Numbered from the stretch's first letter, positions 1 to 64,000 are shown. The stretch is DNA of 64,000 nt from Methanobacteriota archaeon (GCA_963720465.1 OY970393.1:2144001-2208000); one strand, 5' to 3'. Program-made: numbers and translations. The notes: a model not told the origin generated them from the sequence alone.

Positions 1-50
1 GTTCCAATCAGCATGATAAGTAAGCCTATATAGTTATTTTCCGTATAGAT

Positions 51-1280
51 GTGCGAAGTGATACGGTGAAAGCCATTGTCTTAGCTGCAGGCGAAGGAAC
101 GCGATTAAGGCCATTCACACTGACACAACCGAAAGCAATGGTACCGGTGGCTAACAGGCCCATTCTTGAATATGTGATCGATTCTCTTGCAGGTTGCGGC
201 GTCACTGACATCAGTTTGGTAGTCGGCTACAAGAAAGAAAAAGTAATGAACTACTTTGAGGGTGGCAAGAAATTCGGCGTTAAAATAAACTACGTCGAGC
301 AGCCACAGCAGCTCGGGACTGCTCACGCTATAAAGCTGGCCGAAGACTCAATAGAGGAAAACTTCCTAGTTCTAAATGGCGACAATCTCACCAGCCCGCA
401 AGCCATAGAAGAAGTTATGAGCAATGCATCCGGCGACGTGACGCTCCTTCTGACCGTGAAAGAAAACGTCAAGGGCTATGGAGTCGTCACGACTGAAGGC
501 AACCGCGTCACTCAAATAGTCGAAAAGCCCGGTACGGATATTAGCCATTATATCAATACGGGCATCTACGTTTTTGCTCCTGCTGCCTTCAATGAGATAC
601 CTTACACAAAGATATCTCCTAGGGGTGAATACGAGATAACGGATACTATCCAAAGGATGATCGAGAAGCAGTATGACGTCAAAGGCGTCCACACTACCTC
701 CATGTGGATCGATGCTAGTTACCCGTGGGATTTGCTTAACGCAAACGCGGCAGTGCTTGCTTCTATTAAAGAGGCTTCTGCCCGCGAAAACGGCCAAATC
801 GAAGACGATGCTAAAGTGAGGGGAAGCGTCATTGTCGGCGAAAACTCGATAATACGTTCTGGGTCTTATGTGCTCGGGCCGGTCGTCATAGGTAGAGACG
901 CTGAGATTGGGCCTAACGTGACTATACTCCCGTCGACGAGCATCGGAAATGGCGTTACCATCGACTCGTTTACCGAGGTGCGAAATTCTTTGGTTATGAA
1001 TGACGTGCGACTGGGCTCTCACTCTCTCGTCGCAAATTCTATCATTGGAAAAAATACAATGATCGGTTCCCATTTCATCACGGAGCAAACGAAACTTGCT
1101 ATGCCATTTCTTGATGGAGAACTGCATCACGTAATGAATTTAGGTGCGATAATCGGCGAGAATTGTCGTTTCGGGCACGGCATTCTCGTTGAAGCTGGAA
1201 AAATCATTGGTGTGCATTGCACCGTGGAATCTGCCACAACGATAAGAAAGAACGTCGACAACTACAGCAACATCGTTTGA
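51..1280 (+). CDS. glmU: Bifunctional sugar-1-phosphate nucleotidylyltransferase/acetyltransferase (GlmU-like)
   Basis: LAAGEGTRLRP nucleotidyltransferase motif, EKP, C-terminal hexapeptide repeats; start may be GTG 66. Confidence 0.85.
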   Translation: MRSDTVKAIVLAAGEGTRLRPFTLTQPKAMVPVANRPILEYVIDSLAGCGVTDISLVVGYKKEKVMNYFEGGKKFGVKINYVEQPQQLGTAHAIKLAEDSIEENFLVLNGDNLTSPQAIEEVMSNASGDVTLLLTVKENVKGYGVVTTEGNRVTQIVEKPGTDISHYINTGIYVFAPAAFNEIPYTKISPRGEYEITDTIQRMIEKQYDVKGVHTTSMWIDASYPWDLLNANAAVLASIKEASARENGQIEDDAKVRGSVIVGENSIIRSGSYVLGPVVIGRDAEIGPNVTILPSTSIGNGVTIDSFTEVRNSLVMNDVRLGSHSLVANSIIGKNTMIGSHFITEQTKLAMPFLDGELHHVMNLGAIIGENCRFGHGILVEAGKIIGVHCTVESATTIRKNVDNYSNIV

Positions 1281-1460
1281 GGTACGCTGCAGGCGCAGCT
1301 TACTAGCATGAAATGCGTGCGAAGCTTTCAACAGCAAAAGGCGCTTGCCCTTCGTCACACGTGGCAATGCGTCGAAAGTCCAGGCCAAGAAAGTGCAAAA
1401 GCTTGACGTTACGATCGATTTTAAAGAAGCTCATAAACTCGATGTTTTTTGATTTAATTG

Positions 1461-1480
1461 CCACAAAAGCTTTTATATAG
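1461..1480 (+). promoter_or_regulatory. BRE/TATA promoter of grpE-dnaK-dnaJ
   Basis: CCACAAAAGC-TTTTATATAG about 45 nt upstream of the GGAGGT RBS at 1517-1522. Confidence 0.6.
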
Positions 1481-1523
1481 AAGTGCAAACATACAAAAAA
1501 ATAGTCTTTTCTTAGAGGAGGTA

Positions 1524-2060
1524 TTGCTGATTCAACAAGATGACGATCAGGAGCTTGTCGAAGTAGAAATTCCCCCTGAGGAAGCAGCTCTTTTGGAAGA
1601 GCTTGACAACGTGAGAGAGGAGAACGAGGAATATCTTTCGCGCTTGCAAAGGCTTCAAGCTGACTTCGAGAACTTTAAGCGGCGCACTAAAATCCAAAGC
1701 AAGGATCTCGCTAAGTATGCGTCCACTGAACTGATCATGGAGTTACTTGATATCTCTGATAATCTCGAGCGAGCTGCTGAGGCACTGAGGGCTGAGGGAG
1801 TCCAAGGTGTCTACGAAGGAATCGAGTTGATACACAGGCAGCTATGTGATATTTTGAGTAGGAACGGAGTCACCAGGATAGAATCGGTTGGAGAGTTGTT
1901 TGACCCATACGTACACGAAGCGATCATGAGTGTAAGTGACACTGCACTCCCAGATAGCGTCATAGCAGAGGAGATTCAAAAGGGTTACAAGCTCTATGAC
2001 AAAGTGATTAGGCCCTCTAAAGTGAAGGTCAACAAAGGCACAAATAGGGTGGACCAATGA
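1524..2060 (+). CDS. grpE: Nucleotide exchange factor GrpE
   Basis: [37 protein letters not shown]; start moved downstream of the TATA box and RBS (exact codon uncertain). Confidence 0.95.
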
Positions 2061-3856
2061 GCAAAGCAATAGGCATAGATTTAGGGACGACTAATTCCGT
2101 CGTCGCAGTCATGGAAGGAGGGGAGCCAGTAGTAATTCCAAACGCAGAAGGAAATCGAACGACGCCTTCTGTCGTGGCATTCATAAAGAACGAACGCGTC
2201 GTGGGCGAGATTGCAAAACGGCAAGCGATCACTAATCCTGATCATACCATTTCGTCCATAAAGAGGAAGATGGGCTCCGACTACAAGGTCACCATCGAAG
2301 GCAAGACGTACACGCCGCAAGAAATCTCAGCAATGATCATACAGAAACTAAGGCAAGATGCTGAGAACTATCTCGGCGAGAAAGTGAACCAAGCAGTCGT
2401 TACGGTTCCAGCGTACTTCACTGATAGCCAACGGCAGGCTACCAAAGACGCGGGGACCATCGCAGGCCTCGAAGTTCTACGAATCATTAATGAGCCGACG
2501 GCGGCTTCTCTCGCATACGGCTTGGATAAGGGAGAGGAGCAAACGATTTTGGTTTTCGACCTTGGCGGCGGAACATTTGACGTATCAATACTCGACATAG
2601 GCGATGGCATATTCGAAGTAAAAGCCACCAGCGGAAATAACCTGCTCGGCGGCGACGACTTCGACCAAAGGATCATCGATTATCTGGCTGACCAGTTCAA
2701 AAAGGAACAAGGCATCGATCTAAGAAACGACAAGATGGCCTTGCAGAGACTCAAGGAAGCCGCAGAGAAGGCAAAGATAGAGCTGTCAACGCTCACCAGT
2801 TCAGTGGTAAACTTGCCGTTTATCACGGCCGATCAAAATGGCCCAAAACACTTGGACATCACCCTGACGCGGGCGCAATTTGACAAGCTGAGCGAGGATT
2901 TGATCGAAAAGACGATGGGTCCGACTAGGCAAGCCATGAAAGATGCCGGACTTAATCCCAATGATGTGGATCGTGTGCTACTCGTCGGCGGATCTACGCG
3001 CATTCCCGCGGTTCAAAACGCCATAAAGAAGTACTTAGGCAAAGATCCCGATCGCACTATCAACCCGGATGAGTGCGTCGCGATCGGGGCTGCGATACAA
3101 GCCGGCGTGCTTGTCGGCGAGGTAAAAGACGTTCTGCTACTCGACGTCACTCCCCTGTCGCTGGGAATTGAAACCCTCGGCGCGGTATTCACCAAACTAA
3201 TTGAAAAAAATACAACAATTCCGACAAAAAAATCTCAAGTGTTTTCAACTGCAGCTGATAACCAAACCTCCGTTGAGATTCATGTGCTTCAGGGCGAACG
3301 TGAAATGGTCGCTGGCAATAAGACGCTCGGACGATTTCAGTTGGTGGGAATCCTTCCAGCACCGCGAGGCGTCCCGCAAATCGAAGTTACTTTCGATATA
3401 GACGCCAATGGCATTGTGCACGTTTCGGCAAAGGATCTTGGAACAGGCAATGAGCAGAAGATCACCATCACGTCGACCAGTGGTCTGAGCAAAGAAGAGA
3501 TCAATCGGTTGGTGAAAGACGCAGAAACTCACGCTGACGAGGATCGAAAGAGAAAGGAAGAAGCCGAGATAAGAAACGGCGCGGATTCTATGGTCTATAC
3601 GGCGGAGAAAACGCTGAGAGAGATGGGGGAAAAGATCGACGAGTCGCGTAAGAGTAAAGTCACGGCCGAAATTGAAAAAGTGCGCGATGCGCTGAAAGGC
3701 GCAGATATTGATGCCATCAAGCAGGCAACAGAACAGCTAACGACCACAATCTATGAGATCTCGACTGAGCTCTATGCTAAAACCGCGGAAAAGGCTCAGG
3801 AGAAAGCCCCGGCCGGAGAGTCGGACTACGAGGTAGTCGACGAGGACGAGAAGTAG
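2057..3856 (+). CDS. dnaK: Chaperone DnaK (Hsp70)
   Basis: [32 protein letters not shown]. Confidence 0.99.
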
Positions 3857-3865
3857 TGCGCTAGC

Positions 3866-5029
3866 ATGCCCGTGAAACGTGATTACTACGAAGTGCTAGG
3901 AGTCGGTAAGACTGCCACCGAAGCTGAAATAAAAAAGGCTTATCGTAAACTTGCCCTAAAATACCATCCAGATGTCAGCCCTGACAAAAGCGAGGCAGAG
4001 GAGAAGTTCAAAGAGATCACTGAAGCGTATGAAATCCTCAGCAATCCAAGCAAGCGCGCAACCTATGATAGATTGGGGCAGTCTGGTTTCCAGCAAGGTG
4101 CGTCTGGTGCTGGCTTCAGCGATTTCGGCGGGTTTGGTAGCTTTTCCGATATTTTCGAAACATTTTTCGGAGGCGGGTTCGGGGAGAGTCCATTCCGAAC
4201 CCAAACGAGAGCGCGCCCGTCAGGTCCGCAAAGAGGTTCCGATGTCGCAGTTGACGTTCAGGTGTCATTTGAGGAGTCAATTTTTGGAACGGAAGTTAGT
4301 GTTGAAGTACCACGTTATGAACGCTGTGAACATTGTGCGGGAACAGGCGCTGAACCCGGCACCGACGTAAAAACGTGTCCGTCCTGCGGTGGCAGCGGTG
4401 AGATACAACGGGCTCAGAACATCTTCGGGGCCCAGCTTATCAGGATAGAAACGTGCCCTCAATGCCAAGGTGAGGGAAAGGTTTTTGAGACTGCGTGCAA
4501 GAGCTGTAGGAGCGCCGGAAGGCTACGAACAACTAAGATAGTGCCGATCAAGGTCCCTCCAGGAGCATATACGGGCTTGCATATCCGAAAACCTGGGGAT
4601 GGTTCGGCAGGCGCCCGGGGCGGGCCTTCAGGCGATTTGCTTGTCGTCGTGCGCGTGTTACCACATCCGATCTTCAAACGTGAGGGCGACGACATCCATA
4701 GCGATCTATCAATCAGCGTGTCAGCTGCGGCATTGGGCGGGCAAATTGAAGTGCCTTCGGTATACGGAGCGTTAAAAGTGGATATTCCCGAAGGAACGCA
4801 GGGCGGCACAACTATCCGCCTAAGAGACAAGGGAGCCCCCAGCGTTCACAGGCGTGGCCGCGGCGACCAGTACACGACATTGATCGTTGAAATTCCGAAG
4901 AATCTGACCGAAAGAGAAAAGGCGCTCTTTCGAGAACTAGCGTCTCTAAAGGGTGAGACCATAAAGCGAGCTAGTCGCAAGGCTAAGGTTTTTAGTACCG
5001 TCAAGGATGTCTTTGGCACTAACGACTGA
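3866..5029 (+). CDS. dnaJ: Chaperone DnaJ
   Basis: J-domain with HPD, G/F-rich region, four CxxCxGxG-type repeats. Confidence 0.98.
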
Positions 5030-5049
5030 AACCCGCCTCAAGGCATCGT

Positions 5050-5859
5050 TTGCGCATGTACCCCCTTTCACTAAACGAACCGGCGCTTGCTGAAATAACT
5101 CGGCAGCTTAAAAACTTTATACAAGGGAGCGTACGATCTGCCAGAGCTAAAGGAGCGGTCGTTGCATTGAGTGGGGGCGTGGACTCCTCTGTTGTAGCCG
5201 CGTTGGCGCATGACGTTGTGAACACTAAGGCGTTAATACTCCCCGAAACAGTCGTCACCCCGCCGCAAGATGTTCTCGACGCAACATCTATCGCAGAAGT
5301 GTATGGGCTGCCGTTCACAGTAATCGAAATCAACGACCTGATCGACTGCTTTAAAGAAGCGGCGCGTCTTATACTGCCTGTGCGCAAGAATAGTCAAATT
5401 TCGATCGCCGAAGCAAATTTGAAGCCCCGGATTAGAATGACGTTAAATTACGTCACGTCGAACGCAGACTTGCGACTAGTCTTAGGAACAGGAAATAAGA
5501 CAGAGCTGCTCATGGGCTACTTCACGAAGTACGGAGACGGCGGCGTTGACGCTTTGCCCATAGGCAACCTATATAAAACTCAAGTGTTTCAGCTGGCACG
5601 ATACGTGGGGATTCCTGATAGAATAATCTCGAAAGCCCCTTCTGCCGGACTTTGGTTAGGACAAACTGATGAGGAAGAACTCGGTCTCTCGTACGAACTC
5701 CTTGATCGGATCTTGTTAGAACTGATTGACAAGGAGAAAACCGTCAAGGAAACCGCCAAGCTGCTGGACGTGGAATCACAACGGGTTCAAGAAATCTCCG
5801 ATCAAGTGCATCGCGCTAAACACAAAAGGCACACCCCACTGCTTCCACCAATAATGTAG
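5050..5859 (+). CDS. nadE: NH3-dependent NAD+ synthetase
   Basis: LSGGVDSS, GTGNKTE, GYFTKYGDGG, PSAGLW. Confidence 0.96.
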   Translation: MRMYPLSLNEPALAEITRQLKNFIQGSVRSARAKGAVVALSGGVDSSVVAALAHDVVNTKALILPETVVTPPQDVLDATSIAEVYGLPFTVIEINDLIDCFKEAARLILPVRKNSQISIAEANLKPRIRMTLNYVTSNADLRLVLGTGNKTELLMGYFTKYGDGGVDALPIGNLYKTQVFQLARYVGIPDRIISKAPSAGLWLGQTDEEELGLSYELLDRILLELIDKEKTVKETAKLLDVESQRVQEISDQVHRAKHKRHTPLLPPIM

Positions 5860-5906
5860 GGCTGAGTTTTTAAGAGTTGTTACGCGTTCAAAGAAAAACA
5901 GCAGCG

Positions 5907-6887
5907 TTAGCGCGGGGAGATTTTTATATCGAGTACGACATGGTACTGGTGGGGAGCGTAGGACCTTACTTTCTTGAGGCAAGTTGCTTCGACCGTTCTA
6001 TCAAATCTTCCGACAGCTTCTTTAATTCTTTCAATCGTACGAGGAAACTCGTTTTCCGGCTTGACGTCGTAATAATGGACAAAGCCGCCACTCCCCCTAA
6101 GCATCGTTACTGCGTCGTACAGGAAATTAAAGGCGGAATGCGGTAAATTCATAATGACGCGGTCTGCTGCGCCTATAAATTTAGGGGCTAGGTCTTTTGC
6201 GTCGCCGGGGCACGCCTCGACGTTGTGCAACCTGTTCAGTTCGATGTTCTTCTTCAAGCAGCGAAAGGCCTTGGGATTCTTCTCAAAGGCAATTCCTTTT
6301 TTGACTTTCTTAGCTAGCAGTATCGTAAAAGGCCCGACGCCGGCGAACATGTCCACCACGGTTTCCCGTGACTGCGCCAACTCGGCTATCCGATGTCTTT
6401 CTGTTGCTAGCCGTGGGCTGAAATAGACGCTCGCAACATCCACTCGCAGTCTGGAGCCATATTCTTTGTGCACCGTTTCCGTCCGTCTTTCCCCAGCAAC
6501 GAAGACAAGGTCTTTGAGCCGATATTGACCACCGACGCCACTAACAGCTGCCAGCACAACTTTGATGTCTCTTCGTGTCTCCAGAAGCTCTGTCGCGGCG
6601 GCTAGAATGCCGTCGAACCAGTCAATTATGGCGATGTCTCCAATGACATCGTACCGGATTCCAAGCCTCTTGCGAAGCGGTCGCAGCCGGGGTTTCAAAA
6701 CACAGGGTTCAACATCATAGCGAAGCTCATCAGCTTCTCCTTTGAAAGGGATATAAAGTCGACCGCATCGTTCTTCTATCCCGTAGCTCTCATCTAACAG
6801 GTCAAGTTCCTTGAGCTGTTTCCTGACCCGCTCGCCTTCTCGCTTTGGTACACTAACGCACAATTTTTCTTTCGTCGACACAGGCAT
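5907..6887 (-). CDS. trm5: tRNA (guanine37-N1) methyltransferase Trm5 family
   Basis: YFSPRLATER, DMFAGVGPF, MNLP motifs; start trimmed to ATG 6887. Confidence 0.9.
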   Translation of the reverse strand: MPVSTKEKLCVSVPKREGERVRKQLKELDLLDESYGIEERCGRLYIPFKGEADELRYDVEPCVLKPRLRPLRKRLGIRYDVIGDIAIIDWFDGILAAATELLETRRDIKVVLAAVSGVGGQYRLKDLVFVAGERRTETVHKEYGSRLRVDVASVYFSPRLATERHRIAELAQSRETVVDMFAGVGPFTILLAKKVKKGIAFEKNPKAFRCLKKNIELNRLHNVEACPGDAKDLAPKFIGAADRVIMNLPHSAFNFLYDAVTMLRGSGGFVHYYDVKPENEFPRTIERIKEAVGRFDRTVEATCLKKVRSYAPHQYHVVLDIKISPR

Positions 6888-7050
6888 CCGCACGCTATAA
6901 GAATACGCGACGCTTATCTTCTTTTGGTCTCTAAAGTCTGACGCACGAGAGTCAAACACGAATTAAAGATTCCAATTTGCCGAGAGAAAAAGCTATTTCT
7001 TTAGACGCTAAGCTATTTGCCGAATTCTGCTCGCGAAATGAGGTGATGCG

Positions 7051-7827
7051 GTGCTGACCTTCGTTGGCTTAGGCTTGTACGACGAAGAAGACGTAACGGT
7101 GAAAGGACTAAAAGCGATCGAAAATGCTGATGTGATATATGCGGAGTTCTACAGCTCAAAGCTTCTAGGAACCACAATTGAGAAATTGGAAGAATTCTAT
7201 AAGTGCGAAATCCGTCTGCTGGACAGAAATGATGTTGAGCAGGTTCCTGACGAGACAATTTTGCGAGATGCCGAGTGCAAGAATGTCGCGTTCTTAACCG
7301 CGGGCGATGCGATGATCTCTACAACGCACGTCGATTTACGGATACGGGCGCACGACAGAGGGATCAGCACCCAAATTATTCACGGCACATCGATTGCTAC
7401 GGCGGTATGCGGATTAACTGGGCTACAAAACTACCGTTTTGGCAAGTCGGCAACTATTGCATTTCCTTACCGAAAGGTGTCTGACGTGCCCTACGACACG
7501 GTTATGGCAAACTTGAGAAGTGATCTTCACACGTTGCTCTTCTTGGATATACAGGAGGAGTTTATGAAGCTTGGCCACGGAATCGAACTGTTGCTTCATA
7601 GTGAACATGAGAAAGGGCGCAATCAGTTGGCATCTCTGCTAGCCGTGGGCATCGCGCGAGCGGGGTCGCGTTCACCGACGGTTAAAGCAGACGTGTTGGC
7701 GAGGCTCAAGGAGTACGATTTTGGGCCTCCCTTGCACGTCCTTGTCATACCCGCGTCACTTCACATCGTGGAAAAGCAGGCGCTTCAAACGTTTGCTGGT
7801 GCTCAAAATGTCCCAGATTGTGGATAA
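7051..7827 (+). CDS. dph5: Diphthine synthase
   Basis: FVGLGL, GDAMISTTH, GLQNYRFGKS, HTLLFLD. Confidence 0.96.
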   Translation: MLTFVGLGLYDEEDVTVKGLKAIENADVIYAEFYSSKLLGTTIEKLEEFYKCEIRLLDRNDVEQVPDETILRDAECKNVAFLTAGDAMISTTHVDLRIRAHDRGISTQIIHGTSIATAVCGLTGLQNYRFGKSATIAFPYRKVSDVPYDTVMANLRSDLHTLLFLDIQEEFMKLGHGIELLLHSEHEKGRNQLASLLAVGIARAGSRSPTVKADVLARLKEYDFGPPLHVLVIPASLHIVEKQALQTFAGAQNVPDCG

Positions 7828-8059
7828 AGTAGCGCTGTATGAAACGATGCTCCGCATTGCTCTGGAACGTGCAGACATTGTTTCAAATAAGAAATGTGCT
7901 GCCGATGTTTTGACCATGGCGCGGTCGTACTATAAGGATGGAGTCTATTTTCGGACGAGCGGCGATTTGGTCAATGCACTGGTCTGCTTTAGCTACGGCC
8001 ATGGGTGGCTTGACGCAGGTGTGCGTGTAGGGGCGCTTCAGGTCCAACAAAGAGAGTAG
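7808..8059 (+). CDS. DUF357 family protein
   Basis: MARSYYKDG...NAL..FSYGHGWLDAG signature; typical position after dph5. Confidence 0.85.
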   Translation: MSQIVDKVALYETMLRIALERADIVSNKKCAADVLTMARSYYKDGVYFRTSGDLVNALVCFSYGHGWLDAGVRVGALQVQQRE

Positions 8060-8146
8060 CCGTGGCTCTTCGGCTGAATTAGCGCTAGCATATTGATTAG
8101 GCCGCCTTTGCCAATATTAATTAACTTTGTTGACTTACACTGACGT

Positions 8147-8491
8147 ATGCCCAATTATTATGTCACGCTCGAGGCTGCGTGGTTGGTGAAGGACGTCAAA
8201 TCGGTAGATGATGCTATAGGCATAGCAATATCGGAGGCGGGCAAACGCTTAAACCCAAAACTGAGCAAGGTTGAAGTGGCGGTAGGGTCGATGTCGTGTC
8301 CTGCCTGCGGCGAAGTGTTCGACAGCGTCTACTTGGTGGCTAATACCGCTCTTGTCGGGCTAATACTCGAGATAAAAGTCGTAAATGCCGAAAATGAGTC
8401 GCACGCGGCAAAGATCGCAAAGGCGGTAATTGGTAAAGCGCTAGCTGACGTGCCGCTGAAAACAATTGATGTTGCCCTCAAGGAAGGTTAA
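8147..8491 (+). CDS. DUF555/UPF0212 family protein
   Basis: [32 protein letters not shown]. Confidence 0.85.
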
Positions 8492-8526
8492 CTGCCACTT
8501 TTTCTCTTTCCCTAGTTGGAGTCTGA

Positions 8527-9192
8527 ATGCGTTTGATTGCTCTGATTTCTGGAGGCAAGGATTCTATCTGCGCGTTGACTTGCGCGTTGCGTGAACACGA
8601 AGTTGCGAAACTAGTCAACGTTCAAGCCGTAGAAGACTCGTTCCTGTATCACGTGCCGTGTTCACATCTCACTCGACTAATTTCGGAGGCCGTCGACATT
8701 CCGCTAGTGTCTGGCATATCGCTTTCGCACGAGGATGAATTGACAGTGCTGAAAACCCTCCTGCAAGACGCGGAAGCGGACGGCGTTGTAGCCGGCACGA
8801 TAGCGTCGAACTACCAAATGAGCCGACTGAAGAAACTATGCGTTCAGCTTGAATTGAAGTTGTATGCCCCCTTGTGGAACAAAGGCAGTGAACGCTTGTT
8901 ACGGGCAATGGCGGGCTCAATGGATATTATCGTTGTGCAGGTCGCCGCTTATGGAATGAATGAATCGTGGCTCGGCAGGAAACTCGATGAAGCGGCGGTC
9001 GATGATTTATCATTACTGCATAGAAAACACGGCGTGCACATTATGGGTGAGGGCGGCGAGTACGAAACACTTGTTCTGGACGCTCCTATCTTTAAGAGGC
9101 GCATTAAAGTACTGAATTATGACAAGAAGTGGTTTAGTGAGCAGTGGAGAGGGTGCCTGGAGATTCACGAGTTCAAACTCGAAGACAAATGA
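8527..9192 (+). CDS. dph6: Diphthine--ammonia ligase (Dph6 family)
   Basis: SGGKDS PP-loop, GEGGEYETLVLDAP. Confidence 0.88.
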   Translation: MRLIALISGGKDSICALTCALREHEVAKLVNVQAVEDSFLYHVPCSHLTRLISEAVDIPLVSGISLSHEDELTVLKTLLQDAEADGVVAGTIASNYQMSRLKKLCVQLELKLYAPLWNKGSERLLRAMAGSMDIIVVQVAAYGMNESWLGRKLDEAAVDDLSLLHRKHGVHIMGEGGEYETLVLDAPIFKRRIKVLNYDKKWFSEQWRGCLEIHEFKLEDK

Positions 9193-9208
9193 GAACGTGG
9201 CGGACTAA

Positions 9209-10999
9209 ATGAAGTTGAGGATATTCGGCCCCAAGGAGAAAGTCGTAAAGGGGATGGAGGAGAGCACTGCCGGATTGATGAAGTACGTGTTTGCGGCTCC
9301 GCGGTGGAAGAACTCTATTCTTGTCACCCTTGCTTTGTCGCTCGTGGTTGGCGCCGGTGTCTTCAATTTTGGATGGAGGGAAAATCTCCTCGCCGGCCTG
9401 ATTCTTATCGGCATCCCAGCTGTGCTTGCCGCTGCCTTTACTCACCCGTTGGCTCGGCTTCTGCAAGGCACTATGACCGTCAATCGCTCTGCTTTGTTAG
9501 CATTCGTAGGGGCAGTGATAATCAGTGTCTTTTGCGTTGTCGGTGCACTGATTTCATTTGCAATCGGGTGGCAGCTGACAATCTCAGCCTACGTCATGTC
9601 CTTGGGCGCCGTTTTTGCTTTCAGAATTCTGGTGCTGATGGCTATCACGCAGAAAAGCTTCGTTCGAAATTTAGTCCCTGCTTCGCTTCAAACGGTATTC
9701 GGAGCGCTTTTTTTGCTGCTGTTCGGAGCGACAGGCTACGTCGTGAACTTGGTAACGATCAGTGTCGTGTTCACGCTTGGCGCGTTGGTCATCATCAGGT
9801 ACGTCGATGCGCCGTTGAGAAAATCTTTTGGCGTAAGCGGCATGGATTTCATTCGTAGCTACATTGCGCAGACAGTAGAAGGCGCCCCCGGCATGGAGGA
9901 CTTCTTCAAAAAGATAGGCGAAGCCGTTGAAGTCCCCGTCACCACGCTGTCTTTCAGAACGAACGAGCGCTTGAAAGCGACGTTTGTCGTGCCGGCTGTT
10001 CATCCTGGTCCCGTCGGCGAGATTGGTGGCGGAAACCTTCCCGTAAGAATTGTAAACAACCTCGACGGCGGAGAGATTTTTGTGCCTCATGGGACTGCAA
10101 CGCACGATTTCAACTTGGTTTCGGCGACAGAATCACTGAAAATAGTTGAAGCTGCGGCGCGAGCAGTGGAAAACACCCAATATACTACGGACGCGTCAAA
10201 ATCAATTAGAGTGCAGAAAGGGGCCATTAAGCTTCTTGCACAGAGATTTGGCAACTCCGTTTTGTTCGTCTCGACTTTGTCGCCAGAGTCAACAGAGGAT
10301 ATCGAGTATGGGCTTGGTCTCGTCGCAAGCGCTGAAGCGAGAACACAAGGCGCGCAGGATGCGGCGCTCATCGATGCGCATAACTGCACGGCTCCTTATG
10401 CATCATCAATGTGGGCGGGCACGAAGAACTCGTTCGACCTGATTGATGCGATCAGAGAAGCATCCTCAAGACTGATGCAATCAGAACCGCTAAAAAGCGA
10501 CATCAAGCTTGGAATAGCAAGTCGGGGGCCTATTTTTAGGCGAGACGAAGGTATGGGTGATCTCGGCATTCAGGTGGCATTGGTTGAAGTTGCTGGCCAG
10601 CGCACGGCTTACGTGCTCGTCGATGCCAACAACATGGTGCCTAACTTGCGCGAAATCATCGTCAGCGCCCTAAAAGTCGATGAGGCAGAAGTCATGACTA
10701 CTGACAACCACGTCGTGAACTCCTACAGCGGCGTCAATCTGTTGGGTTTTAAAGCCGATAACGGCGTCCTATTGAAGGTGATAATCGAACTGGTTGATGA
10801 GGCACAGGCCAATCTTGAACCGGTGCGTGCCGGGATGAACACTCAGCAAGCTAACGGAGTATCGGTCTTTGGCTCGCAAAAGACCGCACAACTTGCGAGT
10901 ACCGTAAATGCTATTATGGCGATGGGCGGCGCTCTGGGAATATCTGTGATAATAGCAGCTTTTGCCATCTCTTTGCTGCTTGTAATTTTCAATAGATAA
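9209..10999 (+). CDS. DUF2070 family membrane protein
   Basis: N-terminal TM helices; HPGP.G..GG, HG..THD.N, DAHN, TTDNH motifs. Confidence 0.85.
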   Translation: MKLRIFGPKEKVVKGMEESTAGLMKYVFAAPRWKNSILVTLALSLVVGAGVFNFGWRENLLAGLILIGIPAVLAAAFTHPLARLLQGTMTVNRSALLAFVGAVIISVFCVVGALISFAIGWQLTISAYVMSLGAVFAFRILVLMAITQKSFVRNLVPASLQTVFGALFLLLFGATGYVVNLVTISVVFTLGALVIIRYVDAPLRKSFGVSGMDFIRSYIAQTVEGAPGMEDFFKKIGEAVEVPVTTLSFRTNERLKATFVVPAVHPGPVGEIGGGNLPVRIVNNLDGGEIFVPHGTATHDFNLVSATESLKIVEAAARAVENTQYTTDASKSIRVQKGAIKLLAQRFGNSVLFVSTLSPESTEDIEYGLGLVASAEARTQGAQDAALIDAHNCTAPYASSMWAGTKNSFDLIDAIREASSRLMQSEPLKSDIKLGIASRGPIFRRDEGMGDLGIQVALVEVAGQRTAYVLVDANNMVPNLREIIVSALKVDEAEVMTTDNHVVNSYSGVNLLGFKADNGVLLKVIIELVDEAQANLEPVRAGMNTQQANGVSVFGSQKTAQLASTVNAIMAMGGALGISVIIAAFAISLLLVIFNR

Positions 11000-11044
11000 G
11001 CGGCCACAGCGTGCTTCTCTTGCGTCGAAGCCGCCGGAGATCGG

Positions 11045-12733
11045 CTACTTGTGCGTGAAATAACAAATAATTTTAGTTTGGCCGTGCCGTTCGAGCACCT
11101 GATCAACTCTGGCAAAGCCGTAGCGTTCAAATTGTACTACTCGATCCAGCTCAGTAGCTATACCAGGTTCGCCAATCCCGATATCGATTCCGCTTGGCGT
11201 GAAGACCTCGACTTGAGGCCCGTTGGGCGGAGCCCAGTGAATTATTCTTGTGCCTTTAATGATTTCATCACCGGCGTATTCTGCCTCTAGCGGCTCTTTT
11301 TTTACAATTCTAACGTTGTAGAGATCTTTTAGTCGCACCAGATCGCTGCCGGATAAGAGGTCTTGTGCACTGACACATACGCCGCCTTCCACTGGGATCT
11401 CTCTAAAAGAGGCGGAAGATGATGGATGAAGTGGGGCGCGCGCTACCGTAGGCTTGGCGTTCATTATGCTCATTTTAATCGGGTCCGATACGAAGAAGTA
11501 TCTGTGAGCAACCGGATCCACAAGTTTCCTGTTCTCGGCATACAGGTTTTCCAAGCTAACGCTTACGTCAGATTCGTTAATGCCCAATTTCAGGATAAAC
11601 AGCCTGACGGCTTCTGGAGAGAAACCTCTCCGCCTCAAAGCCATTAACGTGGGGAGTCTAGGGTCATCCCAGCCGCTATAGAGCCCCTGAGCAATCTCAG
11701 TCCTCAGCTTACTTGTTGAGAATTTGCCGAATTCGTGGATGCTGATCCTACCCCAATGCAGGGTGAACGGATATGTCCAGCCCATATAATTGTAGAGGAA
11801 CTCCTGCCTCCTCTCGCTGTCGCGCAAGTCCTTTCCACGAATAATGTGTGTTACTCGGAGCTCGTGATCTTCGATCGCTGATTCGAAATCAAGCATGGGC
11901 CACACTCGAAATGCTAGTCCCCTAGGGTGTGTCGTGTCGACAATGCGAAAACCAATCCAGTCTCGCAATGCTGGGTTCTTATGCGTTACGTCGGTCTTAA
12001 TCCGCAAGACAGCCTCTTTTTCGCCTAGTCGCCCGTCCAGCATCTGTTCCCAAAGGCGCATATTCTTTTCTGCGGCGTTCTCGCGGTCAGGACACGCTAA
12101 TCCTGCGTCTTTGAGCTTTTTGAATTGCGGTTGGGTGCAGGTGCAGACATAAGCAACCCCCTGGGCAATGAGTTCTTCAGCGTAATGATAGTACGTTTCC
12201 ATTCGGTCGGAAGCGTTAACCACGACGTCTGGGGTTGTTCCAAGCCATTTGCAGTCCTTAAGGTACCAGTCGTAGGCCTCGAGCATTGGTGGCTTCGTTT
12301 GCGGGTCGGTATCGTCAAAACGCAGAATGAAAGAACCGCCGTACCTTTTGGCGTATTCAGAATTCACAACAATTCCGCGAGCACTGCCAAGCGTAGCCGG
12401 CCCGTTAGGATTAGGTGCGAATCGCACGACCACGCGTTCATGGTGAGGCAACTCCGGTAGGTACGTCTTTTTGTGCTGCGCCGTTACTGCTTTGCGTTGT
12501 AGCTCCGGGGCCATCTGCTGGAGTAGCTGCCTTTGCTCGTCAAGCGTCATTGCGTTGACGTCGGCGATGATACCCTCTGCCAAGCCTGATATCTGTCGTG
12601 CTTGTCGTTTAAGTTCCGGATGCTCGCCTATGAGCTTTGAGACAACGGCGTTAGGCTCTGCTTTACCTTTGTGTAGAATAGCGTTGTGAAGAGCCCGCTT
12701 CTTGATTGCAGTGCTTAAAACTTGAGGTTCCAC
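11045..12733 (-). CDS. gltX: Glutamate--tRNA ligase (archaeal)
   Basis: RFAPNPNG, RFDDTDP, IRGKD, QFERYGF. Confidence 0.97.
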   Translation of the reverse strand: MEPQVLSTAIKKRALHNAILHKGKAEPNAVVSKLIGEHPELKRQARQISGLAEGIIADVNAMTLDEQRQLLQQMAPELQRKAVTAQHKKTYLPELPHHERVVVRFAPNPNGPATLGSARGIVVNSEYAKRYGGSFILRFDDTDPQTKPPMLEAYDWYLKDCKWLGTTPDVVVNASDRMETYYHYAEELIAQGVAYVCTCTQPQFKKLKDAGLACPDRENAAEKNMRLWEQMLDGRLGEKEAVLRIKTDVTHKNPALRDWIGFRIVDTTHPRGLAFRVWPMLDFESAIEDHELRVTHIIRGKDLRDSERRQEFLYNYMGWTYPFTLHWGRISIHEFGKFSTSKLRTEIAQGLYSGWDDPRLPTLMALRRRGFSPEAVRLFILKLGINESDVSVSLENLYAENRKLVDPVAHRYFFVSDPIKMSIMNAKPTVARAPLHPSSSASFREIPVEGGVCVSAQDLLSGSDLVRLKDLYNVRIVKKEPLEAEYAGDEIIKGTRIIHWAPPNGPQVEVFTPSGIDIGIGEPGIATELDRVVQFERYGFARVDQVLERHGQTKIICYFTHK

Positions 12734-12757
12734 ATCACCGCCCCGAAGACCCTGCCT

Positions 12758-13726
12758 TCAATACGCTCTCGAAATCATGTAGTCGGCAAGTTTGAGCAGT
12801 TTGCGTTTTGCTTCTGAATCGGCTAGCTTGGCGAGTCGCAACTTGCCGGCTCGGAGAATCTCAGTTGCCGTTTCCATCGCGTAATCGATTGATCCCGCAT
12901 CCTGTAAATCTTTAATTGCCACTTCGATTGCTTTTTCGCTTGTGAGTTGTGACGGGTCAGGTCTGATGCCGTGCTTGAGTCCGTGGATCATGACTAGTGT
13001 CATCTTGCCCTCTAGTAAGTCACTAGCCCTATCTTTTCCAAGCACTTCACGCGCCGTAATCAAGTCGAGCACATCATCGCGGATCTGGAAGCATATGCCC
13101 ATAGCTATTCCAAACTCCCACAGGACGCTCACTTCGCTGTCGGTGCCGCCTCCAAGTATTCCCCCCATCGCCAAACCAGCTGCGTAGAGCACAGCTGTCT
13201 TTTTTTGGACCATTTCGAGATAGTCGGCCTCCGATATGTTTTTGTTATTTTCGAACTTAATATCCAGCCACTGCCCTTCGCAGATGTGTAGGCATGCCTT
13301 CGAGAGGAGCCTAAGACATTTTGTTGCATTTTCTGGTTCTGTTTTTGTGTAGGAAAGCACCTCGAAGGCTTTAGCATAAAGTGCATCGCCTGCTAAGACG
13401 GCTTCTGACATACCCCATTTTGTGTGGACGGTCTCTATGGAACGTCTTGTCGCGTCTTCGTCCATAATATCGTCGTGAATCAGCGTGAAATTGTGGATGA
13501 GCTCCACTGAAACGGCTGCTGGAAGTATTGTCTCAACAGCAATCTTAGGTTGCACTGCTTCGGCGCCCAACAGCAAAACCACTGGGCGCAGCCTCTTTCC
13601 GCCAGCTTTAATAAGATGTCGAGCGGCTCTGTACAACTCCTCAGGGAAAACTACAGGAACATACTCGTCAAGCGCATCATCGATAATTGTCTTTCTTTTG
13701 AGCAAGTCGTCGTCCAAATTGCTCAC
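12758..13726 (-). CDS. idsA: Geranylgeranyl diphosphate synthase (polyprenyl synthetase)
   Basis: GGKRLRP, HDDIMD and QIRDDVLD Asp-rich motifs; GTG 13726 follows an AGGAGG RBS. Confidence 0.93.
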   Translation of the reverse strand: MSNLDDDLLKRKTIIDDALDEYVPVVFPEELYRAARHLIKAGGKRLRPVVLLLGAEAVQPKIAVETILPAAVSVELIHNFTLIHDDIMDEDATRRSIETVHTKWGMSEAVLAGDALYAKAFEVLSYTKTEPENATKCLRLLSKACLHICEGQWLDIKFENNKNISEADYLEMVQKKTAVLYAAGLAMGGILGGGTDSEVSVLWEFGIAMGICFQIRDDVLDLITAREVLGKDRASDLLEGKMTLVMIHGLKHGIRPDPSQLTSEKAIEVAIKDLQDAGSIDYAMETATEILRAGKLRLAKLADSEAKRKLLKLADYMISRAY

Positions 13727-13790
13727 TCTTGGCCCCTCCTTGAGATGCTTTTGCGTGCAATGCACCTCGGGCGGAGGTTTTTCCCCGCCT

Positions 13791-15131
13791 TCAAGGTCTC
13801 ACCGCAATATTCTGGCCATTTCTTAGAAGGTGAATATTGTCCCTTAGGCTGTAACCTGCTTCTTCTGCAAGTTCTACGTAGGAGCTTGTCATGGTTAGAT
13901 CCCCGTGCGTGGGAAAAATATGGTCTGGCTTGAGCATCTTGATCAGCTCCCAGTGGTCTTCGCGGGCTGCGTGGCCCGACACGTGAACATCAGTATAAAG
14001 CCGTGCCCCTTGCATTTTGAGCTTGGTTTCTACTGAATATCGATTAGCCGCGTTTATTGGGGTTGGTATCACCTCGGCAGAAAACACTATTTTGTCTCCG
14101 GGCGCGACTTTATAAGGGGTCAGCTCGTTTGCTACCCGCGTGAGCATCGCTTCCGGTTCTCCTTGATGCCCCGTCATAATAGGAAGATATTTTTCTTTCC
14201 CTTCCTGCGCCACTCTCCTCAGTACCTTTTCTACAGATCGTCTATTCCCGTAGACTCCAATGTCATTCGGAAGCTCGACATATCCCATCCTTTCTGCGGT
14301 TCCTAGGTATCGTTCCATAGAGCGACCGAGGACCAGCGGGCGCCGGTCCATCTCGCGAGCTGCTTCGAAGATCGTCTTTACGCGGGCTATATGTGACGAA
14401 AACGTGGTTACGAGCACCCCATTGCCTTCTTCTTCAGTGCCGAGCAGAACGTCACGCACCAAGTCTTTCGCTATCTGTTCTGATGGGGTCTTTCCCGCCT
14501 CCTTTACGCGAGTACTTTCGACGATCAACGCGAGCACTCCGTCTTTTCCCAAACTCTTTAGGCGATTGAAGTCGGGGGGTTTGCCAATAACAGGCGTCCG
14601 ATCAAGCTTGAAATCGTTCGCATAGACCAGGGCACCGGCCGGCGTATGCAGCACGGCGAATATTGGGTCGGGGATACTGTGCGTTGCTCGTACAAATTCA
14701 ACTGCTATATCGGGAGTTATTTGATAAACCTGTCCTGCTTCGAGCGTGTACAGGGGGTTCTCGACGCCGAACTTCTTCTCAACGCGGATCTGTTGTGCGA
14801 TCAGCTCCGCCGTAAACGGCGTGGATATTATCGGGGCTTCGTACCTATGCGCAAGCTTGGGGACGGCGCCTATATGATCGAGATGTCCGTGCGTGCAGAC
14901 TATCGCCTTCACTGATTTTTTTGCTTTACTCAGCATCGCGTCATTTGGTATCGCGCCCATCTTGATAAGGTCGATAGAATGCATCTTCTCGATTTCTGCA
15001 TCCTCGTGAATTGCAATTCGATCGAGTCTAAGGCCCATGTCTATAATCACTATGTCTTCGTTCACTCGGATCGCAGTCATGTTGCGTCCGACTTCTTCGT
15101 AGCCGCCAATTGCGTTAACTTCTATCTCCAA
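13791..15131 (-). CDS. rnj: Ribonuclease J (beta-CASP)
   Basis: GGYEEVGRNMT, THGHLDHIG, HVSGHA. Confidence 0.95.
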   Translation of the reverse strand: MEIEVNAIGGYEEVGRNMTAIRVNEDIVIIDMGLRLDRIAIHEDAEIEKMHSIDLIKMGAIPNDAMLSKAKKSVKAIVCTHGHLDHIGAVPKLAHRYEAPIISTPFTAELIAQQIRVEKKFGVENPLYTLEAGQVYQITPDIAVEFVRATHSIPDPIFAVLHTPAGALVYANDFKLDRTPVIGKPPDFNRLKSLGKDGVLALIVESTRVKEAGKTPSEQIAKDLVRDVLLGTEEEGNGVLVTTFSSHIARVKTIFEAAREMDRRPLVLGRSMERYLGTAERMGYVELPNDIGVYGNRRSVEKVLRRVAQEGKEKYLPIMTGHQGEPEAMLTRVANELTPYKVAPGDKIVFSAEVIPTPINAANRYSVETKLKMQGARLYTDVHVSGHAAREDHWELIKMLKPDHIFPTHGDLTMTSSYVELAEEAGYSLRDNIHLLRNGQNIAVRP

Positions 15132-15135
15132 AGTG

Positions 15136-16200
15136 CTACCTCCTCACCTGAAGCTCGGCCAGATTGAATCCCCGTTGTTGCAGTATCTGCCTAGTTTCGC
15201 CAGTAATGACCAGCGGGCGTTGCTTTAGATCAGTGAGTTTCTTACATCCAGTTAGGAACATTGCGACTTTTAATTCTTCAACGAACGCCGTTATCTCGCT
15301 TAGCACATATTTGGTACCTTTGAATGCGGGTTTTAGCAGTGGCAAGCCTATGCCGCACAACGACGCTCCGAGTGCAATACACTTGGCGACGTGAAGGCCG
15401 TTCCTGATCCCGCCAGTTCCGATCACGGGTAAGGTGCGGGATTCTAAAATGGAGATTGCGGTCGGTATGCCCCAGTCGTCATAGAGCGCCCCCAACCTCC
15501 CTAGTCGGGGGTCCGTCTGAGCGCGGTACGATTCGACTCTTGCCCAGCTCGTGCCCCCAGCGCCGCCTACATCAATTGCAGAAGCGCCTGCCTTTTTTAA
15601 CTCAGCTGCGACTTCTCTCGAAATCCCGGCGCCCGTCTCTTTGGCGATCACTGGCACCCGAAGAGAATCGGCAAGTGATTTCATCGCGTCGAGGCATCCT
15701 TCAGCGTCTGTATCCCCCTCTGGTTGCACTGCCTCTTGCAGGAAATTCAGATGAATTGCCAATGCATCTGCTTCAACCATATCGATTAAGCGGTCAATGA
15801 TCTCCATATCATATTCCTTGACTTGTGTGGCCCCAATGTTGGCCACTACAAAAGCGCTGGGGGCTCGCTCTCGAACTATGCTGAACGACTCGACTTGGTC
15901 AGGATGTTCAATTGCTGCGCGCTGACTTCCCACGCCAATGCCGATGCCGAGTCGCTCTGCGGCCTCTGACAACGCAGCGTTGATAGCAGTTGTCTCTTCG
16001 TGCCCGCCTGTCATTCCCGCTATAAAGACGGGAGCGGTGAACTGCCTTTTTAAGAACGTGGCAGTCGCATCGATCCTTGACTTTGTCAATTCAGGAACTG
16101 CGTTGTGGACGAATCTGATATCATCGAGGCCCGTTCTTCCTGATTCGACATCTTCAGCAGCACAGAGCATTAGATGCTCGATTTTTCGGTTCGTTATCAT
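15136..16200 (-). CDS. fni: Type 2 isopentenyl-diphosphate isomerase
   Basis: RKIEH, GMTGG, GSQR, HLN..QE, KETG, GGTSW. Confidence 0.96.
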   Translation of the reverse strand: MITNRKIEHLMLCAAEDVESGRTGLDDIRFVHNAVPELTKSRIDATATFLKRQFTAPVFIAGMTGGHEETTAINAALSEAAERLGIGIGVGSQRAAIEHPDQVESFSIVRERAPSAFVVANIGATQVKEYDMEIIDRLIDMVEADALAIHLNFLQEAVQPEGDTDAEGCLDAMKSLADSLRVPVIAKETGAGISREVAAELKKAGASAIDVGGAGGTSWARVESYRAQTDPRLGRLGALYDDWGIPTAISILESRTLPVIGTGGIRNGLHVAKCIALGASLCGIGLPLLKPAFKGTKYVLSEITAFVEELKVAMFLTGCKKLTDLKQRPLVITGETRQILQQRGFNLAELQVRR

Positions 16201-16961
16201 TCTTTTTCCATGGAGATCGTCGTACCCCCATCTTGGTGCGACGTTAAAAACCTGGTGATATTGCCGTCGTAAGCTGCGTTAAATATCTCAGACTGAATAC
16301 CTGACTTAGCAATCTCCAGCAGCTGCACAACTTTGTGTAACATCCCCCCAGTTACGTCCGTAGACCTAGAACCAAGAATTCCGTCTCGGTATTTTTCAAG
16401 CTCACTAGGGTTAAGATGGTTCAGTTTTCTGTTTCGATACATGATTCCATCGACGTCTGTGCCGACGCCTATTTTTTTGGGGCGCATCTTTAGTGCCAGA
16501 AACGCTACTATTTGATCACCTGACAGGACGTTGAAGCCGTCTATGCGATCCATTACGACATCGCCGTGAAGTACCGGAATGATATTGTTGTTAAGCATCA
16601 ACTCTAACGCGTTCGTATCAAAATGTGCGATCCTACCTGCGTCGAGCGTAGCGCTATTAAGCGGGTGGATCGGCAATGCGGCAGCGCCTTGAGACTGGAG
16701 TTCGTCTATGAATGCGGTGTTTAGCGAGCGCACGGCGCAATGGGTCTTCCACATTCCGCTTGCGCTAAGACCTTTGGATAAGTACTTGACAACTTGCGGG
16801 TGTCCAAAGGAGCCCGCCCCGTGGATAAGAATAAGACGTGAACTCTTTGCGTTGGCGATTTGTCGAGCGACCATACGCACGTTATCTTCTCGCAGGGTGC
16901 TCTCTCGCCCTTTGTCTGTCAATACAGAGCCGCCGATTTTAAGCACTATCATGTTGGTCAC
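16197..16961 (-). CDS. ipk: Isopentenyl phosphate kinase
   Basis: KIGGSVLTDK, HGAGSFGH, DVTGGM; located in the mevalonate cluster. Confidence 0.92.
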   Translation of the reverse strand: MTNMIVLKIGGSVLTDKGRESTLREDNVRMVARQIANAKSSRLILIHGAGSFGHPQVVKYLSKGLSASGMWKTHCAVRSLNTAFIDELQSQGAAALPIHPLNSATLDAGRIAHFDTNALELMLNNNIIPVLHGDVVMDRIDGFNVLSGDQIVAFLALKMRPKKIGVGTDVDGIMYRNRKLNHLNPSELEKYRDGILGSRSTDVTGGMLHKVVQLLEIAKSGIQSEIFNAAYDGNITRFLTSHQDGGTTISMEKE

Positions 16962-16966
16962 GCTGG

Positions 16967-17890
16967 TTATGCCTCTACATGCAGGCCTAAACTAGAAATC
17001 GCAGTGGTCAGCACTAGAGCACCCTGTTTCGCGATGGCTTGTGTAACGTGGTCGACGTTTCCGTCTGTTGCAATCGCCAACACGCATCCTCCACGGCCAG
17101 CGCCGGTGATTTTAGCACCGAGCGCCCCTGCTGTTCTCGCTGCGTAGATTAATTTGCTCAGTACAACGTCGCTTACCCCGAGCGACTCGAGGAGTCCTTG
17201 GTTGATATTCATAAGCTCGCCTACGCTGACGAGGTCTCCATCTGCAAGCTTCTGTTCTCCCAAGCGCGTGATATCTCCCATTGAAGACATCACGTCACTC
17301 AGCACAGAAGGGTACTTCTTTTTCAGATCCGATACAAAGGCGATGACGTCGCGTGTTGACCTCTCAACGCCGGTTGCGCCGATTATGATTGGCAGGTCGG
17401 GCAGTGCGAGATGAGATGTTTTGGCTCTCTCCACTAAGACCACACCGCCGGTTGCAGAAACAAAGGTATCTGCGGGGCTCGCTTTGCCCTGAACTTCGTT
17501 TTCGACCTTATGGCCTATATTCGCTACTGTTTCATTATCGAGTTCAATGTCGAGGCTCTCAGTCAGAGCTTTTATAGTTGACACTGTAACTGCTGCGGAG
17601 GAGCCTAACCCCTGTCGCGCCGGCACTTCTGACCGTACCTTTATCTCAGCACCAAAGTCCGTTTCAAACAGTTGTTTGATTATTTTGGCGGCACAACAGG
17701 CGTACTTAAACTCTTCGCTGGAGCAGTTCGCGCGCTTATCCATGGCATCTATCGTGATTTTCCCCGAAGATACGAGTTCTACTGAAACGCACACACGCAA
17801 GTTTATCGCACACGCTATCGCCGGCTCTCCGTACACAACAGCGTGTTCTCCAAACAGATAGATCTTGCCGGGGGCCGAACAGGTTATCAT
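16967..17890 (-). CDS. mvk: Mevalonate kinase
   Basis: APGKIYLFGEHAVVYG, GLGSSAA, GAKITGAGRGG. Confidence 0.95.
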   Translation of the reverse strand: MITCSAPGKIYLFGEHAVVYGEPAIACAINLRVCVSVELVSSGKITIDAMDKRANCSSEEFKYACCAAKIIKQLFETDFGAEIKVRSEVPARQGLGSSAAVTVSTIKALTESLDIELDNETVANIGHKVENEVQGKASPADTFVSATGGVVLVERAKTSHLALPDLPIIIGATGVERSTRDVIAFVSDLKKKYPSVLSDVMSSMGDITRLGEQKLADGDLVSVGELMNINQGLLESLGVSDVVLSKLIYAARTAGALGAKITGAGRGGCVLAIATDGNVDHVTQAIAKQGALVLTTAISSLGLHVEA

Positions 17891-17936
17891 CTTGTAGATT
17901 CTCGTTGCAAACTCCTTTTCAAGCTCATTTTCGGCA

Positions 17937-18695
17937 TCAGGCCATAATTATCCCTGCGTAACCGACCACCGCAGTGGAATCGCCACAGGTGTCTGCACTC
18001 GTAGAATAATCAATAAGCTCTCCTCGTTTGGCGCCTTTATGTTTCGCGAACTCAATGGCAATCGCTATTGGCGCAAAGCCGCACACAGAAGTCGAGCGAG
18101 CTCGCGTAAGAAATTCTCGCGACTCTAGTTTTAGAATGGGCTCTATTACCCACTGGTCAGTTGTTCTCGCGACGTGCTCTGGCACGTAATGCGTAAAATC
18201 GCTGGAGGCAATAAGCACGCTGTTTTTATCGGCAACTCTTTGGATTGTGGCGACAACACGCTGTATCGATTCAGGCCCTTGAAGTCCCATGGTGATAGGG
18301 ACGATTTCAAAGTCGTCGAATAGGAACTGCAGGAAGGGCAACTGAAGTTCTATAGAATTGTCCTCTTTGTTGGCGCCATTATTTACGTCGATATCGAGTG
18401 CGTCCACAATATCCGTGTTCACGTTCACTTCCCCGAGGGGGGTCAGCCACGGTTCGTTCGAGACCGAAATAACGGGATAATGGTGATTTGGCCCAATGAT
18501 TATGTAGGTGGCCACCTTGGGAAGTATCGAGAAGACCTTTCCTGCGGTGACACCTGAACAAGCGTAGCCCGCATGAGGAACCACCACACTCATGAGCAGA
18601 CGCGGCTCTGGCCTCCCAATGAAGCTGCGCAGAAGCTCTTCCAGCGCCCGCGGGTCACTCGGGTACCACGACCCTGCCTTCGCAGGTTTCCTCAT
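17937..18695 (-). CDS. MEMO1 family protein (AmmeMemoRadiSam B-like)
   Basis: AGSWYP, PHAGY, GPNH, ASSDFTHY, CG. Confidence 0.92.
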   Translation of the reverse strand: MRKPAKAGSWYPSDPRALEELLRSFIGRPEPRLLMSVVVPHAGYACSGVTAGKVFSILPKVATYIIIGPNHHYPVISVSNEPWLTPLGEVNVNTDIVDALDIDVNNGANKEDNSIELQLPFLQFLFDDFEIVPITMGLQGPESIQRVVATIQRVADKNSVLIASSDFTHYVPEHVARTTDQWVIEPILKLESREFLTRARSTSVCGFAPIAIAIEFAKHKGAKRGELIDYSTSADTCGDSTAVVGYAGIIMA

Positions 18696-18705
18696 AGCTA
18701 CTCTC

Positions 18706-19302
18706 TTAGATCTCTATTTCGAAATCTTTAACTCCGTAGCCCGTCTGTTGGCCGCGAAGCTTGGTGATCTCCTTTGCGAGGAGCCAATAGATGAGCGCTA
18801 ACGCTTTCCGCCCTTTGTTGTTGGTCGGGATAACGATGTCAATGTGTGTCGTCATATTATTTGTATCGCACATGGCAATTACTGGAACGCCGACATCTAC
18901 AGCTTCCTTAACGGCCTGTGAATCTCCAATAGGGTCCGTGACGACAACGACATCTGGTTCAACGAAGTCGCGGTACTCCGGATTTGTCAATGTGCCAGGT
19001 ATAAAGCGACCCACAACTGATTTCGCTCCTGTTACTTTAGCAAACATTGTTGCGGGAAATTGACCGTATTGCCGTGCGGAAACCACAAGCACGCGGGCCG
19101 GGTCGAATTTACTGAGAAATTTGGCTGCAATTCTTATACGCTCGTCTGTCGCCTTGACGTCCAGCACGTAAAGACCGTCTGGTCGGACGCGATAGACAAA
19201 GCGCTTCATATCTTCCGTTTTTTGCTGTGTGCCTATGTGCACACCTGCAGCTAGGTATTCATCAACAGGGATGAGTGATTCGTATTCTGTGGTCTCTTCC
19301 AT
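18706..19302 (-). CDS. rps2: 30S ribosomal protein uS2
   Basis: [30 protein letters not shown]; ATG 19302 follows a GGAGGTG RBS. Confidence 0.98.
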
Positions 19303-19315
19303 TGATCCACCTCCT

Positions 19316-20404
19316 CTAAATCGGTTTTTTCGCCATCCTGTAGCTCGATCCGTCAAATAGTTCTTGTTCTATTCGTACAAGTTCATTGATTTTTGCAGTG
19401 CTCTGTCTACCCTTGATGCTTAGTTTGACAAAGGGAGCGGACAAAGCAACAGCCAGCTGCGACGGTGATGCGTCGCAGGTCGCAGAATTGTCGGTAAGCA
19501 GAGCGCAGCTGCGGCCATTGGCTCTCTCCCTAGAGTACGTTTCGAAAACGCTCGAAACCGTACCTGAAGGCGCAATTAATGCAAGATTTGTCTCCCTACC
19601 ATTCTTCGGGGACCGTGCATCCGCAATTCTCGTGTCGAGATCTGCCTCTGACGCTATCAGACACGTCGCTCCCAACTCATCGGTTAGCTGTCGCTGAAAC
19701 TCAGACTCTGTTCGGTCGAAGGGATCTTCGATGTAATACAGATCGTACTGACGGGCGAGATCTAGTAGATACCGCAGTCGGCTGGTTCCCGTCGTGGAGG
19801 CATTGTCCGCAAAACTAAGCTTGCCGTGTGCGTGCTTGGAAGCTTTGAAATCCACTCCTAGCTTGATCTCGAAGCCAAACCTGCTACTTACACCGCCCGC
19901 GATTGCAGTCAACCGATTCAAAATGTCGGCGTGAGTAGAGTCTCCAGGGATATCCAGATTATTGAGCTCTCGATGGATGCTGGCTAGCGAAGCAATTGCG
20001 CTGGCAAATGAGCCCGCTCCTTTTGGAATACCAAAATAATCAGCGCCAGCGCTAAAGATTTTTAGCAGAGGGTAGGGCATAGCATTCGCAAAGAAGCCTC
20101 CGAGGTAGCGATACAACGGCATTCCCAGAGAGGCCGCTGCCGCGCTTGCAATCGCAACTGAGAAAGCCATACTCATATTGGGCAATGAAAAGATACCCTC
20201 TAGCACTTCGTCGATTTCTGCCTGCTGACTGGCTTCCCTGCCGATGAGTGTAGACACTTGTTCCCGCGCCTTTCTTATTGGCTCGCTTGGGGCCGGAAAA
20301 GAGCACCGGCCATAGCTGTTTGTGGTCACTATCTCTACTTCGACCGCGTCGGTCGCGTTTATGTCGAATGCCTTGCTTACAGACACCGCCTCGATCGAGT
20401 TCAT
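19316..20404 (-). CDS. Enolase-like protein with degenerate active site
   Basis: [35 protein letters not shown]; sits in the eno position but lacks most catalytic motifs. Confidence 0.8.
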
Positions 20405-20592
20405 CGTGGCGTTCCTCGACGTTTTATTGTTATCGGAATGACCCCTTTCTTGAGTTCTTCTAATGCCATGTCTATAGGGTCTGCGGTGTTCGATTCTATC
20501 AATGTGGGTGCGCCCATAGAAATCTGCAAAGCTCGCGCCCCGACGATTCTGGCCCTTTCATAACGAGTAAGTTTTTCAATAACTTCTTTCAA
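20401..20592 (-). CDS. rpoK: RNA polymerase subunit Rpo6 (K)
   Basis: [21 protein letters not shown]. Confidence 0.97.
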
Positions 20593-20621
20593 TGACTCCC
20601 CTCCATTTTAAAGGGCCTGCA

Positions 20622-20695
20622 TGGGGTTGCTGAGATTCGAACTCAGGTTACGGCGTCCCGAACGCCGTAGGATATCCAGGCTACCCCACAACCCC
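20622..20695 (-). tRNA. tRNA-Pro(CGG)
   Basis: Cloverleaf GGGGTTG...CAACCCCA; anticodon arm CGGCG-TTCGGGA-CGCCG; TTCGAAT T-loop. Confidence 0.95.
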
Positions 20696-20698
20696 TTG

Positions 20699-20887
20699 TC
20701 ATTGATACGGAGCAAAAATATCAACAAGCTCTTTGTGAGTCAAAAGCATTCTGCGACAGCAGTATCGCTTTACGCCAAGATCATCCAACACCATCTTCGG
20801 GTCTTCTCCAGCACTTATACGCTCCTTGTACTGATCCCAGTGTTTCGATATCACTGCACCACACGTAAAGCATCTTACGGGTATCAT
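20699..20887 (-). CDS. rpoN: RNA polymerase subunit Rpo10 (N)
   Basis: [19 protein letters not shown]. Confidence 0.98.
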
Positions 20888-20899
20888 CTCTTAGCCTTA

Positions 20900-21304
20900 T
20901 TATCTGTAGGATTTTTGTCGCCGCGCTCGCGCGCCTCGGCCGCCAAATTTCTTTGGCTCTTTCTGCCGGTAGTCACTCACAAGGAGTGTTCGGTCTTGTT
21001 TCAGAAATAGATCTTTGATACTCAGATCGTTCGTCCAGTCAATTAACCCCCGCGCTATGGCTGTTCGGGCCGCATCGGCCTGTCCGACGACTCCCCCACC
21101 TCGAACGGTTACTCTGATATCAAGTCCTTTTACCAAATCGCCGGCAATGTTCAACGGTTCTTGGATCTTCTCTCGCACAACGGCGGGCTCAACTACGTTG
21201 AGAAGCTTTTTGTTGATCCTCACTACGCCTTGTCCTTCTTTGAAAGAAGCCCGTGCGATTGAGGTTTTGCGTTTGCCGCTTGAGTTGATTGTTTTTTGGC
21301 CCAT
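20900..21304 (-). CDS. rps9: 30S ribosomal protein uS9
   Basis: [35 protein letters not shown]. Confidence 0.98.
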
Positions 21305-21314
21305 GTGTCTGGTC

Positions 21315-21734
21315 CTATCTCTTAGCCCCAAGTTGTTGGGAGATCTTTCCTACCTCAACAACCTTAATGGTGCTCAATCTTGTTTTTCGCGCGCGTTCAA
21401 GCGTTTCAGCACTGACACTGGAAAGCTCGGCTGGCGTTCCAACGTAAACTCGAAGCCGTCCGAATGCTGCCCTGCCGACCGATTTCTTGTACGGCAACAT
21501 CCCCCGAACCGTACGTCGTAGAATCATGTCTGAACGCTTAGGAAAATATGGTCCTTTTTCTTTGGAACCTTTATTTCGCAGGGTTTGATACTTTGATAGC
21601 GTGGTTTCTGGTGACCCTGAAACTACCGCTCTTTCTGCGTTAATAACGTCGATCTCTTCGCCGGATAACAGTCTTTGAGCTACGATGCTGGCAAGACGCC
21701 CGAGTATTAATCCATTAGCGTCAATTACTGTCAC
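21315..21734 (-). CDS. rpl13: 50S ribosomal protein uL13
   Basis: [21 protein letters not shown]. Confidence 0.98.
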
Positions 21735-21755
21735 AATCTGTCTCTCTCCTGTGCT

Positions 21756-22124
21756 TCAACGTATGATCTTCACGTGACTGCCCTTTGGTGATTCGTGGGC
21801 GATTTCATCGAGCGACAAGACGGTCCCTCCGGCTGTAAGAATTTTTGACCGGGCGCTATCACTAAAATTCGGGGCACCTATAGTTATCGGATGGTCGATT
21901 GATCCCGCGCCAAGCACTTTACCGGCGACTATAACTACGTCACCCGAGGTCGTGTGTCGGTTGAGCCGGCTCAAATTGACTTTTGCGTAGCTATTTGATG
22001 GCGCCTCCAACCTTCTAGCAAGCTCTCTCCAAATATTTGCTTGATGCTGTCGTGCGTGCGCTTTGAAAGCGTCTATCTGTAACATCAACTGAGGATTGGC
22101 CTTCCGTATTCCGTGCTTTGCCAT
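21756..22124 (-). CDS. rpl18e: 50S ribosomal protein eL18
   Basis: VNLSRLNR, GKVLGAG, FSDSARSKI. Confidence 0.96.
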   Translation of the reverse strand: MAKHGIRKANPQLMLQIDAFKAHARQHQANIWRELARRLEAPSNSYAKVNLSRLNRHTTSGDVVIVAGKVLGAGSIDHPITIGAPNFSDSARSKILTAGGTVLSLDEIAHESPKGSHVKIIR

Positions 22125-22149
22125 GTTATCTCCTATCACGCATTTCGAA

Positions 22150-22234
22150 TGCGGGGGGTGCGATTTGAACGCACGAACTCCTATGAGACTAGGCCCTCAA
22201 CCTAGCGCCTTTGACCAAGCTTGGCAACCCCCGC
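22150..22234 (-). tRNA. tRNA-Leu(GAG)
   Basis: GCGGGGG...CCCCCGCA; anticodon arm CTAGG-TTGAGGG-CCTAG; long variable arm. Confidence 0.95.
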
Positions 22235-23020
22235 CTATCCAAACGTTCCGAGGTACGTAGCTAATTCGCTGGCTCTGTTCATCAAAGCCTCAACTGACAT
22301 CGTCAGCAGATCTATGCAGCTCATTGACCCGTCTGACTCCGTATAGAACAAAAAGCGCTGCGGGTCGCCGGTGACTGAGATCGCGTGTGTGTCGCAGGCT
22401 TCGACGCACAAGTTGCAAAGGGTGCACTGAAGTTCGTCAGCGATGTGCACGGATCCGTTTTCGTACCGGATGATCCCCCTGGGGCAGGCGTCGACACATT
22501 CTTTACATCCGTTGCACTCTTGGACAGAAAACTTCGGCAAGTACTTGTAGCTTGTCGCGATTGCAGACTGAAATTTAGCGTGGTTTTTGGCGCTGTCTTT
22601 TCGTGCAATTGCTTCAAGCAGCAATTGTTGGCCCTCAAAAAGCTTTATGATGGGTATGTTGCCGTCGGCGGGAACCACTTCGGCATCAGCGGACGCTAAG
22701 TCCCTTGAGTAGACAGTGGCGGGCCCCTGCACGTTTAAGGTCATTGACACTTGACATTGAAAGCATCCTTCCCCGTTGCAGGAACACTCAGACGCGGAGA
22801 GATAGTGTTTCCCTCCTGTGAGGGGAATGAGCCCTAAACGAAGCGCAAGCATTTCGTCGAACAGGACTGACGTATTGTTGTAAAAGTTGACGTCATCGAT
22901 CGACATCGTTCGGACGTCAGCCATCATGCTCCGTCTAATGCTGTTCACGAGCGCTGGTGCCGTACCCGAAATTATGAAACGCGCACGTCTATCTGTAAGT
23001 TCTAGGAATTCTAAATCCAT
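22235..23020 (-). CDS. rpoD: RNA polymerase subunit Rpo3 (D) with ferredoxin-like Fe-S domain
   Basis: NSIRRSMM, DEMLALRLGLIPL, HAKF, two CxxCxxCxxxC motifs. Confidence 0.96.
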   Translation of the reverse strand: MDLEFLELTDRRARFIISGTAPALVNSIRRSMMADVRTMSIDDVNFYNNTSVLFDEMLALRLGLIPLTGGKHYLSASECSCNGEGCFQCQVSMTLNVQGPATVYSRDLASADAEVVPADGNIPIIKLFEGQQLLLEAIARKDSAKNHAKFQSAIATSYKYLPKFSVQECNGCKECVDACPRGIIRYENGSVHIADELQCTLCNLCVEACDTHAISVTGDPQRFLFYTESDGSMSCIDLLTMSVEALMNRASELATYLGTFG

Positions 23021-23032
23021 TGTATCAGAATG

Positions 23033-23422
23033 TCAGATTCTGCGTCCCCTTCTACCTCCGGGCGACCGCGTGCCGTCATGAGGGATAGGGGTTACATCCT
23101 CTATTCTCCCTATTTTTAATCCAGCCCTTGAAAGTGCCCTTATCGCAGCTTGTGCTCCCGGGCCGGGGCTCCGCTGTCCATTCCCGCCCGGGGCTCTAAC
23201 CCTTACGTGAACACCGAGGACGCCCTTATCCAATGCCTGTTCGGCTGCGCTCGTGGCAAGCTGCATGGCAGCATAAGGCGAACTTTCGTTGCGGTCTTGC
23301 TTGACTACCATGCCCCCTGATGATTTTGCTATGGTCTCGGCTCCACTAAGATCTGTAATGGTGATAATCGTATTATTGAACGATGCAAAGATATGGGCAA
23401 TTCCCCACTTTCGCTCGGCCAT
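23033..23422 (-). CDS. rps11: 30S ribosomal protein uS11
   Basis: [27 protein letters not shown]. Confidence 0.99.
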
Positions 23423-23430
23423 AATCTATG

Positions 23431-23973
23431 TCACGCTCCGTCGCTCGCTCGCTCCTCGGAACCGTCGACTTCGCGGAGCGGAGATCCGACGTAGTATCCG
23501 ATGAGCGCTTGCTCACTTATGGGTAGAACGTAGCTTGGAACGGTTACTCTACGTCCTGCGACTGCGATATGTCCGTGGACAATAAGTTGCCTGGCGTGCT
23601 TGGCAGAATTGGCTAAACCTTGCTTGTGGACTTGGGTTTGTAGCCGCCTCTCCATTAAATCCTCACTCGCCAAGGTGAGCACGTCGTCCAGAGATGAGTC
23701 ATATTTGATCAGACCTATACGTTTTAATCTGTCGAGGAATCGTTGCGTCTCAAACTTCGCATGCTCGCCACGCTCACCAACCTCTTGAATGTCGAAGAGC
23801 AATTTCCGCGCCTCACGTCGATACTTCCTCAACGTCGTGGCGACTTTCCAGACTTCTCTTTTGTTTTTCAAACCGTAACTTCTTACGAGCTCGGCTTCTT
23901 CGCCGATCCTTGCTCCCTGCCATGGGTGACTGGGCCTATCAAACGTTTTTCTGCTTTTGCCAGGATACCCCAT
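23431..23973 (-). CDS. rps4: 30S ribosomal protein uS4
   Basis: YGLKNKREVW, ERRLQT, ARQLIVHGHI. Confidence 0.98.
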   Translation of the reverse strand: MGYPGKSRKTFDRPSHPWQGARIGEEAELVRSYGLKNKREVWKVATTLRKYRREARKLLFDIQEVGERGEHAKFETQRFLDRLKRIGLIKYDSSLDDVLTLASEDLMERRLQTQVHKQGLANSAKHARQLIVHGHIAVAGRRVTVPSYVLPISEQALIGYYVGSPLREVDGSEERASDGA

Positions 23974-23991
23974 TTCTCGCACCTTCTTTAA

Positions 23992-24498
23992 TTACCGCTT
24001 TTTGCGTTGTACGCCTACCGTCGCACCCCTACGTCCTGTCGATTTGGTCCTCTGACCGCGGACTTTATGTCCTCTTTCGTGGCGAATCCCTGCGTAGCTT
24101 CGGGTCTTTTTCATTCGATTCAGATCTTCGCGAAGCGCAATATCTAGTTGAGAGCCTAATAGGTGTTGGTCTTCGCCGGTGACGGGACTTTTCTGGTAGT
24201 TGAACATCCAAGCCGGAATATGTCGATCAAAACTAGCGACAGAATCCCTCAGCCTTTCTATTTGCTCATCGTCCAGATAGCCCATAGTATCTTTAGGGTT
24301 TACGTTGGCGCTTTGAGTCAGAATTCGCGCCGTTCGTATACCTACGCCTTTCAAACCTGTGAGTGCGTACTGGACTGCTTTTTTTCCATCCAGATCCGTT
24401 TGCGCAATTCTTACTATGTACTTGATCTCGTCGTGTTCTGGCTGTTCCTTGTCACCCTTGGGCACGTCATTACCTCGCGTGTGTGGCATTTTAACCAA
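23992..24498 (-). CDS. rps13: 30S ribosomal protein uS13
   Basis: VRIAQTDLDG, YAGIRHERGHKVRGQRTKSTGR; exact start uncertain. Confidence 0.97.
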   Translation of the reverse strand: MVKMPHTRGNDVPKGDKEQPEHDEIKYIVRIAQTDLDGKKAVQYALTGLKGVGIRTARILTQSANVNPKDTMGYLDDEQIERLRDSVASFDRHIPAWMFNYQKSPVTGEDQHLLGSQLDIALREDLNRMKKTRSYAGIRHERGHKVRGQRTKSTGRRGATVGVQRKKR

Positions 24499-24589
24499 TC
24501 ATCGTATTTATAACTAGCACGCTGAATGAGCTTTTTTGCGATAGCTCGAAGGATCGGCGCAGCTTCACGGAAACTGAGCCCACAGAAAG

Positions 24590-24676
24590 CGCTGGGGGTG
24601 GGATTTGAACCCACGAGTCCCGGTGGGACACTGGTTTAGCAAACCAGCGCCGTAGACCAAGCTTGGCTACCCCAAC
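24590..24676 (-). tRNA. tRNA-Ser(GCT)
   Basis: GTTGGGG...CCCCAGCG; anticodon arm CTGGT-TTGCTAA-ACCAG; long variable arm. Confidence 0.95.
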
Positions 24677-24680
24677 AGCG

Positions 24681-24992
24681 GGTGTGGGCACACAGAAAGG
24701 TCGTCATTCCGCAGCCTGTCAGAGCTCCCAACTCATTCTCTATCCCGCGACCCTCCGAGCGTCACGCGTCCGCGATAGGTTTGCTCCCTTCCGGGCCTGA
24801 ACCGGTGCTCACGGTGAGCGCGTGCCGCTGGTTCTCCAATCAGTAACACACGGCCGTTGACCCCGCAGGACGGAATTTCATTGTCTGAATTGTAAGATGG
24901 TCAAACTGCCAAAATGCCTTCCTTCTGTTTCGCTCCCCACTTGTCGACGTTTTTGGGTTACAGAGGACGCCGAGCCATCCGAGCTAGCCCAG
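24681..24992 (-). ncRNA. ffs: Archaeal SRP (7S) RNA
   Basis: Helix 8 TCAGGCCCGGAAGGGAGCA, Alu-domain GGGCTAG...CTGTAACCC, about 310 nt; ends approximate. Confidence 0.92.
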
Positions 24993-25097
24993 TTATCATG
25001 TGGCAACTAATGTCCATAAAATTATCGCTGAACTTGCTTGCAAATGTCGCTGCGCCCCTTTGTCAACTTGATTAGCTCAATGTTTCAGATCGCTGGG

Positions 25098-26510
25098 CTA
25101 GCCCTTAATGACTCCCATGGGGGTGAGCCGCGCAACGGCTTCTGAGATACCGAGCTTTGAAACGACGTTGATTACCTCGTCTATCGGCTTGTACGCCTCT
25201 GGTGCTTCTTCTGGCACTGACGAAAGATCATCAGTTTTTATCGCGATGTGTTTTCGCTGCAGACCCTCTGTAACGCCTCTCCAAGTCAAAGAGCGTCTTG
25301 CAGCTTTCCGGCTGAGAACTCGACCTGCCCCGTGGCACGTTGATCCGAAGGTGGTACTCATTGCTTTTTTGGTGCCGTGCAGAACGTAAGAGGCAGTCCC
25401 CATGCTGCCTGGGATAAGCACCGGCTGTTCGATTCCATAACTTGCATCCTTATCGAATGCTCTTGTGGCGCCTTTGCGGTGCACGTACACCTCTTTGCGT
25501 CTTCCGTCGATCGTATGTTTTTCTAGCTTTGCAATATTGTGCGCCACATCGTATACGAGGGTTGCAGTTGTGTTGAACTGCTGCTCCAGAACGTCTCGTA
25601 CCCAATAGGACATTACTTGCCTATTTGTCCACGCGTAGTTGGCAGCTGCTGCCATTGCGCTGAAGTAGTCTCGTGCTTCTTGTGAGTCTGCAGGAACGCA
25701 CGCTAGTTGCTTATCGGGGAGTTCGATAGAATATTTGCGACTCGCTGCTTGAAACATTTTCAAGTAGTCAGTGCAGATTTGATGGCCAGCCCCCCGTGAT
25801 CCCGAATGAAGCATTATGCAAACTTGCTGTTCTTTCAAACCAAACAAATCTGCGGCCTTCTTATCAATGACGCGATCAACGCATTGAATCTCTAAAAAGT
25901 GGTTTCCACTTCCTAGACTTCCAAGCTGGGGTTTGCCCCTCTTTTTTGCCAGCGGACTGACTTTTATAGGATTTGCACCATCTAAGCAGCCGTTGCTCTC
26001 GCAGTGCTTCAGATCTGCAGGGTTTCCGTATCCCTCATTAACGGCCCACTTTGCCCCACCCAAGAACACGCCGTCAAGCTCTTTTTCGGAGAGCCGCAGC
26101 TGTCCCTTCGAGCCAAGTCCCGACGGAATTGCTTCAAATAGTGCTGTTGTCAGCTCATTAATTCTTGGCTCAATTTCTTCCTTGAACAAGGTCGTCACCA
26201 GGAGCCTAGTGCCGCAGTTGATATCGAACCCAACACCTCCTGGTGAGAGGATGCCTTCGCTAACGTCGAACGCGGCAACGCCGCCGATTGGAAAACCATA
26301 CCCCGTGTGCACATCAGGCATCGCAAGCGACCATTTCTGGATTCCGGGAAGCGTCGCGACATTCGCGACTTGTTGTATCGCGCCTCTCTCGAGGTATTTC
26401 ATAAGGACTTCTGACAAAAAGATTCGACCAGGGACACGCATCCTTAGCGCTGCGTCCTGCGGCACTTCCCAAACATACTCGCCTCGCTTGACCAATTCTT
26501 CGAACGCCAT
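25098..26510 (-). CDS. rtcB: tRNA-splicing ligase RtcB
   Basis: MPDVHTGYGFPIGGV, GFDINCG, GSGNHFLE, HSGSRG, HGAGR; no intein. Confidence 0.97.
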   Translation of the reverse strand: MAFEELVKRGEYVWEVPQDAALRMRVPGRIFLSEVLMKYLERGAIQQVANVATLPGIQKWSLAMPDVHTGYGFPIGGVAAFDVSEGILSPGGVGFDINCGTRLLVTTLFKEEIEPRINELTTALFEAIPSGLGSKGQLRLSEKELDGVFLGGAKWAVNEGYGNPADLKHCESNGCLDGANPIKVSPLAKKRGKPQLGSLGSGNHFLEIQCVDRVIDKKAADLFGLKEQQVCIMLHSGSRGAGHQICTDYLKMFQAASRKYSIELPDKQLACVPADSQEARDYFSAMAAAANYAWTNRQVMSYWVRDVLEQQFNTTATLVYDVAHNIAKLEKHTIDGRRKEVYVHRKGATRAFDKDASYGIEQPVLIPGSMGTASYVLHGTKKAMSTTFGSTCHGAGRVLSRKAARRSLTWRGVTEGLQRKHIAIKTDDLSSVPEEAPEAYKPIDEVINVVSKLGISEAVARLTPMGVIKG

Positions 26511-26518
26511 CGAACCTC

Positions 26519-26929
26519 CTATACGTCGAGCGTTACCTCTGTGTGATAGATGTCATTTTTCGTGACTGCTAGATTGTGATATGTCACGGCCTTTACTTCT
26601 GCGTTTAGTCTATGCCTGTTTAGATCTAATCTTTCGCCTAGACAGTCAGCAGTTAACGAGAAACCCACAATGCTGACGAAGCATTTCTTAACAGCAAAGC
26701 GCTCGACTTCAAACGTGATCAGGAGTTCCGAAAGCCAGTCGTAAAGCAAGTTTTCGTAAGAGTCGGAACTCATCTCTATGGTTAAAATCTTTCCTGATGC
26801 CACTTCATCGAGGATAACCATTGTGTCTTCGAGAGCTTCAGCTGCATTTTCGAATAGCTCGTTTAAGTCTCTTCCATACGCTTTAAAAGTTACATCGGCT
26901 GTGTGCTCTAGAAACTCGTATTTTTGCAT
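26519..26929 (-). CDS. Archease
   Basis: EHTAD, EVKAVTYH, C-terminal DV; adjacent to rtcB. Confidence 0.95.
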   Translation of the reverse strand: MQKYEFLEHTADVTFKAYGRDLNELFENAAEALEDTMVILDEVASGKILTIEMSSDSYENLLYDWLSELLITFEVERFAVKKCFVSIVGFSLTADCLGERLDLNRHRLNAEVKAVTYHNLAVTKNDIYHTEVTLDV

Positions 26930-26991
26930 GCAGCTGTCGCATACGATATGAACCAGATATTAATATAATATTGGTCAATTATGGCTAGTCG

Positions 26992-27657
26992 ATGAGACCA
27001 TATGTCTTTATTAATTCAGCAATGAGCGCCGACGGCAAGATTTCCACAGTAGCAAGAAAACAGGTGCGCATTTCTGGTGAAGACGACCTCAGGCGAGTTG
27101 ATGCGCTAAAAGCGAACGTTGATGCTGTCATGATTGGGGTCGGGACCGTTCTTGCGGACGATCCGAAGCTTACGATAAAGTCGGTGGTACTCAAGCGCAA
27201 GCGAGTGGACCAGGGGAGAAGTGAAAATCCGCTGCGAGTAGTGGTCGATAGCAGCGCACGAACGCCGGCGACCGCGGCCGTTTTGGGACCAAATGCACTT
27301 ATAGCGACGTCGCAACAGGCCCCACGTTATAGGGTAGAAGAGCTCGAAACAAAGGCTGAAATAGTCGTTGTCGGAGAGAGCAAAGTAGACCTCACTGCGC
27401 TGCTTGGGCGTTTGAAGGATCGGGGCGTCGAATCCCTCTTGGTTGAGGGTGGCGCAACGCTCAATTTCGCCCTTCTAAGTTTAGGCTTAGTCGATGAGAT
27501 TTACACATACGTAGGCAACATTATTATTGGGGGCAGTGCAGCGCCAACGCTGGTCGATGGGGAGGGCCTGACTAATGGCTTTGTTAAGCTGAATCTGCGA
27601 GAAATCCGTCAAATCGGCGACGGCGTGCTCATCAAGTGGAGAGTCGCGGGTTTTTGA
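26992..27657 (+). CDS. arfC: 2,5-diamino-6-ribosylamino-4(3H)-pyrimidinone 5'-phosphate reductase (RibD C-terminal type)
   Basis: AMSADGKI, GVGTVLADDPKLT, VEGGATLN. Confidence 0.92.
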   Translation: MRPYVFINSAMSADGKISTVARKQVRISGEDDLRRVDALKANVDAVMIGVGTVLADDPKLTIKSVVLKRKRVDQGRSENPLRVVVDSSARTPATAAVLGPNALIATSQQAPRYRVEELETKAEIVVVGESKVDLTALLGRLKDRGVESLLVEGGATLNFALLSLGLVDEIYTYVGNIIIGGSAAPTLVDGEGLTNGFVKLNLREIRQIGDGVLIKWRVAGF

Positions 27658-27666
27658 CCTCGACAT

Positions 27667-28710
27667 TCATTGTGCCTCTTGAGCGCCCCCTTCAACTGCT
27701 CCTTCCACTACTGGTCGATCTTGCAGAACCTTTATGCTCACTAGCCCACCTACGACGATATTTAGATAGTAAGTAATCACTCTCCAGCCTAGGATGAAGA
27801 TGCCGAGAATTGATGTGCTCACAAAGGCTGAATAAATCGCCGCAGTGCTCACTTCGGCTATGCCGCTGTTTCCCGGCGTGAGTGGAATCATGGCGATCAT
27901 CATTAGAACTGTTTGGGCAGAAAAGGACGCTAAAATCCACGGCTGAGCTCCTAGGCCGACGAGAATAAGCGAAGCAATGGTAAACTGCAGAAGCCAAAAC
28001 GCCATCGTAAAAAGAAAACCTTTGGCCAAAGCTCGTCGTTCATCCTTCAAGTATCGCATAGAGCTATTGTGAAAAACATCGACCTCTCGCAAAGCCTTTT
28101 GCATGGCTCTGTCAGCCTTGTCAACACCTCTCACTTTGATGAACAGCCACCGTACTCTTGTCACCATAGACTTCACTTTTCTTGGCTTTGCCATAACGTA
28201 GAGCAGGATGAAAAAGAGTAAGCCGAAAACTATGGCCGCGACCCCGAAAAGGGCTATGAGCCCGGGCGTACTCTGCACGTACCGGGTAAATAGCAGAAAT
28301 GCGATCGGGGCGGCTATGCCTAAGAAAAGCGCATCCAGCATTCTTTCTCCGAGGACGACCGCAGAGGCATCCCCCACGGACAGCTTGCAACCTCGCAAGA
28401 GCTGAACTCTGGTAACTTCTCCACCGGCGTGTCCGGGAGTGATTGCCGCGGCAAAAAGATTTGACAAGACGATCTCGACCGATTTTCTAAACGAGAGCTC
28501 GCCTCCTACCGCTTCTGCCATGGTCTTCATTCGGGCGCCCCAGACGAGCCACGAACCGAACTGAAAGATCAATGCGGCGGCCAAGAAGGCTGGGTGAATT
28601 TGTATAAGGCTTCGTAGCTGGCCCGGCGTGATCGTGTAAAATAGGAGCGCTAGGATCGAAATTATACTGAACGTCAGTGAAATCGCAAGCCACCTTCGCA
28701 AGCCGTTCAA
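27667..28710 (-). CDS. Flippase-like protein (UPF0104 / lysylphosphatidylglycerol synthase TM region)
   Basis: TPGHAGGE, ERMLD, PLTPGNSGIAE, WRVITYY; multiple TM helices. Confidence 0.88.
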   Translation of the reverse strand: MNGLRRWLAISLTFSIISILALLFYTITPGQLRSLIQIHPAFLAAALIFQFGSWLVWGARMKTMAEAVGGELSFRKSVEIVLSNLFAAAITPGHAGGEVTRVQLLRGCKLSVGDASAVVLGERMLDALFLGIAAPIAFLLFTRYVQSTPGLIALFGVAAIVFGLLFFILLYVMAKPRKVKSMVTRVRWLFIKVRGVDKADRAMQKALREVDVFHNSSMRYLKDERRALAKGFLFTMAFWLLQFTIASLILVGLGAQPWILASFSAQTVLMMIAMIPLTPGNSGIAEVSTAAIYSAFVSTSILGIFILGWRVITYYLNIVVGGLVSIKVLQDRPVVEGAVEGGAQEAQ

Positions 28711-28730
28711 GATCTACCCCCTGTCAATAG

Positions 28731-29708
28731 TTAGACTTCTGACCTGGCTACCCCGGTCCACTCGCACTTGCGGGAAGTTAGATGCTGTCCGACGGCCACG
28801 GTCCCACAGAGCGTCATCAAGCAGGCGTACCCAGATAAGCCGAGCAGGATCTTAAATGATTCCGATATGCTCTCACTTTCTACCATTACTGCTCTGGAAT
28901 ATATGAAAACAAAAGGAGCTAATAAGTATGAGAAAAATGGGATGGTTAGCGAGCCCAGCCACGTCACTTTTACTGAGGTAGGAACGCGGGCGACAAACAT
29001 TGGACCAAGATACTTTCGAAGCCCCTCGACAGCACCGCGGAACCATCGAACTCTTTGATTGTACAAGTCCTGAATGGAAGTAGGAGCCTGTTCCCCTACT
29101 TTCGTCGTGGCGAGTACTGTACGGTTCCCCGAGAGGTATATCTTCTCGCTTATATCTAGATCCTCACACGAACAACGTTCATCAAAACCTGTCGTCCTCA
29201 TAAAGGGTGCTTTTGACACGCCTATCGCGCCGTTGAACTGAATGAAGCCGCTTGACCACCTGAAAAAACGGTAGATGTCACAGAAAAACTTGTATTCGAT
29301 TGAAACGATCTTGGTAAGGGTGTTTCCCTTATTAGTCACGTAGCGGCAGCCACTGGCAAGCACCACGTCGCTCGTCGCCGTGAGTTCGCGCACACACTCC
29401 TCCAAAAAATCAGCGTTGGGTCGGCTATCGACATCGAAGAGCGCAATGCAGTCTGCGCCCTCTGTCACGTTCAGAATGTCGTTGATAGCGCCAGCCCGGC
29501 GGCCTCTGTTGCAATTTCTGATCACTATGTGGAAATGCGGCGGCATGAGTCCGTAGAGAGAGCTGTAATCTTTTCCGCTGCTGTCAATGACGTAGTACGC
29601 CTCAAAATCGAGATCATTGCAATCTAAAGCGCGGAGGCTCTCGATTGATTTTTCAATGAGTGAGTTCGGTTCGAACGGCGCGACTGGGATGATGGCGCAA
29701 ACTTTCAT
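28731..29708 (-). CDS. Glycosyltransferase family 2 (QxxRW type)
   Basis: RAGAIN, DVD, CED, QRVRW; C-terminal TM helices. Confidence 0.88.
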   Translation of the reverse strand: MKVCAIIPVAPFEPNSLIEKSIESLRALDCNDLDFEAYYVIDSSGKDYSSLYGLMPPHFHIVIRNCNRGRRAGAINDILNVTEGADCIALFDVDSRPNADFLEECVRELTATSDVVLASGCRYVTNKGNTLTKIVSIEYKFFCDIYRFFRWSSGFIQFNGAIGVSKAPFMRTTGFDERCSCEDLDISEKIYLSGNRTVLATTKVGEQAPTSIQDLYNQRVRWFRGAVEGLRKYLGPMFVARVPTSVKVTWLGSLTIPFFSYLLAPFVFIYSRAVMVESESISESFKILLGLSGYACLMTLCGTVAVGQHLTSRKCEWTGVARSEV

Positions 29709-29769
29709 CTCAGGAGAAAATTCGATTAACGTATATTAAGTCGTCGTTCTTGAAGCATCTTCTTCCGTT

Positions 29770-30897
29770 TCACGCGTCTGTCACATTCGCATAAAGATCA
29801 AGGACCTCTTGCGCAATGATTTTCCAGTCATATTTCTGTTCAACGCGCTTGCGACCGTTTTTACCCATTGATCTTGCGTTTGCAGGGTTTTCGAGAATCT
29901 CTAGAATGGCATTTGCAAGGGAAGAAGGATCTCGAGGCGTGACTAGCAAACCGCCTTCGCCAACGACGTCGAGCACGCCCGGAATTCTCGAAGCAATCAC
30001 TGGCGTTTCGCACGCCATCGCTTCTAAAAGAACCAACCCGAACGCCTCGAGGCGCGTAAAAGAGGGGAGGACTAGTGCGGAAGAGCTTGTGTAGAGCTTT
30101 AGAAGAGCGCCTCTTGATATGTGCCCACAGAATTTGATTCGATGTTCATAGCCTTTTGCGAGTTTTTTTAGTCGTTCTCGCTCTTCTCCATCGCCCACGA
30201 TTAAGAAAGTCGCGTCGCTTACTTGGCTTAGTACGATCTTGGCGGCTGTGACAAAATCATCAACGCCTTTCACGGAGCTCAATCGACCAACGAAGAGTAT
30301 CTGGCGTGCCCTCTTTTCACCGTTCAACCCGAGTAAATGTCTGTCAAAGGTCTCTAGTCTAATGCCATTCGGCACGATTTCATAGCGATAATCTCGCAGT
30401 ACGGAGGAGGTTCGCGCGTAAGATTCAGTTGTAGCGATTATCTGCGCGACGTTGTCGAGGATCGGCTTTGTATACACAGCCGTGTTGACTTCGTCCACAA
30501 GGCATTTACAGATGTTCGGAATTCTGAGATTTGCGATATTGTCGGGAATTTCGAGATCGCAGTGGTAAGTAAGCACGTGTGGAACGTGCGGCAGGCCTTT
30601 GACCACGCCGTAAGACATGAAAGGTGGAGGATAATGGGAATGTACGACATCGGCGCTGAACTGCGCAATGCGCCGCCGCAAGGCGTACATATACGGGATA
30701 TATGGCAGATCCATAGCCGGAAATCTGTACACAGGGAGTCCGCGCAAGACCTCATTTGGTCTAGACTTGGGGACTTCGGCGCACAAAACAACGACTTCGT
30801 GCCCTAGGTCCCGCAAGCTTTGCGAAAGCTCAAGACAGTGAGTTTCGACTCCACCGATGTGCGGATAGAAGTAAGAAGAGGCTTGAATTATTTTCAC
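29770..30897 (-). CDS. Glycosyltransferase family 4
   Basis: GGVE, PNGI, FVGRL..VKG, EAFGLVLLEAMA. Confidence 0.93.
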   Translation of the reverse strand: MKIIQASSYFYPHIGGVETHCLELSQSLRDLGHEVVVLCAEVPKSRPNEVLRGLPVYRFPAMDLPYIPYMYALRRRIAQFSADVVHSHYPPPFMSYGVVKGLPHVPHVLTYHCDLEIPDNIANLRIPNICKCLVDEVNTAVYTKPILDNVAQIIATTESYARTSSVLRDYRYEIVPNGIRLETFDRHLLGLNGEKRARQILFVGRLSSVKGVDDFVTAAKIVLSQVSDATFLIVGDGEERERLKKLAKGYEHRIKFCGHISRGALLKLYTSSSALVLPSFTRLEAFGLVLLEAMACETPVIASRIPGVLDVVGEGGLLVTPRDPSSLANAILEILENPANARSMGKNGRKRVEQKYDWKIIAQEVLDLYANVTDA

Positions 30898-31130
30898 GTG
30901 GATTCACGTTGAATGTGCGCGTGGCTGTTGAATAACTTATCGTGGAATCTCCATCCGCGCTGAGGCATTTTAATTTCGACTGTGGATCTCACGTCTCTTG
31001 AAAGATGTTTAGCAATGCCGAAACTAACGGGTTGTAGCGCGAGCACGCGCTGGCGTGGGACAGTACCTCGTGCGCACCTGATCGACAAGAGTTAAATAGC
31101 ACATTCGTCTTGTAGCTCAGTGTGCCATCG

Positions 31131-31699
31131 ATGAGCCGTTTTATAGCCGTGATATCGGTGCTGGCTGTTTTTTTGTTATAGCGAGCTCCTCTTTAGCGGT
31201 GGGCGTCAAAGCCCAAAATGAGGTGGCGTGGGTTTATGACTACCCGACAGGGATGAAAGCTGCGGCCGAGGAAAACAAGCCCGCGATGATATACATTCAC
31301 GAAGACTGGTGTCCTCGATGCAGAAACATGGATCAAAACACTTGGACGGATAGTGAAGTTATTCAACTTTCGTCGAACTTCGTGAACATAAACGTGGTCG
31401 GGACTCAACAGGGAACGCTATATAATTATAGCAAGCCCCCACTGATTGTTTTCACGGACCCTCAAGGAAGGGTCATTGTCGAACAAAACGCAGAACTGTC
31501 AGCTAGTCAGGTGACTGCCCTGCAACGGCAGGTGCTCGCACAAGAGCCGTCCTCGTCCCCTTCGGCGACAGGTAATCCTCCAACCACAAGCGTTTCGACC
31601 AAAGCCGCGGGGGTGCCCGGTTTTGAAGCCATCCCTGCAGTCGTTGGCATATCGACTATCGCGCTCGTGGTGTCGCGCATCCGTAAGAGCCCGCGATAA
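31131..31699 (+). pseudogene. Secreted thioredoxin-fold PGF-CTERM protein, frameshifted at a T7 tract between signal peptide and mature domain
   Basis: ATG 31131 encodes MSRFIAVISVLAVF then stops; the -1 frame continues into a WCPRC thioredoxin domain, S/T/P linker and VPGFE-TM-basic tail. Confidence 0.75.
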
Positions 31700-31900
31700 G
31701 CACTCCAAGCCCGGCGGACGCTCGTCTCAGGTTAAAGAGCCCGATCGACTGCTGTCCGCCAAAGCCTCGCGTACCAACGTTCGGTTCGATCTTTTCGGCC
31801 GTTGTGTTTCGGCCAGATGGTACGCCTCGGCCGCGCTTGCCCAGTGCTTGGCAACCTGTCAGCGCCAATGTTTAACTATGAATGAGCCATAGTACCTGCC

Positions 31901-32146
31901 ATGCTTTATCGCGCTGAGATCACCATTAAACTCAAGCACGGCATGCTTGATCCGGAAGCTACGACGATAAAAAGTGCTCTCAAGCATCTTGGATATGAGT
32001 GTCAATCGGTCAAACAATCAGCCGTCTACGAACTCGAACTCACGGCAGATTCCCGCGAGAACGCAACCGACCTCGTTAACGGAATGTGCCAACGGCTGCT
32101 CGCGAATCCCATCATACACGATTATGACATACGGATAACGAAATAG
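31901..32146 (+). CDS. purS: FGAM synthase subunit PurS
   Basis: LDPEA, CQRLLANPIIHDY. Confidence 0.95.
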   Translation: MLYRAEITIKLKHGMLDPEATTIKSALKHLGYECQSVKQSAVYELELTADSRENATDLVNGMCQRLLANPIIHDYDIRITK

Positions 32147-32160
32147 TCGAGAAGAGATAG

Positions 32161-32841
32161 ATGAATATCGCCATTCTCCGGTTCGGTGGGAGTAACTGTG
32201 ATCTGGACGTTCAAAAAGCTCTGAACAATTTGAGCATTGGCGCAGAACTTGTCTGGTACAAAGAGACCCTAGAGAGTTTTGACGGCGCGATCATCCCAGG
32301 CGGGTTTTCGTATGGGGACTACTTGCGCGCAGGTGCAATTGCGGCACGAACCGAGATTATGCAGTCAGTTGCAGAGATGGCAGCTGACGGGAAGCCCGTG
32401 TTAGGTATATGCAACGGCGCCCAAATCCTCAGCGAGTCGCACTTAGTGCCCGGCACGTTCACTCTCAATCAGTATCCGAAGTTCATCTGCAGGTGGGTGA
32501 AACTCAGAACATTCGGCAAGTCTGCGTTCACCGCACTTTCGAACGCGTTAGTTGACCTTCCTATAGCGCACAAAGAGGGGCGATACGTCGCTGACCCAAG
32601 GCTGCTCAAAGAGCTTTACGAAAATGATCAGGTCGTTTTTAAGTACGTTGATGACACGGGACGCCCCACTTTGGCTGCAAACCCCAACGGCTCGCTCGAT
32701 AATATCGCTGGAATAAGTAATTTAGAAAAAAATGTGCTTGCAATGATGCCGCATCCCGAACGAGCGTCACAGAAATTTCTCGGTTCTGCTGACGGGAATG
32801 CCATCTTTGAATCGATGGTTCGATATATCAAGGCCATTTGA
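32161..32841 (+). CDS. purQ: FGAM synthase subunit PurQ
   Basis: GSNCD, PGGFSYGDYLRAG, GICNG, MPHPER. Confidence 0.97.
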   Translation: MNIAILRFGGSNCDLDVQKALNNLSIGAELVWYKETLESFDGAIIPGGFSYGDYLRAGAIAARTEIMQSVAEMAADGKPVLGICNGAQILSESHLVPGTFTLNQYPKFICRWVKLRTFGKSAFTALSNALVDLPIAHKEGRYVADPRLLKELYENDQVVFKYVDDTGRPTLAANPNGSLDNIAGISNLEKNVLAMMPHPERASQKFLGSADGNAIFESMVRYIKAI

Positions 32842-32888
32842 GACGCAGGTTCTCGCGAGCGTTACGTTTGCGCGCAGGCAGATCGTTT

Positions 32889-33836
32889 TCAAATTAGAGG
32901 GGTCCACCACCATTCGTTCTCTTGATACCATCGAGCGACTTGCGTCAATCCGTCTTCAAATGAAATCTCGGGTTGCCATCCAAGAGACTTTATCTTCGAA
33001 CAGTCTAAGGAATACCTCTGGTCGTGTCCGAGCCGGTTCGTTGTGAAAGAAATGAGCGTTGAAGGCTTTCCCACTAGCTGAAGTATGGCTTTCGTTATGT
33101 CTAAGTTGCTCCTCTCGTTACCGGCGCCAATGTTATACGTCTCGCCCGTTTTGCCCATTTGGCGAACGCAGTCTATCGCTGCACAATTATCTGCAACGTG
33201 TATCCAGTCTCGGACGTTGTCTCCCCGGCCATAAACCGTCAGCTCGCGGTTCCTCATAGCGCTTGTGAGAAAGCGAGGAATCAGTTTTTCGGGGTGCTGA
33301 TACGGCCCGTAGTTGTTTGAGCTGCGGGTAATAACGCAGGGAAAATCGTACGTCGTGAAATAGGATGACGCCAACAAGTCGGCTCCAGCCTTGCTTGCTG
33401 CATAGGGACTTGATGGATGCAAACTATCCGTCTCCTTAAACGATCCGTGATCAACGCTTCCATACACTTCATCCGTCGATATCTGAACGAATCGCTCAAT
33501 TGGATAATCTTTGGCCGCCGCTAGCAAGACGTGAGTCCCAAGGACATCCGTTTGAACGAAAGCAGTTGAACTCGTAATAGACCTATCGACGTGCGTCTCG
33601 GCCGCAAAGTTAATAACACAGTCACAATCTTTTAGCAACTGCTTGACAATTGTTTCGTCGCAAATATCACCTTTGACGAATTCAATGTCAGTTAGCACGT
33701 CTTTCAGGCTGCTCATATTGCCTGCGTACGTCAATTTGTCTAGGACTACGATTTCTGCTTCATTGTGCTTAGACAACATATAGCGCACGAAATTGCTGCC
33801 TATGAAGCCCGCGCCACCCGTGATTAATAGTCGCAT
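32889..33836 (-). CDS. rfbB: dTDP-glucose 4,6-dehydratase
   Basis: TGGAGFIGS, AAETHVDRS, STDEVYG, YAASK, GHDQRY; start trimmed to ATG 33836. Confidence 0.95.
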   Translation of the reverse strand: MRLLITGGAGFIGSNFVRYMLSKHNEAEIVVLDKLTYAGNMSSLKDVLTDIEFVKGDICDETIVKQLLKDCDCVINFAAETHVDRSITSSTAFVQTDVLGTHVLLAAAKDYPIERFVQISTDEVYGSVDHGSFKETDSLHPSSPYAASKAGADLLASSYFTTYDFPCVITRSSNNYGPYQHPEKLIPRFLTSAMRNRELTVYGRGDNVRDWIHVADNCAAIDCVRQMGKTGETYNIGAGNERSNLDITKAILQLVGKPSTLISFTTNRLGHDQRYSLDCSKIKSLGWQPEISFEDGLTQVARWYQENEWWWTPLI

Positions 33837-34148
33837 AATTCCTCGTTTCAGTCTTCCCTTCTTTCTCGCAAATGAGCTGCGACACGGCAAATAGTTCAAG
33901 GAGCCTTTGTGCAGAGGTTTCTTAATTCTTTTGATGAAAATCGCATTTGAGAATACGAGGATCTTGATTTGCTCTAAAAAATGAGCGTCGGGAGATGTCA
34001 AAGATCATGTTAGCAATATTAGGGGGTTACTAGCTCACGACCGCGCTTTGGACCGGTCAGAAACAAATATATTTTATAACGCGTATCGTAGCAAGCGTTG
34101 CGAAAATACGCCGTGCTTTGCGATATTCTGCAACAACTTTGTATGCAA

Positions 34149-34241
34149 GCTCCGGTAGTGTAGCACGGCCAATCATGTTGGCCTTTCGAACTCAAGCAGT
34201 GAAGCAAGCCAACGACTCGGGTTCAAATCCCGACCGGAGCA
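34149..34241 (+). tRNA. tRNA-Glu(TTC) with 18-nt intron at 37/38 (34189-34206)
   Basis: GCTCCGG...CCGGAGCA; TTGGC-CTTTCG|intron|A-GCCAA; clean bulge-helix-bulge. Confidence 0.93.
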
Positions 34242-34710
34242 TCCAGTAACTATCGTAAGCGTCTCTACGTAGCGGTGACGTGCCTCGCAATTCTCCAAAA
34301 CTGACCGAACCAAGATATTACTCGATGTAAGAGGTCCCGGGGAACTTCGTGATCCATTGCTCCGAGTGTTCCGCAGGAGTCGTGCGTTCAGGTATTTGGT
34401 TTGCAAAATGGTTTGGTACGGCGCTAACTGCAGATCACTGGGTTATGCCAAGCACGAAGTTGGGTCGGGTCTCCTCTACGTTTATCTAATTTGACTGCTT
34501 GTTGGAATTGTGGGACGGCGTCCGTACAAAAAGTGGAATTATCAAGTTTGGCGTGCAGCAGTTCAAGAGCTTCATCGCAGCGCCGAGCAACGTCTAGTAA
34601 TTATGGTCGACGGCGTATTAGCTTTGGACAGAGAGCCCCTTGGGCGAGCGTACTAAGAACCTTCTTCGAGGCCCCCTGATGCCTCAGCAAAAGTGCTATC
34701 TAGTCAAAAA

Positions 34711-34725
34711 ATAGGCTTTTATATG
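34711..34725 (+). promoter_or_regulatory. TATA box of tRNA-Leu(TAA)
   Basis: A-rich BRE followed by TTTTATAT about 25 nt upstream of the tRNA. Confidence 0.6.
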
Positions 34726-34748
34726 TCCGTTCGGTATGTCAACATAGG

Positions 34749-34849
34749 GCGGAGGTAGCCAAGCCAGGCCAAAGGCGCAGGACTTAAGAACCTTTGTTTG
34801 GGATATCCTGTTGCGAAGGCATTCGTGGGTTCGAATCCCTCCCTCCGCA
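34749..34849 (+). tRNA. tRNA-Leu(TAA) with 16-nt intron at 37/38 (34789-34804)
   Basis: GCGGAGG...CCTCCGCA; CAGGA-CTTAAG|intron|A-TCCTG; long variable arm. Confidence 0.92.
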
Positions 34850-34891
34850 CTTCTGCCAAATGATAGGGTATTTTGCTGCACCTGAACACAA

Positions 34892-35728
34892 TCAACGGAT
34901 CGCATTTGCGAGATCTCTGACAGCAGAAACGACTTCATATGGATTTGCACCCCAATGCACCACGTAACCCTTCTGTCCAAAAAGTTGGGTGGGTCCGACC
35001 CTCGCTGACTTGCAACATTTTGCAATGAAAGGCTTGCTCGGTCTTATTGTTTTCGTCGGACACATGTTGACATGTTCGAATTCTAGCCCGTGAACTCGCG
35101 CTTCGAGCACTTGTTTCGAAATGTCGCACCCCAGTAGAACGGCGTGCTCACCGATGTGAATGTCGCGGTTATTGAGGCTATTGCTCCCAATTCCTGACGC
35201 TGAACACGGATAAATCGTGGCTCCGCGTGCACTCCTTAGATCTTGTATAACTGGCGTAAAACACACGGACAAGTCCCCAAAAATGCCAGCATTGTCGAGT
35301 TTCTTGATGAGCGTGATAAGGTGTGGTGGATCTGGGGGGGATACGTCAAATACCTCAATCTCGGTTACGCTGGCGAGGTCTGGGTCGTAAACGAACGTCC
35401 AATGAAGATCAAATCCTTGATAAACGACTGCTTTTATAGGGGGCTTACACAGTCGGGTTGCTACAGTAATTAGCCTGCTTCTGTTGAAGATGTCCGTCTT
35501 GCGTCTATGCACCAGAGTTTCGGCAAAGCCTGCAATCCTTTTGGCCTTCGATATCGTTCGGATCAAGCCGTTCCCCTCCAATTCGAGTTCGTAAACCGCC
35601 ACTTTTCCTTGCCAAAACAGCAGGACATAGTGCGATGAGAAATAGACGCGCTCACCCACTGTTGGTCGAGATGTTTCATCATCGCATTCTCTCACAGCGA
35701 CGTCCTTGCAATGATCGGGAAAAATCAC
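34892..35728 (-). CDS. Cys-rich hypothetical protein
   Basis: 278 aa, 4 bp downstream of the aksF-like gene; YPC, LGC, MCP, KCC, HWG motifs. Confidence 0.75.
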   Translation of the reverse strand: MIFPDHCKDVAVRECDDETSRPTVGERVYFSSHYVLLFWQGKVAVYELELEGNGLIRTISKAKRIAGFAETLVHRRKTDIFNRSRLITVATRLCKPPIKAVVYQGFDLHWTFVYDPDLASVTEIEVFDVSPPDPPHLITLIKKLDNAGIFGDLSVCFTPVIQDLRSARGATIYPCSASGIGSNSLNNRDIHIGEHAVLLGCDISKQVLEARVHGLEFEHVNMCPTKTIRPSKPFIAKCCKSARVGPTQLFGQKGYVVHWGANPYEVVSAVRDLANAIR

Positions 35729-35732
35729 GTTG

Positions 35733-36689
35733 TCACCTTAGATTGCGTATTATTTCGCGCGCCACTTCGTCAGTCGAACTCGTGCCACCCAGGTCCCGTG
35801 TCGTGATGCCTTTGCGTATCGTCTGCTTGACTGAAACGTCTACTAAGGAGGCTTTTTCGCTTTTGCCTGCCCATTCGAGCAACATGCTAGTACTCAAAAT
35901 AGCCCCTATTGGATTTGCTATGCCACGCCCAGCGATGTGGGGCGCCGAGCCGTGCACAGGCTCAAAAATGGCGAATTTTGGTCCGATATTCGCACTCGGA
36001 CAAAGCCCGAGCCCTCCGATAAGCGCTGCAGCTTCATCGGACAGAATATCGCCAAATAAGTTCGACGTCAAGATGTGATCGAACATTTCAGGGTGTCTTA
36101 TGAGATTGTATGCAGCCGCGTCGACGTACATCTCGTTATAGGGCACATCTTGCTCCTGCAAAACACGTACGCAGACATCTCGAAAGAAAATATCTGACTT
36201 GAGCACGTTTGCTTTATGCACTATCGTAACGGTTTTTACGTTGCGCAAGGTGCTTGCGAACGATGCAAGCCTTTCCACATTAGCGCGAGTAACCACTCGC
36301 TGCGTGACGGCTATGTCGTCAGAAAGCTCTTCGATGCCGGAGTACAACCCCTCGAGGTTCTCTCGTATTATAGTGAGGTTCAATTCATAGGGAGTTAGAG
36401 AGTAAGATCGAAAAGGTCGTAGATTCACGAAGAGATCGAGTGTTTTTCTTAGTCTGACGAGAACGCTGCTCCCTTGAACGCTGGTTACAGCCCCCAAGAG
36501 CATACAATCCGCTTGTGTAATTAAACCGATATCCGCATCGGTTATTGGTGTGCCTTCTCTGGCCCATTTGGAGTATCCTATGTCAACTTGGATGAATTCT
36601 GGATCGTTCAATAATAAAGTGAGAATCTCAACACAAGGAGGTATGACCTCTTTGCCGACTCCATCTCCCTCAGCAACAGCTATTATCAT
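35733..36689 (-). CDS. aksF: Homoisocitrate/isopropylmalate dehydrogenase family (AksF-like)
   Basis: EGDGVGKEV, RENLEGLY, HKANVL, NLFGDILSDEAA, FEPVHGSAP; adjacent to hacA/hacB/aksA. Confidence 0.75.
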   Translation of the reverse strand: MIIAVAEGDGVGKEVIPPCVEILTLLLNDPEFIQVDIGYSKWAREGTPITDADIGLITQADCMLLGAVTSVQGSSVLVRLRKTLDLFVNLRPFRSYSLTPYELNLTIIRENLEGLYSGIEELSDDIAVTQRVVTRANVERLASFASTLRNVKTVTIVHKANVLKSDIFFRDVCVRVLQEQDVPYNEMYVDAAAYNLIRHPEMFDHILTSNLFGDILSDEAAALIGGLGLCPSANIGPKFAIFEPVHGSAPHIAGRGIANPIGAILSTSMLLEWAGKSEKASLVDVSVKQTIRKGITTRDLGGTSSTDEVAREIIRNLR

Positions 36690-36732
36690 ATGCACTGAGT
36701 AGCAAACCGCTTGATGCATCCGCGTAGACCCG

Positions 36733-37239
36733 TTAAGGATCGCTCACTGGCGGACTCGCGTTGCGTGGATGCCTCTTTCTATGTTCGACTAACCCACCAT
36801 CTTGGAGGATCTCCTGCAGGAATTTAGGGAGCTCCTCACCTTGTACGACCCTGCTGCGGGTTCTCACAAGCCCGGAAGATAAGTCGACCTCAATCTCATC
36901 ACCCGCTGTAACAGAATCAAGAACGTCTGCTTCGATAATTGGCAAGCCCACGTTGATTGCATTCCTGAAAAAGATCCGAGCGAAAGATTTCGCAACGACA
37001 CATCCGATCTTGGCGTATTTGAGCGCGAGCGCTGCTTGCTCTCGTGATGACCCGCAACCGAAGTTCTTGCCGGCAACTATTATATCCCCTTCACGCGGCG
37101 AAAATTCCGTGCCAAACCCTTCCATTGCGTGTTGTGCGAAGACGTTAACGTCAGTTGTTCTCAGATACTTGCCGGGTATGATCAAATCAGTGTTGACATT
37201 ATCGCCGTACTTCCACACTTTTCCCTTGATGCGCATCAT
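36733..37239 (-). CDS. hacB: Homoaconitase small subunit (AksE/HacB)
   Basis: [28 protein letters not shown]; the YLRT loop is typical of methanogen homoaconitase. Confidence 0.85.
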
Positions 37240-37347
37240 AGTCTATTTGAAGATGTGGCGATATAAAACATACGGGGGATTGCTACGCTTCGGCTGTGAG
37301 CGTAAAGCTGAAAAAATGTTTAATAGTTCCGAAACAACTTCGTTGCC

Positions 37348-37683
37348 ATGTCATTGCTATTGTCCGCGCAGGAAGAGTACCTAATTAATCAAAAGAAAGC
37401 TTTTCTCACCCACAAGGTCAAGCACAACGCGCAAGAGATTGAACAAGAGATCGACGAAAGAATGTGGAAGCTAGACGTCGAAAAAATCGACACCAGTGAG
37501 TTCATGGCGACGCTTGTCGTGCGAGAACCCATGATCTCAATCAGTACCGGAGATATTGTGACCTACCGAGGTGTCCCGAGAAAATTCACGGTTAGAAGCC
37601 CATCGCTTGAATATCTCCTCGATGCCGTTGAAAAGATCCTCATGGAACAAATTGAGGAAATCAAGAGATACGCCGGCGTTTGA
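37348..37683 (+). CDS. Hypothetical protein
   Basis: 111 aa ATG ORF filling the hacB-hacA gap, with an upstream TTTAATA; protein-like composition. Confidence 0.65.
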   Translation: MSLLLSAQEEYLINQKKAFLTHKVKHNAQEIEQEIDERMWKLDVEKIDTSEFMATLVVREPMISISTGDIVTYRGVPRKFTVRSPSLEYLLDAVEKILMEQIEEIKRYAGV

Positions 37684-37710
37684 ATCCCCTGATAAAAAGA
37701 GTAATAGGCT

Positions 37711-38976
37711 CTATAATTGCCGCGGATCAGCGATCTCGCCTTTGAGGGCCGTCGCCGCGGCGGTGGCGGGAGAGGCAAGGTAAACGAGCCCCTCAGCACC
37801 CATTCTCCCCTTGAAATTTCTGTTGGAAGTAGAAAGACAAGCCTCTCCCCGTCCCAAAACCCCGTTATGCGCGCCGAGACATGGCCCGCACCCGGGACTG
37901 CAAACGGTAGCTCCGGCTTGAATTAATGTCTCCAGGACCCCCGTTCGTATAGAATTTAATAGCACGAGCTTCGACGCTGGAACGATGATCGTCCGTACGG
38001 CAACTGTCTCACCGCGTAGAATGGTCGCTGCCGCCTGAAGATCTTCAAAACGTCCATTAGTGCACGAACCTATGAACACTTGGTCAATAGCTGTACCTGC
38101 TACCTCTTCGACATCTTTCACGTTGTCCACCTGATGGGGACAAGCGACCTGAGGCCCCAAGTCATCGACCTTGACGTTCAGTTCATCGGCGTACACGGCA
38201 TTGTCATCAGAGTAACAAGGCTGGTACTCCGCTTGGGGTGTAAGGCGCTTGAGGTACGCAAAAGTCTTGTGATCTGGGGGTACAATGCCTGCCTTCGCGC
38301 CTACTTCCACTGCCATATTGCTCAAAGTAAGCCTACTTTCCAAAGTCAGGTCGCCTGTCGTCGTGCCATAGAATTCCAAAGCTTTGTAGGACGCGCCATC
38401 GGCCCCCATAATCCCTGCAATGTTAAGAATCACGTCTTTCGCGCTTACATGGTCTCTGAGTTTTCCGTCGAGAACAATTCTCAGCGTTTCAGGCACCTTT
38501 AACCACAGCGTTCCTGTTGCAAACACCTCTGCTATATCGGTCGCACCCACTCCGGTTGCGAAAGTTCCTAATGCTCCGTATGTGCACGAGTGAGAATCAG
38601 CTCCGACAACCAAGGTGCCTGGAAGGGCAAGCCCGTGCTCAACCATCAGTTGATGGCATATCCCGTCACCGACGTCAAAGAAGTTCGTAATTCCGTGGCA
38701 TTTTGTCCACGTCCGGATCGTTTTTTGAAGGGTTGCGGCTACCTCAGTGCTGGCTGGGGCAATATGGTCAAAGATAATGGCGATCCTTTGTGGGTCCCAA
38801 ACAGAGGTAGCGCCCATGTCCTCAAATGCTTTTACGCCAAGCACACTCGTGCCATCATGGGCCATTGCTGCATCAACGCGCCCCAGAATAAAATCCTTGG
38901 CGCTTGCCGCTTTTCCTGACGCCCTGGAGAGAATCTTCTCGCTAATGGTTCTTGGGGCATCCAAAGTGCTGTTCAC
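37711..38976 (-). CDS. hacA: Homoaconitase large subunit (AksD/HacA)
   Basis: [45 protein letters not shown]. Confidence 0.85.
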
Positions 38977-39140
38977 CGCGTACTATTGCTGCCCGTGGAT
39001 TATCAACCTATGGATGTTTTGCCCGTCAACCAGCGAAGATGCGTTGGAGTGCCGACTTCGATCTCAGCAACTAGCGTGACGCCGGACGGCCCGCGTGGAC
39101 TGGTCGATCTGAAGACCAACAACATATTTAAGTTGCGGCT

Positions 39141-40331
39141 ATGAATGTGTACAGCGAAATTCCATCAGGATCGTTTATGGATCACTTTGGATCTTCTTCA
39201 TTGCCTAAGGCAGTTATTGGCCCGATAGAGATTTGTGACGTCACGCTGCGTGACGGTGAGCAGGCTCCTGGCGTCGTTTTTGGTGTTGACGAAAAAGTTG
39301 AGATTGCGACCAAGCTGGATGCAATTGGCGTTGAGATGATAGAAGCGGGATTTCCCGCCGTTTCAGCGAAAGAGAAGGTTATGGTGAAAGAAATTGCTAA
39401 TTTGGGTCTAAACACCAAGATATGCTGCCTTTCGCGAGCGATTTTCCACGACATCGATGAAGCGTTAGATTGCGATGTAGATGTGGTGGGACTGTTTATG
39501 GCTACGTCAGATCTGCATCTCAAGTACAAGTATCATCGCAGCTTTGATGAAATGCTGGAGTGCGCCCTGTCAACGCTCGAATATGCAAAGGAACACGGGC
39601 TCATTGTGAGGTTTGCGGCAGAAGACGCGACTAGGACCGATCCAGAAGTGCTCAAGCGCTTTTTTAGACAAGGTGAGGATCACGGGGCCGATTACGTTAA
39701 CATCGCAGATACGGTGGGTGCACTGAGACCGTCTACGTGCTATGATCTGGTGTCTGCGATGAAAACGGTCGTTAACGTGCCGCTTTGTATTCATTGCCAT
39801 AACGATCTCGGCATGGCCGTAGCAAACACTATCACGGCTGCAGAAGCCGGGACGTTTCAACTCCACACGACGGTGAACGGGATAGGAGAACGAGTCGGAA
39901 ATACCCCGCTTGAGGAACTGCTTGTCGCGCTGCGCCTACAGTTTGGAGTCGATACATACGACCTTTCGAAATTGATGGCGCTGTCCAAAACAGTCGAACA
40001 TCATTCACGGTTGCGTTTGCCGAAGAACAAACCGGTCGTCGGCTTGAATGCATTCTCTCACGAATCCGGCATACACGTAGCGGCTGTGCTCGAGGAGTCC
40101 GAGACGTATGAACTATTCTCGCCTGACTTAGTGGGCAACAAGAGACGGATCGTCATTGGCAAGCACACCGGAAAAAAAGCCCTGCAGTATGTCATCGCGC
40201 AGTTAGGCTATCGTCCGACCCGAGATGAGCTCTGTCAGATCCTCGACGACGTAAAACGCGTTTGTGAAACAAAGAAATCAGTCTCTCAGGAGGAGCTCGA
40301 GGATATAATTAGAACCGTGATGTACCGTTAG
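39141..40331 (+). CDS. aksA: Homocitrate synthase family (AksA-like)
   Basis: DVTLRDGEQ, EDATR, HCHNDLG, HESGIH, GKHTG; no LeuA regulatory domain. Confidence 0.8.
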   Translation: MNVYSEIPSGSFMDHFGSSSLPKAVIGPIEICDVTLRDGEQAPGVVFGVDEKVEIATKLDAIGVEMIEAGFPAVSAKEKVMVKEIANLGLNTKICCLSRAIFHDIDEALDCDVDVVGLFMATSDLHLKYKYHRSFDEMLECALSTLEYAKEHGLIVRFAAEDATRTDPEVLKRFFRQGEDHGADYVNIADTVGALRPSTCYDLVSAMKTVVNVPLCIHCHNDLGMAVANTITAAEAGTFQLHTTVNGIGERVGNTPLEELLVALRLQFGVDTYDLSKLMALSKTVEHHSRLRLPKNKPVVGLNAFSHESGIHVAAVLEESETYELFSPDLVGNKRRIVIGKHTGKKALQYVIAQLGYRPTRDELCQILDDVKRVCETKKSVSQEELEDIIRTVMYR

Positions 40332-41832
40332 CCCCGGAGTTTTGACGAGGACCGTATTTTGAGCAGGCGGCTCGTATGACGACGACGAGCGTTCCTGTAG
40401 AGTCGCTTGCGGCTTGCAGAAGATCTGCATATGACATTTCATTCATGTCCGTTGCGTTCACTAACTTGTAAGTGATACCGTAGTTTCGGCACACGGCACC
40501 GACCAAATCAGAGATCTCGGGCGTCGGCTGCCCGCCCGTTATGGCTGATATTCGGTTTTCGAGTACGAACACTTTTACATTCCGCTTAAACACTGCCGCG
40601 CTTATTAGTGCGGCGATGCCGCTATGTAAGAACGCGTAATCTCCTAGTATTGCAAGTCCGCCTTGTTCAAACCCCGAAGCCACGCCAATTGCTGAGCCGA
40701 GTGAATATGCTGCGTCAATCAGTTTAAAAGGTGGATTGGCTGTCCGTATTACGCAGCCCATGTCCCCTGCAATCATCGCATCAACTTGGGCGAGAGCGCG
40801 GTAGAAAGGCAAGAAGGGGCAATCATCGCAGATGTCTTCCGTATAACGTCTGGTTTCGAGTGTCTCAACATCAAACCTTGCCGTTATATAATCTGCCTCA
40901 ATATAGGCCAACGCTTTAGTCACATCGTTTGACGTAAGTTCCCCGAAACGGGGAACGTGCCCAGACAGTTTGCCGAGGACTTTCGCGTGAACAGATTCTT
41001 CAACAAGCGGTGACCCCTCTTCAACGACTATGACCCGGTTGTGCTTTTTGAGAAACGAATCAGTTCGGCGCTGACATAGCGGGTTGACTACGCCGAGTCT
41101 AAGGTGTGCTACGTCGTGTCGTCCCTGGATTGCATCATCCACCAGCGTTGATGCATAGCCTGCAGAAATAATGCCGATGGCGCCGTCGCCGTCTTCTTCG
41201 TTGAGATCTGTCGTTTCAGCAAATTGCAGCATCTTAGGATACGTGTGTCTGAGAAAATACTGATGTCTACCCAAATGCGTGAGGTTCCAGATGCTCTTAT
41301 CGATGCTCTTACTGACGCGTCGTGCAGGTGGCACCCTCTCAACTACGCCACCGGTATTCAGAAGCCTGCCTGTTATTCTTACGATTATCGGCACTGAGAG
41401 TAGTGCGGATAGTTCAAAAGCCTCTAGCGCACAATCATACGCATTACGGGCGCTGTATGGATCCATCACCGGGATTTCGGCTATCTTACCGTAATATCTC
41501 GAATCCTGCTCGTTTTGCGAAAGTTTTGCACCTGGATCGTCGCCTGCGATTACGACTAGCCCAGCACCTATTCCGTGAGTGGCCGCGGTAATCAAGGAGT
41601 CCGACGCCACATTCAATCCAACGTGTTTCGTTACAAAAACTGATCGTGTACCAGATGCGGCAGCCCCTAAAGCCAAATCGATCCCGACCTTCTCATTAGC
41701 AGCGGGAATCCAAATGGGCCGCAAATTTTCAATGATTTTAGTGACAGGAAATCCGATAACCCCTGTGGCTACGCCGGCGCCGGCATCGAATATCCCATAT
41801 GTAAGTGCATTTAAGCCGTCTGTTTTAAACAT
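40309..41832 (-). CDS. Indolepyruvate oxidoreductase alpha-like ThDP protein lacking the ferredoxin domain
   Basis: NEKV, KHVGLNVASD, DDPG..SQNEQDSR, CDDCP, GDMGC, GDYAFLHSG...LEN, TGGQ. Confidence 0.85.
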   Translation of the reverse strand: MFKTDGLNALTYGIFDAGAGVATGVIGFPVTKIIENLRPIWIPAANEKVGIDLALGAAASGTRSVFVTKHVGLNVASDSLITAATHGIGAGLVVIAGDDPGAKLSQNEQDSRYYGKIAEIPVMDPYSARNAYDCALEAFELSALLSVPIIVRITGRLLNTGGVVERVPPARRVSKSIDKSIWNLTHLGRHQYFLRHTYPKMLQFAETTDLNEEDGDGAIGIISAGYASTLVDDAIQGRHDVAHLRLGVVNPLCQRRTDSFLKKHNRVIVVEEGSPLVEESVHAKVLGKLSGHVPRFGELTSNDVTKALAYIEADYITARFDVETLETRRYTEDICDDCPFLPFYRALAQVDAMIAGDMGCVIRTANPPFKLIDAAYSLGSAIGVASGFEQGGLAILGDYAFLHSGIAALISAAVFKRNVKVFVLENRISAITGGQPTPEISDLVGAVCRNYGITYKLVNATDMNEMSYADLLQAASDSTGTLVVVIRAACSKYGPRQNSGANGTSRF

Positions 41833-42203
41833 CTTTGTGAGCGTTAATGGCACACCCCGTACAAAAGGCGCACGCGGTCTAGGCGAGGTTGGTCCTCAGC
41901 CACGCTTGTCGAGTATTTGTCTGTCCGTTCTGGGCAAGATGCTTCAATCCTTCTGCTCTGAGCTTGTGCACTATTCACGGCTCCAAGCCGCAGTGCGTGT
42001 TCAACTATGCAGCTCTTAGTGGTTGGCAACGCTTTGATTTCAGCAACAAAAATGTCCTCCCACCACAAGATGAATGTTAGTTTAGCGCATTCAGTTATCA
42101 ATTTTTGCAAGTTTGTTGCATGGGGGATTTCGCAGCCACTTAATTGACAGAATGTGAATCATAACTTTTTTATGCGCAACGATCTTAAAGGACAGCGATA
42201 ATT

Positions 42204-42419
42204 ATGGCAGAAATTCCACTGGCAGTCGTTTTGCGAATAATGAAAGTTGCTGGAGCTGAAAGGGCTAATCGTACGGCAGTCAAAATGATTGCCGAGAAAG
42301 CTGAGGGTTATGGCAGCGACGTTGCCAAAGAGGCCGTTGTGCTGACGAAGCTCGCGGACCGAAAAACGATCTCGGCAAATGACATAAAACTAGCAGCGGA
42401 ACGAGTCAATCGGCGCTAA
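42204..42419 (+). CDS. Archaeal histone (HMf family), variant
   Basis: EIPLA..RIMK.AGAER, RKTI..DIKLA histone fold. Confidence 0.92.
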   Translation: MAEIPLAVVLRIMKVAGAERANRTAVKMIAEKAEGYGSDVAKEAVVLTKLADRKTISANDIKLAAERVNRR

Positions 42420-42496
42420 CGCTCAGCACATCGTTCGTAATATAAAGCAAGGGCCCACTTCGAGCTCCTCTCTCGAGGCTACTCAGGCTCGTGCAA

Positions 42497-42529
42497 ACCC
42501 CCTATGAAGGCACCCCCTATGAAGGCACC
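42497..42529. repeat. Perfect 15-bp tandem duplication ACCCCCTATGAAGGC x2
   Basis: 42497-42511 and 42512-42526 are identical, followed by a partial ACC. Confidence 0.9.
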
Positions 42530-42591
42530 ACGTCGTGGTCCCGTTTTTAGGAAACGTGGCTTGCGGTAACCACCAGTATCGAGCCAGAGAA

Positions 42592-42662
42592 TGCGGTAGC
42601 CGGGACTCGAACCCGGGTTAAAGGCTTGGGAAGCCTTTGTGCTGCCTCTACACCACTACCGC
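42592..42662 (-). tRNA. tRNA-Gly(CCC)
   Basis: GCGGTAG...CTACCGCA; anticodon arm AAGGC-TTCCCAA-GCCTT. Confidence 0.95.
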
Positions 42663-42781
42663 GATAATACAGCTACATTCTTCGCTCCCAAACCATAAAT
42701 ATTATCATCCAGGTCCAACTCACAACACAGCCTAAACGCAAGGCATTTAAGCGCAGATGCTGATGTAGGTTGGGACTTTTT

Positions 42782-44524
42782 ATGCCAAATAACCTCAGGA
42801 CACCTATTGTTGCAGTGCTCGGCCACGTGGATCACGGTAAAACGACGATGCTTGACAAAATTCGCGGCACCACTATTGCTGCCCAAGAACCTGGCCTAAT
42901 CACTCAGCACATCGGCGCAACGGAAGTCCCGTTAGACATTATTGCGCGGCTTTGCGGTTCGCTCCTGGAAGGTATACGCCTCCCTGGGTTGCTATTTATC
43001 GATACGCCTGGCCATCACGCTTTTACGACGCTGCGCGCACGTGGCGGCGCTTTAGCAGACATCGCAATACTTGTTGTTGACATTAATGAGGGCTTCCAGC
43101 CGCAGACCACAGAAAGCCTCAATATCTTGAAACGCTACAAAACGCCCTTTATCGTCGCGGCTAACAAGATTGACAAAATACACGGATGGCTTTCCCATGA
43201 TAATATGATGTTCACCGAAGCGTTTAAGCTCCAGAGCGAGCGGACTCAACGCCTTCTTGACGACAGAATATACGTGCTGATAGAGGAGCTCTACAATTTG
43301 GGCTTTAGTTCAGATCGGTACGACAGGGTTAGAGATTTCACTAAAAACATAGGCGTTGTCCCAATAAGCGCGCGAACAGGCGAAGGCATCCCTGACCTCC
43401 TCATGGTTTCGCTTGGTCTCGCGCAGCGATTCCTCGACAAGGATCTGAGGCTTAATGCCAACGGTCCTGCATTTGGCACGGTAATAGAAATCAAAGAAGA
43501 AAAAGGGTTCGGCACGACCCTTGATGCTATCATATACGATGGCGTTCTGCATGCTGGTGATCGGATCGTAATCGGTGCATTGGGACGACCAATCGTCACG
43601 AAAATCAGAGCGTTGCTAAAACCAGAATCGACGGGGGCTCTCAAGAGGGTTAGGACAGTGACTGCAGCCGCGGGAGTGAAGATAGCAGCCCCGGGAATTG
43701 AAAATGCGCTTGCAGGTTCGCCGCTTAGAGTTACAACGGATGATACTGATGAAGTCGTCGCTGGCGTCGAATCTGAAATGCGTGAAATGGCGATCAGCAC
43801 TCAAGATATAGGCGTTATAATCAAAGCAGACACTATCGGCGCCCTAGAAGCGCTTGCAGGAGAGCTAAGTCGCAATGAGGTCCCTATCAGCATAGCCAAT
43901 CTAGGCGACGTCTCTCGTCGAGACGTTATTGAAGCTGAGACCACAAGTGACCCATTGTATGCCGTTGTACTTGGCTTCAACGTCCATGTCTTGCCCGACG
44001 CCAAAGAAGCAGCCGAGAAGTCGAGAGTTCGCTTATTCGTTAACGACGTGATCTACGGCTTAATCGAGGATTACCAGACCTGGGTTGAAAAACAAAAAAC
44101 GCTGTACGGCAAAAAGCGTTACGAGACTATCGTGAGGCCCGGCAAATTCAAGATACTGCCTGGCTATGTTTTCAGACAAAACAAACCAGCCATAGTCGGC
44201 ATTCAGGTGCTGGGCGGCACACTGCGTAATGGCGTCTACCTGATGCGAGAAGATGGAGCCAGGGTCGGCACACTGAAAGGCATGCAAGATAGAGGTGAGA
44301 ACGTCAGCGAGATAGGTGCAGGAAAAGAGGTCGCAGTTTCTATTGATGGACCCACAGTCGGAAGACAAATAAATGAAGGGGATGTACTCTACGTCGACGT
44401 GCCAGAAAAGCACGCAAAGGTAATGGAGCAAGAACTCTACGATGCGCTTGACCAAAGTGAGCGATTGATGTTCGATGAGTTTTTGACGATCAAGCGCAAA
44501 GATAACCCATTTTGGGCCAAGTGA
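42782..44524 (+). CDS. infB: Translation initiation factor aIF5B (IF-2)
   Basis: GHVDHGKT, ITQHIGA, DTPGH, NKID; no intein. Confidence 0.98.
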   Translation: MPNNLRTPIVAVLGHVDHGKTTMLDKIRGTTIAAQEPGLITQHIGATEVPLDIIARLCGSLLEGIRLPGLLFIDTPGHHAFTTLRARGGALADIAILVVDINEGFQPQTTESLNILKRYKTPFIVAANKIDKIHGWLSHDNMMFTEAFKLQSERTQRLLDDRIYVLIEELYNLGFSSDRYDRVRDFTKNIGVVPISARTGEGIPDLLMVSLGLAQRFLDKDLRLNANGPAFGTVIEIKEEKGFGTTLDAIIYDGVLHAGDRIVIGALGRPIVTKIRALLKPESTGALKRVRTVTAAAGVKIAAPGIENALAGSPLRVTTDDTDEVVAGVESEMREMAISTQDIGVIIKADTIGALEALAGELSRNEVPISIANLGDVSRRDVIEAETTSDPLYAVVLGFNVHVLPDAKEAAEKSRVRLFVNDVIYGLIEDYQTWVEKQKTLYGKKRYETIVRPGKFKILPGYVFRQNKPAIVGIQVLGGTLRNGVYLMREDGARVGTLKGMQDRGENVSEIGAGKEVAVSIDGPTVGRQINEGDVLYVDVPEKHAKVMEQELYDALDQSERLMFDEFLTIKRKDNPFWAK

Positions 44525-44599
44525 ATTCCCCGCTCGTTTGATCTTCAAATTATCCAGGCATTCGTGCACAGCCGGCCAACAAACAGGAGAGTAATGTGA

Positions 44600-44995
44600 A
44601 TGGCGGAATTTAGGTTAATCATATCCGACCCAGGCAAGAAGAGCGCCTACAAGATGGAAGTGTCAGGTGCGCAAGCAAACAAGCTGTTTGGTCTAGGTAT
44701 CGGGGACTCACTCGATGGTGATGTGATCGGACTAAGCGATTATGCGCTTGTAATAACTGGCGGCTCAGACAAAGATGGCGTCGCTATGCGGCGAGATCTT
44801 CCCGGGACGGTCCGGAAAAGGCTGCTTCTTTCTGGAGGCATTGGGTATCATCCAAAAAAAACAGGGATAAGAAGGCGCAAGAGCATCCGCGGTCGCGTCA
44901 TTTCTGCAGAAACCGGTCAGATTAATCTCGTGGTAGGAAAAAGCGGTCCCAAGCCGCTCGATGAGATCTTGAAGGCTCAGAAAGGGGAGGAATAG
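44600..44995 (+). CDS. rps6e: 30S ribosomal protein eS6
   Basis: ISDP, ITGGSDKDG, G.RRRKSIRG. Confidence 0.96.
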   Translation: MAEFRLIISDPGKKSAYKMEVSGAQANKLFGLGIGDSLDGDVIGLSDYALVITGGSDKDGVAMRRDLPGTVRKRLLLSGGIGYHPKKTGIRRRKSIRGRVISAETGQINLVVGKSGPKPLDEILKAQKGEE

Positions 44996-45189
44996 CCTGC
45001 TGCTGTCTGAAGTGAGTTGCGTCCAGTCGTAAAATGTGCCACGTAGAGCAGCGCCGTCCGATTAGCTCCGTTAAAAAGCGTCTGCGTGCTCCGGTTTTCA
45101 GGAGGACTCACGTATCACAAGCGCAGTTCCCTAGTTTACGCCTATTTAAACCAAGCGCCCAAAAGTGCCTCACGTTTGCCGCTTGGCTA

Positions 45190-46290
45190 TTAACCGAGCT
45201 GCGCAGTCTCTTGTCCTCTGATGAGGCTGCGAAATTTGGTGTGAACTGCTGCTATTTGTTGCAGTTGTTCTTTGTCTCTCTTGTCCAGAACGCTCAAACG
45301 CGGAAACTCTGTGTCGTCAGATGCATTAGCAAAAAAAAGCGCTAGCTCGGGTCGCAAGGCCTGTTTTGGTACTAGGCGCGGGTCTCTCGCGAATTCGCGA
45401 CACTCAACTTCCCATAACGTGGCCAAGTCAAATGCCGATTTGAGTCCGTCCTCTCGGAACGCGGTCAAAACGAGGTAAAGGGGACGAATGTCAGCGCACG
45501 CCATGCCAATGTTGGCATAGGGTAGCGCGTAAGAGTTTCCATTGAACGCAATAGAAATCCCGCCCGCGTTTCGAATCTCTTGAAGCATTTTGTAGTCCGT
45601 AATGCTATCGCCGATTACCGCAGTGTCTGTCTGCCTGCCCACGCCGATCGCTGACATCAAGGCCCGAACTTTTCGCTTACCGCCGACTACTGTGATCTGG
45701 TCGAAGATCGCTTTAATTCGCGTACGAGGTGCAATTTCAAAGAAGAACTCATCAAGCTGGGTTGCCAATCTTCCAAAAGTTGAGGTCTCTGCGTCGTTAG
45801 CGTGGGAATAAAACGAGAGGATCTGGTTTTGAATCTCTTGGATTAACGCTATCTCGCGTTCTTCTACCATGCCGGAAAAAGAATCTAAGGGAAAGCGGGT
45901 GCAGTGCACTTTTTCGCGCTCAACATCAAGCTTTGAAGCTACATTGTAAGCGTGCTGCTCGTAGCTGGTTGAAATAATATGCACGTTCCACATTTCATCC
46001 TTCAGCCACTTGATGAGCTCTCTGGCGCCGCCGACCAGTTGCGCTCGAGAGGAGGCTTTTCGAACATCCTGCTCTGTTATTCCGTTAACGATCAAAAAAG
46101 GAACTATAAGCTGCAGTGTATCGCCAGGCTCATAGTTGGGTCTGTTTTGAATAGCGAGATAATCATCATACCTGCTTAAGACTTCAAACAGCGCGGGTCC
46201 GTCTCTGATTGAGTGCATTACTTCGTATGCATTATCTTGCGGAGACAAGGGCCCTTCCAAATCGAAAGCAGCTGTAAACTGGCGAGGCAC
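45190..46290 (-). CDS. HAD-superfamily hydrolase (COG4030/EhaR-like)
   Basis: FDLEGP, SRYDDYL, ISTSY, GDSITD, AFNGN. Confidence 0.8.
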   Translation of the reverse strand: MPRQFTAAFDLEGPLSPQDNAYEVMHSIRDGPALFEVLSRYDDYLAIQNRPNYEPGDTLQLIVPFLIVNGITEQDVRKASSRAQLVGGARELIKWLKDEMWNVHIISTSYEQHAYNVASKLDVEREKVHCTRFPLDSFSGMVEEREIALIQEIQNQILSFYSHANDAETSTFGRLATQLDEFFFEIAPRTRIKAIFDQITVVGGKRKVRALMSAIGVGRQTDTAVIGDSITDYKMLQEIRNAGGISIAFNGNSYALPYANIGMACADIRPLYLVLTAFREDGLKSAFDLATLWEVECREFARDPRLVPKQALRPELALFFANASDDTEFPRLSVLDKRDKEQLQQIAAVHTKFRSLIRGQETAQLG

Positions 46291-46566
46291 ATTTATATGG
46301 TCTCTCTTCAGATATCAAATATGTTGCCTAAGATAACGCTAGCAAGCCTAGCAAAATAGAACGGCAAAGATTTCGACTTTTAATGTGGATTAATTGGGAT
46401 CGCTAGTTAAGGACGAGAAGTAGCGATATTACCAAAAAGAACCGTATGTGCCTGTGAAAAGGCGTAAGTAAATGAGTGATGCGGCGGGCGCGGCGACAAA
46501 AGGGGGGATTGAAATGGGCGGAGATGTTCTAGAGGTGAGGCCACGGCACCGCGTTATTGAACTAAG

Positions 46567-47145
46567 CTATAGCACCTCGCTTCCCCCGATTTTGTTTCTC
46601 ATGTCTTGTAGCCGATGCGAAATTAGCCACTTGAGCTGCCCGACGTCGTGTCTCTTAGCGCTGATCGGCACTACGCGGTCGGCCCACTGTTTGTAAGGGG
46701 GGAGCATTCCGAGTCGCGACACTATCTTGTCTAAGCTGGCTTCGTGCTCTTCGATCTTGTCCATTTTGTTGATTGCAATTATAGGGTCAATCTCAAAATC
46801 AAGCAAATACTCGAATAAATCAACGTCAAGAGGCTTAAAATGCCGTTCCGTGATCTCTAGGAATGATTTTCCATCGATGACTTGGACGCCTAATGACTGT
46901 GGTCGCCGCTTGTGCCGTTCGCCCTCGATAACGTCGCTTAGCACGCGTCGGTAACCACTCAGCCCACGCCGGAATCCGATTCCAGGCAAATCTATAACTA
47001 TGAAACTATCAAGTTGATATCTCACCGGCGCTCTTGTCACGCCCGGACGTCTTCCAATTCGCGTTTTTAGCCCAAAAAGCTCTTTAAGTACCGCTGACTT
47101 ACCCGCGTTTGCTCTTCCGACGAAAAATACTTCAATTTCCTTCAT
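46567..47145 (-). CDS. engB: GTP-binding protein EngB
   Basis: GRANAGKS, PGVT, DLPG, NKMD, PISAK. Confidence 0.9.
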   Translation of the reverse strand: MKEIEVFFVGRANAGKSAVLKELFGLKTRIGRRPGVTRAPVRYQLDSFIVIDLPGIGFRRGLSGYRRVLSDVIEGERHKRRPQSLGVQVIDGKSFLEITERHFKPLDVDLFEYLLDFEIDPIIAINKMDKIEEHEASLDKIVSRLGMLPPYKQWADRVVPISAKRHDVGQLKWLISHRLQDMRNKIGGSEVL

Positions 47146-47207
47146 AGCTCACTTGGCTACGCCAGCTTCCGATTCTCGCGATTCTGATGTGCTCGATTGT
47201 CAGTTCG

Positions 47208-47534
47208 TCACGTTCCACGCTTGTGTCTTACATAAACTAAAGCTAAGCACAACGCAACTAAAACTGCTGCGTTGGCCGGCACCAGGGTCGAAGCCGTCAG
47301 GCCTACGCTACCCGTCAAGCTGAGTGCGACTGAAATTGCTGTTAGGACCCCCACGCCTATGCCAAAAGATGTGACCAGCGTCTCAATCACGTCAAGATCG
47401 CGTACTTTGAGGCCGACAAGGATCAAATAGCCCGGAAGCAAAACCAAGTAGATTATTCCGAGAATGAAGAGCAAGATGCTTGAAAAGTCAATGTACACGT
47501 CGAGGTTCTCCTGTTGCAATAACGAGGCCTTCAA
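47208..47534 (-). CDS. Small 3-TM membrane protein (DUF1616 N-terminal-like)
   Basis: LLPGY...IE.LV.SFG motif; very hydrophobic. Confidence 0.7.
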   Translation of the reverse strand: MKASLLQQENLDVYIDFSSILLFILGIIYLVLLPGYLILVGLKVRDLDVIETLVTSFGIGVGVLTAISVALSLTGSVGLTASTLVPANAAVLVALCLALVYVRHKRGT

Positions 47535-47561
47535 CAGCCTCCGCTTCGGTAATGCGGGAGT

Positions 47562-49505
47562 CTAACTGTTCTTCACCTTGTATATGGTAACCATAGGATT
47601 TGAATACACGCTCTGAAAATAGTTGGTATCTTTGAGAGTGGTAGCAATTGTATACTGTTGCTCGCGCGAACCCACAAAAACGTACGACACGTTGTGCTGC
47701 GTAAGGCTGAGGCTCAGCGATTCGGGGTTGCGCTCGTTCATGAGTGCGTCTATCTGTGTTTGCAAATTGACGCCGTTGTACTGAATCGTATAGATGGAGC
47801 CTGCAAAAACCACCCTTCGTCCGGTCTCTAGCGGAATGCGCGGAAAAGTGGAAGGCGCCTCGAGAAAGATTGCGTCCTTAGGGGTATTTACTGTTATCCA
47901 CTGCAAAGCTTGTACTTCAGCGGGTGAAGCGAGAACGTATGACTCGTTGTTATAAAAGTCCCAAAGCAGATACGACGTGGGAAGCGCAAGCACAAGTGCT
48001 GCCACAATGGCCAGTACTTTGAGAGCCATCTTTGGTGATGAAAAGTGAGCGGCTGTCAATTTGGCTACTACGGTCGACATATAGTAGCTGGCAAAAAGGG
48101 CGACTGGAAGCCACAAGAATACCAAGAACCGATAGCTGTTATTAGTTAATGGGAGGGCTACGATATTCATGGCTATTATCGCGGAAAAGGCGAAAAGCAG
48201 GAGCGGCTTGCTTGCTTCATTGTTCAACGACAGATAAGCTCCGGCACACGCAAGAATTGCTATAAGACCGAACACGAGCAAAATGAAAAAGAGCGAATAA
48301 GTTGAAAATGCCACTGCAACTTGAGAGGGTCCCCCGATAAGCAAGAATAGAAGAGGCGAAGCGATTGCACCACCAACTGCGAGAGCGCCAGCGTGATACT
48401 GCGCGCACGTAACATGTCTTCTCGCATATTTGTAGACCACATAGATGCCAACTGCTACGTACAATGGTAACGCAGTTATGAGATGATAATAGGGCAGCAC
48501 GCCCAGCGTGAGCCCGAAAAGCAACAAATTTCGTGCTTTAAGGTCCTTTATCAGCGTCACCCACAAGATGAACGCAAATACAAGAATTACCAAAGCAAAT
48601 GTTTGTGGTTGTGGCAGCAAAAAGTACAGCAGAGTCTGATCATATTTAACAGCTGCAGTGTCGGTAAATTGATAAATCAGGTAAGGAAAAACATCGCTCG
48701 GCCTTTGAGCGAGGACCAAAATCCACGCGAGCCCCCCGCCGACCGTGTACAGGATCATAGAAATTAATGCAGTCGCGTTATTAAACGTCCTTCGACACAG
48801 CACGTAGATGTTTATTGAAAGGGCAAAGAAGAGAAGTGGAATCGTGATCTTGAAGATCGTCAGGGAACTAATGCCGGTCACAATGCTCAGTGTCCCCACG
48901 TAGACGTGCATGAAAAAATCATAAACTACATAGTGCGATGGGAGATACGGATTTTCGGGCGGTATGTGTGGGGATTCAACGAATCGTGCTATAATGGAAA
49001 GGTGGAAGTTCAGGTCACCCGCTTCTGTGGGATTCATCACCAGTCCTTCATCGTTAACGACTGGTGACTTAGAGAGGGGAACGCTGACTACGAGCGCGAG
49101 CACAACAGCAAGCAGAATTGGAAGCGCGACAAACGCCAATTTGTGACTCGGCCTGTCTGTCGTAATGTTGCTCTCGGGCGGTTTTACGCTATTTTTTCGA
49201 AAAACAAATGACAATATCGAGACTGTGATGACTGCGAGCCCAAGAGCGGCTCCAGTCATCGCGATGCCGACGCCTGTAAGGTACAGCACTGTCGCCGCAG
49301 TCGGCACTAACACGAGCGTTAGGGAAATAGAGTAACTTATGGCCTCTAAAAGGCCTATGTGCTTGCCCGATTTATAAAGCACATAGAAGCCCAGACCAGG
49401 CAGTATAAAGAGTAATGGAAGTGAGAGGGACTGTAAAGGGAGCAGCAGCAGTACCCCAATTGCTGCCGTCCAGCACTGATATGGAATGAGCTGCGGCCTT
49501 ATCAT
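47562..49505 (-). CDS. Multi-pass GT-C-fold glycosyltransferase-like protein with C-terminal soluble domain
   Basis: GDLNFH..P.ENPY loop, many TM helices, YRF, WI..NTP..A.F, SYVFVG, VYSN..V.IYKV. Confidence 0.75.
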   Translation of the reverse strand: MIRPQLIPYQCWTAAIGVLLLLPLQSLSLPLLFILPGLGFYVLYKSGKHIGLLEAISYSISLTLVLVPTAATVLYLTGVGIAMTGAALGLAVITVSILSFVFRKNSVKPPESNITTDRPSHKLAFVALPILLAVVLALVVSVPLSKSPVVNDEGLVMNPTEAGDLNFHLSIIARFVESPHIPPENPYLPSHYVVYDFFMHVYVGTLSIVTGISSLTIFKITIPLLFFALSINIYVLCRRTFNNATALISMILYTVGGGLAWILVLAQRPSDVFPYLIYQFTDTAAVKYDQTLLYFLLPQPQTFALVILVFAFILWVTLIKDLKARNLLLFGLTLGVLPYYHLITALPLYVAVGIYVVYKYARRHVTCAQYHAGALAVGGAIASPLLFLLIGGPSQVAVAFSTYSLFFILLVFGLIAILACAGAYLSLNNEASKPLLLFAFSAIIAMNIVALPLTNNSYRFLVFLWLPVALFASYYMSTVVAKLTAAHFSSPKMALKVLAIVAALVLALPTSYLLWDFYNNESYVLASPAEVQALQWITVNTPKDAIFLEAPSTFPRIPLETGRRVVFAGSIYTIQYNGVNLQTQIDALMNERNPESLSLSLTQHNVSYVFVGSREQQYTIATTLKDTNYFQSVYSNPMVTIYKVKNS

Positions 49506-49512
49506 GGTACAC

Positions 49513-50637
49513 TTACGTTTCTGGGTGCCTCTCAATGGCTCTTCCGACGCGGGCGTCGAGGAACTGCAGGACCGCAAATGCTCCAATTCCGCCTGCGACA
49601 ATCAACGACTCAATGAAGAAGGTCAGAAATCTGTCCATGAATATATCAATTCCAAGCAAATCGTTCTTCGTGAGCAAGAGCGAGGCTATAATCCACGAGT
49701 ACAACAAGAACCGCTTGTCGACCTTGTTTCTTTCAAGCCAGACAAGCCCGATCGCGGTAAAAGGAAGGACTAGCAGCCCAGCTTGATCGAAGAATCCCAC
49801 CCTAAACGCGCTCGCGAAGAAATCGACCGGGGTGCCTTCGTGATATTTGACTTGAGCTATCCCCAGAATGCTTAAGGTATGCAAGGAGTAGACTTGCCAT
49901 AATCCATAGACTGCAATCGCTGCAACGAGGGGGACAATTGCCTTAAGAAACTCACTCCTGTTTTTGATCTGTGTGAGGGCGTACAAAGCCAAAACGAGGG
50001 CTAGGACTAGAAGCGTGATTTGATGCGTCAACGCCGTTACTGCGGCTGCGATGACGGAGAGCGCCACGTATCCGTTAAACTGAAAAGGCCCTCCCGTTCT
50101 GTTTTTCAGAATAAAAAAGAGAGTAAGCGGAAACATAACGAGTCCAAGGAGCTCTGGCAGGGCCCGAATCGTGAAGATCGTTATGTCCGGCGACAGCGTC
50201 AGGAAGAATAGAGCGCAAACGGCTGCGCTCGCTCCTACAAGCTGCTTCGAGAATGTGTAAATAACGCCGAATACGGCGATCGCCAGCGCAATCGTCATCA
50301 GGCCTGACATCACCATTGGATCTATTCCGGAAAACGCCGACTGCGACACTATGAGTAGCCGATATGCCGGAACGTAAAAGTTCGGAAAGCCGCCGTTGTA
50401 TGAGAGCTCCTGGGTCGGGTAGTGCCCTGATTCTAGCGTCAGCCGTTCTATTCCTACGTGATACATGGTGTTTCCGTACGTAGGTATCACGTAGCCTCCT
50501 AGGACATTCAGACGGTAACTCACAAACAAGATGAATAGAGTGACAATGACGACGTATCTGAGAACGGTCCCAGCGTCAAGCGATGTGAAACGATCGCGAA
50601 TTTTTGCTTTGTCAAGCCACTTGATAGATTCGAACAT
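49513..50637 (-). CDS. GT-C-like membrane domain protein (no soluble C-domain)
   Basis: GNTMYH...GHYP...YVP loop, PE, H..T, DRF; about 10 TM helices. Confidence 0.72.
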   Translation of the reverse strand: MFESIKWLDKAKIRDRFTSLDAGTVLRYVVIVTLFILFVSYRLNVLGGYVIPTYGNTMYHVGIERLTLESGHYPTQELSYNGGFPNFYVPAYRLLIVSQSAFSGIDPMVMSGLMTIALAIAVFGVIYTFSKQLVGASAAVCALFFLTLSPDITIFTIRALPELLGLVMFPLTLFFILKNRTGGPFQFNGYVALSVIAAAVTALTHQITLLVLALVLALYALTQIKNRSEFLKAIVPLVAAIAVYGLWQVYSLHTLSILGIAQVKYHEGTPVDFFASAFRVGFFDQAGLLVLPFTAIGLVWLERNKVDKRFLLYSWIIASLLLTKNDLLGIDIFMDRFLTFFIESLIVAGGIGAFAVLQFLDARVGRAIERHPET

Positions 50638-51112
50638 CCTGATTTGAATATTGGAGCTTGAAGTATTCGCTGTTTTCAAATTTGGTTGCGTTAACCGATA
50701 TCCAGCCAAATCCGCAGAAAACTTGTCTGTTGAGCGGAACGAAAACATAGCTCAAGTCGTATTGTTTGCATAAAGCGTAAGCCTCGCTCGCGCTGGGCGT
50801 TTGGTAGATCTGCTGCGAGGCCTTCATATTCGAGATGGGGTCCGGCGCGTTGGACCAGTCGCCACCCACAATAGGAATGCGGGTGGTCATTCCCATTATT
50901 AGCTCTCCGCCGAAGATGTCCGCCTCAAAATGAGCTGTAGGTAGCGTGTTAGCTTTTATCCATAAGGTAGAGTTGAGCTCTCCGCTAGTCACAACGGGAG
51001 CGAGCCATGGATCACTCTGCGTCCGCACGCTTGCCATGCCGTAGGTAGCCGTTAACAGGAGTATCACGACCAAAAACGAGATTCGAATAAGATTTCGTGT
51101 TAAGCGGACCAT
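50612..51112 (-). CDS. Membrane-anchored stand-alone GT-C/STT3-like C-terminal domain
   Basis: N-terminal TM, LWIKANT, SYVFV, YFKLQYSNQDVRIYQV; matches the C-domain of 47562-49505. Confidence 0.75.
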   Translation of the reverse strand: MVRLTRNLIRISFLVVILLLTATYGMASVRTQSDPWLAPVVTSGELNSTLWIKANTLPTAHFEADIFGGELIMGMTTRIPIVGGDWSNAPDPISNMKASQQIYQTPSASEAYALCKQYDLSYVFVPLNRQVFCGFGWISVNATKFENSEYFKLQYSNQDVRIYQVA

Positions 51113-52111
51113 GAAACTGCGTTTGTAATTGTATCTCTACTATTAAGCTCTTACACTGCGCCCGTCAGACCTACAGTTGGCGCCGTTGGACTACAACGCC
51201 CGCAGAACTAAGCGGACAGCTAGAGTTTTTGAAACGGTCAAAAACATTCCGCTGCTGGTCCTATTTAATTGCCGATATCATTGTCAGCTAGCGCATCAAT
51301 TTACGCACTGGCTATCGTAGGAGCGCTACTGCGACCGCAATTTCTGGCACGGTCAATTGCTTTGCCGTCGAGGACGTCGCCCGGATTGAGCTTGCAGCGC
51401 AAGCTATTAACGATTGCTCGTCACGCTTGATGAAGTGAATGCTTGCACTTGGGCAGTCGACCACATTTGAGGCAGTCGACCGCATAAATTTCCGACAGTT
51501 GCGCAAGTACGGATCATAAAGTGTCATATCCCTGTGGACGAGACTTGTCTTGCACACGCTGGACAATCCTTAATGCGGTACGGGCGTTCTCCCTGTTGTG
51601 GGACCGCCGCGCCAAGCGGAGTGCAATCTATACTTCAAGCACCAAAAGCGCGCGGGAGTTAAGCTGGGAATCTTAGAGGAGCGGCACCATAGATGCCGAC
51701 TGCCCTAAATTTTTTTAAGGAATCAACTTCGTAGCAAAGAATCTCTCACGGGGGCGCGTTCGAAACAACGCCTGCTTTTGGTTGAACAGCACGCGAAAAC
51801 CGTGTTTTGGGATTCAACAACGCAATTAAAGTTGCGAATTCCTCTCGCATCGACAACTTGTGAAAAAAAAGACTGAGGCGGCCAGACTCTCCGCCAGATG
51901 CATTTCAAGCAGAATTGAGATCCAGTGTGACCTGCGCGAGAGCATGTTGACCGACGTCAAAATGCAAGTCGTTTCTGAGTGTTTCTTTGATGCATTCTAG
52001 GCAGCAGTGTTGAAAATCTTCTAACAACAGAAATGCTCTGGACCCGCCTGAAGCCGGATCGACTTGTCTTAAAGCCGCTCATTTGACAAAAAAAGCCAAA
52101 TGCAGCGCCTG

Positions 52112-52282
52112 CTACCGAGAAACGATAAAATTTAGCGCGAGTATGATTGCTGCTGAGAGGATGCACGCGATGAGGATTGAGCGAGGGTTGACATGTATGG
52201 CGTTCTTGTCTTCTGATTCATAGTATCTCACCAAACCAGCGCTCGACATAGGTCCCGCTGTTTTGCGCTTCCCTTTCGGCAT
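52112..52282 (-). CDS. secG: Preprotein translocase subunit Sec61-beta (SecG)
   Basis: Manual translation MPKGKRKTAGPMSSAGLVRYYESEDKNAIHVNPRSILIACILSAAIILALNFIVSR (56 aa); SSAGLVRY signature plus one TM helix. Confidence 0.93.
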   Translation of the reverse strand: MPKGKRKTAGPMSSAGLVRYYESEDKNAIHVNPRSILIACILSAAIILALNFIVSR

Positions 52283-52319
52283 AGTTTCAAATACAGTTTG
52301 CTATGATTTATACGTTGCT

Positions 52320-53420
52320 ATGGACTACGTCGTCGGTGGACGGATTCTAAACGGCAGCGATTTTGATGTGATTACGGGCTACGTCCACGTGGAATCAGGC
52401 AGAATCGCCGAAATAGAAGAACGGTCAAATGTTAAGCCAGATACCTGCAGGGCAAGCGGAATCATCATGCCCGCTTTGATCAACGCGCATACCCATCTTG
52501 GAGATTCTATAATCAAGGACGTACCTTTCAGTAGCTTAGATAGGCTCGTAAAACCTCCTCACGGGTTGAAGCACCGCGCACTCCGCGACACAGCACCGAA
52601 AGTCTTGATCGAGGCGATGCGGAAGTCACTGCTAGACGCTCTCGCGACTGGGACGACCATGCTTGCCGATTTTAGGGAGGGCGGTGTCGTCGGCGCTAAC
52701 GCGCTGAAAACTGCAATCGATTCAGTAAAAAAAGTGCAAGTGATGATTCTTGGTCGGCCAAGTAACGGACGAGATTATATAGTAGAAGATGAAATTGATA
52801 CCATTCTTGATGTCGCGCACGGCCTTGGGGTAAGCGGAAGTCGCGATGTCAGCAGTTCATCGCTCAGGGCGATGATCGACAAGGCACGAACACGCGGCAA
52901 GTTTGTTGCCATGCACGCAGGCGAAAAAGATGACTCTGATATTGATGCTGCGATCGCTTTGAATCCCGATTGTCTCATTCATATGACCTACGCATCAAAG
53001 CACCAGATTGAAAACGGCACTCCCATTGTGGTGTGTCCTCGGTCGAACCTGGTAACTGGCGTCGGATCGTCTTTTATGCACCCATCAATAGCTCAAATGT
53101 TACAGACGACCACCGTTGGGCTCGGCACGGACAACGTGATGCTCAACTCACTAAACATGTTTGCAGAAATGGAGTTCACCTCAAAAGCGTTTTTGCGCGA
53201 CGACCGCAAAGTGCTCGAAATGGCAACGCTAAACAATGCTAGGATAATGGGGATTGCTGACGAAATCGGCTCTATTGATCTTGGCAAGAAAGCCAATCTC
53301 CTAGTTATCAACGACCGATCAAACAACCTCTTTGGGACGAAGAACATTATAAGTAGCGTGGTCAGAAGGGCTCGGCCCGATGACATCGCTCTTCTCACTC
53401 ACGGAGGGCGAGGCGCTTGA
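52320..53420 (+). CDS. Amidohydrolase family (deaminase-like)
   Basis: NAHTHLGD, HAGE, CPRSN, GLGTDN, GKKANL. Confidence 0.88.
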   Translation: MDYVVGGRILNGSDFDVITGYVHVESGRIAEIEERSNVKPDTCRASGIIMPALINAHTHLGDSIIKDVPFSSLDRLVKPPHGLKHRALRDTAPKVLIEAMRKSLLDALATGTTMLADFREGGVVGANALKTAIDSVKKVQVMILGRPSNGRDYIVEDEIDTILDVAHGLGVSGSRDVSSSSLRAMIDKARTRGKFVAMHAGEKDDSDIDAAIALNPDCLIHMTYASKHQIENGTPIVVCPRSNLVTGVGSSFMHPSIAQMLQTTTVGLGTDNVMLNSLNMFAEMEFTSKAFLRDDRKVLEMATLNNARIMGIADEIGSIDLGKKANLLVINDRSNNLFGTKNIISSVVRRARPDDIALLTHGGRGA

Positions 53421-53587
53421 GCGTGAGCTTCGACAACTGGAGCCTGCGAGGCTTCGCGGCCAGCAGGCAACGCACACACACTCAGATTGGTCGGCGCTAC
53501 AAATGGGTATTTATGCTACCGATTTCAAAGCTATGCCCTCGCGGCTGCGACCCGTCGGTGCTAGGTCGTGGGTAAAGAGGCTCAACG

Positions 53588-54424
53588 ATGATAAAAGTCG
53601 AAGATGTGATGACGAGGGACGTCGTCTTCGCTGAGGTTCCAGGATCGCGAGATACGGCCCTCAAAATCATGAAGGACAGAGGGGTAACAAGCGTCCCCGT
53701 TGTGAAGAATCACAAGCTCGTAGGAATAGTCACGCGGGGAGACATATTTCGAAACCCTGAGGAGGACCAAATAGCACTTCTCATGACGAGACAGCCCGTT
53801 TTCGTGTCTCCGAATGCGACCATCAACGATGCTGCTCATATTCTCGTAGAAAATACCATCAGGCGGATGCCAGTTGTGGATGACTCGGAACTCGTCGGCT
53901 TCATTACGGTAACCGATATCGTAAGCGCCATAGCGGATATGGATATTGGGATACCTGTTGATGACTATATCATTCGCGAAATAGTCGCAGTTTGGGAAAT
54001 GACGCCGGTGGATGTTGTAGGCGAAATCATGAAACTCGCAAATGCTGACGCGAGCCCTGTGCTTGATTCGACAAACAAGGTTGTTGGCATCGTTACAGAA
54101 AGTGCCCTTTTGAAAGCCAGCAAAATTGAAGACACAACAGAGAAAGCGGATCTATCCGCCGGCTCAGATGAGGACGCGTGGACCTGGGAAGCGGTCAGGG
54201 ATACGATGAGCCTGTACTATGGTGTTTCCAGAGTAGAGCTTCCGAGCGTGCCCGTAAAGGACATAATGATGGCCGAATACGAATCAATTTATCACAAAAC
54301 AGGAATAAGCGAATGCGCGAGACAAATGCGGCGTTTCGACGTTGAGCTTTTGCCCGTCGTCACCGCAGAGGAAAAACTTCAAGGGATCATAAAGGATTCA
54401 GACCTCGTCAAAGTCTTGCTTTAA
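53588..54424 (+). CDS. CBS-domain protein (4 CBS)
   Basis: Repeated V.D.M / PVV..LVGIVT..D motifs. Confidence 0.92.
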   Translation: MIKVEDVMTRDVVFAEVPGSRDTALKIMKDRGVTSVPVVKNHKLVGIVTRGDIFRNPEEDQIALLMTRQPVFVSPNATINDAAHILVENTIRRMPVVDDSELVGFITVTDIVSAIADMDIGIPVDDYIIREIVAVWEMTPVDVVGEIMKLANADASPVLDSTNKVVGIVTESALLKASKIEDTTEKADLSAGSDEDAWTWEAVRDTMSLYYGVSRVELPSVPVKDIMMAEYESIYHKTGISECARQMRRFDVELLPVVTAEEKLQGIIKDSDLVKVLL

Positions 54425-54611
54425 GCGCGTGCAGTCAACCGCGGCTTATAAAACTTAGGTCTTTGAACGGCAATAACGCCGCCGACGTGGCTTTTTTTAG
54501 ATACTGGCTTTCGCCTCGGTCGTTGTGATTCCGCGCGACGGCGCCTGCCATACACAATCATTAAGTCCTCGGAACAGAACGTACACACAAAGGAGAAGGC
54601 TGATTCAAGAT

Positions 54612-55670
54612 ATGCGTCGATTCGCATTGCTGGCACTGTCACTGAGTTGGGCATTTATTGCGCTCGTCACATTTTCACCGCTGGCAGAAGCGACAGTGTT
54701 CATCCCACACCAATCAACTGTCGCACAGCTAGATACAGGCGGAAACATTTTCGACCAAATTGACAGCTTATACAACAACTTCACAAAGCGATTAGACGAC
54801 ATCAATCCGTTAGCGCCGCAACAAGCAGCGGCGCCGTCTGTCAAAATCGCCGAGGTCAAAACTGTTACTACTGGACAGTCTGCTGTGACGCCACAAGTTA
54901 TCGTTACGCTACAAAACGGGAAAGTCGCTCTCGATGGGGTCCGAGTTGACGTCGTTTATAAGAACACGGCGGGCGAAAACGTCACTTCAGACAGCACCGT
55001 GGTAGCGTTAAAGGTAGACGAAACGCGTTCCGTAACGTTCACGCCAACGGGTTTGCCAGCAGGCAGTTATGTAATCGGTGTCGTCGTTTATAAGAACGGC
55101 ACCGATCCATCAAATCAGGCCACACCCCCTTATGACACAGAGCAAAACGCGGCAACGCTCGCAATCGCAAGCCCCACCCCTAGTACTGCAGCAGCAGGAA
55201 AAGCAGGAGATCCCGGGAGTCAGGCGAATAACGCTGGCGATGTTTTAACCCAGCTCAATACCTGGATATATTTTGTAATCGCAATTACAGCGCTCATAAC
55301 CATCGCGCTCTTTTTTGTCTTCTCGCAAAACAGGTCGGGAGAAGACCGCTACGAGGAAGATCATTTCAGGAGAGAAGGCTACCCGGCTGGAGGTAGCGGC
55401 GTGTCTGACCTGCCTGCAGTGAGTAAGTCACCGTCAGCAGACCGCCCACGCGATAGTGCGTCCGACTCAGTCTTTGGACGACAGCCATCAAGAAGGATAG
55501 AAGTGGACGCATCTGAAGTGGCGCCTGAAGAACCGCGAAGAACCACAGCGAAAAATTCTTCTCGTTCAACCGAGGACGTGCCGCACTTCGATGCCGATGG
55601 GTTTGTTGTCGGCGATGTGACGTCGAAAAAGGCGCTCAGGAACAAGATACGAGGAAAGAGAGGCGCTTAG
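54612..55670 (+). CDS. Hypothetical single-pass membrane protein
   Basis: Signal peptide MRRFALLAL..AEA, beta-rich extracellular domain, TM helix, charged low-complexity tail. Confidence 0.75.
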   Translation: MRRFALLALSLSWAFIALVTFSPLAEATVFIPHQSTVAQLDTGGNIFDQIDSLYNNFTKRLDDINPLAPQQAAAPSVKIAEVKTVTTGQSAVTPQVIVTLQNGKVALDGVRVDVVYKNTAGENVTSDSTVVALKVDETRSVTFTPTGLPAGSYVIGVVVYKNGTDPSNQATPPYDTEQNAATLAIASPTPSTAAAGKAGDPGSQANNAGDVLTQLNTWIYFVIAITALITIALFFVFSQNRSGEDRYEEDHFRREGYPAGGSGVSDLPAVSKSPSADRPRDSASDSVFGRQPSRRIEVDASEVAPEEPRRTTAKNSSRSTEDVPHFDADGFVVGDVTSKKALRNKIRGKRGA

Positions 55671-55726
55671 CCACTGTCGTTCAGCTGAATTGTTTCCAGC
55701 GGATTGCACGCTGTAGCGCGAAAGCG

Positions 55727-56737
55727 CTACCCCCATAGTGTACCTGTATCGAGGTTCTGTCGAACGGTTTCTTTTATCAAGCTGATTTTGCTGCTGTCTG
55801 ATGGGTCAATGCGCGCTGTAAGTCTCTCGACGCGTTCAGCTGCCGTAAGCGTATCTAAGTGAACCAGGATCACGCTCACGCCGAGTTCTTGTGCTCGCGC
55901 GATCACGTGATTGGCGGGATATAGTCCTCCAGTTAGCACAAGGCACGACGTCGACGTCGACAACGCGGCAAGCTGCAAATCGGCTCTGTCACCTCCAGTG
56001 ATCACCGCCTTCGCGGGAACCCGTCTGAAGTACTTGAGGGCAGATTCAGGCGTCATGGCCCCGATCAGGACCTTCTCGATGAGGCGGTCTTCCCCCTCGA
56101 CTATGACTTCTCCTCCAAGTTCTTCGGCTATCTCGTAGGCGTGGAGAGCTTTCAACTCCTTTAGGAACGGGATAGACCCGACAATTTTTATTCCGCGTTT
56201 AATCATGTAATTTTCGAATCCAGGATCTTGTGATTGATTCAATACAACGCCTTTGAGCCTGACCTTGAGCTTTTCGAGAAGAAGTTTGGTCATTGCTACC
56301 TTATCGAGCGAGTAAATGTCGGTCACGAGTAAGATCTCGGTGTCGAGTTTTCGAGCAAGCTGAATGCTTGAAACGTCGTGAATGAACCCTGTGCTAATAT
56401 CTTTCGTCCCCTCGATCAAGACCGCCTGTTTGTCGCTGCAAATGCGGTTTAAGCCGCAGATGATGTCCTCAGCTTTAATGCCTTTAAATAGATTGTAGGT
56501 AAAAGGCGAAAGCAACGACTCCTCCTCCAAGTTGAGGACGTTCCTCATCAGATACGCGTCCTCCTCGACCAAATTTCCGTCAATTGCGATGAGATTCTCG
56601 CGAATAGGCTTATAGAACCCCAGTACTCCTGTAAAGTTTAAAGCGAGGCCTAAAGCGATTATAGTTTTGCCACTACGTTCAGATACTGAACTTATGACAA
56701 GTGTCGGAACATCGCACTTAGATTCCAAGTGGTCCAC
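55727..56737 (-). CDS. Phosphotransacetylase N-terminal family (BioD-like P-loop + DRTGG)
   Basis: SGKT, YKP, IEG, GAM, ITGGDRAD, LTGG. Confidence 0.88.
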   Translation of the reverse strand: MDHLESKCDVPTLVISSVSERSGKTIIALGLALNFTGVLGFYKPIRENLIAIDGNLVEEDAYLMRNVLNLEEESLLSPFTYNLFKGIKAEDIICGLNRICSDKQAVLIEGTKDISTGFIHDVSSIQLARKLDTEILLVTDIYSLDKVAMTKLLLEKLKVRLKGVVLNQSQDPGFENYMIKRGIKIVGSIPFLKELKALHAYEIAEELGGEVIVEGEDRLIEKVLIGAMTPESALKYFRRVPAKAVITGGDRADLQLAALSTSTSCLVLTGGLYPANHVIARAQELGVSVILVHLDTLTAAERVERLTARIDPSDSSKISLIKETVRQNLDTGTLWG

Positions 56738-56763
56738 CTCTGAATTTTTTTCGGTTAATACTA

Positions 56764-58839
56764 CTATCTCCCGCTTATCACGACGAGCGCGTCCACCGCA
56801 ATGCAGCCATCTTCTTGAACCATCAGCGGGTTAATCTCTATTTCTTGGATCTCTTCAAAGTCCTGACTAATTTGGCTGACCCTCACGATCGTATCGGCCA
56901 CCGCGTCGATGTCGAGGGCCTTTCTGCCGCGCGTGCCCAGCAGAATCGGGTATGATTTGACTTCCGCGATCATGTGTTTTGCTTCGGCGACGGTTATTGG
57001 CGCCAACCTATGCGACACATCTTTTAGTACTTCCACGTACAAGCCTCCTAAACCGAAGGTGATAAAGGGTCCGAATTGGGGATCGCAAGTCACCCCAACG
57101 ATTACCTCTTCGCCCTGCACCATCTCTTGGATTATCACCCCTCCGATTCGCGCCTGGGGCATGCGCTTGTTGACGTTGGCATATATTTGATCAAAAGCGT
57201 TTTTAGCCGCCCTGTCGTTGCTTACGCCCGTGATGACCCCCCCTACGTCGGTCTTGTGGGCAATGTCTGGCGAGCTTACCTTCATGACGACGGGATATCC
57301 GATCTCTCGTGCCGCTTGGATGACGTTGTCCCGCCTAGTAACGACTATATCTCTAGGGGCTTTGATCCCGTAAGCTCGCAGCACGTCTTTCCCTTCTTCT
57401 TCTGTCAAAGCTGTTCGTCCCTCAGACCGAACTCCTTCAATGCGTAGAAATGCTGCGCGATTATGCGCGCGTGTTAGCTGCGTCGATGTGCTCTCTGAGG
57501 ACGTCGCAATCCCCCTGAACTTTATGAGGTTACTGGCCGCCCTAACTGCGGTTTCCGGACTGTTGAAGTTCGCCGTTCTGCCGTGTTTTAGCTTTTCGCG
57601 CGCTGCGCTCAGCTCCTTTCCTCCGATGAATGAGGTTATAATGGGTTTGCTTGCGTGCAACGACAGCCTGTTGATCAGGTTGGCAGTCTCTTCAGGTTCC
57701 GTCATGGCTTGTGGGGTAAGAAGCAAGATAACTGCGCCGACATTTTGATCGGCCAATATGATCTCGAGCGTCTGCAAATATCGATGCGGCTTTGCATCCC
57801 CGAGAATGTCAATCGGATTGTAGATATTGCTCTCTTGAGGTAGTGCTTTTCGCAGTGCTTCTATTGTCTCATTCGTGAGGTTCGCCAGCGGCACGCCGCA
57901 CTCGGCGCTGGCGTCGCTCGCGAGTACGCCCGGCCCCCCTCCATTCGTTATGATAACTATGCCGGGACTTTTCGGAATCGGGCAGCGCGAGAAGGCTTTC
58001 GCGGCGTCGAAGAATTCGTCAGTCGAATTCACTCGTAGAATCCCTGACTGTTTGAATGCTGCGTCATACGCGGCATCTGAGCCGGCGAGCGCGCCAGTGT
58101 GAGAGGAGGCTGCCTTGGCCCCCATATCGGTCCGACCGGCTTTGAGGGCAATAACAGGCTTGAGCCTCGAAACCTCTTTCGAGACCTGCATAAACTCGCG
58201 CCCATTATCGATACCCTCGACGTAGAGCGCAATAACGCGCGTCGAAGGATCGCGTGCGATGTAGTCCAAAAGCTCAGCCTCAGCTACATCGACCTTGTTT
58301 CCGACGCTCACGAATTTGTCAAAGCCAAGGCTTTCATTCGCCGCCCAGTCGAGAAACGATGTGCAAATTGCCCCACTTTGCGATATCAACGAAATGCCGC
58401 CTTTGATCGGATACTCGCTTGCGAAGGAAGCATTCAAGTGGGCGCCAGTGCTCATGACGCCCAAACAGTTGGGACCGACGATTCGAATCCCATATTTTTT
58501 GGATATCTCCCGAATTTGAGCCTCGAGCTTTGCGCCTTCTGCGCCAGATTCTCGAAATCCTGCTGATATAATTACTGATGCCTTTACGCCGACGCGCGCT
58601 GATTCTTCTAAAACAGCGGGGACGATTTTTGCTGGAACGACGATGACTGCGAGATCGACCTTCTTTGCCGTGTGAAAAGTTTTTAACCCTAAGATCTCAT
58701 CGGCGCTGGGGTTGATAGGAACAAGTTCTCCCTGGAAGTTGGCATCAAGGAGGTTCTTCAACACTGAATGTCCCACTTTGTCCTCTTCTCGTGCGGCTCC
58801 AATGACGGCTATCGATCGCGGATAAAAGAAGTCCTTCAT
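56764..58839 (-). CDS. acd: Acetate--CoA ligase (ADP-forming), fused alpha/beta
   Basis: SIAVIGA, GPNCLG, SQSG, SHTGALAG, NPIDILGDA, HKTDVGGV, EINP. Confidence 0.92.
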   Translation of the reverse strand: MKDFFYPRSIAVIGAAREEDKVGHSVLKNLLDANFQGELVPINPSADEILGLKTFHTAKKVDLAVIVVPAKIVPAVLEESARVGVKASVIISAGFRESGAEGAKLEAQIREISKKYGIRIVGPNCLGVMSTGAHLNASFASEYPIKGGISLISQSGAICTSFLDWAANESLGFDKFVSVGNKVDVAEAELLDYIARDPSTRVIALYVEGIDNGREFMQVSKEVSRLKPVIALKAGRTDMGAKAASSHTGALAGSDAAYDAAFKQSGILRVNSTDEFFDAAKAFSRCPIPKSPGIVIITNGGGPGVLASDASAECGVPLANLTNETIEALRKALPQESNIYNPIDILGDAKPHRYLQTLEIILADQNVGAVILLLTPQAMTEPEETANLINRLSLHASKPIITSFIGGKELSAAREKLKHGRTANFNSPETAVRAASNLIKFRGIATSSESTSTQLTRAHNRAAFLRIEGVRSEGRTALTEEEGKDVLRAYGIKAPRDIVVTRRDNVIQAAREIGYPVVMKVSSPDIAHKTDVGGVITGVSNDRAAKNAFDQIYANVNKRMPQARIGGVIIQEMVQGEEVIVGVTCDPQFGPFITFGLGGLYVEVLKDVSHRLAPITVAEAKHMIAEVKSYPILLGTRGRKALDIDAVADTIVRVSQISQDFEEIQEIEINPLMVQEDGCIAVDALVVISGR

Positions 58840-58944
58840 CTTATTCTTTTTAGCGTTCTCGAAAGTAATAAACATATCTCGTCGATTTAGCAATTGTACG
58901 GCTCTAGTTCTTGATTATAACGATTGTGCCGCATTAGGACACTC

Positions 58945-58960
58945 GAATGTTTTATATATG
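58945..58960 (+). promoter_or_regulatory. TATA box upstream of the PGF-CTERM gene
   Basis: GAATG-TTTTATATA; GGAGGT RBS at 58989-58994. Confidence 0.55.
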
Positions 58961-59001
58961 AACTTGCCGATAATGGTTGAGAAACTGTGGAGGTAATCAA
59001 G

Positions 59002-59964
59002 ATGCCACGCTCGTCGAACAAAATGACATTACTATTGCTATCTTCGATCGCAGTCTTGCTGATGCTAAGCGCTGTTATAACCCCTACATCCGCAACGACT
59101 CAACTTCAACTTCAACCCACAACCATTACTTCAGGCGGCAGGGTCCTCGTGTCGGCGAACATGGCGCGAAACGGAAGCACGGTCACGCTGTATTATTACT
59201 ACGACAAAAATGGAAACGGCTTGGCCGACGACGCCGGTTCGTCGTGGATCAAAATAGCTAACGTCACCGACGGTGGGGCGAATGACGCTGACAACCATAC
59301 CAATGGTTACATACTGTTCTCGTGGTTGACTCCACAGCTCGCCCCTGGGCAGTACATCGTTAAGGTCTCGGATCCCTACGGACCCGACAAGGAGACCGAG
59401 TTGAGTGTTAACAACGCTCCGCTGAACATAGTTCCAACAGTTTACGGAGCACAAGGAACGTCCGCCAAAGGGCTCGTCAACACAGGGAACGCTTTCTCTG
59501 TCATTGCGATGGTAACGGGTAATTGTCGCCTTTGTCATCAGACTGATAATCCCACGGCTCAAAACCCCGGCGTCAACATTACAAGTGTAGAAAGTCTATT
59601 CTCAGCTAATTTGAGCCAAATCACGGGAAGTCCTACTGATGTCTCCCTTCAGCCCAACGAAGTGCATCACATGTATGTGGCTTGGACTGGAATCGCCAGC
59701 AAGACGCTTGCAAGTAACCAAACGCTTAGCATCACCGTAACAGGCACCAATCCGGCAGGTAACTTGATGACACAGGCGACAGCTTATGCCGGAGTCAACA
59801 AAGCGGTTAATATTGCGCCTACATCAACGAACAACCAGACTACGCAGAGTAGCGCCACAGGCCAACCAAGCAGTTCGAGCAGCAATCCCCTCCCGGGGTT
59901 TGAAATACCCATTGCCTTAGCCGGATTGATTTTGGTAGCATACCTGTTAAGCAGAAAGCGATAA
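59002..59964 (+). CDS. Secreted PGF-CTERM surface protein with a single CxxCH motif
   Basis: Signal peptide, DKNGNGLADD, CRLCH, S/T/Q linker, LPGFE-TM-RKR. Confidence 0.85.
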   Translation: MPRSSNKMTLLLLSSIAVLLMLSAVITPTSATTQLQLQPTTITSGGRVLVSANMARNGSTVTLYYYYDKNGNGLADDAGSSWIKIANVTDGGANDADNHTNGYILFSWLTPQLAPGQYIVKVSDPYGPDKETELSVNNAPLNIVPTVYGAQGTSAKGLVNTGNAFSVIAMVTGNCRLCHQTDNPTAQNPGVNITSVESLFSANLSQITGSPTDVSLQPNEVHHMYVAWTGIASKTLASNQTLSITVTGTNPAGNLMTQATAYAGVNKAVNIAPTSTNNQTTQSSATGQPSSSSSNPLPGFEIPIALAGLILVAYLLSRKR

Positions 59965-60054
59965 GCCTCGCGCCAACTGCAATAACGCCTCGCAATCGCC
60001 GCAATTTTGCCGTCGCACGGCGCGTTCGATTTCTCGCTACAACGGTCTATCAAG

Positions 60055-60648
60055 ATGAAACAGCGTCAGCTTGAAATCCTCCTCGAACGGGTGCAAGCGT
60101 TTGAATCCCCTTCTGCTGCGCGCGAGCAATACACTACTTCAGCGCCCATTGCCGCTCAGCTTCTTTATTTTGCCTACTTGCGAGGTGACATCGCCGGTCT
60201 GACAGTGGTGGATTTGGGCTGTGGGCCTGGCATCCTTGCCCTGGGCGCGGCGCTGCTGGGAGGCGTTGCGACAGGCGTCGATTCGGACGAGCGAGCACTT
60301 GACCTCGCTCGAACGAATGCGCAGCTACTCGGTGTGCATGTTTCTTGGCAAAATAGCCGCATAGAAGACTTTGAAGGTTCGTTCGACACGGTCGTGATGA
60401 ATCCACCGTTCGGAGCCCAGAAGCGGAGCAGTGATAGGCCGTTCTTAAGCAAGTCAGTACGTGTGGGCAAAGTCATCTACTTACTTCACAATTCCGTCGT
60501 AGATGGATTTGTAAGGCGATTTCTCGAGCCGAACCGCATTACTGACGCAATGAAGGTCAAACTGCCCATTGCACATACCTTTAAGTTTCATAAAGATGAA
60601 GTACGATACGTAGACGCTATAATTTATCGAATCGAACTCGTTCTTTGA
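60055..60648 (+). CDS. METTL5-family methyltransferase
   Basis: EQY.T, DLGCGPG, MNPPFG, FKFH. Confidence 0.9.
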   Translation: MKQRQLEILLERVQAFESPSAAREQYTTSAPIAAQLLYFAYLRGDIAGLTVVDLGCGPGILALGAALLGGVATGVDSDERALDLARTNAQLLGVHVSWQNSRIEDFEGSFDTVVMNPPFGAQKRSSDRPFLSKSVRVGKVIYLLHNSVVDGFVRRFLEPNRITDAMKVKLPIAHTFKFHKDEVRYVDAIIYRIELVL

Positions 60649-60689
60649 ATCATTGTTCTTGAATCTAAGAAGGAAGGAAAGGATAAGAA

Positions 60690-61247
60690 ATGACGGATTT
60701 GGTTGTACCAGGGGACATTATAGGCGCTTCTGAAGAATACTTACCAGGCGACGGGACGTATGAGGAGAGAGGTAAGATATTCGCCGCCATAACGGGAAAA
60801 GTCGAAACTGATAAGAAAGACCGAACGGTACGAGTGCTACCCGTGATGGAGACCCCGCCAATGCTTAAGACGGGCGACATCGTGGTCGGCCGGGTCGTCG
60901 ATCTGAAGAATGCAGTCGTCCTCGTTGAGATTGCCAGAATAAAAGGCCACGAAAACCGCGAAATCGCAAATGCAGATCAAGGCGCTATTCATATTTCAAA
61001 CGTCAAGGACTCGTACGTCGCGAAGCTGGAAACTGAGTTTAGCCAGCAAGACATCATAAAGGCTAGGGTAATAGACGAAAAGAGCTTAAGATTGAGCACC
61101 GTTGAAAAAGATTTAGGTGTGATAAAAGCGTTCTGCTCGAGAGACCGCACGCCGCTTGTACGGAAGCAGAACAAGCTCGAATGTCCAAGCTGCGAGCGTA
61201 TCGAAACGCGAAAGATCTCGGAGGACTACGGAAAGGGAGTAATCTGA
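60690..61247 (+). CDS. csl4: Exosome RNA-binding protein Csl4
   Basis: VVPGD, EEYLPG.GTYE, S1 domain, C-terminal Zn-ribbon, ETRKIS. Confidence 0.95.
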   Translation: MTDLVVPGDIIGASEEYLPGDGTYEERGKIFAAITGKVETDKKDRTVRVLPVMETPPMLKTGDIVVGRVVDLKNAVVLVEIARIKGHENREIANADQGAIHISNVKDSYVAKLETEFSQQDIIKARVIDEKSLRLSTVEKDLGVIKAFCSRDRTPLVRKQNKLECPSCERIETRKISEDYGKGVI

Positions 61248-61295
61248 GGGATAACGACTCTTTGTTGTTTGACTGTTTTCAAAGATTTCTAGACA

Positions 61296-61580
61296 ATGAA
61301 CATCAAGATCATTCGCGTAACTAAGGACGAAGCTGAGATAGAATTTCTCGATGAGGGCCACACGTTCTTGAACGTCTTAAAATATTCGCTCCTTCAAGAT
61401 CCGCAGGTCGAAAGCGCTACGTACGACGTGAAGCACCCGATGATAAGCAATCCAATATTTTATATCAAAACGGAATCCAAGGATCCGTTAAAAGCGCTGC
61501 AGGATGCTTCATTGAGGCTAAAAGACGAGTTTGAAGCACTTTTGGGACTCATTAGGTTAAAAGCTGAAGCAATATCGTGA
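61296..61580 (+). CDS. rpoL: RNA polymerase subunit Rpo11 (L)
   Basis: EGHTFLNVLK, ATY..KHP. Confidence 0.95.
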   Translation: MNIKIIRVTKDEAEIEFLDEGHTFLNVLKYSLLQDPQVESATYDVKHPMISNPIFYIKTESKDPLKALQDASLRLKDEFEALLGLIRLKAEAIS

Positions 61581-61598
61581 GGGACTATCATCAGATCG

Positions 61599-62138
61599 GT
61601 GAACGACGTCACTCTCGATGATGGAACGATCATTGAGCTAAAAGTCGCCCACATTGACGATTACCAAAATGGCGGCTATGAGTACCTTTATTCGTGGCTG
61701 AGTAAAGTCGATCAGTTTCTAGCGAAGCGATACCGTGTTGCCGATCTAGTAAAGAACAAAGAACAGTGGCTAAGCCGACTCAACACCAATGAGATTACCT
61801 TGCTAGGCCTGCGCCAAGGTAAGATCATCGGTTCTGCGACGCTGATAATGAATGACCCACAGTCGAGAGCCGCCCACGTTGCTTCGTTCGGCGTCGCAGT
61901 CCATCCCGCTTTTCAACGAAAGGGCATCGGAAAATTGCTGATTTCCGGGCTTGAGCAGATCGCTCTGGATCGCGGCATTGAAAAGATAGAAGTGAACTGC
62001 TACGACGGAAATGCGGCAGCAGCATTGTATCGCTCCTTAAACTACGCTAGCGAGGGAAGAAGACTGAGGAAAGGGCGGCTAGACAACGGCACTTACGTCG
62101 ATGAACTACTGTTTTACAAGTTCATAAACCCTTTTTGA
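61599..62138 (+). CDS. GNAT family N-acetyltransferase
   Basis: VHPAFQRKGIGK, N.AAALYRSLNY. Confidence 0.88.
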   Translation: MNDVTLDDGTIIELKVAHIDDYQNGGYEYLYSWLSKVDQFLAKRYRVADLVKNKEQWLSRLNTNEITLLGLRQGKIIGSATLIMNDPQSRAAHVASFGVAVHPAFQRKGIGKLLISGLEQIALDRGIEKIEVNCYDGNAAAALYRSLNYASEGRRLRKGRLDNGTYVDELLFYKFINPF

Positions 62139-62153
62139 TCGCTACAGCGACGC

Positions 62154-62774
62154 TTATCGCCTCTCTGATCGCGTAGCTTCTGCGCCCAGCACCACATAAA
62201 GTGTCTCAAAAAAGAACTTGCGCTCAGCAATGACTCTGACGATCCCGAACTGTGCGTGCATTAGCTCTGTCACTTCCTTGTAGCCGGTGATCGAAGAGAT
62301 CATCAAAAGCACCCTGCCCTTTTCGGTCAGGTACTTACCAACCTGTGAGAGGAACCGCACTATCACTTCCCTACCTGAGGGGCCCCCATCCCAAGCCCGA
62401 GTCTGCCAGTCACTTGATGTGTCACTTCGGCTAGGAAGGTACGGTGGATTAAAGATAATGAGGTCAAAGCGGCTGTCTAAATCGGAAAAAAGATCCCCCA
62501 CGATCGCCTCTACACCATTCAACTGCGCATTTGCGACGGCGCGCGGGTTTTTGTCAGTCGCGATCACGCACCGGGCGCGTTCTGCGACCATTTTGGCGAT
62601 GATCCCGCATCCTGTGCCAACCTCCAGGACCGAGTCAGTGGGACGCACCTCGTTTAATGCGGCGTCCACGAGCAGATACGTGTCGTCACACGGCTCATAA
62701 ACGTCCGGCAGCAGGAGCACTTGTTCGCTGAGGTAGTGCACTTTTTTGGTTCCCTTGGCGATTCCGGGCGTCAT
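62154..62774 (-). CDS. HemK2/MTQ2 family N5-glutamine methyltransferase
   Basis: VYEPCDDTYLL, EVGTGCG, FNPPYLP, WDGG..GR; start 62774 or 62741. Confidence 0.92.
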   Translation of the reverse strand: MTPGIAKGTKKVHYLSEQVLLLPDVYEPCDDTYLLVDAALNEVRPTDSVLEVGTGCGIIAKMVAERARCVIATDKNPRAVANAQLNGVEAIVGDLFSDLDSRFDLIIFNPPYLPSRSDTSSDWQTRAWDGGPSGREVIVRFLSQVGKYLTEKGRVLLMISSITGYKEVTELMHAQFGIVRVIAERKFFFETLYVVLGAEATRSERR

Positions 62775-62799
62775 AATTGCTCTCGCCTGGTGTATTCGA

Positions 62800-63615
62800 C
62801 TATTGCTCCTGCACTCTCCCATTTTGCACTTCGTGCAGCTCAAACGAGTCGTTCGACAGAGTTGCAATCTCTTCTGGGGAAAGTTCATAGGGCCGGCGGG
62901 CCAGGCAATGCTGAGGCATTTTGGCGATCAGCTGATCCATCGCTTGTACGTCAAGCAGCTGTGCGGTCACCGTGAGTGCAGCTTTAAGTGTTTTTCGTCT
63001 TTGCGTGAAGAGCGCGCGAACGAAGCGATGAAAGAACATATCGTTGAGTACGTAAAAACGCGGTTTAGTTGGGACCAGTCTAACAATCACAGAATCAACT
63101 GCAGGGCGCGGATTAAATGCTGTGTTCGGGACACGCGCTAACACTTTGACTTTTGATTTGTAGCTGAGGCAGACCGTCAGACGGCTATAGTCCTTCGTGC
63201 CTGGCGCTGCGACCATCCGCTGCGCGAACTCTTTTTGATACATCAGCACGCCGCACGTGAAAGGATGCTTTAGCAACTTGAACGTGACTTCTGACGATAT
63301 CTGATACGGCAGGTTAGAGACTGTCTTGTCAAACGGGGGAAACTCAACCCTAAGGGCATCTCCGTGCAGCACGTCGATGCCTGGTATCGAACAGAGTTTC
63401 TGTGCCAGCTGCCAATCCGCCTCAACTACAACCAGCCTATAACATAACTGCGCGAGTTTTCGTGTGAGGTTCCCGGTACCTCCGCCAATCTCTAAAACCG
63501 TTTCGGTTGGCGTTATATCCGCATAGCTGACGATCTTCTCGATAATGTAATCATCTATTAAGAAGTGCTGACCCCATTTCGCTTTATGGTAGCTGCGGTC
63601 GATTCCACGGGGCAT
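62800..63615 (-). CDS. rsmA: 16S rRNA adenine dimethyltransferase KsgA/RsmA
   Basis: GQHFL, EIGGGTG.LT, SNLPYQIS, F.PRPAVDS. Confidence 0.96.
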   Translation of the reverse strand: MPRGIDRSYHKAKWGQHFLIDDYIIEKIVSYADITPTETVLEIGGGTGNLTRKLAQLCYRLVVVEADWQLAQKLCSIPGIDVLHGDALRVEFPPFDKTVSNLPYQISSEVTFKLLKHPFTCGVLMYQKEFAQRMVAAPGTKDYSRLTVCLSYKSKVKVLARVPNTAFNPRPAVDSVIVRLVPTKPRFYVLNDMFFHRFVRALFTQRRKTLKAALTVTAQLLDVQAMDQLIAKMPQHCLARRPYELSPEEIATLSNDSFELHEVQNGRVQEQ

Positions 63616-63642
63616 TGAACGCTTTGGGTGTCGGGTCAGTCG

Positions 63643-64000
63643 CTATTTCGCGAAAAACTTGTACTTAGCGTGCTCATCTTTGAGCTCATCTTCGATTCTT
63701 TTCGCGATTACTTTTTCCGGGTGGTACAAGCCCTTCACTCTGTTTGAAATATCGGCGAAACTATCGAAAGGCCGTTTCTTGCGTTCCGCAAGAATCTCCC
63801 ACATGAGCTTTTTGCCCACACCTGGGAGCAGCGCTAGGGTATGCAGGCGGGTCGTAATCGGCAGTGCCTCATTGAAGAAGCTCACAAACCTGGGCTCCTG
63901 CTCTTTAACTATTATTTCAAGAGCGTAAGGCAACTCAACCTTTGCACCGTGCGTAAGTTCCTTGTAGCTCACGCGCCTTTTAACGTGATCGATTTCGCTC
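63643..64000 (-). CDS. DUF655 family RNA-binding protein (5'-truncated by window edge)
   Basis: FFNEA.PITTRLH.L.LLPGVGKK, PFDSFADI; typical position before ksgA. Confidence 0.9.
   Translation of the reverse strand, partial: SEIDHVKRRVSYKELTHGAKVELPYALEIIVKEQEPRFVSFFNEALPITTRLHTLALLPGVGKKLMWEILAERKKRPFDSFADISNRVKGLYHPEKVIAKRIEDELKDEHAKYKFFAK

Follow-up and report, generated by a model that had tools for sequence, protein, structure and literature searches.

In methanogens, AksA, HacA/HacB (AksD/E) and AksF elongate 2-oxoglutarate to 2-oxosuberate for coenzyme B (CoB). The small subunit of homoaconitase reportedly carries a YLRT loop, the YLVM type being that of isopropylmalate isomerase (observations attributed to Drevland and Jeyakanthan), and 2-oxosuberate is said by White's group to be a precursor of both CoB and biotin. 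A ThDP-dependent decarboxylase participates in archaeal coenzyme M (CoM) synthesis, namely the sulfopyruvate decarboxylase ComDE, and the aldehyde later becomes the thiol of the cofactor. In Xanthobacter autotrophicus Py2 the last step of bacterial CoM synthesis is described as the conversion of sulfoethanethioaldehyde to CoM by XcbA, a thioaldehyde reductase that carries a [2Fe-2S] cluster (PMC9457059). With respect to CoB, a paper of 2025 presents the pathway as still unknown and puts forward MMP16 and/or L-ASST as agents of thiol formation (PMC12068725).

Here we describe a gene cluster of an mcr-bearing peat methanogen in which homologs of the four elongation enzymes are encoded next to a ThDP protein and to a member of the DUF7714 family. 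On balance, we lean towards the view that this locus represents the CoB branch of 2-oxoacid elongation and that both neighbors belong to the same pathway.

Organization of the locus

The window analyzed is a stretch of 64,000 nucleotides (OY970393.1:2144001-2208000) from the Methanobacteriota archaeon assembly GCA_963720465.1, a genome of 2.31 Mb contained in a single contig and scored as 91% complete. An ORF check of the window recovered the six ORFs named in the initial annotation at the places it had indicated: aksA-, hacA-, hacB- (YLRT) and aksF-like genes lie within about 4.6 kb (35733-40331), flanked on one side by a Cys-rich protein (DUF7714) and on the other by the ThDP protein. The genes encoding the HacB-like homoaconitase small subunit (168 aa, 36733-37239), the AksF-like homoisocitrate-type dehydrogenase (328 aa, 35733-36719) and the DUF7714 protein (278 aa, 34892-35728) are all located on the minus strand, separated by 13 and 4 nt, respectively, and form an operon in which the DUF7714 gene is the last. 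The HacA-like large subunit (421 aa, 37711-38976, minus strand) is encoded divergently from the AksA-like homocitrate-type synthase (396 aa, 39141-40331, plus strand), and the 164-nt intergenic region delimited by their coordinates (38977-39140) is presumed to be the promoter region. The aksA and ThDP (ORF of 514 aa, 40309-41853, minus strand) genes are convergent, with an overlap of 23 nt. One RNA-library contig of 530 nt spans 38795-39321, including the hacA/aksA intergenic region, and contigs from RNA libraries of four peat studies cover aksA and the ThDP gene with about 95% identity; such libraries may contain DNA and their contigs give no transcribed strand.

The hacA and hacB genes are 471 nt apart, and an ORF of 111 aa on the opposite (plus) strand (37348-37683), overlooked in the initial annotation, occupies this gap. 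Using tblastn it was detected at the same position in 18 loci of the same family (58-95% identity), while the Pfam and NCBIfam profile search assigned it to no family and its Atlas matches score at most 0.80. By these sequence comparisons, the ORF is specific to the lineage of the window.

The chain-elongation enzymes

The genome encodes three paralogous gene sets, one of them clearly related to leucine synthesis and the third resembling citrate synthase, aconitase and isocitrate dehydrogenase. The initial annotation had called for mcr genes and for a separate leucine set elsewhere in the genome, and both were found: a profile search detected mcrA, and the leucine/isoleucine set (LeuA/CimA/LeuCDB) includes a LeuA (679 bits) and a second LeuA/CimA protein (599 bits), LeuA-type paralogs of 517 and 471 aa above the NF002085 cut-off of 517 bits, a LeuB with 414.5 bits (cut-off 393) and a LeuD paralog with a YLVL loop.

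The AksA-like synthase, the product of one of the genome's four HMGL-like genes, contains only two Pfam domains, HMGL-like (270 bits) and HCS_D2 (82.8 bits). It thus has the composition of the AksA type, a catalytic domain without the regulatory domain of LeuA, with LeuA/CimA encoded separately, and is 52-61% identical to the ThDP-adjacent aksA products of other families vs 42% to its own LeuA/CimA paralogs. The HacA-like subunit exceeds the cut-offs of PRK00402 (585 bits) and hacA_fam (555 bits) and falls below that of HacA_Meth (NF040615; 502.2 vs 550 bits), with 59-62% identity to the cluster-linked copy of family f9 and 48-49% to its own paralogs. Likewise, the HacB-like subunit surpasses the LEUD_arch cut-off (212.5 vs 108.95 bits) and remains under those of HacB_Meth and HacB2_Meth (NF040604 and NF040625; 175.8 and 191.3 bits, respectively, vs 230 each). 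For two of these models the leucine paralogs score slightly higher than the window proteins (514.3 vs 502.2 for HacA_Meth; 206.8 vs 191.3 for HacB2_Meth). The substrate loop separates the small subunits of the genome: the window protein carries G-K-Y-L-R-T, the LeuD paralog YLVL and the third set YKYDE, so that YLRT is restricted to the HacB-like subunit. The AksF-like protein (Iso_dh, 289 bits) also scores below the cut-offs of AksF (NF040619; 298.8 vs 500) and AksF2_Meth (NF040626; 317.5 vs 540), and it is the best of the three paralogs in the genome (AksF/AksF2_Meth scores of the other two, 259.8/281.5 and 206.9/244.5). Its identity to the DUF7714-adjacent aksF products of other orders is 44-56%, and 30-34% to its own paralogs.

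Based on knowledge of these families and on elimination of the paralogs, the four enzymes would extend 2-oxoglutarate to 2-oxosuberate. They resemble the Aks system of Methanocaldococcus jannaschii in families and domains, in the synthase devoid of a regulatory domain, in the YLRT loop and in the presence of separate leucine paralogs in the genome. In contrast to that system, the four genes are here gathered in 4.6 kb together with two additional conserved genes, and the AksF-, HacA- and HacB-like proteins fall below the NCBIfam equivalog cut-offs.

The DUF7714 protein is related to XcbA

Residues 1-276 of the DUF7714 protein match PF24830 (246.8 bits, gathering cut-off 25; profile positions 1-279 of 280). 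The protein also matches the NCBIfam XcbA family (NF052538; 78.8 bits, E 4.2e-22) over profile positions 35-291 of 293, below the family cut-off of 150 bits, and can be regarded by sequence as a full-length homolog of XcbA outside the curated subfamily. In the reciprocal search, the DUF7714 profile retrieved 219 representatives among 1.84 billion proteins, and 29 of the 44 that were scanned (hand count) passed the XcbA cut-off of 150 bits. Nine Cys were counted by eye in the translation, of which C175, C201, C223, C238, and C239 show no variation among 20 sequences representing the two branches, a conserved set predicted to be able to hold a [2Fe-2S] or redox center. The relationship with XcbA thus comprises reciprocal full-length homology by profile and five common Cys, and the chemistry proposed is the same (thioaldehyde to thiol). 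The DUF7714 proteins differ from XcbA in constituting a separate archaeal branch, linked to hacB/aksF instead of xcbB-E, with no PLP lyase alongside, and they are proposed to act on the C7 acid of CoB and not on sulfoethanethioaldehyde.

In public genomes, hacB and/or aksF adjoin the DUF7714 gene in all 80 loci centered on it. Within the family of the window HacB was found in 18 and AksF in all 19 of the loci, and in 59 and 54, respectively, of the other 61 (E<=1e-15). Gene order varies, hacB-aksF-DUF in one lineage and hacB-DUF-aksF in the others. Among 401 genomes of the phylum (figures hand-counted from tallies), 177 contain DUF7714, 220 mcrA and 165 both; the 12 DUF7714 genomes without an mcrA match are drafts from mcr-bearing families, and DUF7714 was detected in none of the 85 genomes of the 12 families lacking mcrA altogether. 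The family is therefore confined to mcrA-bearing families of this sample. Of the 220 mcrA-positive genomes, 55 (f4, f7, f10, f11, f17, f29, and one more family) gave no DUF7714 match, nor did the M. jannaschii control, and thus DUF7714 cannot be the universal enzyme; in the families that lack it despite having mcrA, the matches of the ThDP protein are at the IorA level only. Concerning the synteny and co-occurrence that the initial annotation proposed to test, the linkage of the flanking genes with aks genes holds well beyond this lineage, but neither flanking family is universal in mcr-bearing archaea.

A ThDP protein derived from IorA

The ThDP protein (POR_N and TPP_enzyme_C domains) has IOR_alpha (TIGR03336) as its best NCBIfam match (311.5 bits, cut-off 650.9), aligned over profile positions 8-539 of 595; the missing end corresponds to the C-terminal 2x[4Fe-4S] ferredoxin tail of true IorA. 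Near-identical database proteins, at 507 aa, are shorter than the 514-aa ORF, and translation therefore probably begins at its eighth residue, a Met (about 41832). The protein has the conserved ThDP motif and four Cys aligned with those of IorA, each present in 90% or more of 57 sequences compared. Methanogen ThDP proteins retain these Cys, which correspond to the ligands of the proximal [4Fe-4S] cluster of OFOR enzymes, making redox chemistry possible for these proteins. The structure model (pLDDT 90.9) matched OFOR alpha subunits with Foldseek (5b46_A, 6n2n_A, 8ys5_A, and 9bt4_A; E 1e-15 to 2e-14, TMq 0.48-0.51) over about 390 columns (TM about 0.5), predicting an OFOR-type domain I and II arrangement. 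Thus the protein has in common with IorA/OFOR both ThDP domains (Pyr and PP), the motif, the four Cys and the fold, whereas it differs from IorA in lacking the ferredoxin domain, the insertion after the TGxQ motif and an adjacent IorB. The term "orphan" used in the initial annotation is fair in this sense, since none of the 15 neighboring ORFs scanned matched IorB. In addition, it belongs to a separate score class (orthologs at 244 bits or above, true IorA paralogs at about 200). Its proposed role is analogous to that of ComDE, i.e., a decarboxylase yielding a thiol-precursor aldehyde, but its ThDP lineage is another one, with an OFOR-type fold, and ComDE families were absent from the Pfam/NCBIfam matches of the window ORFs scanned.

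The ThDP gene lies beside aksA in 17 of 19 loci of its own family and also in two further family groups, presumed Methanocellales and Methanomicrobiales. The collinear ThDP-aksA-hacA-hacB-aksF-DUF7714 cluster occurs in all three f9 genomes, and in the presumed Methanomicrobiales a short form is directly upstream of aksA in six of six loci. In presumed Methanosarcinales loci the gene is directly preceded by methanogenesis marker 11 (TiaS-kinase-like), which together with a radical SAM gene is also present in operons of relatives. In the genome of the window, marker 11 follows YcaO and TfuA, genes of McrA thioamidation, and hence MCR maturation could be what underlies its linkage with the ThDP gene in other genomes. 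A different context was observed in the mcrA-free family f16, where in one biotin operon the ThDP gene follows aksA-hacA-hacB-aksF and is accompanied by BioF (437.7 bits, cut-off 426.45), BioW, BioB-like, and BioU-like genes, an arrangement that puts the enzyme between 2-oxoacid elongation and pimelate. All four Cys are missing from the f16 ortholog, and f16 genomes have neither DUF7714, marker 11 above cut-off nor the radical SAM gene.

Alternative functions

It is extremely unlikely that the four elongation genes serve leucine/isoleucine or AAA-type lysine synthesis. The unmet Aks/Hac equivalog cut-offs and the top scores of generic archaeal leucine-type models (LEU3_arch 361.8, LEU1_arch 459, IPMI_arch 561) would agree with such a function; however, the proteins that pass the leucine cut-offs and the LeuD with the YLVL loop are encoded elsewhere, the window synthase has no LeuA regulatory domain, and the genes remain linked to a family restricted to mcr-bearing lineages. 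As for lysine, LysX was not found in the genome (best 33.7 bits, cut-off 275.6) and DapA is present (351 bits, cut-off 206), indicating by sequence that this amino acid is made through DapA. We also see little probability in the cluster producing pimelate for biotin instead of CoB. The f16 operon and the notion, attributed to White's group, of 2-oxosuberate as a precursor common to both cofactors speak for it, but in the window's genome (profile search, single contig, 91% complete) BioW had no match and BioB none above cut-off (best 42 bits vs 225), and DUF7714, missing from f16, is present here.

The readings of the two flanking proteins are more exposed to alternatives. It is improbable, yet conceivable, that the ThDP protein is a redox enzyme of the OFOR type that oxidatively decarboxylates 2-oxosuberate or a different 2-oxoacid with the help of a separate ferredoxin, or a factor of MCR maturation together with marker 11, and not a plain decarboxylase. 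The conserved IorA-ligand Cys, the OFOR alpha fold and both positions of marker 11 are consistent with this. Against it stand the absence of the ferredoxin domain and of an IorB-like or CoA-binding partner beside the gene, its adjacency to aksA in four lineages, and the f16 ortholog, which has lost the four Cys and still resides in an aks-biotin operon with BioW, an enzyme that needs free pimelate and not pimeloyl-CoA. Similarly, we judge it rather unlikely that DUF7714 has a role other than CoB synthesis, either as a second CoM synthase, which would be the archaeal equivalent of XcbA using the thioaldehyde derived from sulfoacetaldehyde, or as a general Fe-S redox/repair partner of homoaconitase or AksF. 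Its sole characterized homolog makes CoM, many lineages that carry mcr and cannot dispense with CoB synthesis lack it, and an M. acetivorans mutant deleted in MMP16 is described as keeping some CoM, implying a back-up route (PMC12068725). Nevertheless, hacB and/or aksF are its constant company, general annotation of neighboring genes gave no comDE or cysteate synthase match, and the helper variant is opposed by family f16, whose genomes retain aks-like genes and homoaconitase while lacking DUF7714 and mcr.

A proposal for the late steps of coenzyme B synthesis

Following elongation by the four enzymes, the ThDP protein would decarboxylate 2-oxosuberate to 7-oxoheptanoate; the loss of the ferredoxin domain and the absence of a CoA-binding partner alongside point to this activity, and the protein is most likely a candidate 2-oxosuberate decarboxylase. 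DUF7714 would then carry out the two-electron reduction of a thioaldehyde, the sulfur adduct of 7-oxoheptanoate, to 7-mercaptoheptanoate, with the five conserved Cys furnishing an Fe-S cluster, a Cys pair or both. Homology and linkage make it most likely a candidate thiol-forming (thioaldehyde) reductase. The proposal of MMP16/L-ASST for the CoB thiol counts against this assignment, and MMP16 is present in the window's genome. The window holds no gene for a sulfur donor, a threonine ligase or a kinase of CoB; marker 11 and the radical SAM gene of related orders would be candidates for these steps.

More doubtful is a joint interpretation, which we offer only tentatively, for Methanosarcinales-, Methanocellales-, and Methanomicrobiales-type lineages and the peat lineage of the window, that this locus and its relatives outline most of the late CoB pathway. 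According to it, the OFOR-derived ThDP enzyme would decarboxylate 2-oxosuberate and the archaeal XcbA homolog DUF7714 would make the thiol, marker 11 and its paralog (TiaS kinase-domain fold) might ligate threonine and phosphorylate the product at the expense of ATP, a radical SAM enzyme resembling LipS2 might take part in sulfur delivery, and the Cys-free decarboxylase might supply a so far undescribed archaeal pathway leading from 2-oxoglutarate to the pimelate of biotin.

The suggestion of the initial annotation that the clustering may point to the missing CoB genes is supported by the linkage of the flanking genes with aks genes in several methanogen orders. The ThDP and DUF7714 genes can thus be considered testable candidates for long-missing steps in the synthesis of CoB, a cofactor of methane formation.

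Organization of the gene cluster

Between a tRNA (34749–34849) and a tRNA-Gly (42592–42662), the ORF scan and the Rfam matches delimited six large ORFs and a small one. According to their family profile matches, four of the large ORFs form a minus-strand series transcribed in the order hacA-like (37711–38976), hacB-like (36733–37239), aksF-like (35733–36719) and DUF7714 gene (34892–35728), with spacers of just 13 and 4 nt between the last three. Divergently oriented, hacA and the aksA-like gene (39141–40331, plus strand) lie 164 nt apart, and an IorA-like gene encoding a ThDP protein (40309–41853, minus strand) converges on aksA with a 23-nt overlap. The gap between hacA and hacB is occupied on the opposite strand by orf111 (37348–37683, plus strand), a family-less ORF of 111 aa that is kept at 58–95% identity in 18 loci, all of the window's lineage, and that scored at most 0.80 in an Atlas search; in family f9 the hacA–hacB spacing is of a few bases only. 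The initial annotation had delimited the cluster correctly and had placed the elongation genes within 4.6 kb, in agreement with the ORF coordinates; its description of the DUF7714 protein as Cys-rich agrees with a count by eye of the translated sequence, which gave nine Cys.

An Rfam scan of 34000–43000 returned three tRNAs only and no riboswitch or leader. The matches at 34149–34241 and 34749–34849 (plus strand) are over-long (93 and 101 nt), suggesting introns, and the latter, an Rfam match at 46 bits, was missed by ARAGORN. ORFs at 41844–42110 (minus), 41579–42019 (plus) and 34696–35025 (minus) were rejected as genes, since their similarity in relatives was frame-broken or could be put down to the ThDP gene, the DUF7714 gene or the tRNA with which they overlap. 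Outside the cluster, a thioredoxin-like protein (31199–31699, plus strand) of this methanogen genome bears a C-terminal tail with a sub-threshold match to the Heimdall-CTERM sorting domain (21.7 vs 24 bits).

Small shares of the stretch were recovered in each of 23 runs of RNA libraries, which belong to 20 studies and come for the most part from peat. In four of these runs, each of a different study, contigs reaching 2917 nt at ~95% identity cover 39180–42057, corresponding to aksA and the ThDP gene, and a 530-nt contig spans the hacA–aksA intergenic region. Strand and level are not readable from such contigs and DNA carry-over is possible; they offer weak support for expression of aksA and the ThDP gene in close relatives. 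No contig at ≥93% likeness covered 34800–38750 (DUF7714, aksF, hacB, orf111 and most of hacA) in four runs, which has no bearing on expression.

Pathway served by the elongation genes

Methyl- and alkyl-coenzyme M reductases all depend on coenzyme B (CoB). The initial annotation had read the four elongation genes as a CoB-type set, to be accompanied by mcr genes and a separate leucine set elsewhere in the genome, and both are found in the host genome (G000), a single contig of 2,313,764 bp (91% complete) in which the window occupies C1:2144001-2208000. Contigs nearly identical to it bear the titles of MAGs from peat and bog, bog_38 being the name of one isolate among them. This genome encodes mcrA, four HMGL-like synthases and three sets that each comprise a large subunit, a small subunit and a dehydrogenase. 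The set at ~1.486–1.489 Mb corresponds to LeuC/LeuD/LeuB (LeuB 414.5 bits vs a cut-off of 393) and two LeuA-type synthases exceed the NF002085 cut-off (679 and 599 bits vs 517); hence leucine and isoleucine synthesis are accounted for. A further set at ~250–255 kb (locus L125, G000:C1:248000-257000) presumably makes citrate, isocitrate and 2-oxoglutarate; its synthase is HMGL-like and divergent, its dehydrogenase resembles ICDH, and its large subunit is the most aconitase-like. Adjoining it are a homolog of the LarA-type nickel-dependent malate racemase (525 bits vs a cut-off of 500) and a CobT-like gene.

Lysine synthesis has no need of the window's genes, given the presence of DapA (351 bits vs a cut-off of 206) and the absence of LysX from the genome (best match 33.7 bits vs 275.6), and the same applies to biotin synthesis, as neither BioW nor a BioB above cut-off was detected in this genome. 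The YLRT loop that the initial annotation had noted in the small subunit was confirmed, and it occurs in the window's copy only, the paralogues carrying YLVL and YKYDE (the latter in the set at ~250–255 kb); we take YLRT to be a homoaconitase marker, a determinant reportedly described by Drevland and Jeyakanthan. The window's proteins missed all the NCBIfam equivalog cut-offs for AksF, HacA and HacB, and the Leu paralogues scored marginally above them on HacA_Meth and HacB2_Meth. The putative Aks/Hac names are based on elimination, the window's set being the remainder, together with the loop motif and synteny, and not on curated membership. On these grounds the four genes very probably constitute the elongation set for CoB.

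Conserved linkage and distribution of the flanking genes

Of 211 relatives detected among 185,579 species genomes, the best 80 were kept with their flanks; a hacB and/or aksF homolog adjoins DUF7714 in every one of these 80 loci. Among them, at E ≤ 1e-15, HacB was found in 18/19 and AksF in 19/19 loci of the window's own family, and in 59 and 54, respectively, of 61 loci that bear the label Methanosarcina, Methanolobus, Methanoperedens or ANME-2, the misses falling mostly at contig ends. The order is hacB-aksF-DUF in the own family vs hacB-DUF-aksF in the Methanosarcina, Methanolobus, Methanoperedens and ANME-2 loci and identity falls to 37–40%, evidencing that the linkage was kept through rearrangement. 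In three of three complete genomes (2.4–3.2 Mb) of family f9, presumed Methanocellaceae, the six genes of the window occur in the same order. The ThDP gene adjoins aksA in 17/19 own-family loci, the two misses being contigs of 3.3 and 1.8 kb, and in the presumed Methanosarcinales and Methanotrichales aksA lies 4–8 kb from the ThDP gene in three of the nine loci examined. In the presumed Methanomicrobiales (families f3, f12, f14, f24, and f25), a short ThDP form of 375–438 aa, which lost the middle domain and retained four Cys, is encoded directly upstream of aksA in all six loci.

Across 401 genomes sampled evenly from the phylum, DUF7714 occurs in 177 and mcrA in 220. By a hand count from the per-family tallies, the latter is also present in 165 of the 177 DUF7714 genomes; the remaining 12 are multi-contig drafts from families in which other members have mcrA. 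DUF7714 was detected in none of the 85 genomes of the 12 families without any mcrA. Fifty-five of the 220 mcrA-positive genomes have no DUF7714, including those of one family with much weaker mcrA matches (E ~1e-42) and of families with several weakly matching mcrA-like copies. Contigs L022, L033, and L081 and protein P0116, filed as Bathyarchaeia, Acidiferrales, Nanoarchaeia or Alphaproteobacteria MAGs, carry the cluster either with a DUF7714 53–87% identical to that of the window or as Methanosarcina-like copies, and are most likely binning errors.

The proposal that the clustering may point to the missing CoB genes thus stands with respect to mcr, a separate leu set and synteny with aks genes in relatives, and is limited with respect to co-occurrence: both flanking families are missing from one quarter of the sampled mcrA-positive genomes and from the control Methanocaldococcus jannaschii (DUF7714 being present in Methanosarcina acetivorans), where other enzymes must do the same jobs. 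Both the DUF7714 and the ThDP protein are likely to act in the same pathway as the elongation genes.

DUF7714 and a thioaldehyde reductase of bacteria

The DUF7714 protein matches the Pfam family over its full length (246.8 bits) and the NCBIfam XcbA family at positions 35–291 of 293 (E 4e-22, below the model cut-off). In the report on XcbA, this final enzyme of bacterial CoM synthesis reduces sulfoethanethioaldehyde to CoM, is a reddish-brown protein carrying a [2Fe-2S] cluster and was found to have no homolog of known function (PMC9457059). A profile built from 56 DUF7714 proteins and run over 1.84 billion representatives retrieved just 219 proteins at E ≤ 0.001; 44 of these were scanned, and those that are full-length and more distant exceed the XcbA cut-off, at up to 324 bits, which places both groups as branches of one small superfamily. 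When 20 sequences from the two branches are aligned, five Cys (C175, C201, C223, C238, and C239) are invariant throughout.

The AlphaFold model is confident (pLDDT 93, pTM 0.85), and no fold was assigned, since a convincing match to any solved structure was not obtained: Foldseek against the PDB gave none at E ≤ 0.001, a PDB sequence search with the profile gave a chance match only (E 0.34), and the best hit of VIA-align over 48,161 chains (Z 7.8, residues 119–278 only, generic alpha/beta domains) was dismissed as noise. The relationship to XcbA makes DUF7714 a candidate for the thiol-forming reductase of 7-mercaptoheptanoate, with about even chances that the assignment is right. As regards CoM itself, a 2025 study in M. 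acetivorans showed MMP16 to be the main CoM synthase (PMC12068725), and MMP16 is present in the window's genome.

The ThDP protein as a candidate decarboxylase

The ThDP protein aligns with IorA over the Pyr, middle and PP domains with the ThDP motif kept, and lacks the C-terminal two-cluster ferredoxin domain of IorA and an insertion after the TGxQ motif. Its model (pLDDT 90.9) matches OFOR alpha subunits, and a PDB sequence search with the protein found no match. In the phylum sample the orthologues form a score class of their own (244–1100 bits, ORFs of ~480–600 aa), the true IorA paralogues scoring ~200 bits. TGA recoding in the ThDP genes of family f2, where many matches bear a '1 TGA' flag, was rejected because in locus L129 the match runs 6 nt beyond the gene's own stop codon. 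Elsewhere in the window's genome, at G000:C1:479931-480558 (loci L008/L009), a true IorA match covers only the first ~208 residues, in two pieces and with an in-frame TGA, and is probably a gene remnant; an intact IorA of ~600 aa occurs in genomes of the window's genus.

The assignment that we favor, with somewhat better than even confidence, is that of a candidate 2-oxosuberate decarboxylase. Four Cys aligned with those of IorA (C342, C345, C367, and C497) are each present in at least 90% of 57 sequences, and this retention of cluster Cys is among the main weaknesses of a plain-decarboxylase reading. The mcrA-free family f16 bears on this point. Its two genomes, 98–99% complete, both have an orthologue-level ThDP match; neither genome shows mcrA, DUF7714, marker 11 above cut-off or the radical SAM orthologue. 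In the single f16 neighbourhood retrieved (L141, G030:C1:1760000-1778000), the ThDP gene follows aksA-, hacA-, hacB- and aksF-like genes on the minus strand (7803–17728) with overlapping adjacent start and stop codons, and BioF (437.7 vs 426.45 bits), BioU-like, BioW and BioB-like genes immediately precede them on that strand. The ThDP protein of this locus has lost all four Cys, which argues that the cluster is dispensable for decarboxylation itself. Free pimelate is the substrate activated by BioW, and the simplest reading is elongation to 2-oxosuberate followed by decarboxylation by the ThDP enzyme to pimelate semialdehyde and then pimelate. The operon has the look of a route, so far undescribed, by which archaea would turn 2-oxoglutarate into the pimelate of biotin. 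The ThDP gene accompanies the elongation genes with or without mcr whereas DUF7714 is found only with mcr, the pattern expected if the ThDP enzyme made the shared C7 aldehyde and DUF7714 the CoB-specific thiol.

Marker 11 and a radical SAM gene outside the window

In presumed Methanosarcinales loci (L129, L131, L133, L136, L137, and L138), a gene of ~300 aa lies immediately upstream of the ThDP gene on the same strand. It matches the TiaS TCKD and FLD domains and corresponds to TIGR03280, 'methanogenesis marker protein 11', which is above cut-off in both controls, M. jannaschii and M. acetivorans, and gave no match in a PDB sequence search. Five of the six presumed Methanomicrobiales loci (L158–L163; e.g., L158:7759-16361, minus strand) hold a nine-gene same-strand operon in the order marker-11 paralogue, marker 11, radical SAM, short ThDP, aksA, hacA, hacB, DUF7714 and aksF; in the sixth, the gene for the marker-11 paralogue is split and DUF7714 stands divergently beside marker 11. 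The radical SAM gene, with weak LipS2/lipoyl-synthase-like matches, also immediately precedes the ThDP gene in two own-family loci (L029 and L111, the latter of the window's genus), and one Methanoperedens locus has it close to hacB; the window's genome carries it at ~1.395 Mb.

TiaS performs an ATP-dependent phosphorylation of a carbonyl before amine attack and phosphorylates its own Thr, a chemistry that would suit both the ATP-dependent ligation of threonine and the last phosphorylation, for which marker 11 and its paralogue may be regarded as attractive leads by analogy. Alternatively, marker 11 may work in MCR maturation, a competing reading offered by its position in the window's genome (~524.2–525.1 kb; L143:8168-9112, minus strand), after YcaO and TfuA, the genes of McrA thioamidation, and a gene for a HycI-like peptidase.

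Implications

Labelling work on the pathway dates from the late 1980s, yet to our knowledge none of the steps that follow 2-oxosuberate, namely decarboxylation, formation of the thiol, ligation of threonine and phosphorylation, has since been given a gene. A 2025 paper describes the CoB pathway as still unknown (PMC12068725), Kaster et al. (2011) give the elongation enzymes alone for CoB (PMC3087415), and a 2018 paper regards archaeal biotin synthesis as incompletely known (PMC6138646). The literature searched contained no assignment of these genes and no mention of the term 'DUF7714'; subscription journals and supplements, outside the reach of this search, may hold one.

The window and its relatives supply clonable candidates that are present also in the genetically tractable Methanosarcina. 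If these candidates hold, they would provide new targets for methane mitigation and a naturally occurring decarboxylase of C8/C7 2-oxoacids that Aks-based production of nylon precursors could use, as well as a pointer to an unrecognised archaeal pimelate/biotin route, and one family of Fe-S reductases would be making two different cofactor thiols, in bacteria and in archaea.
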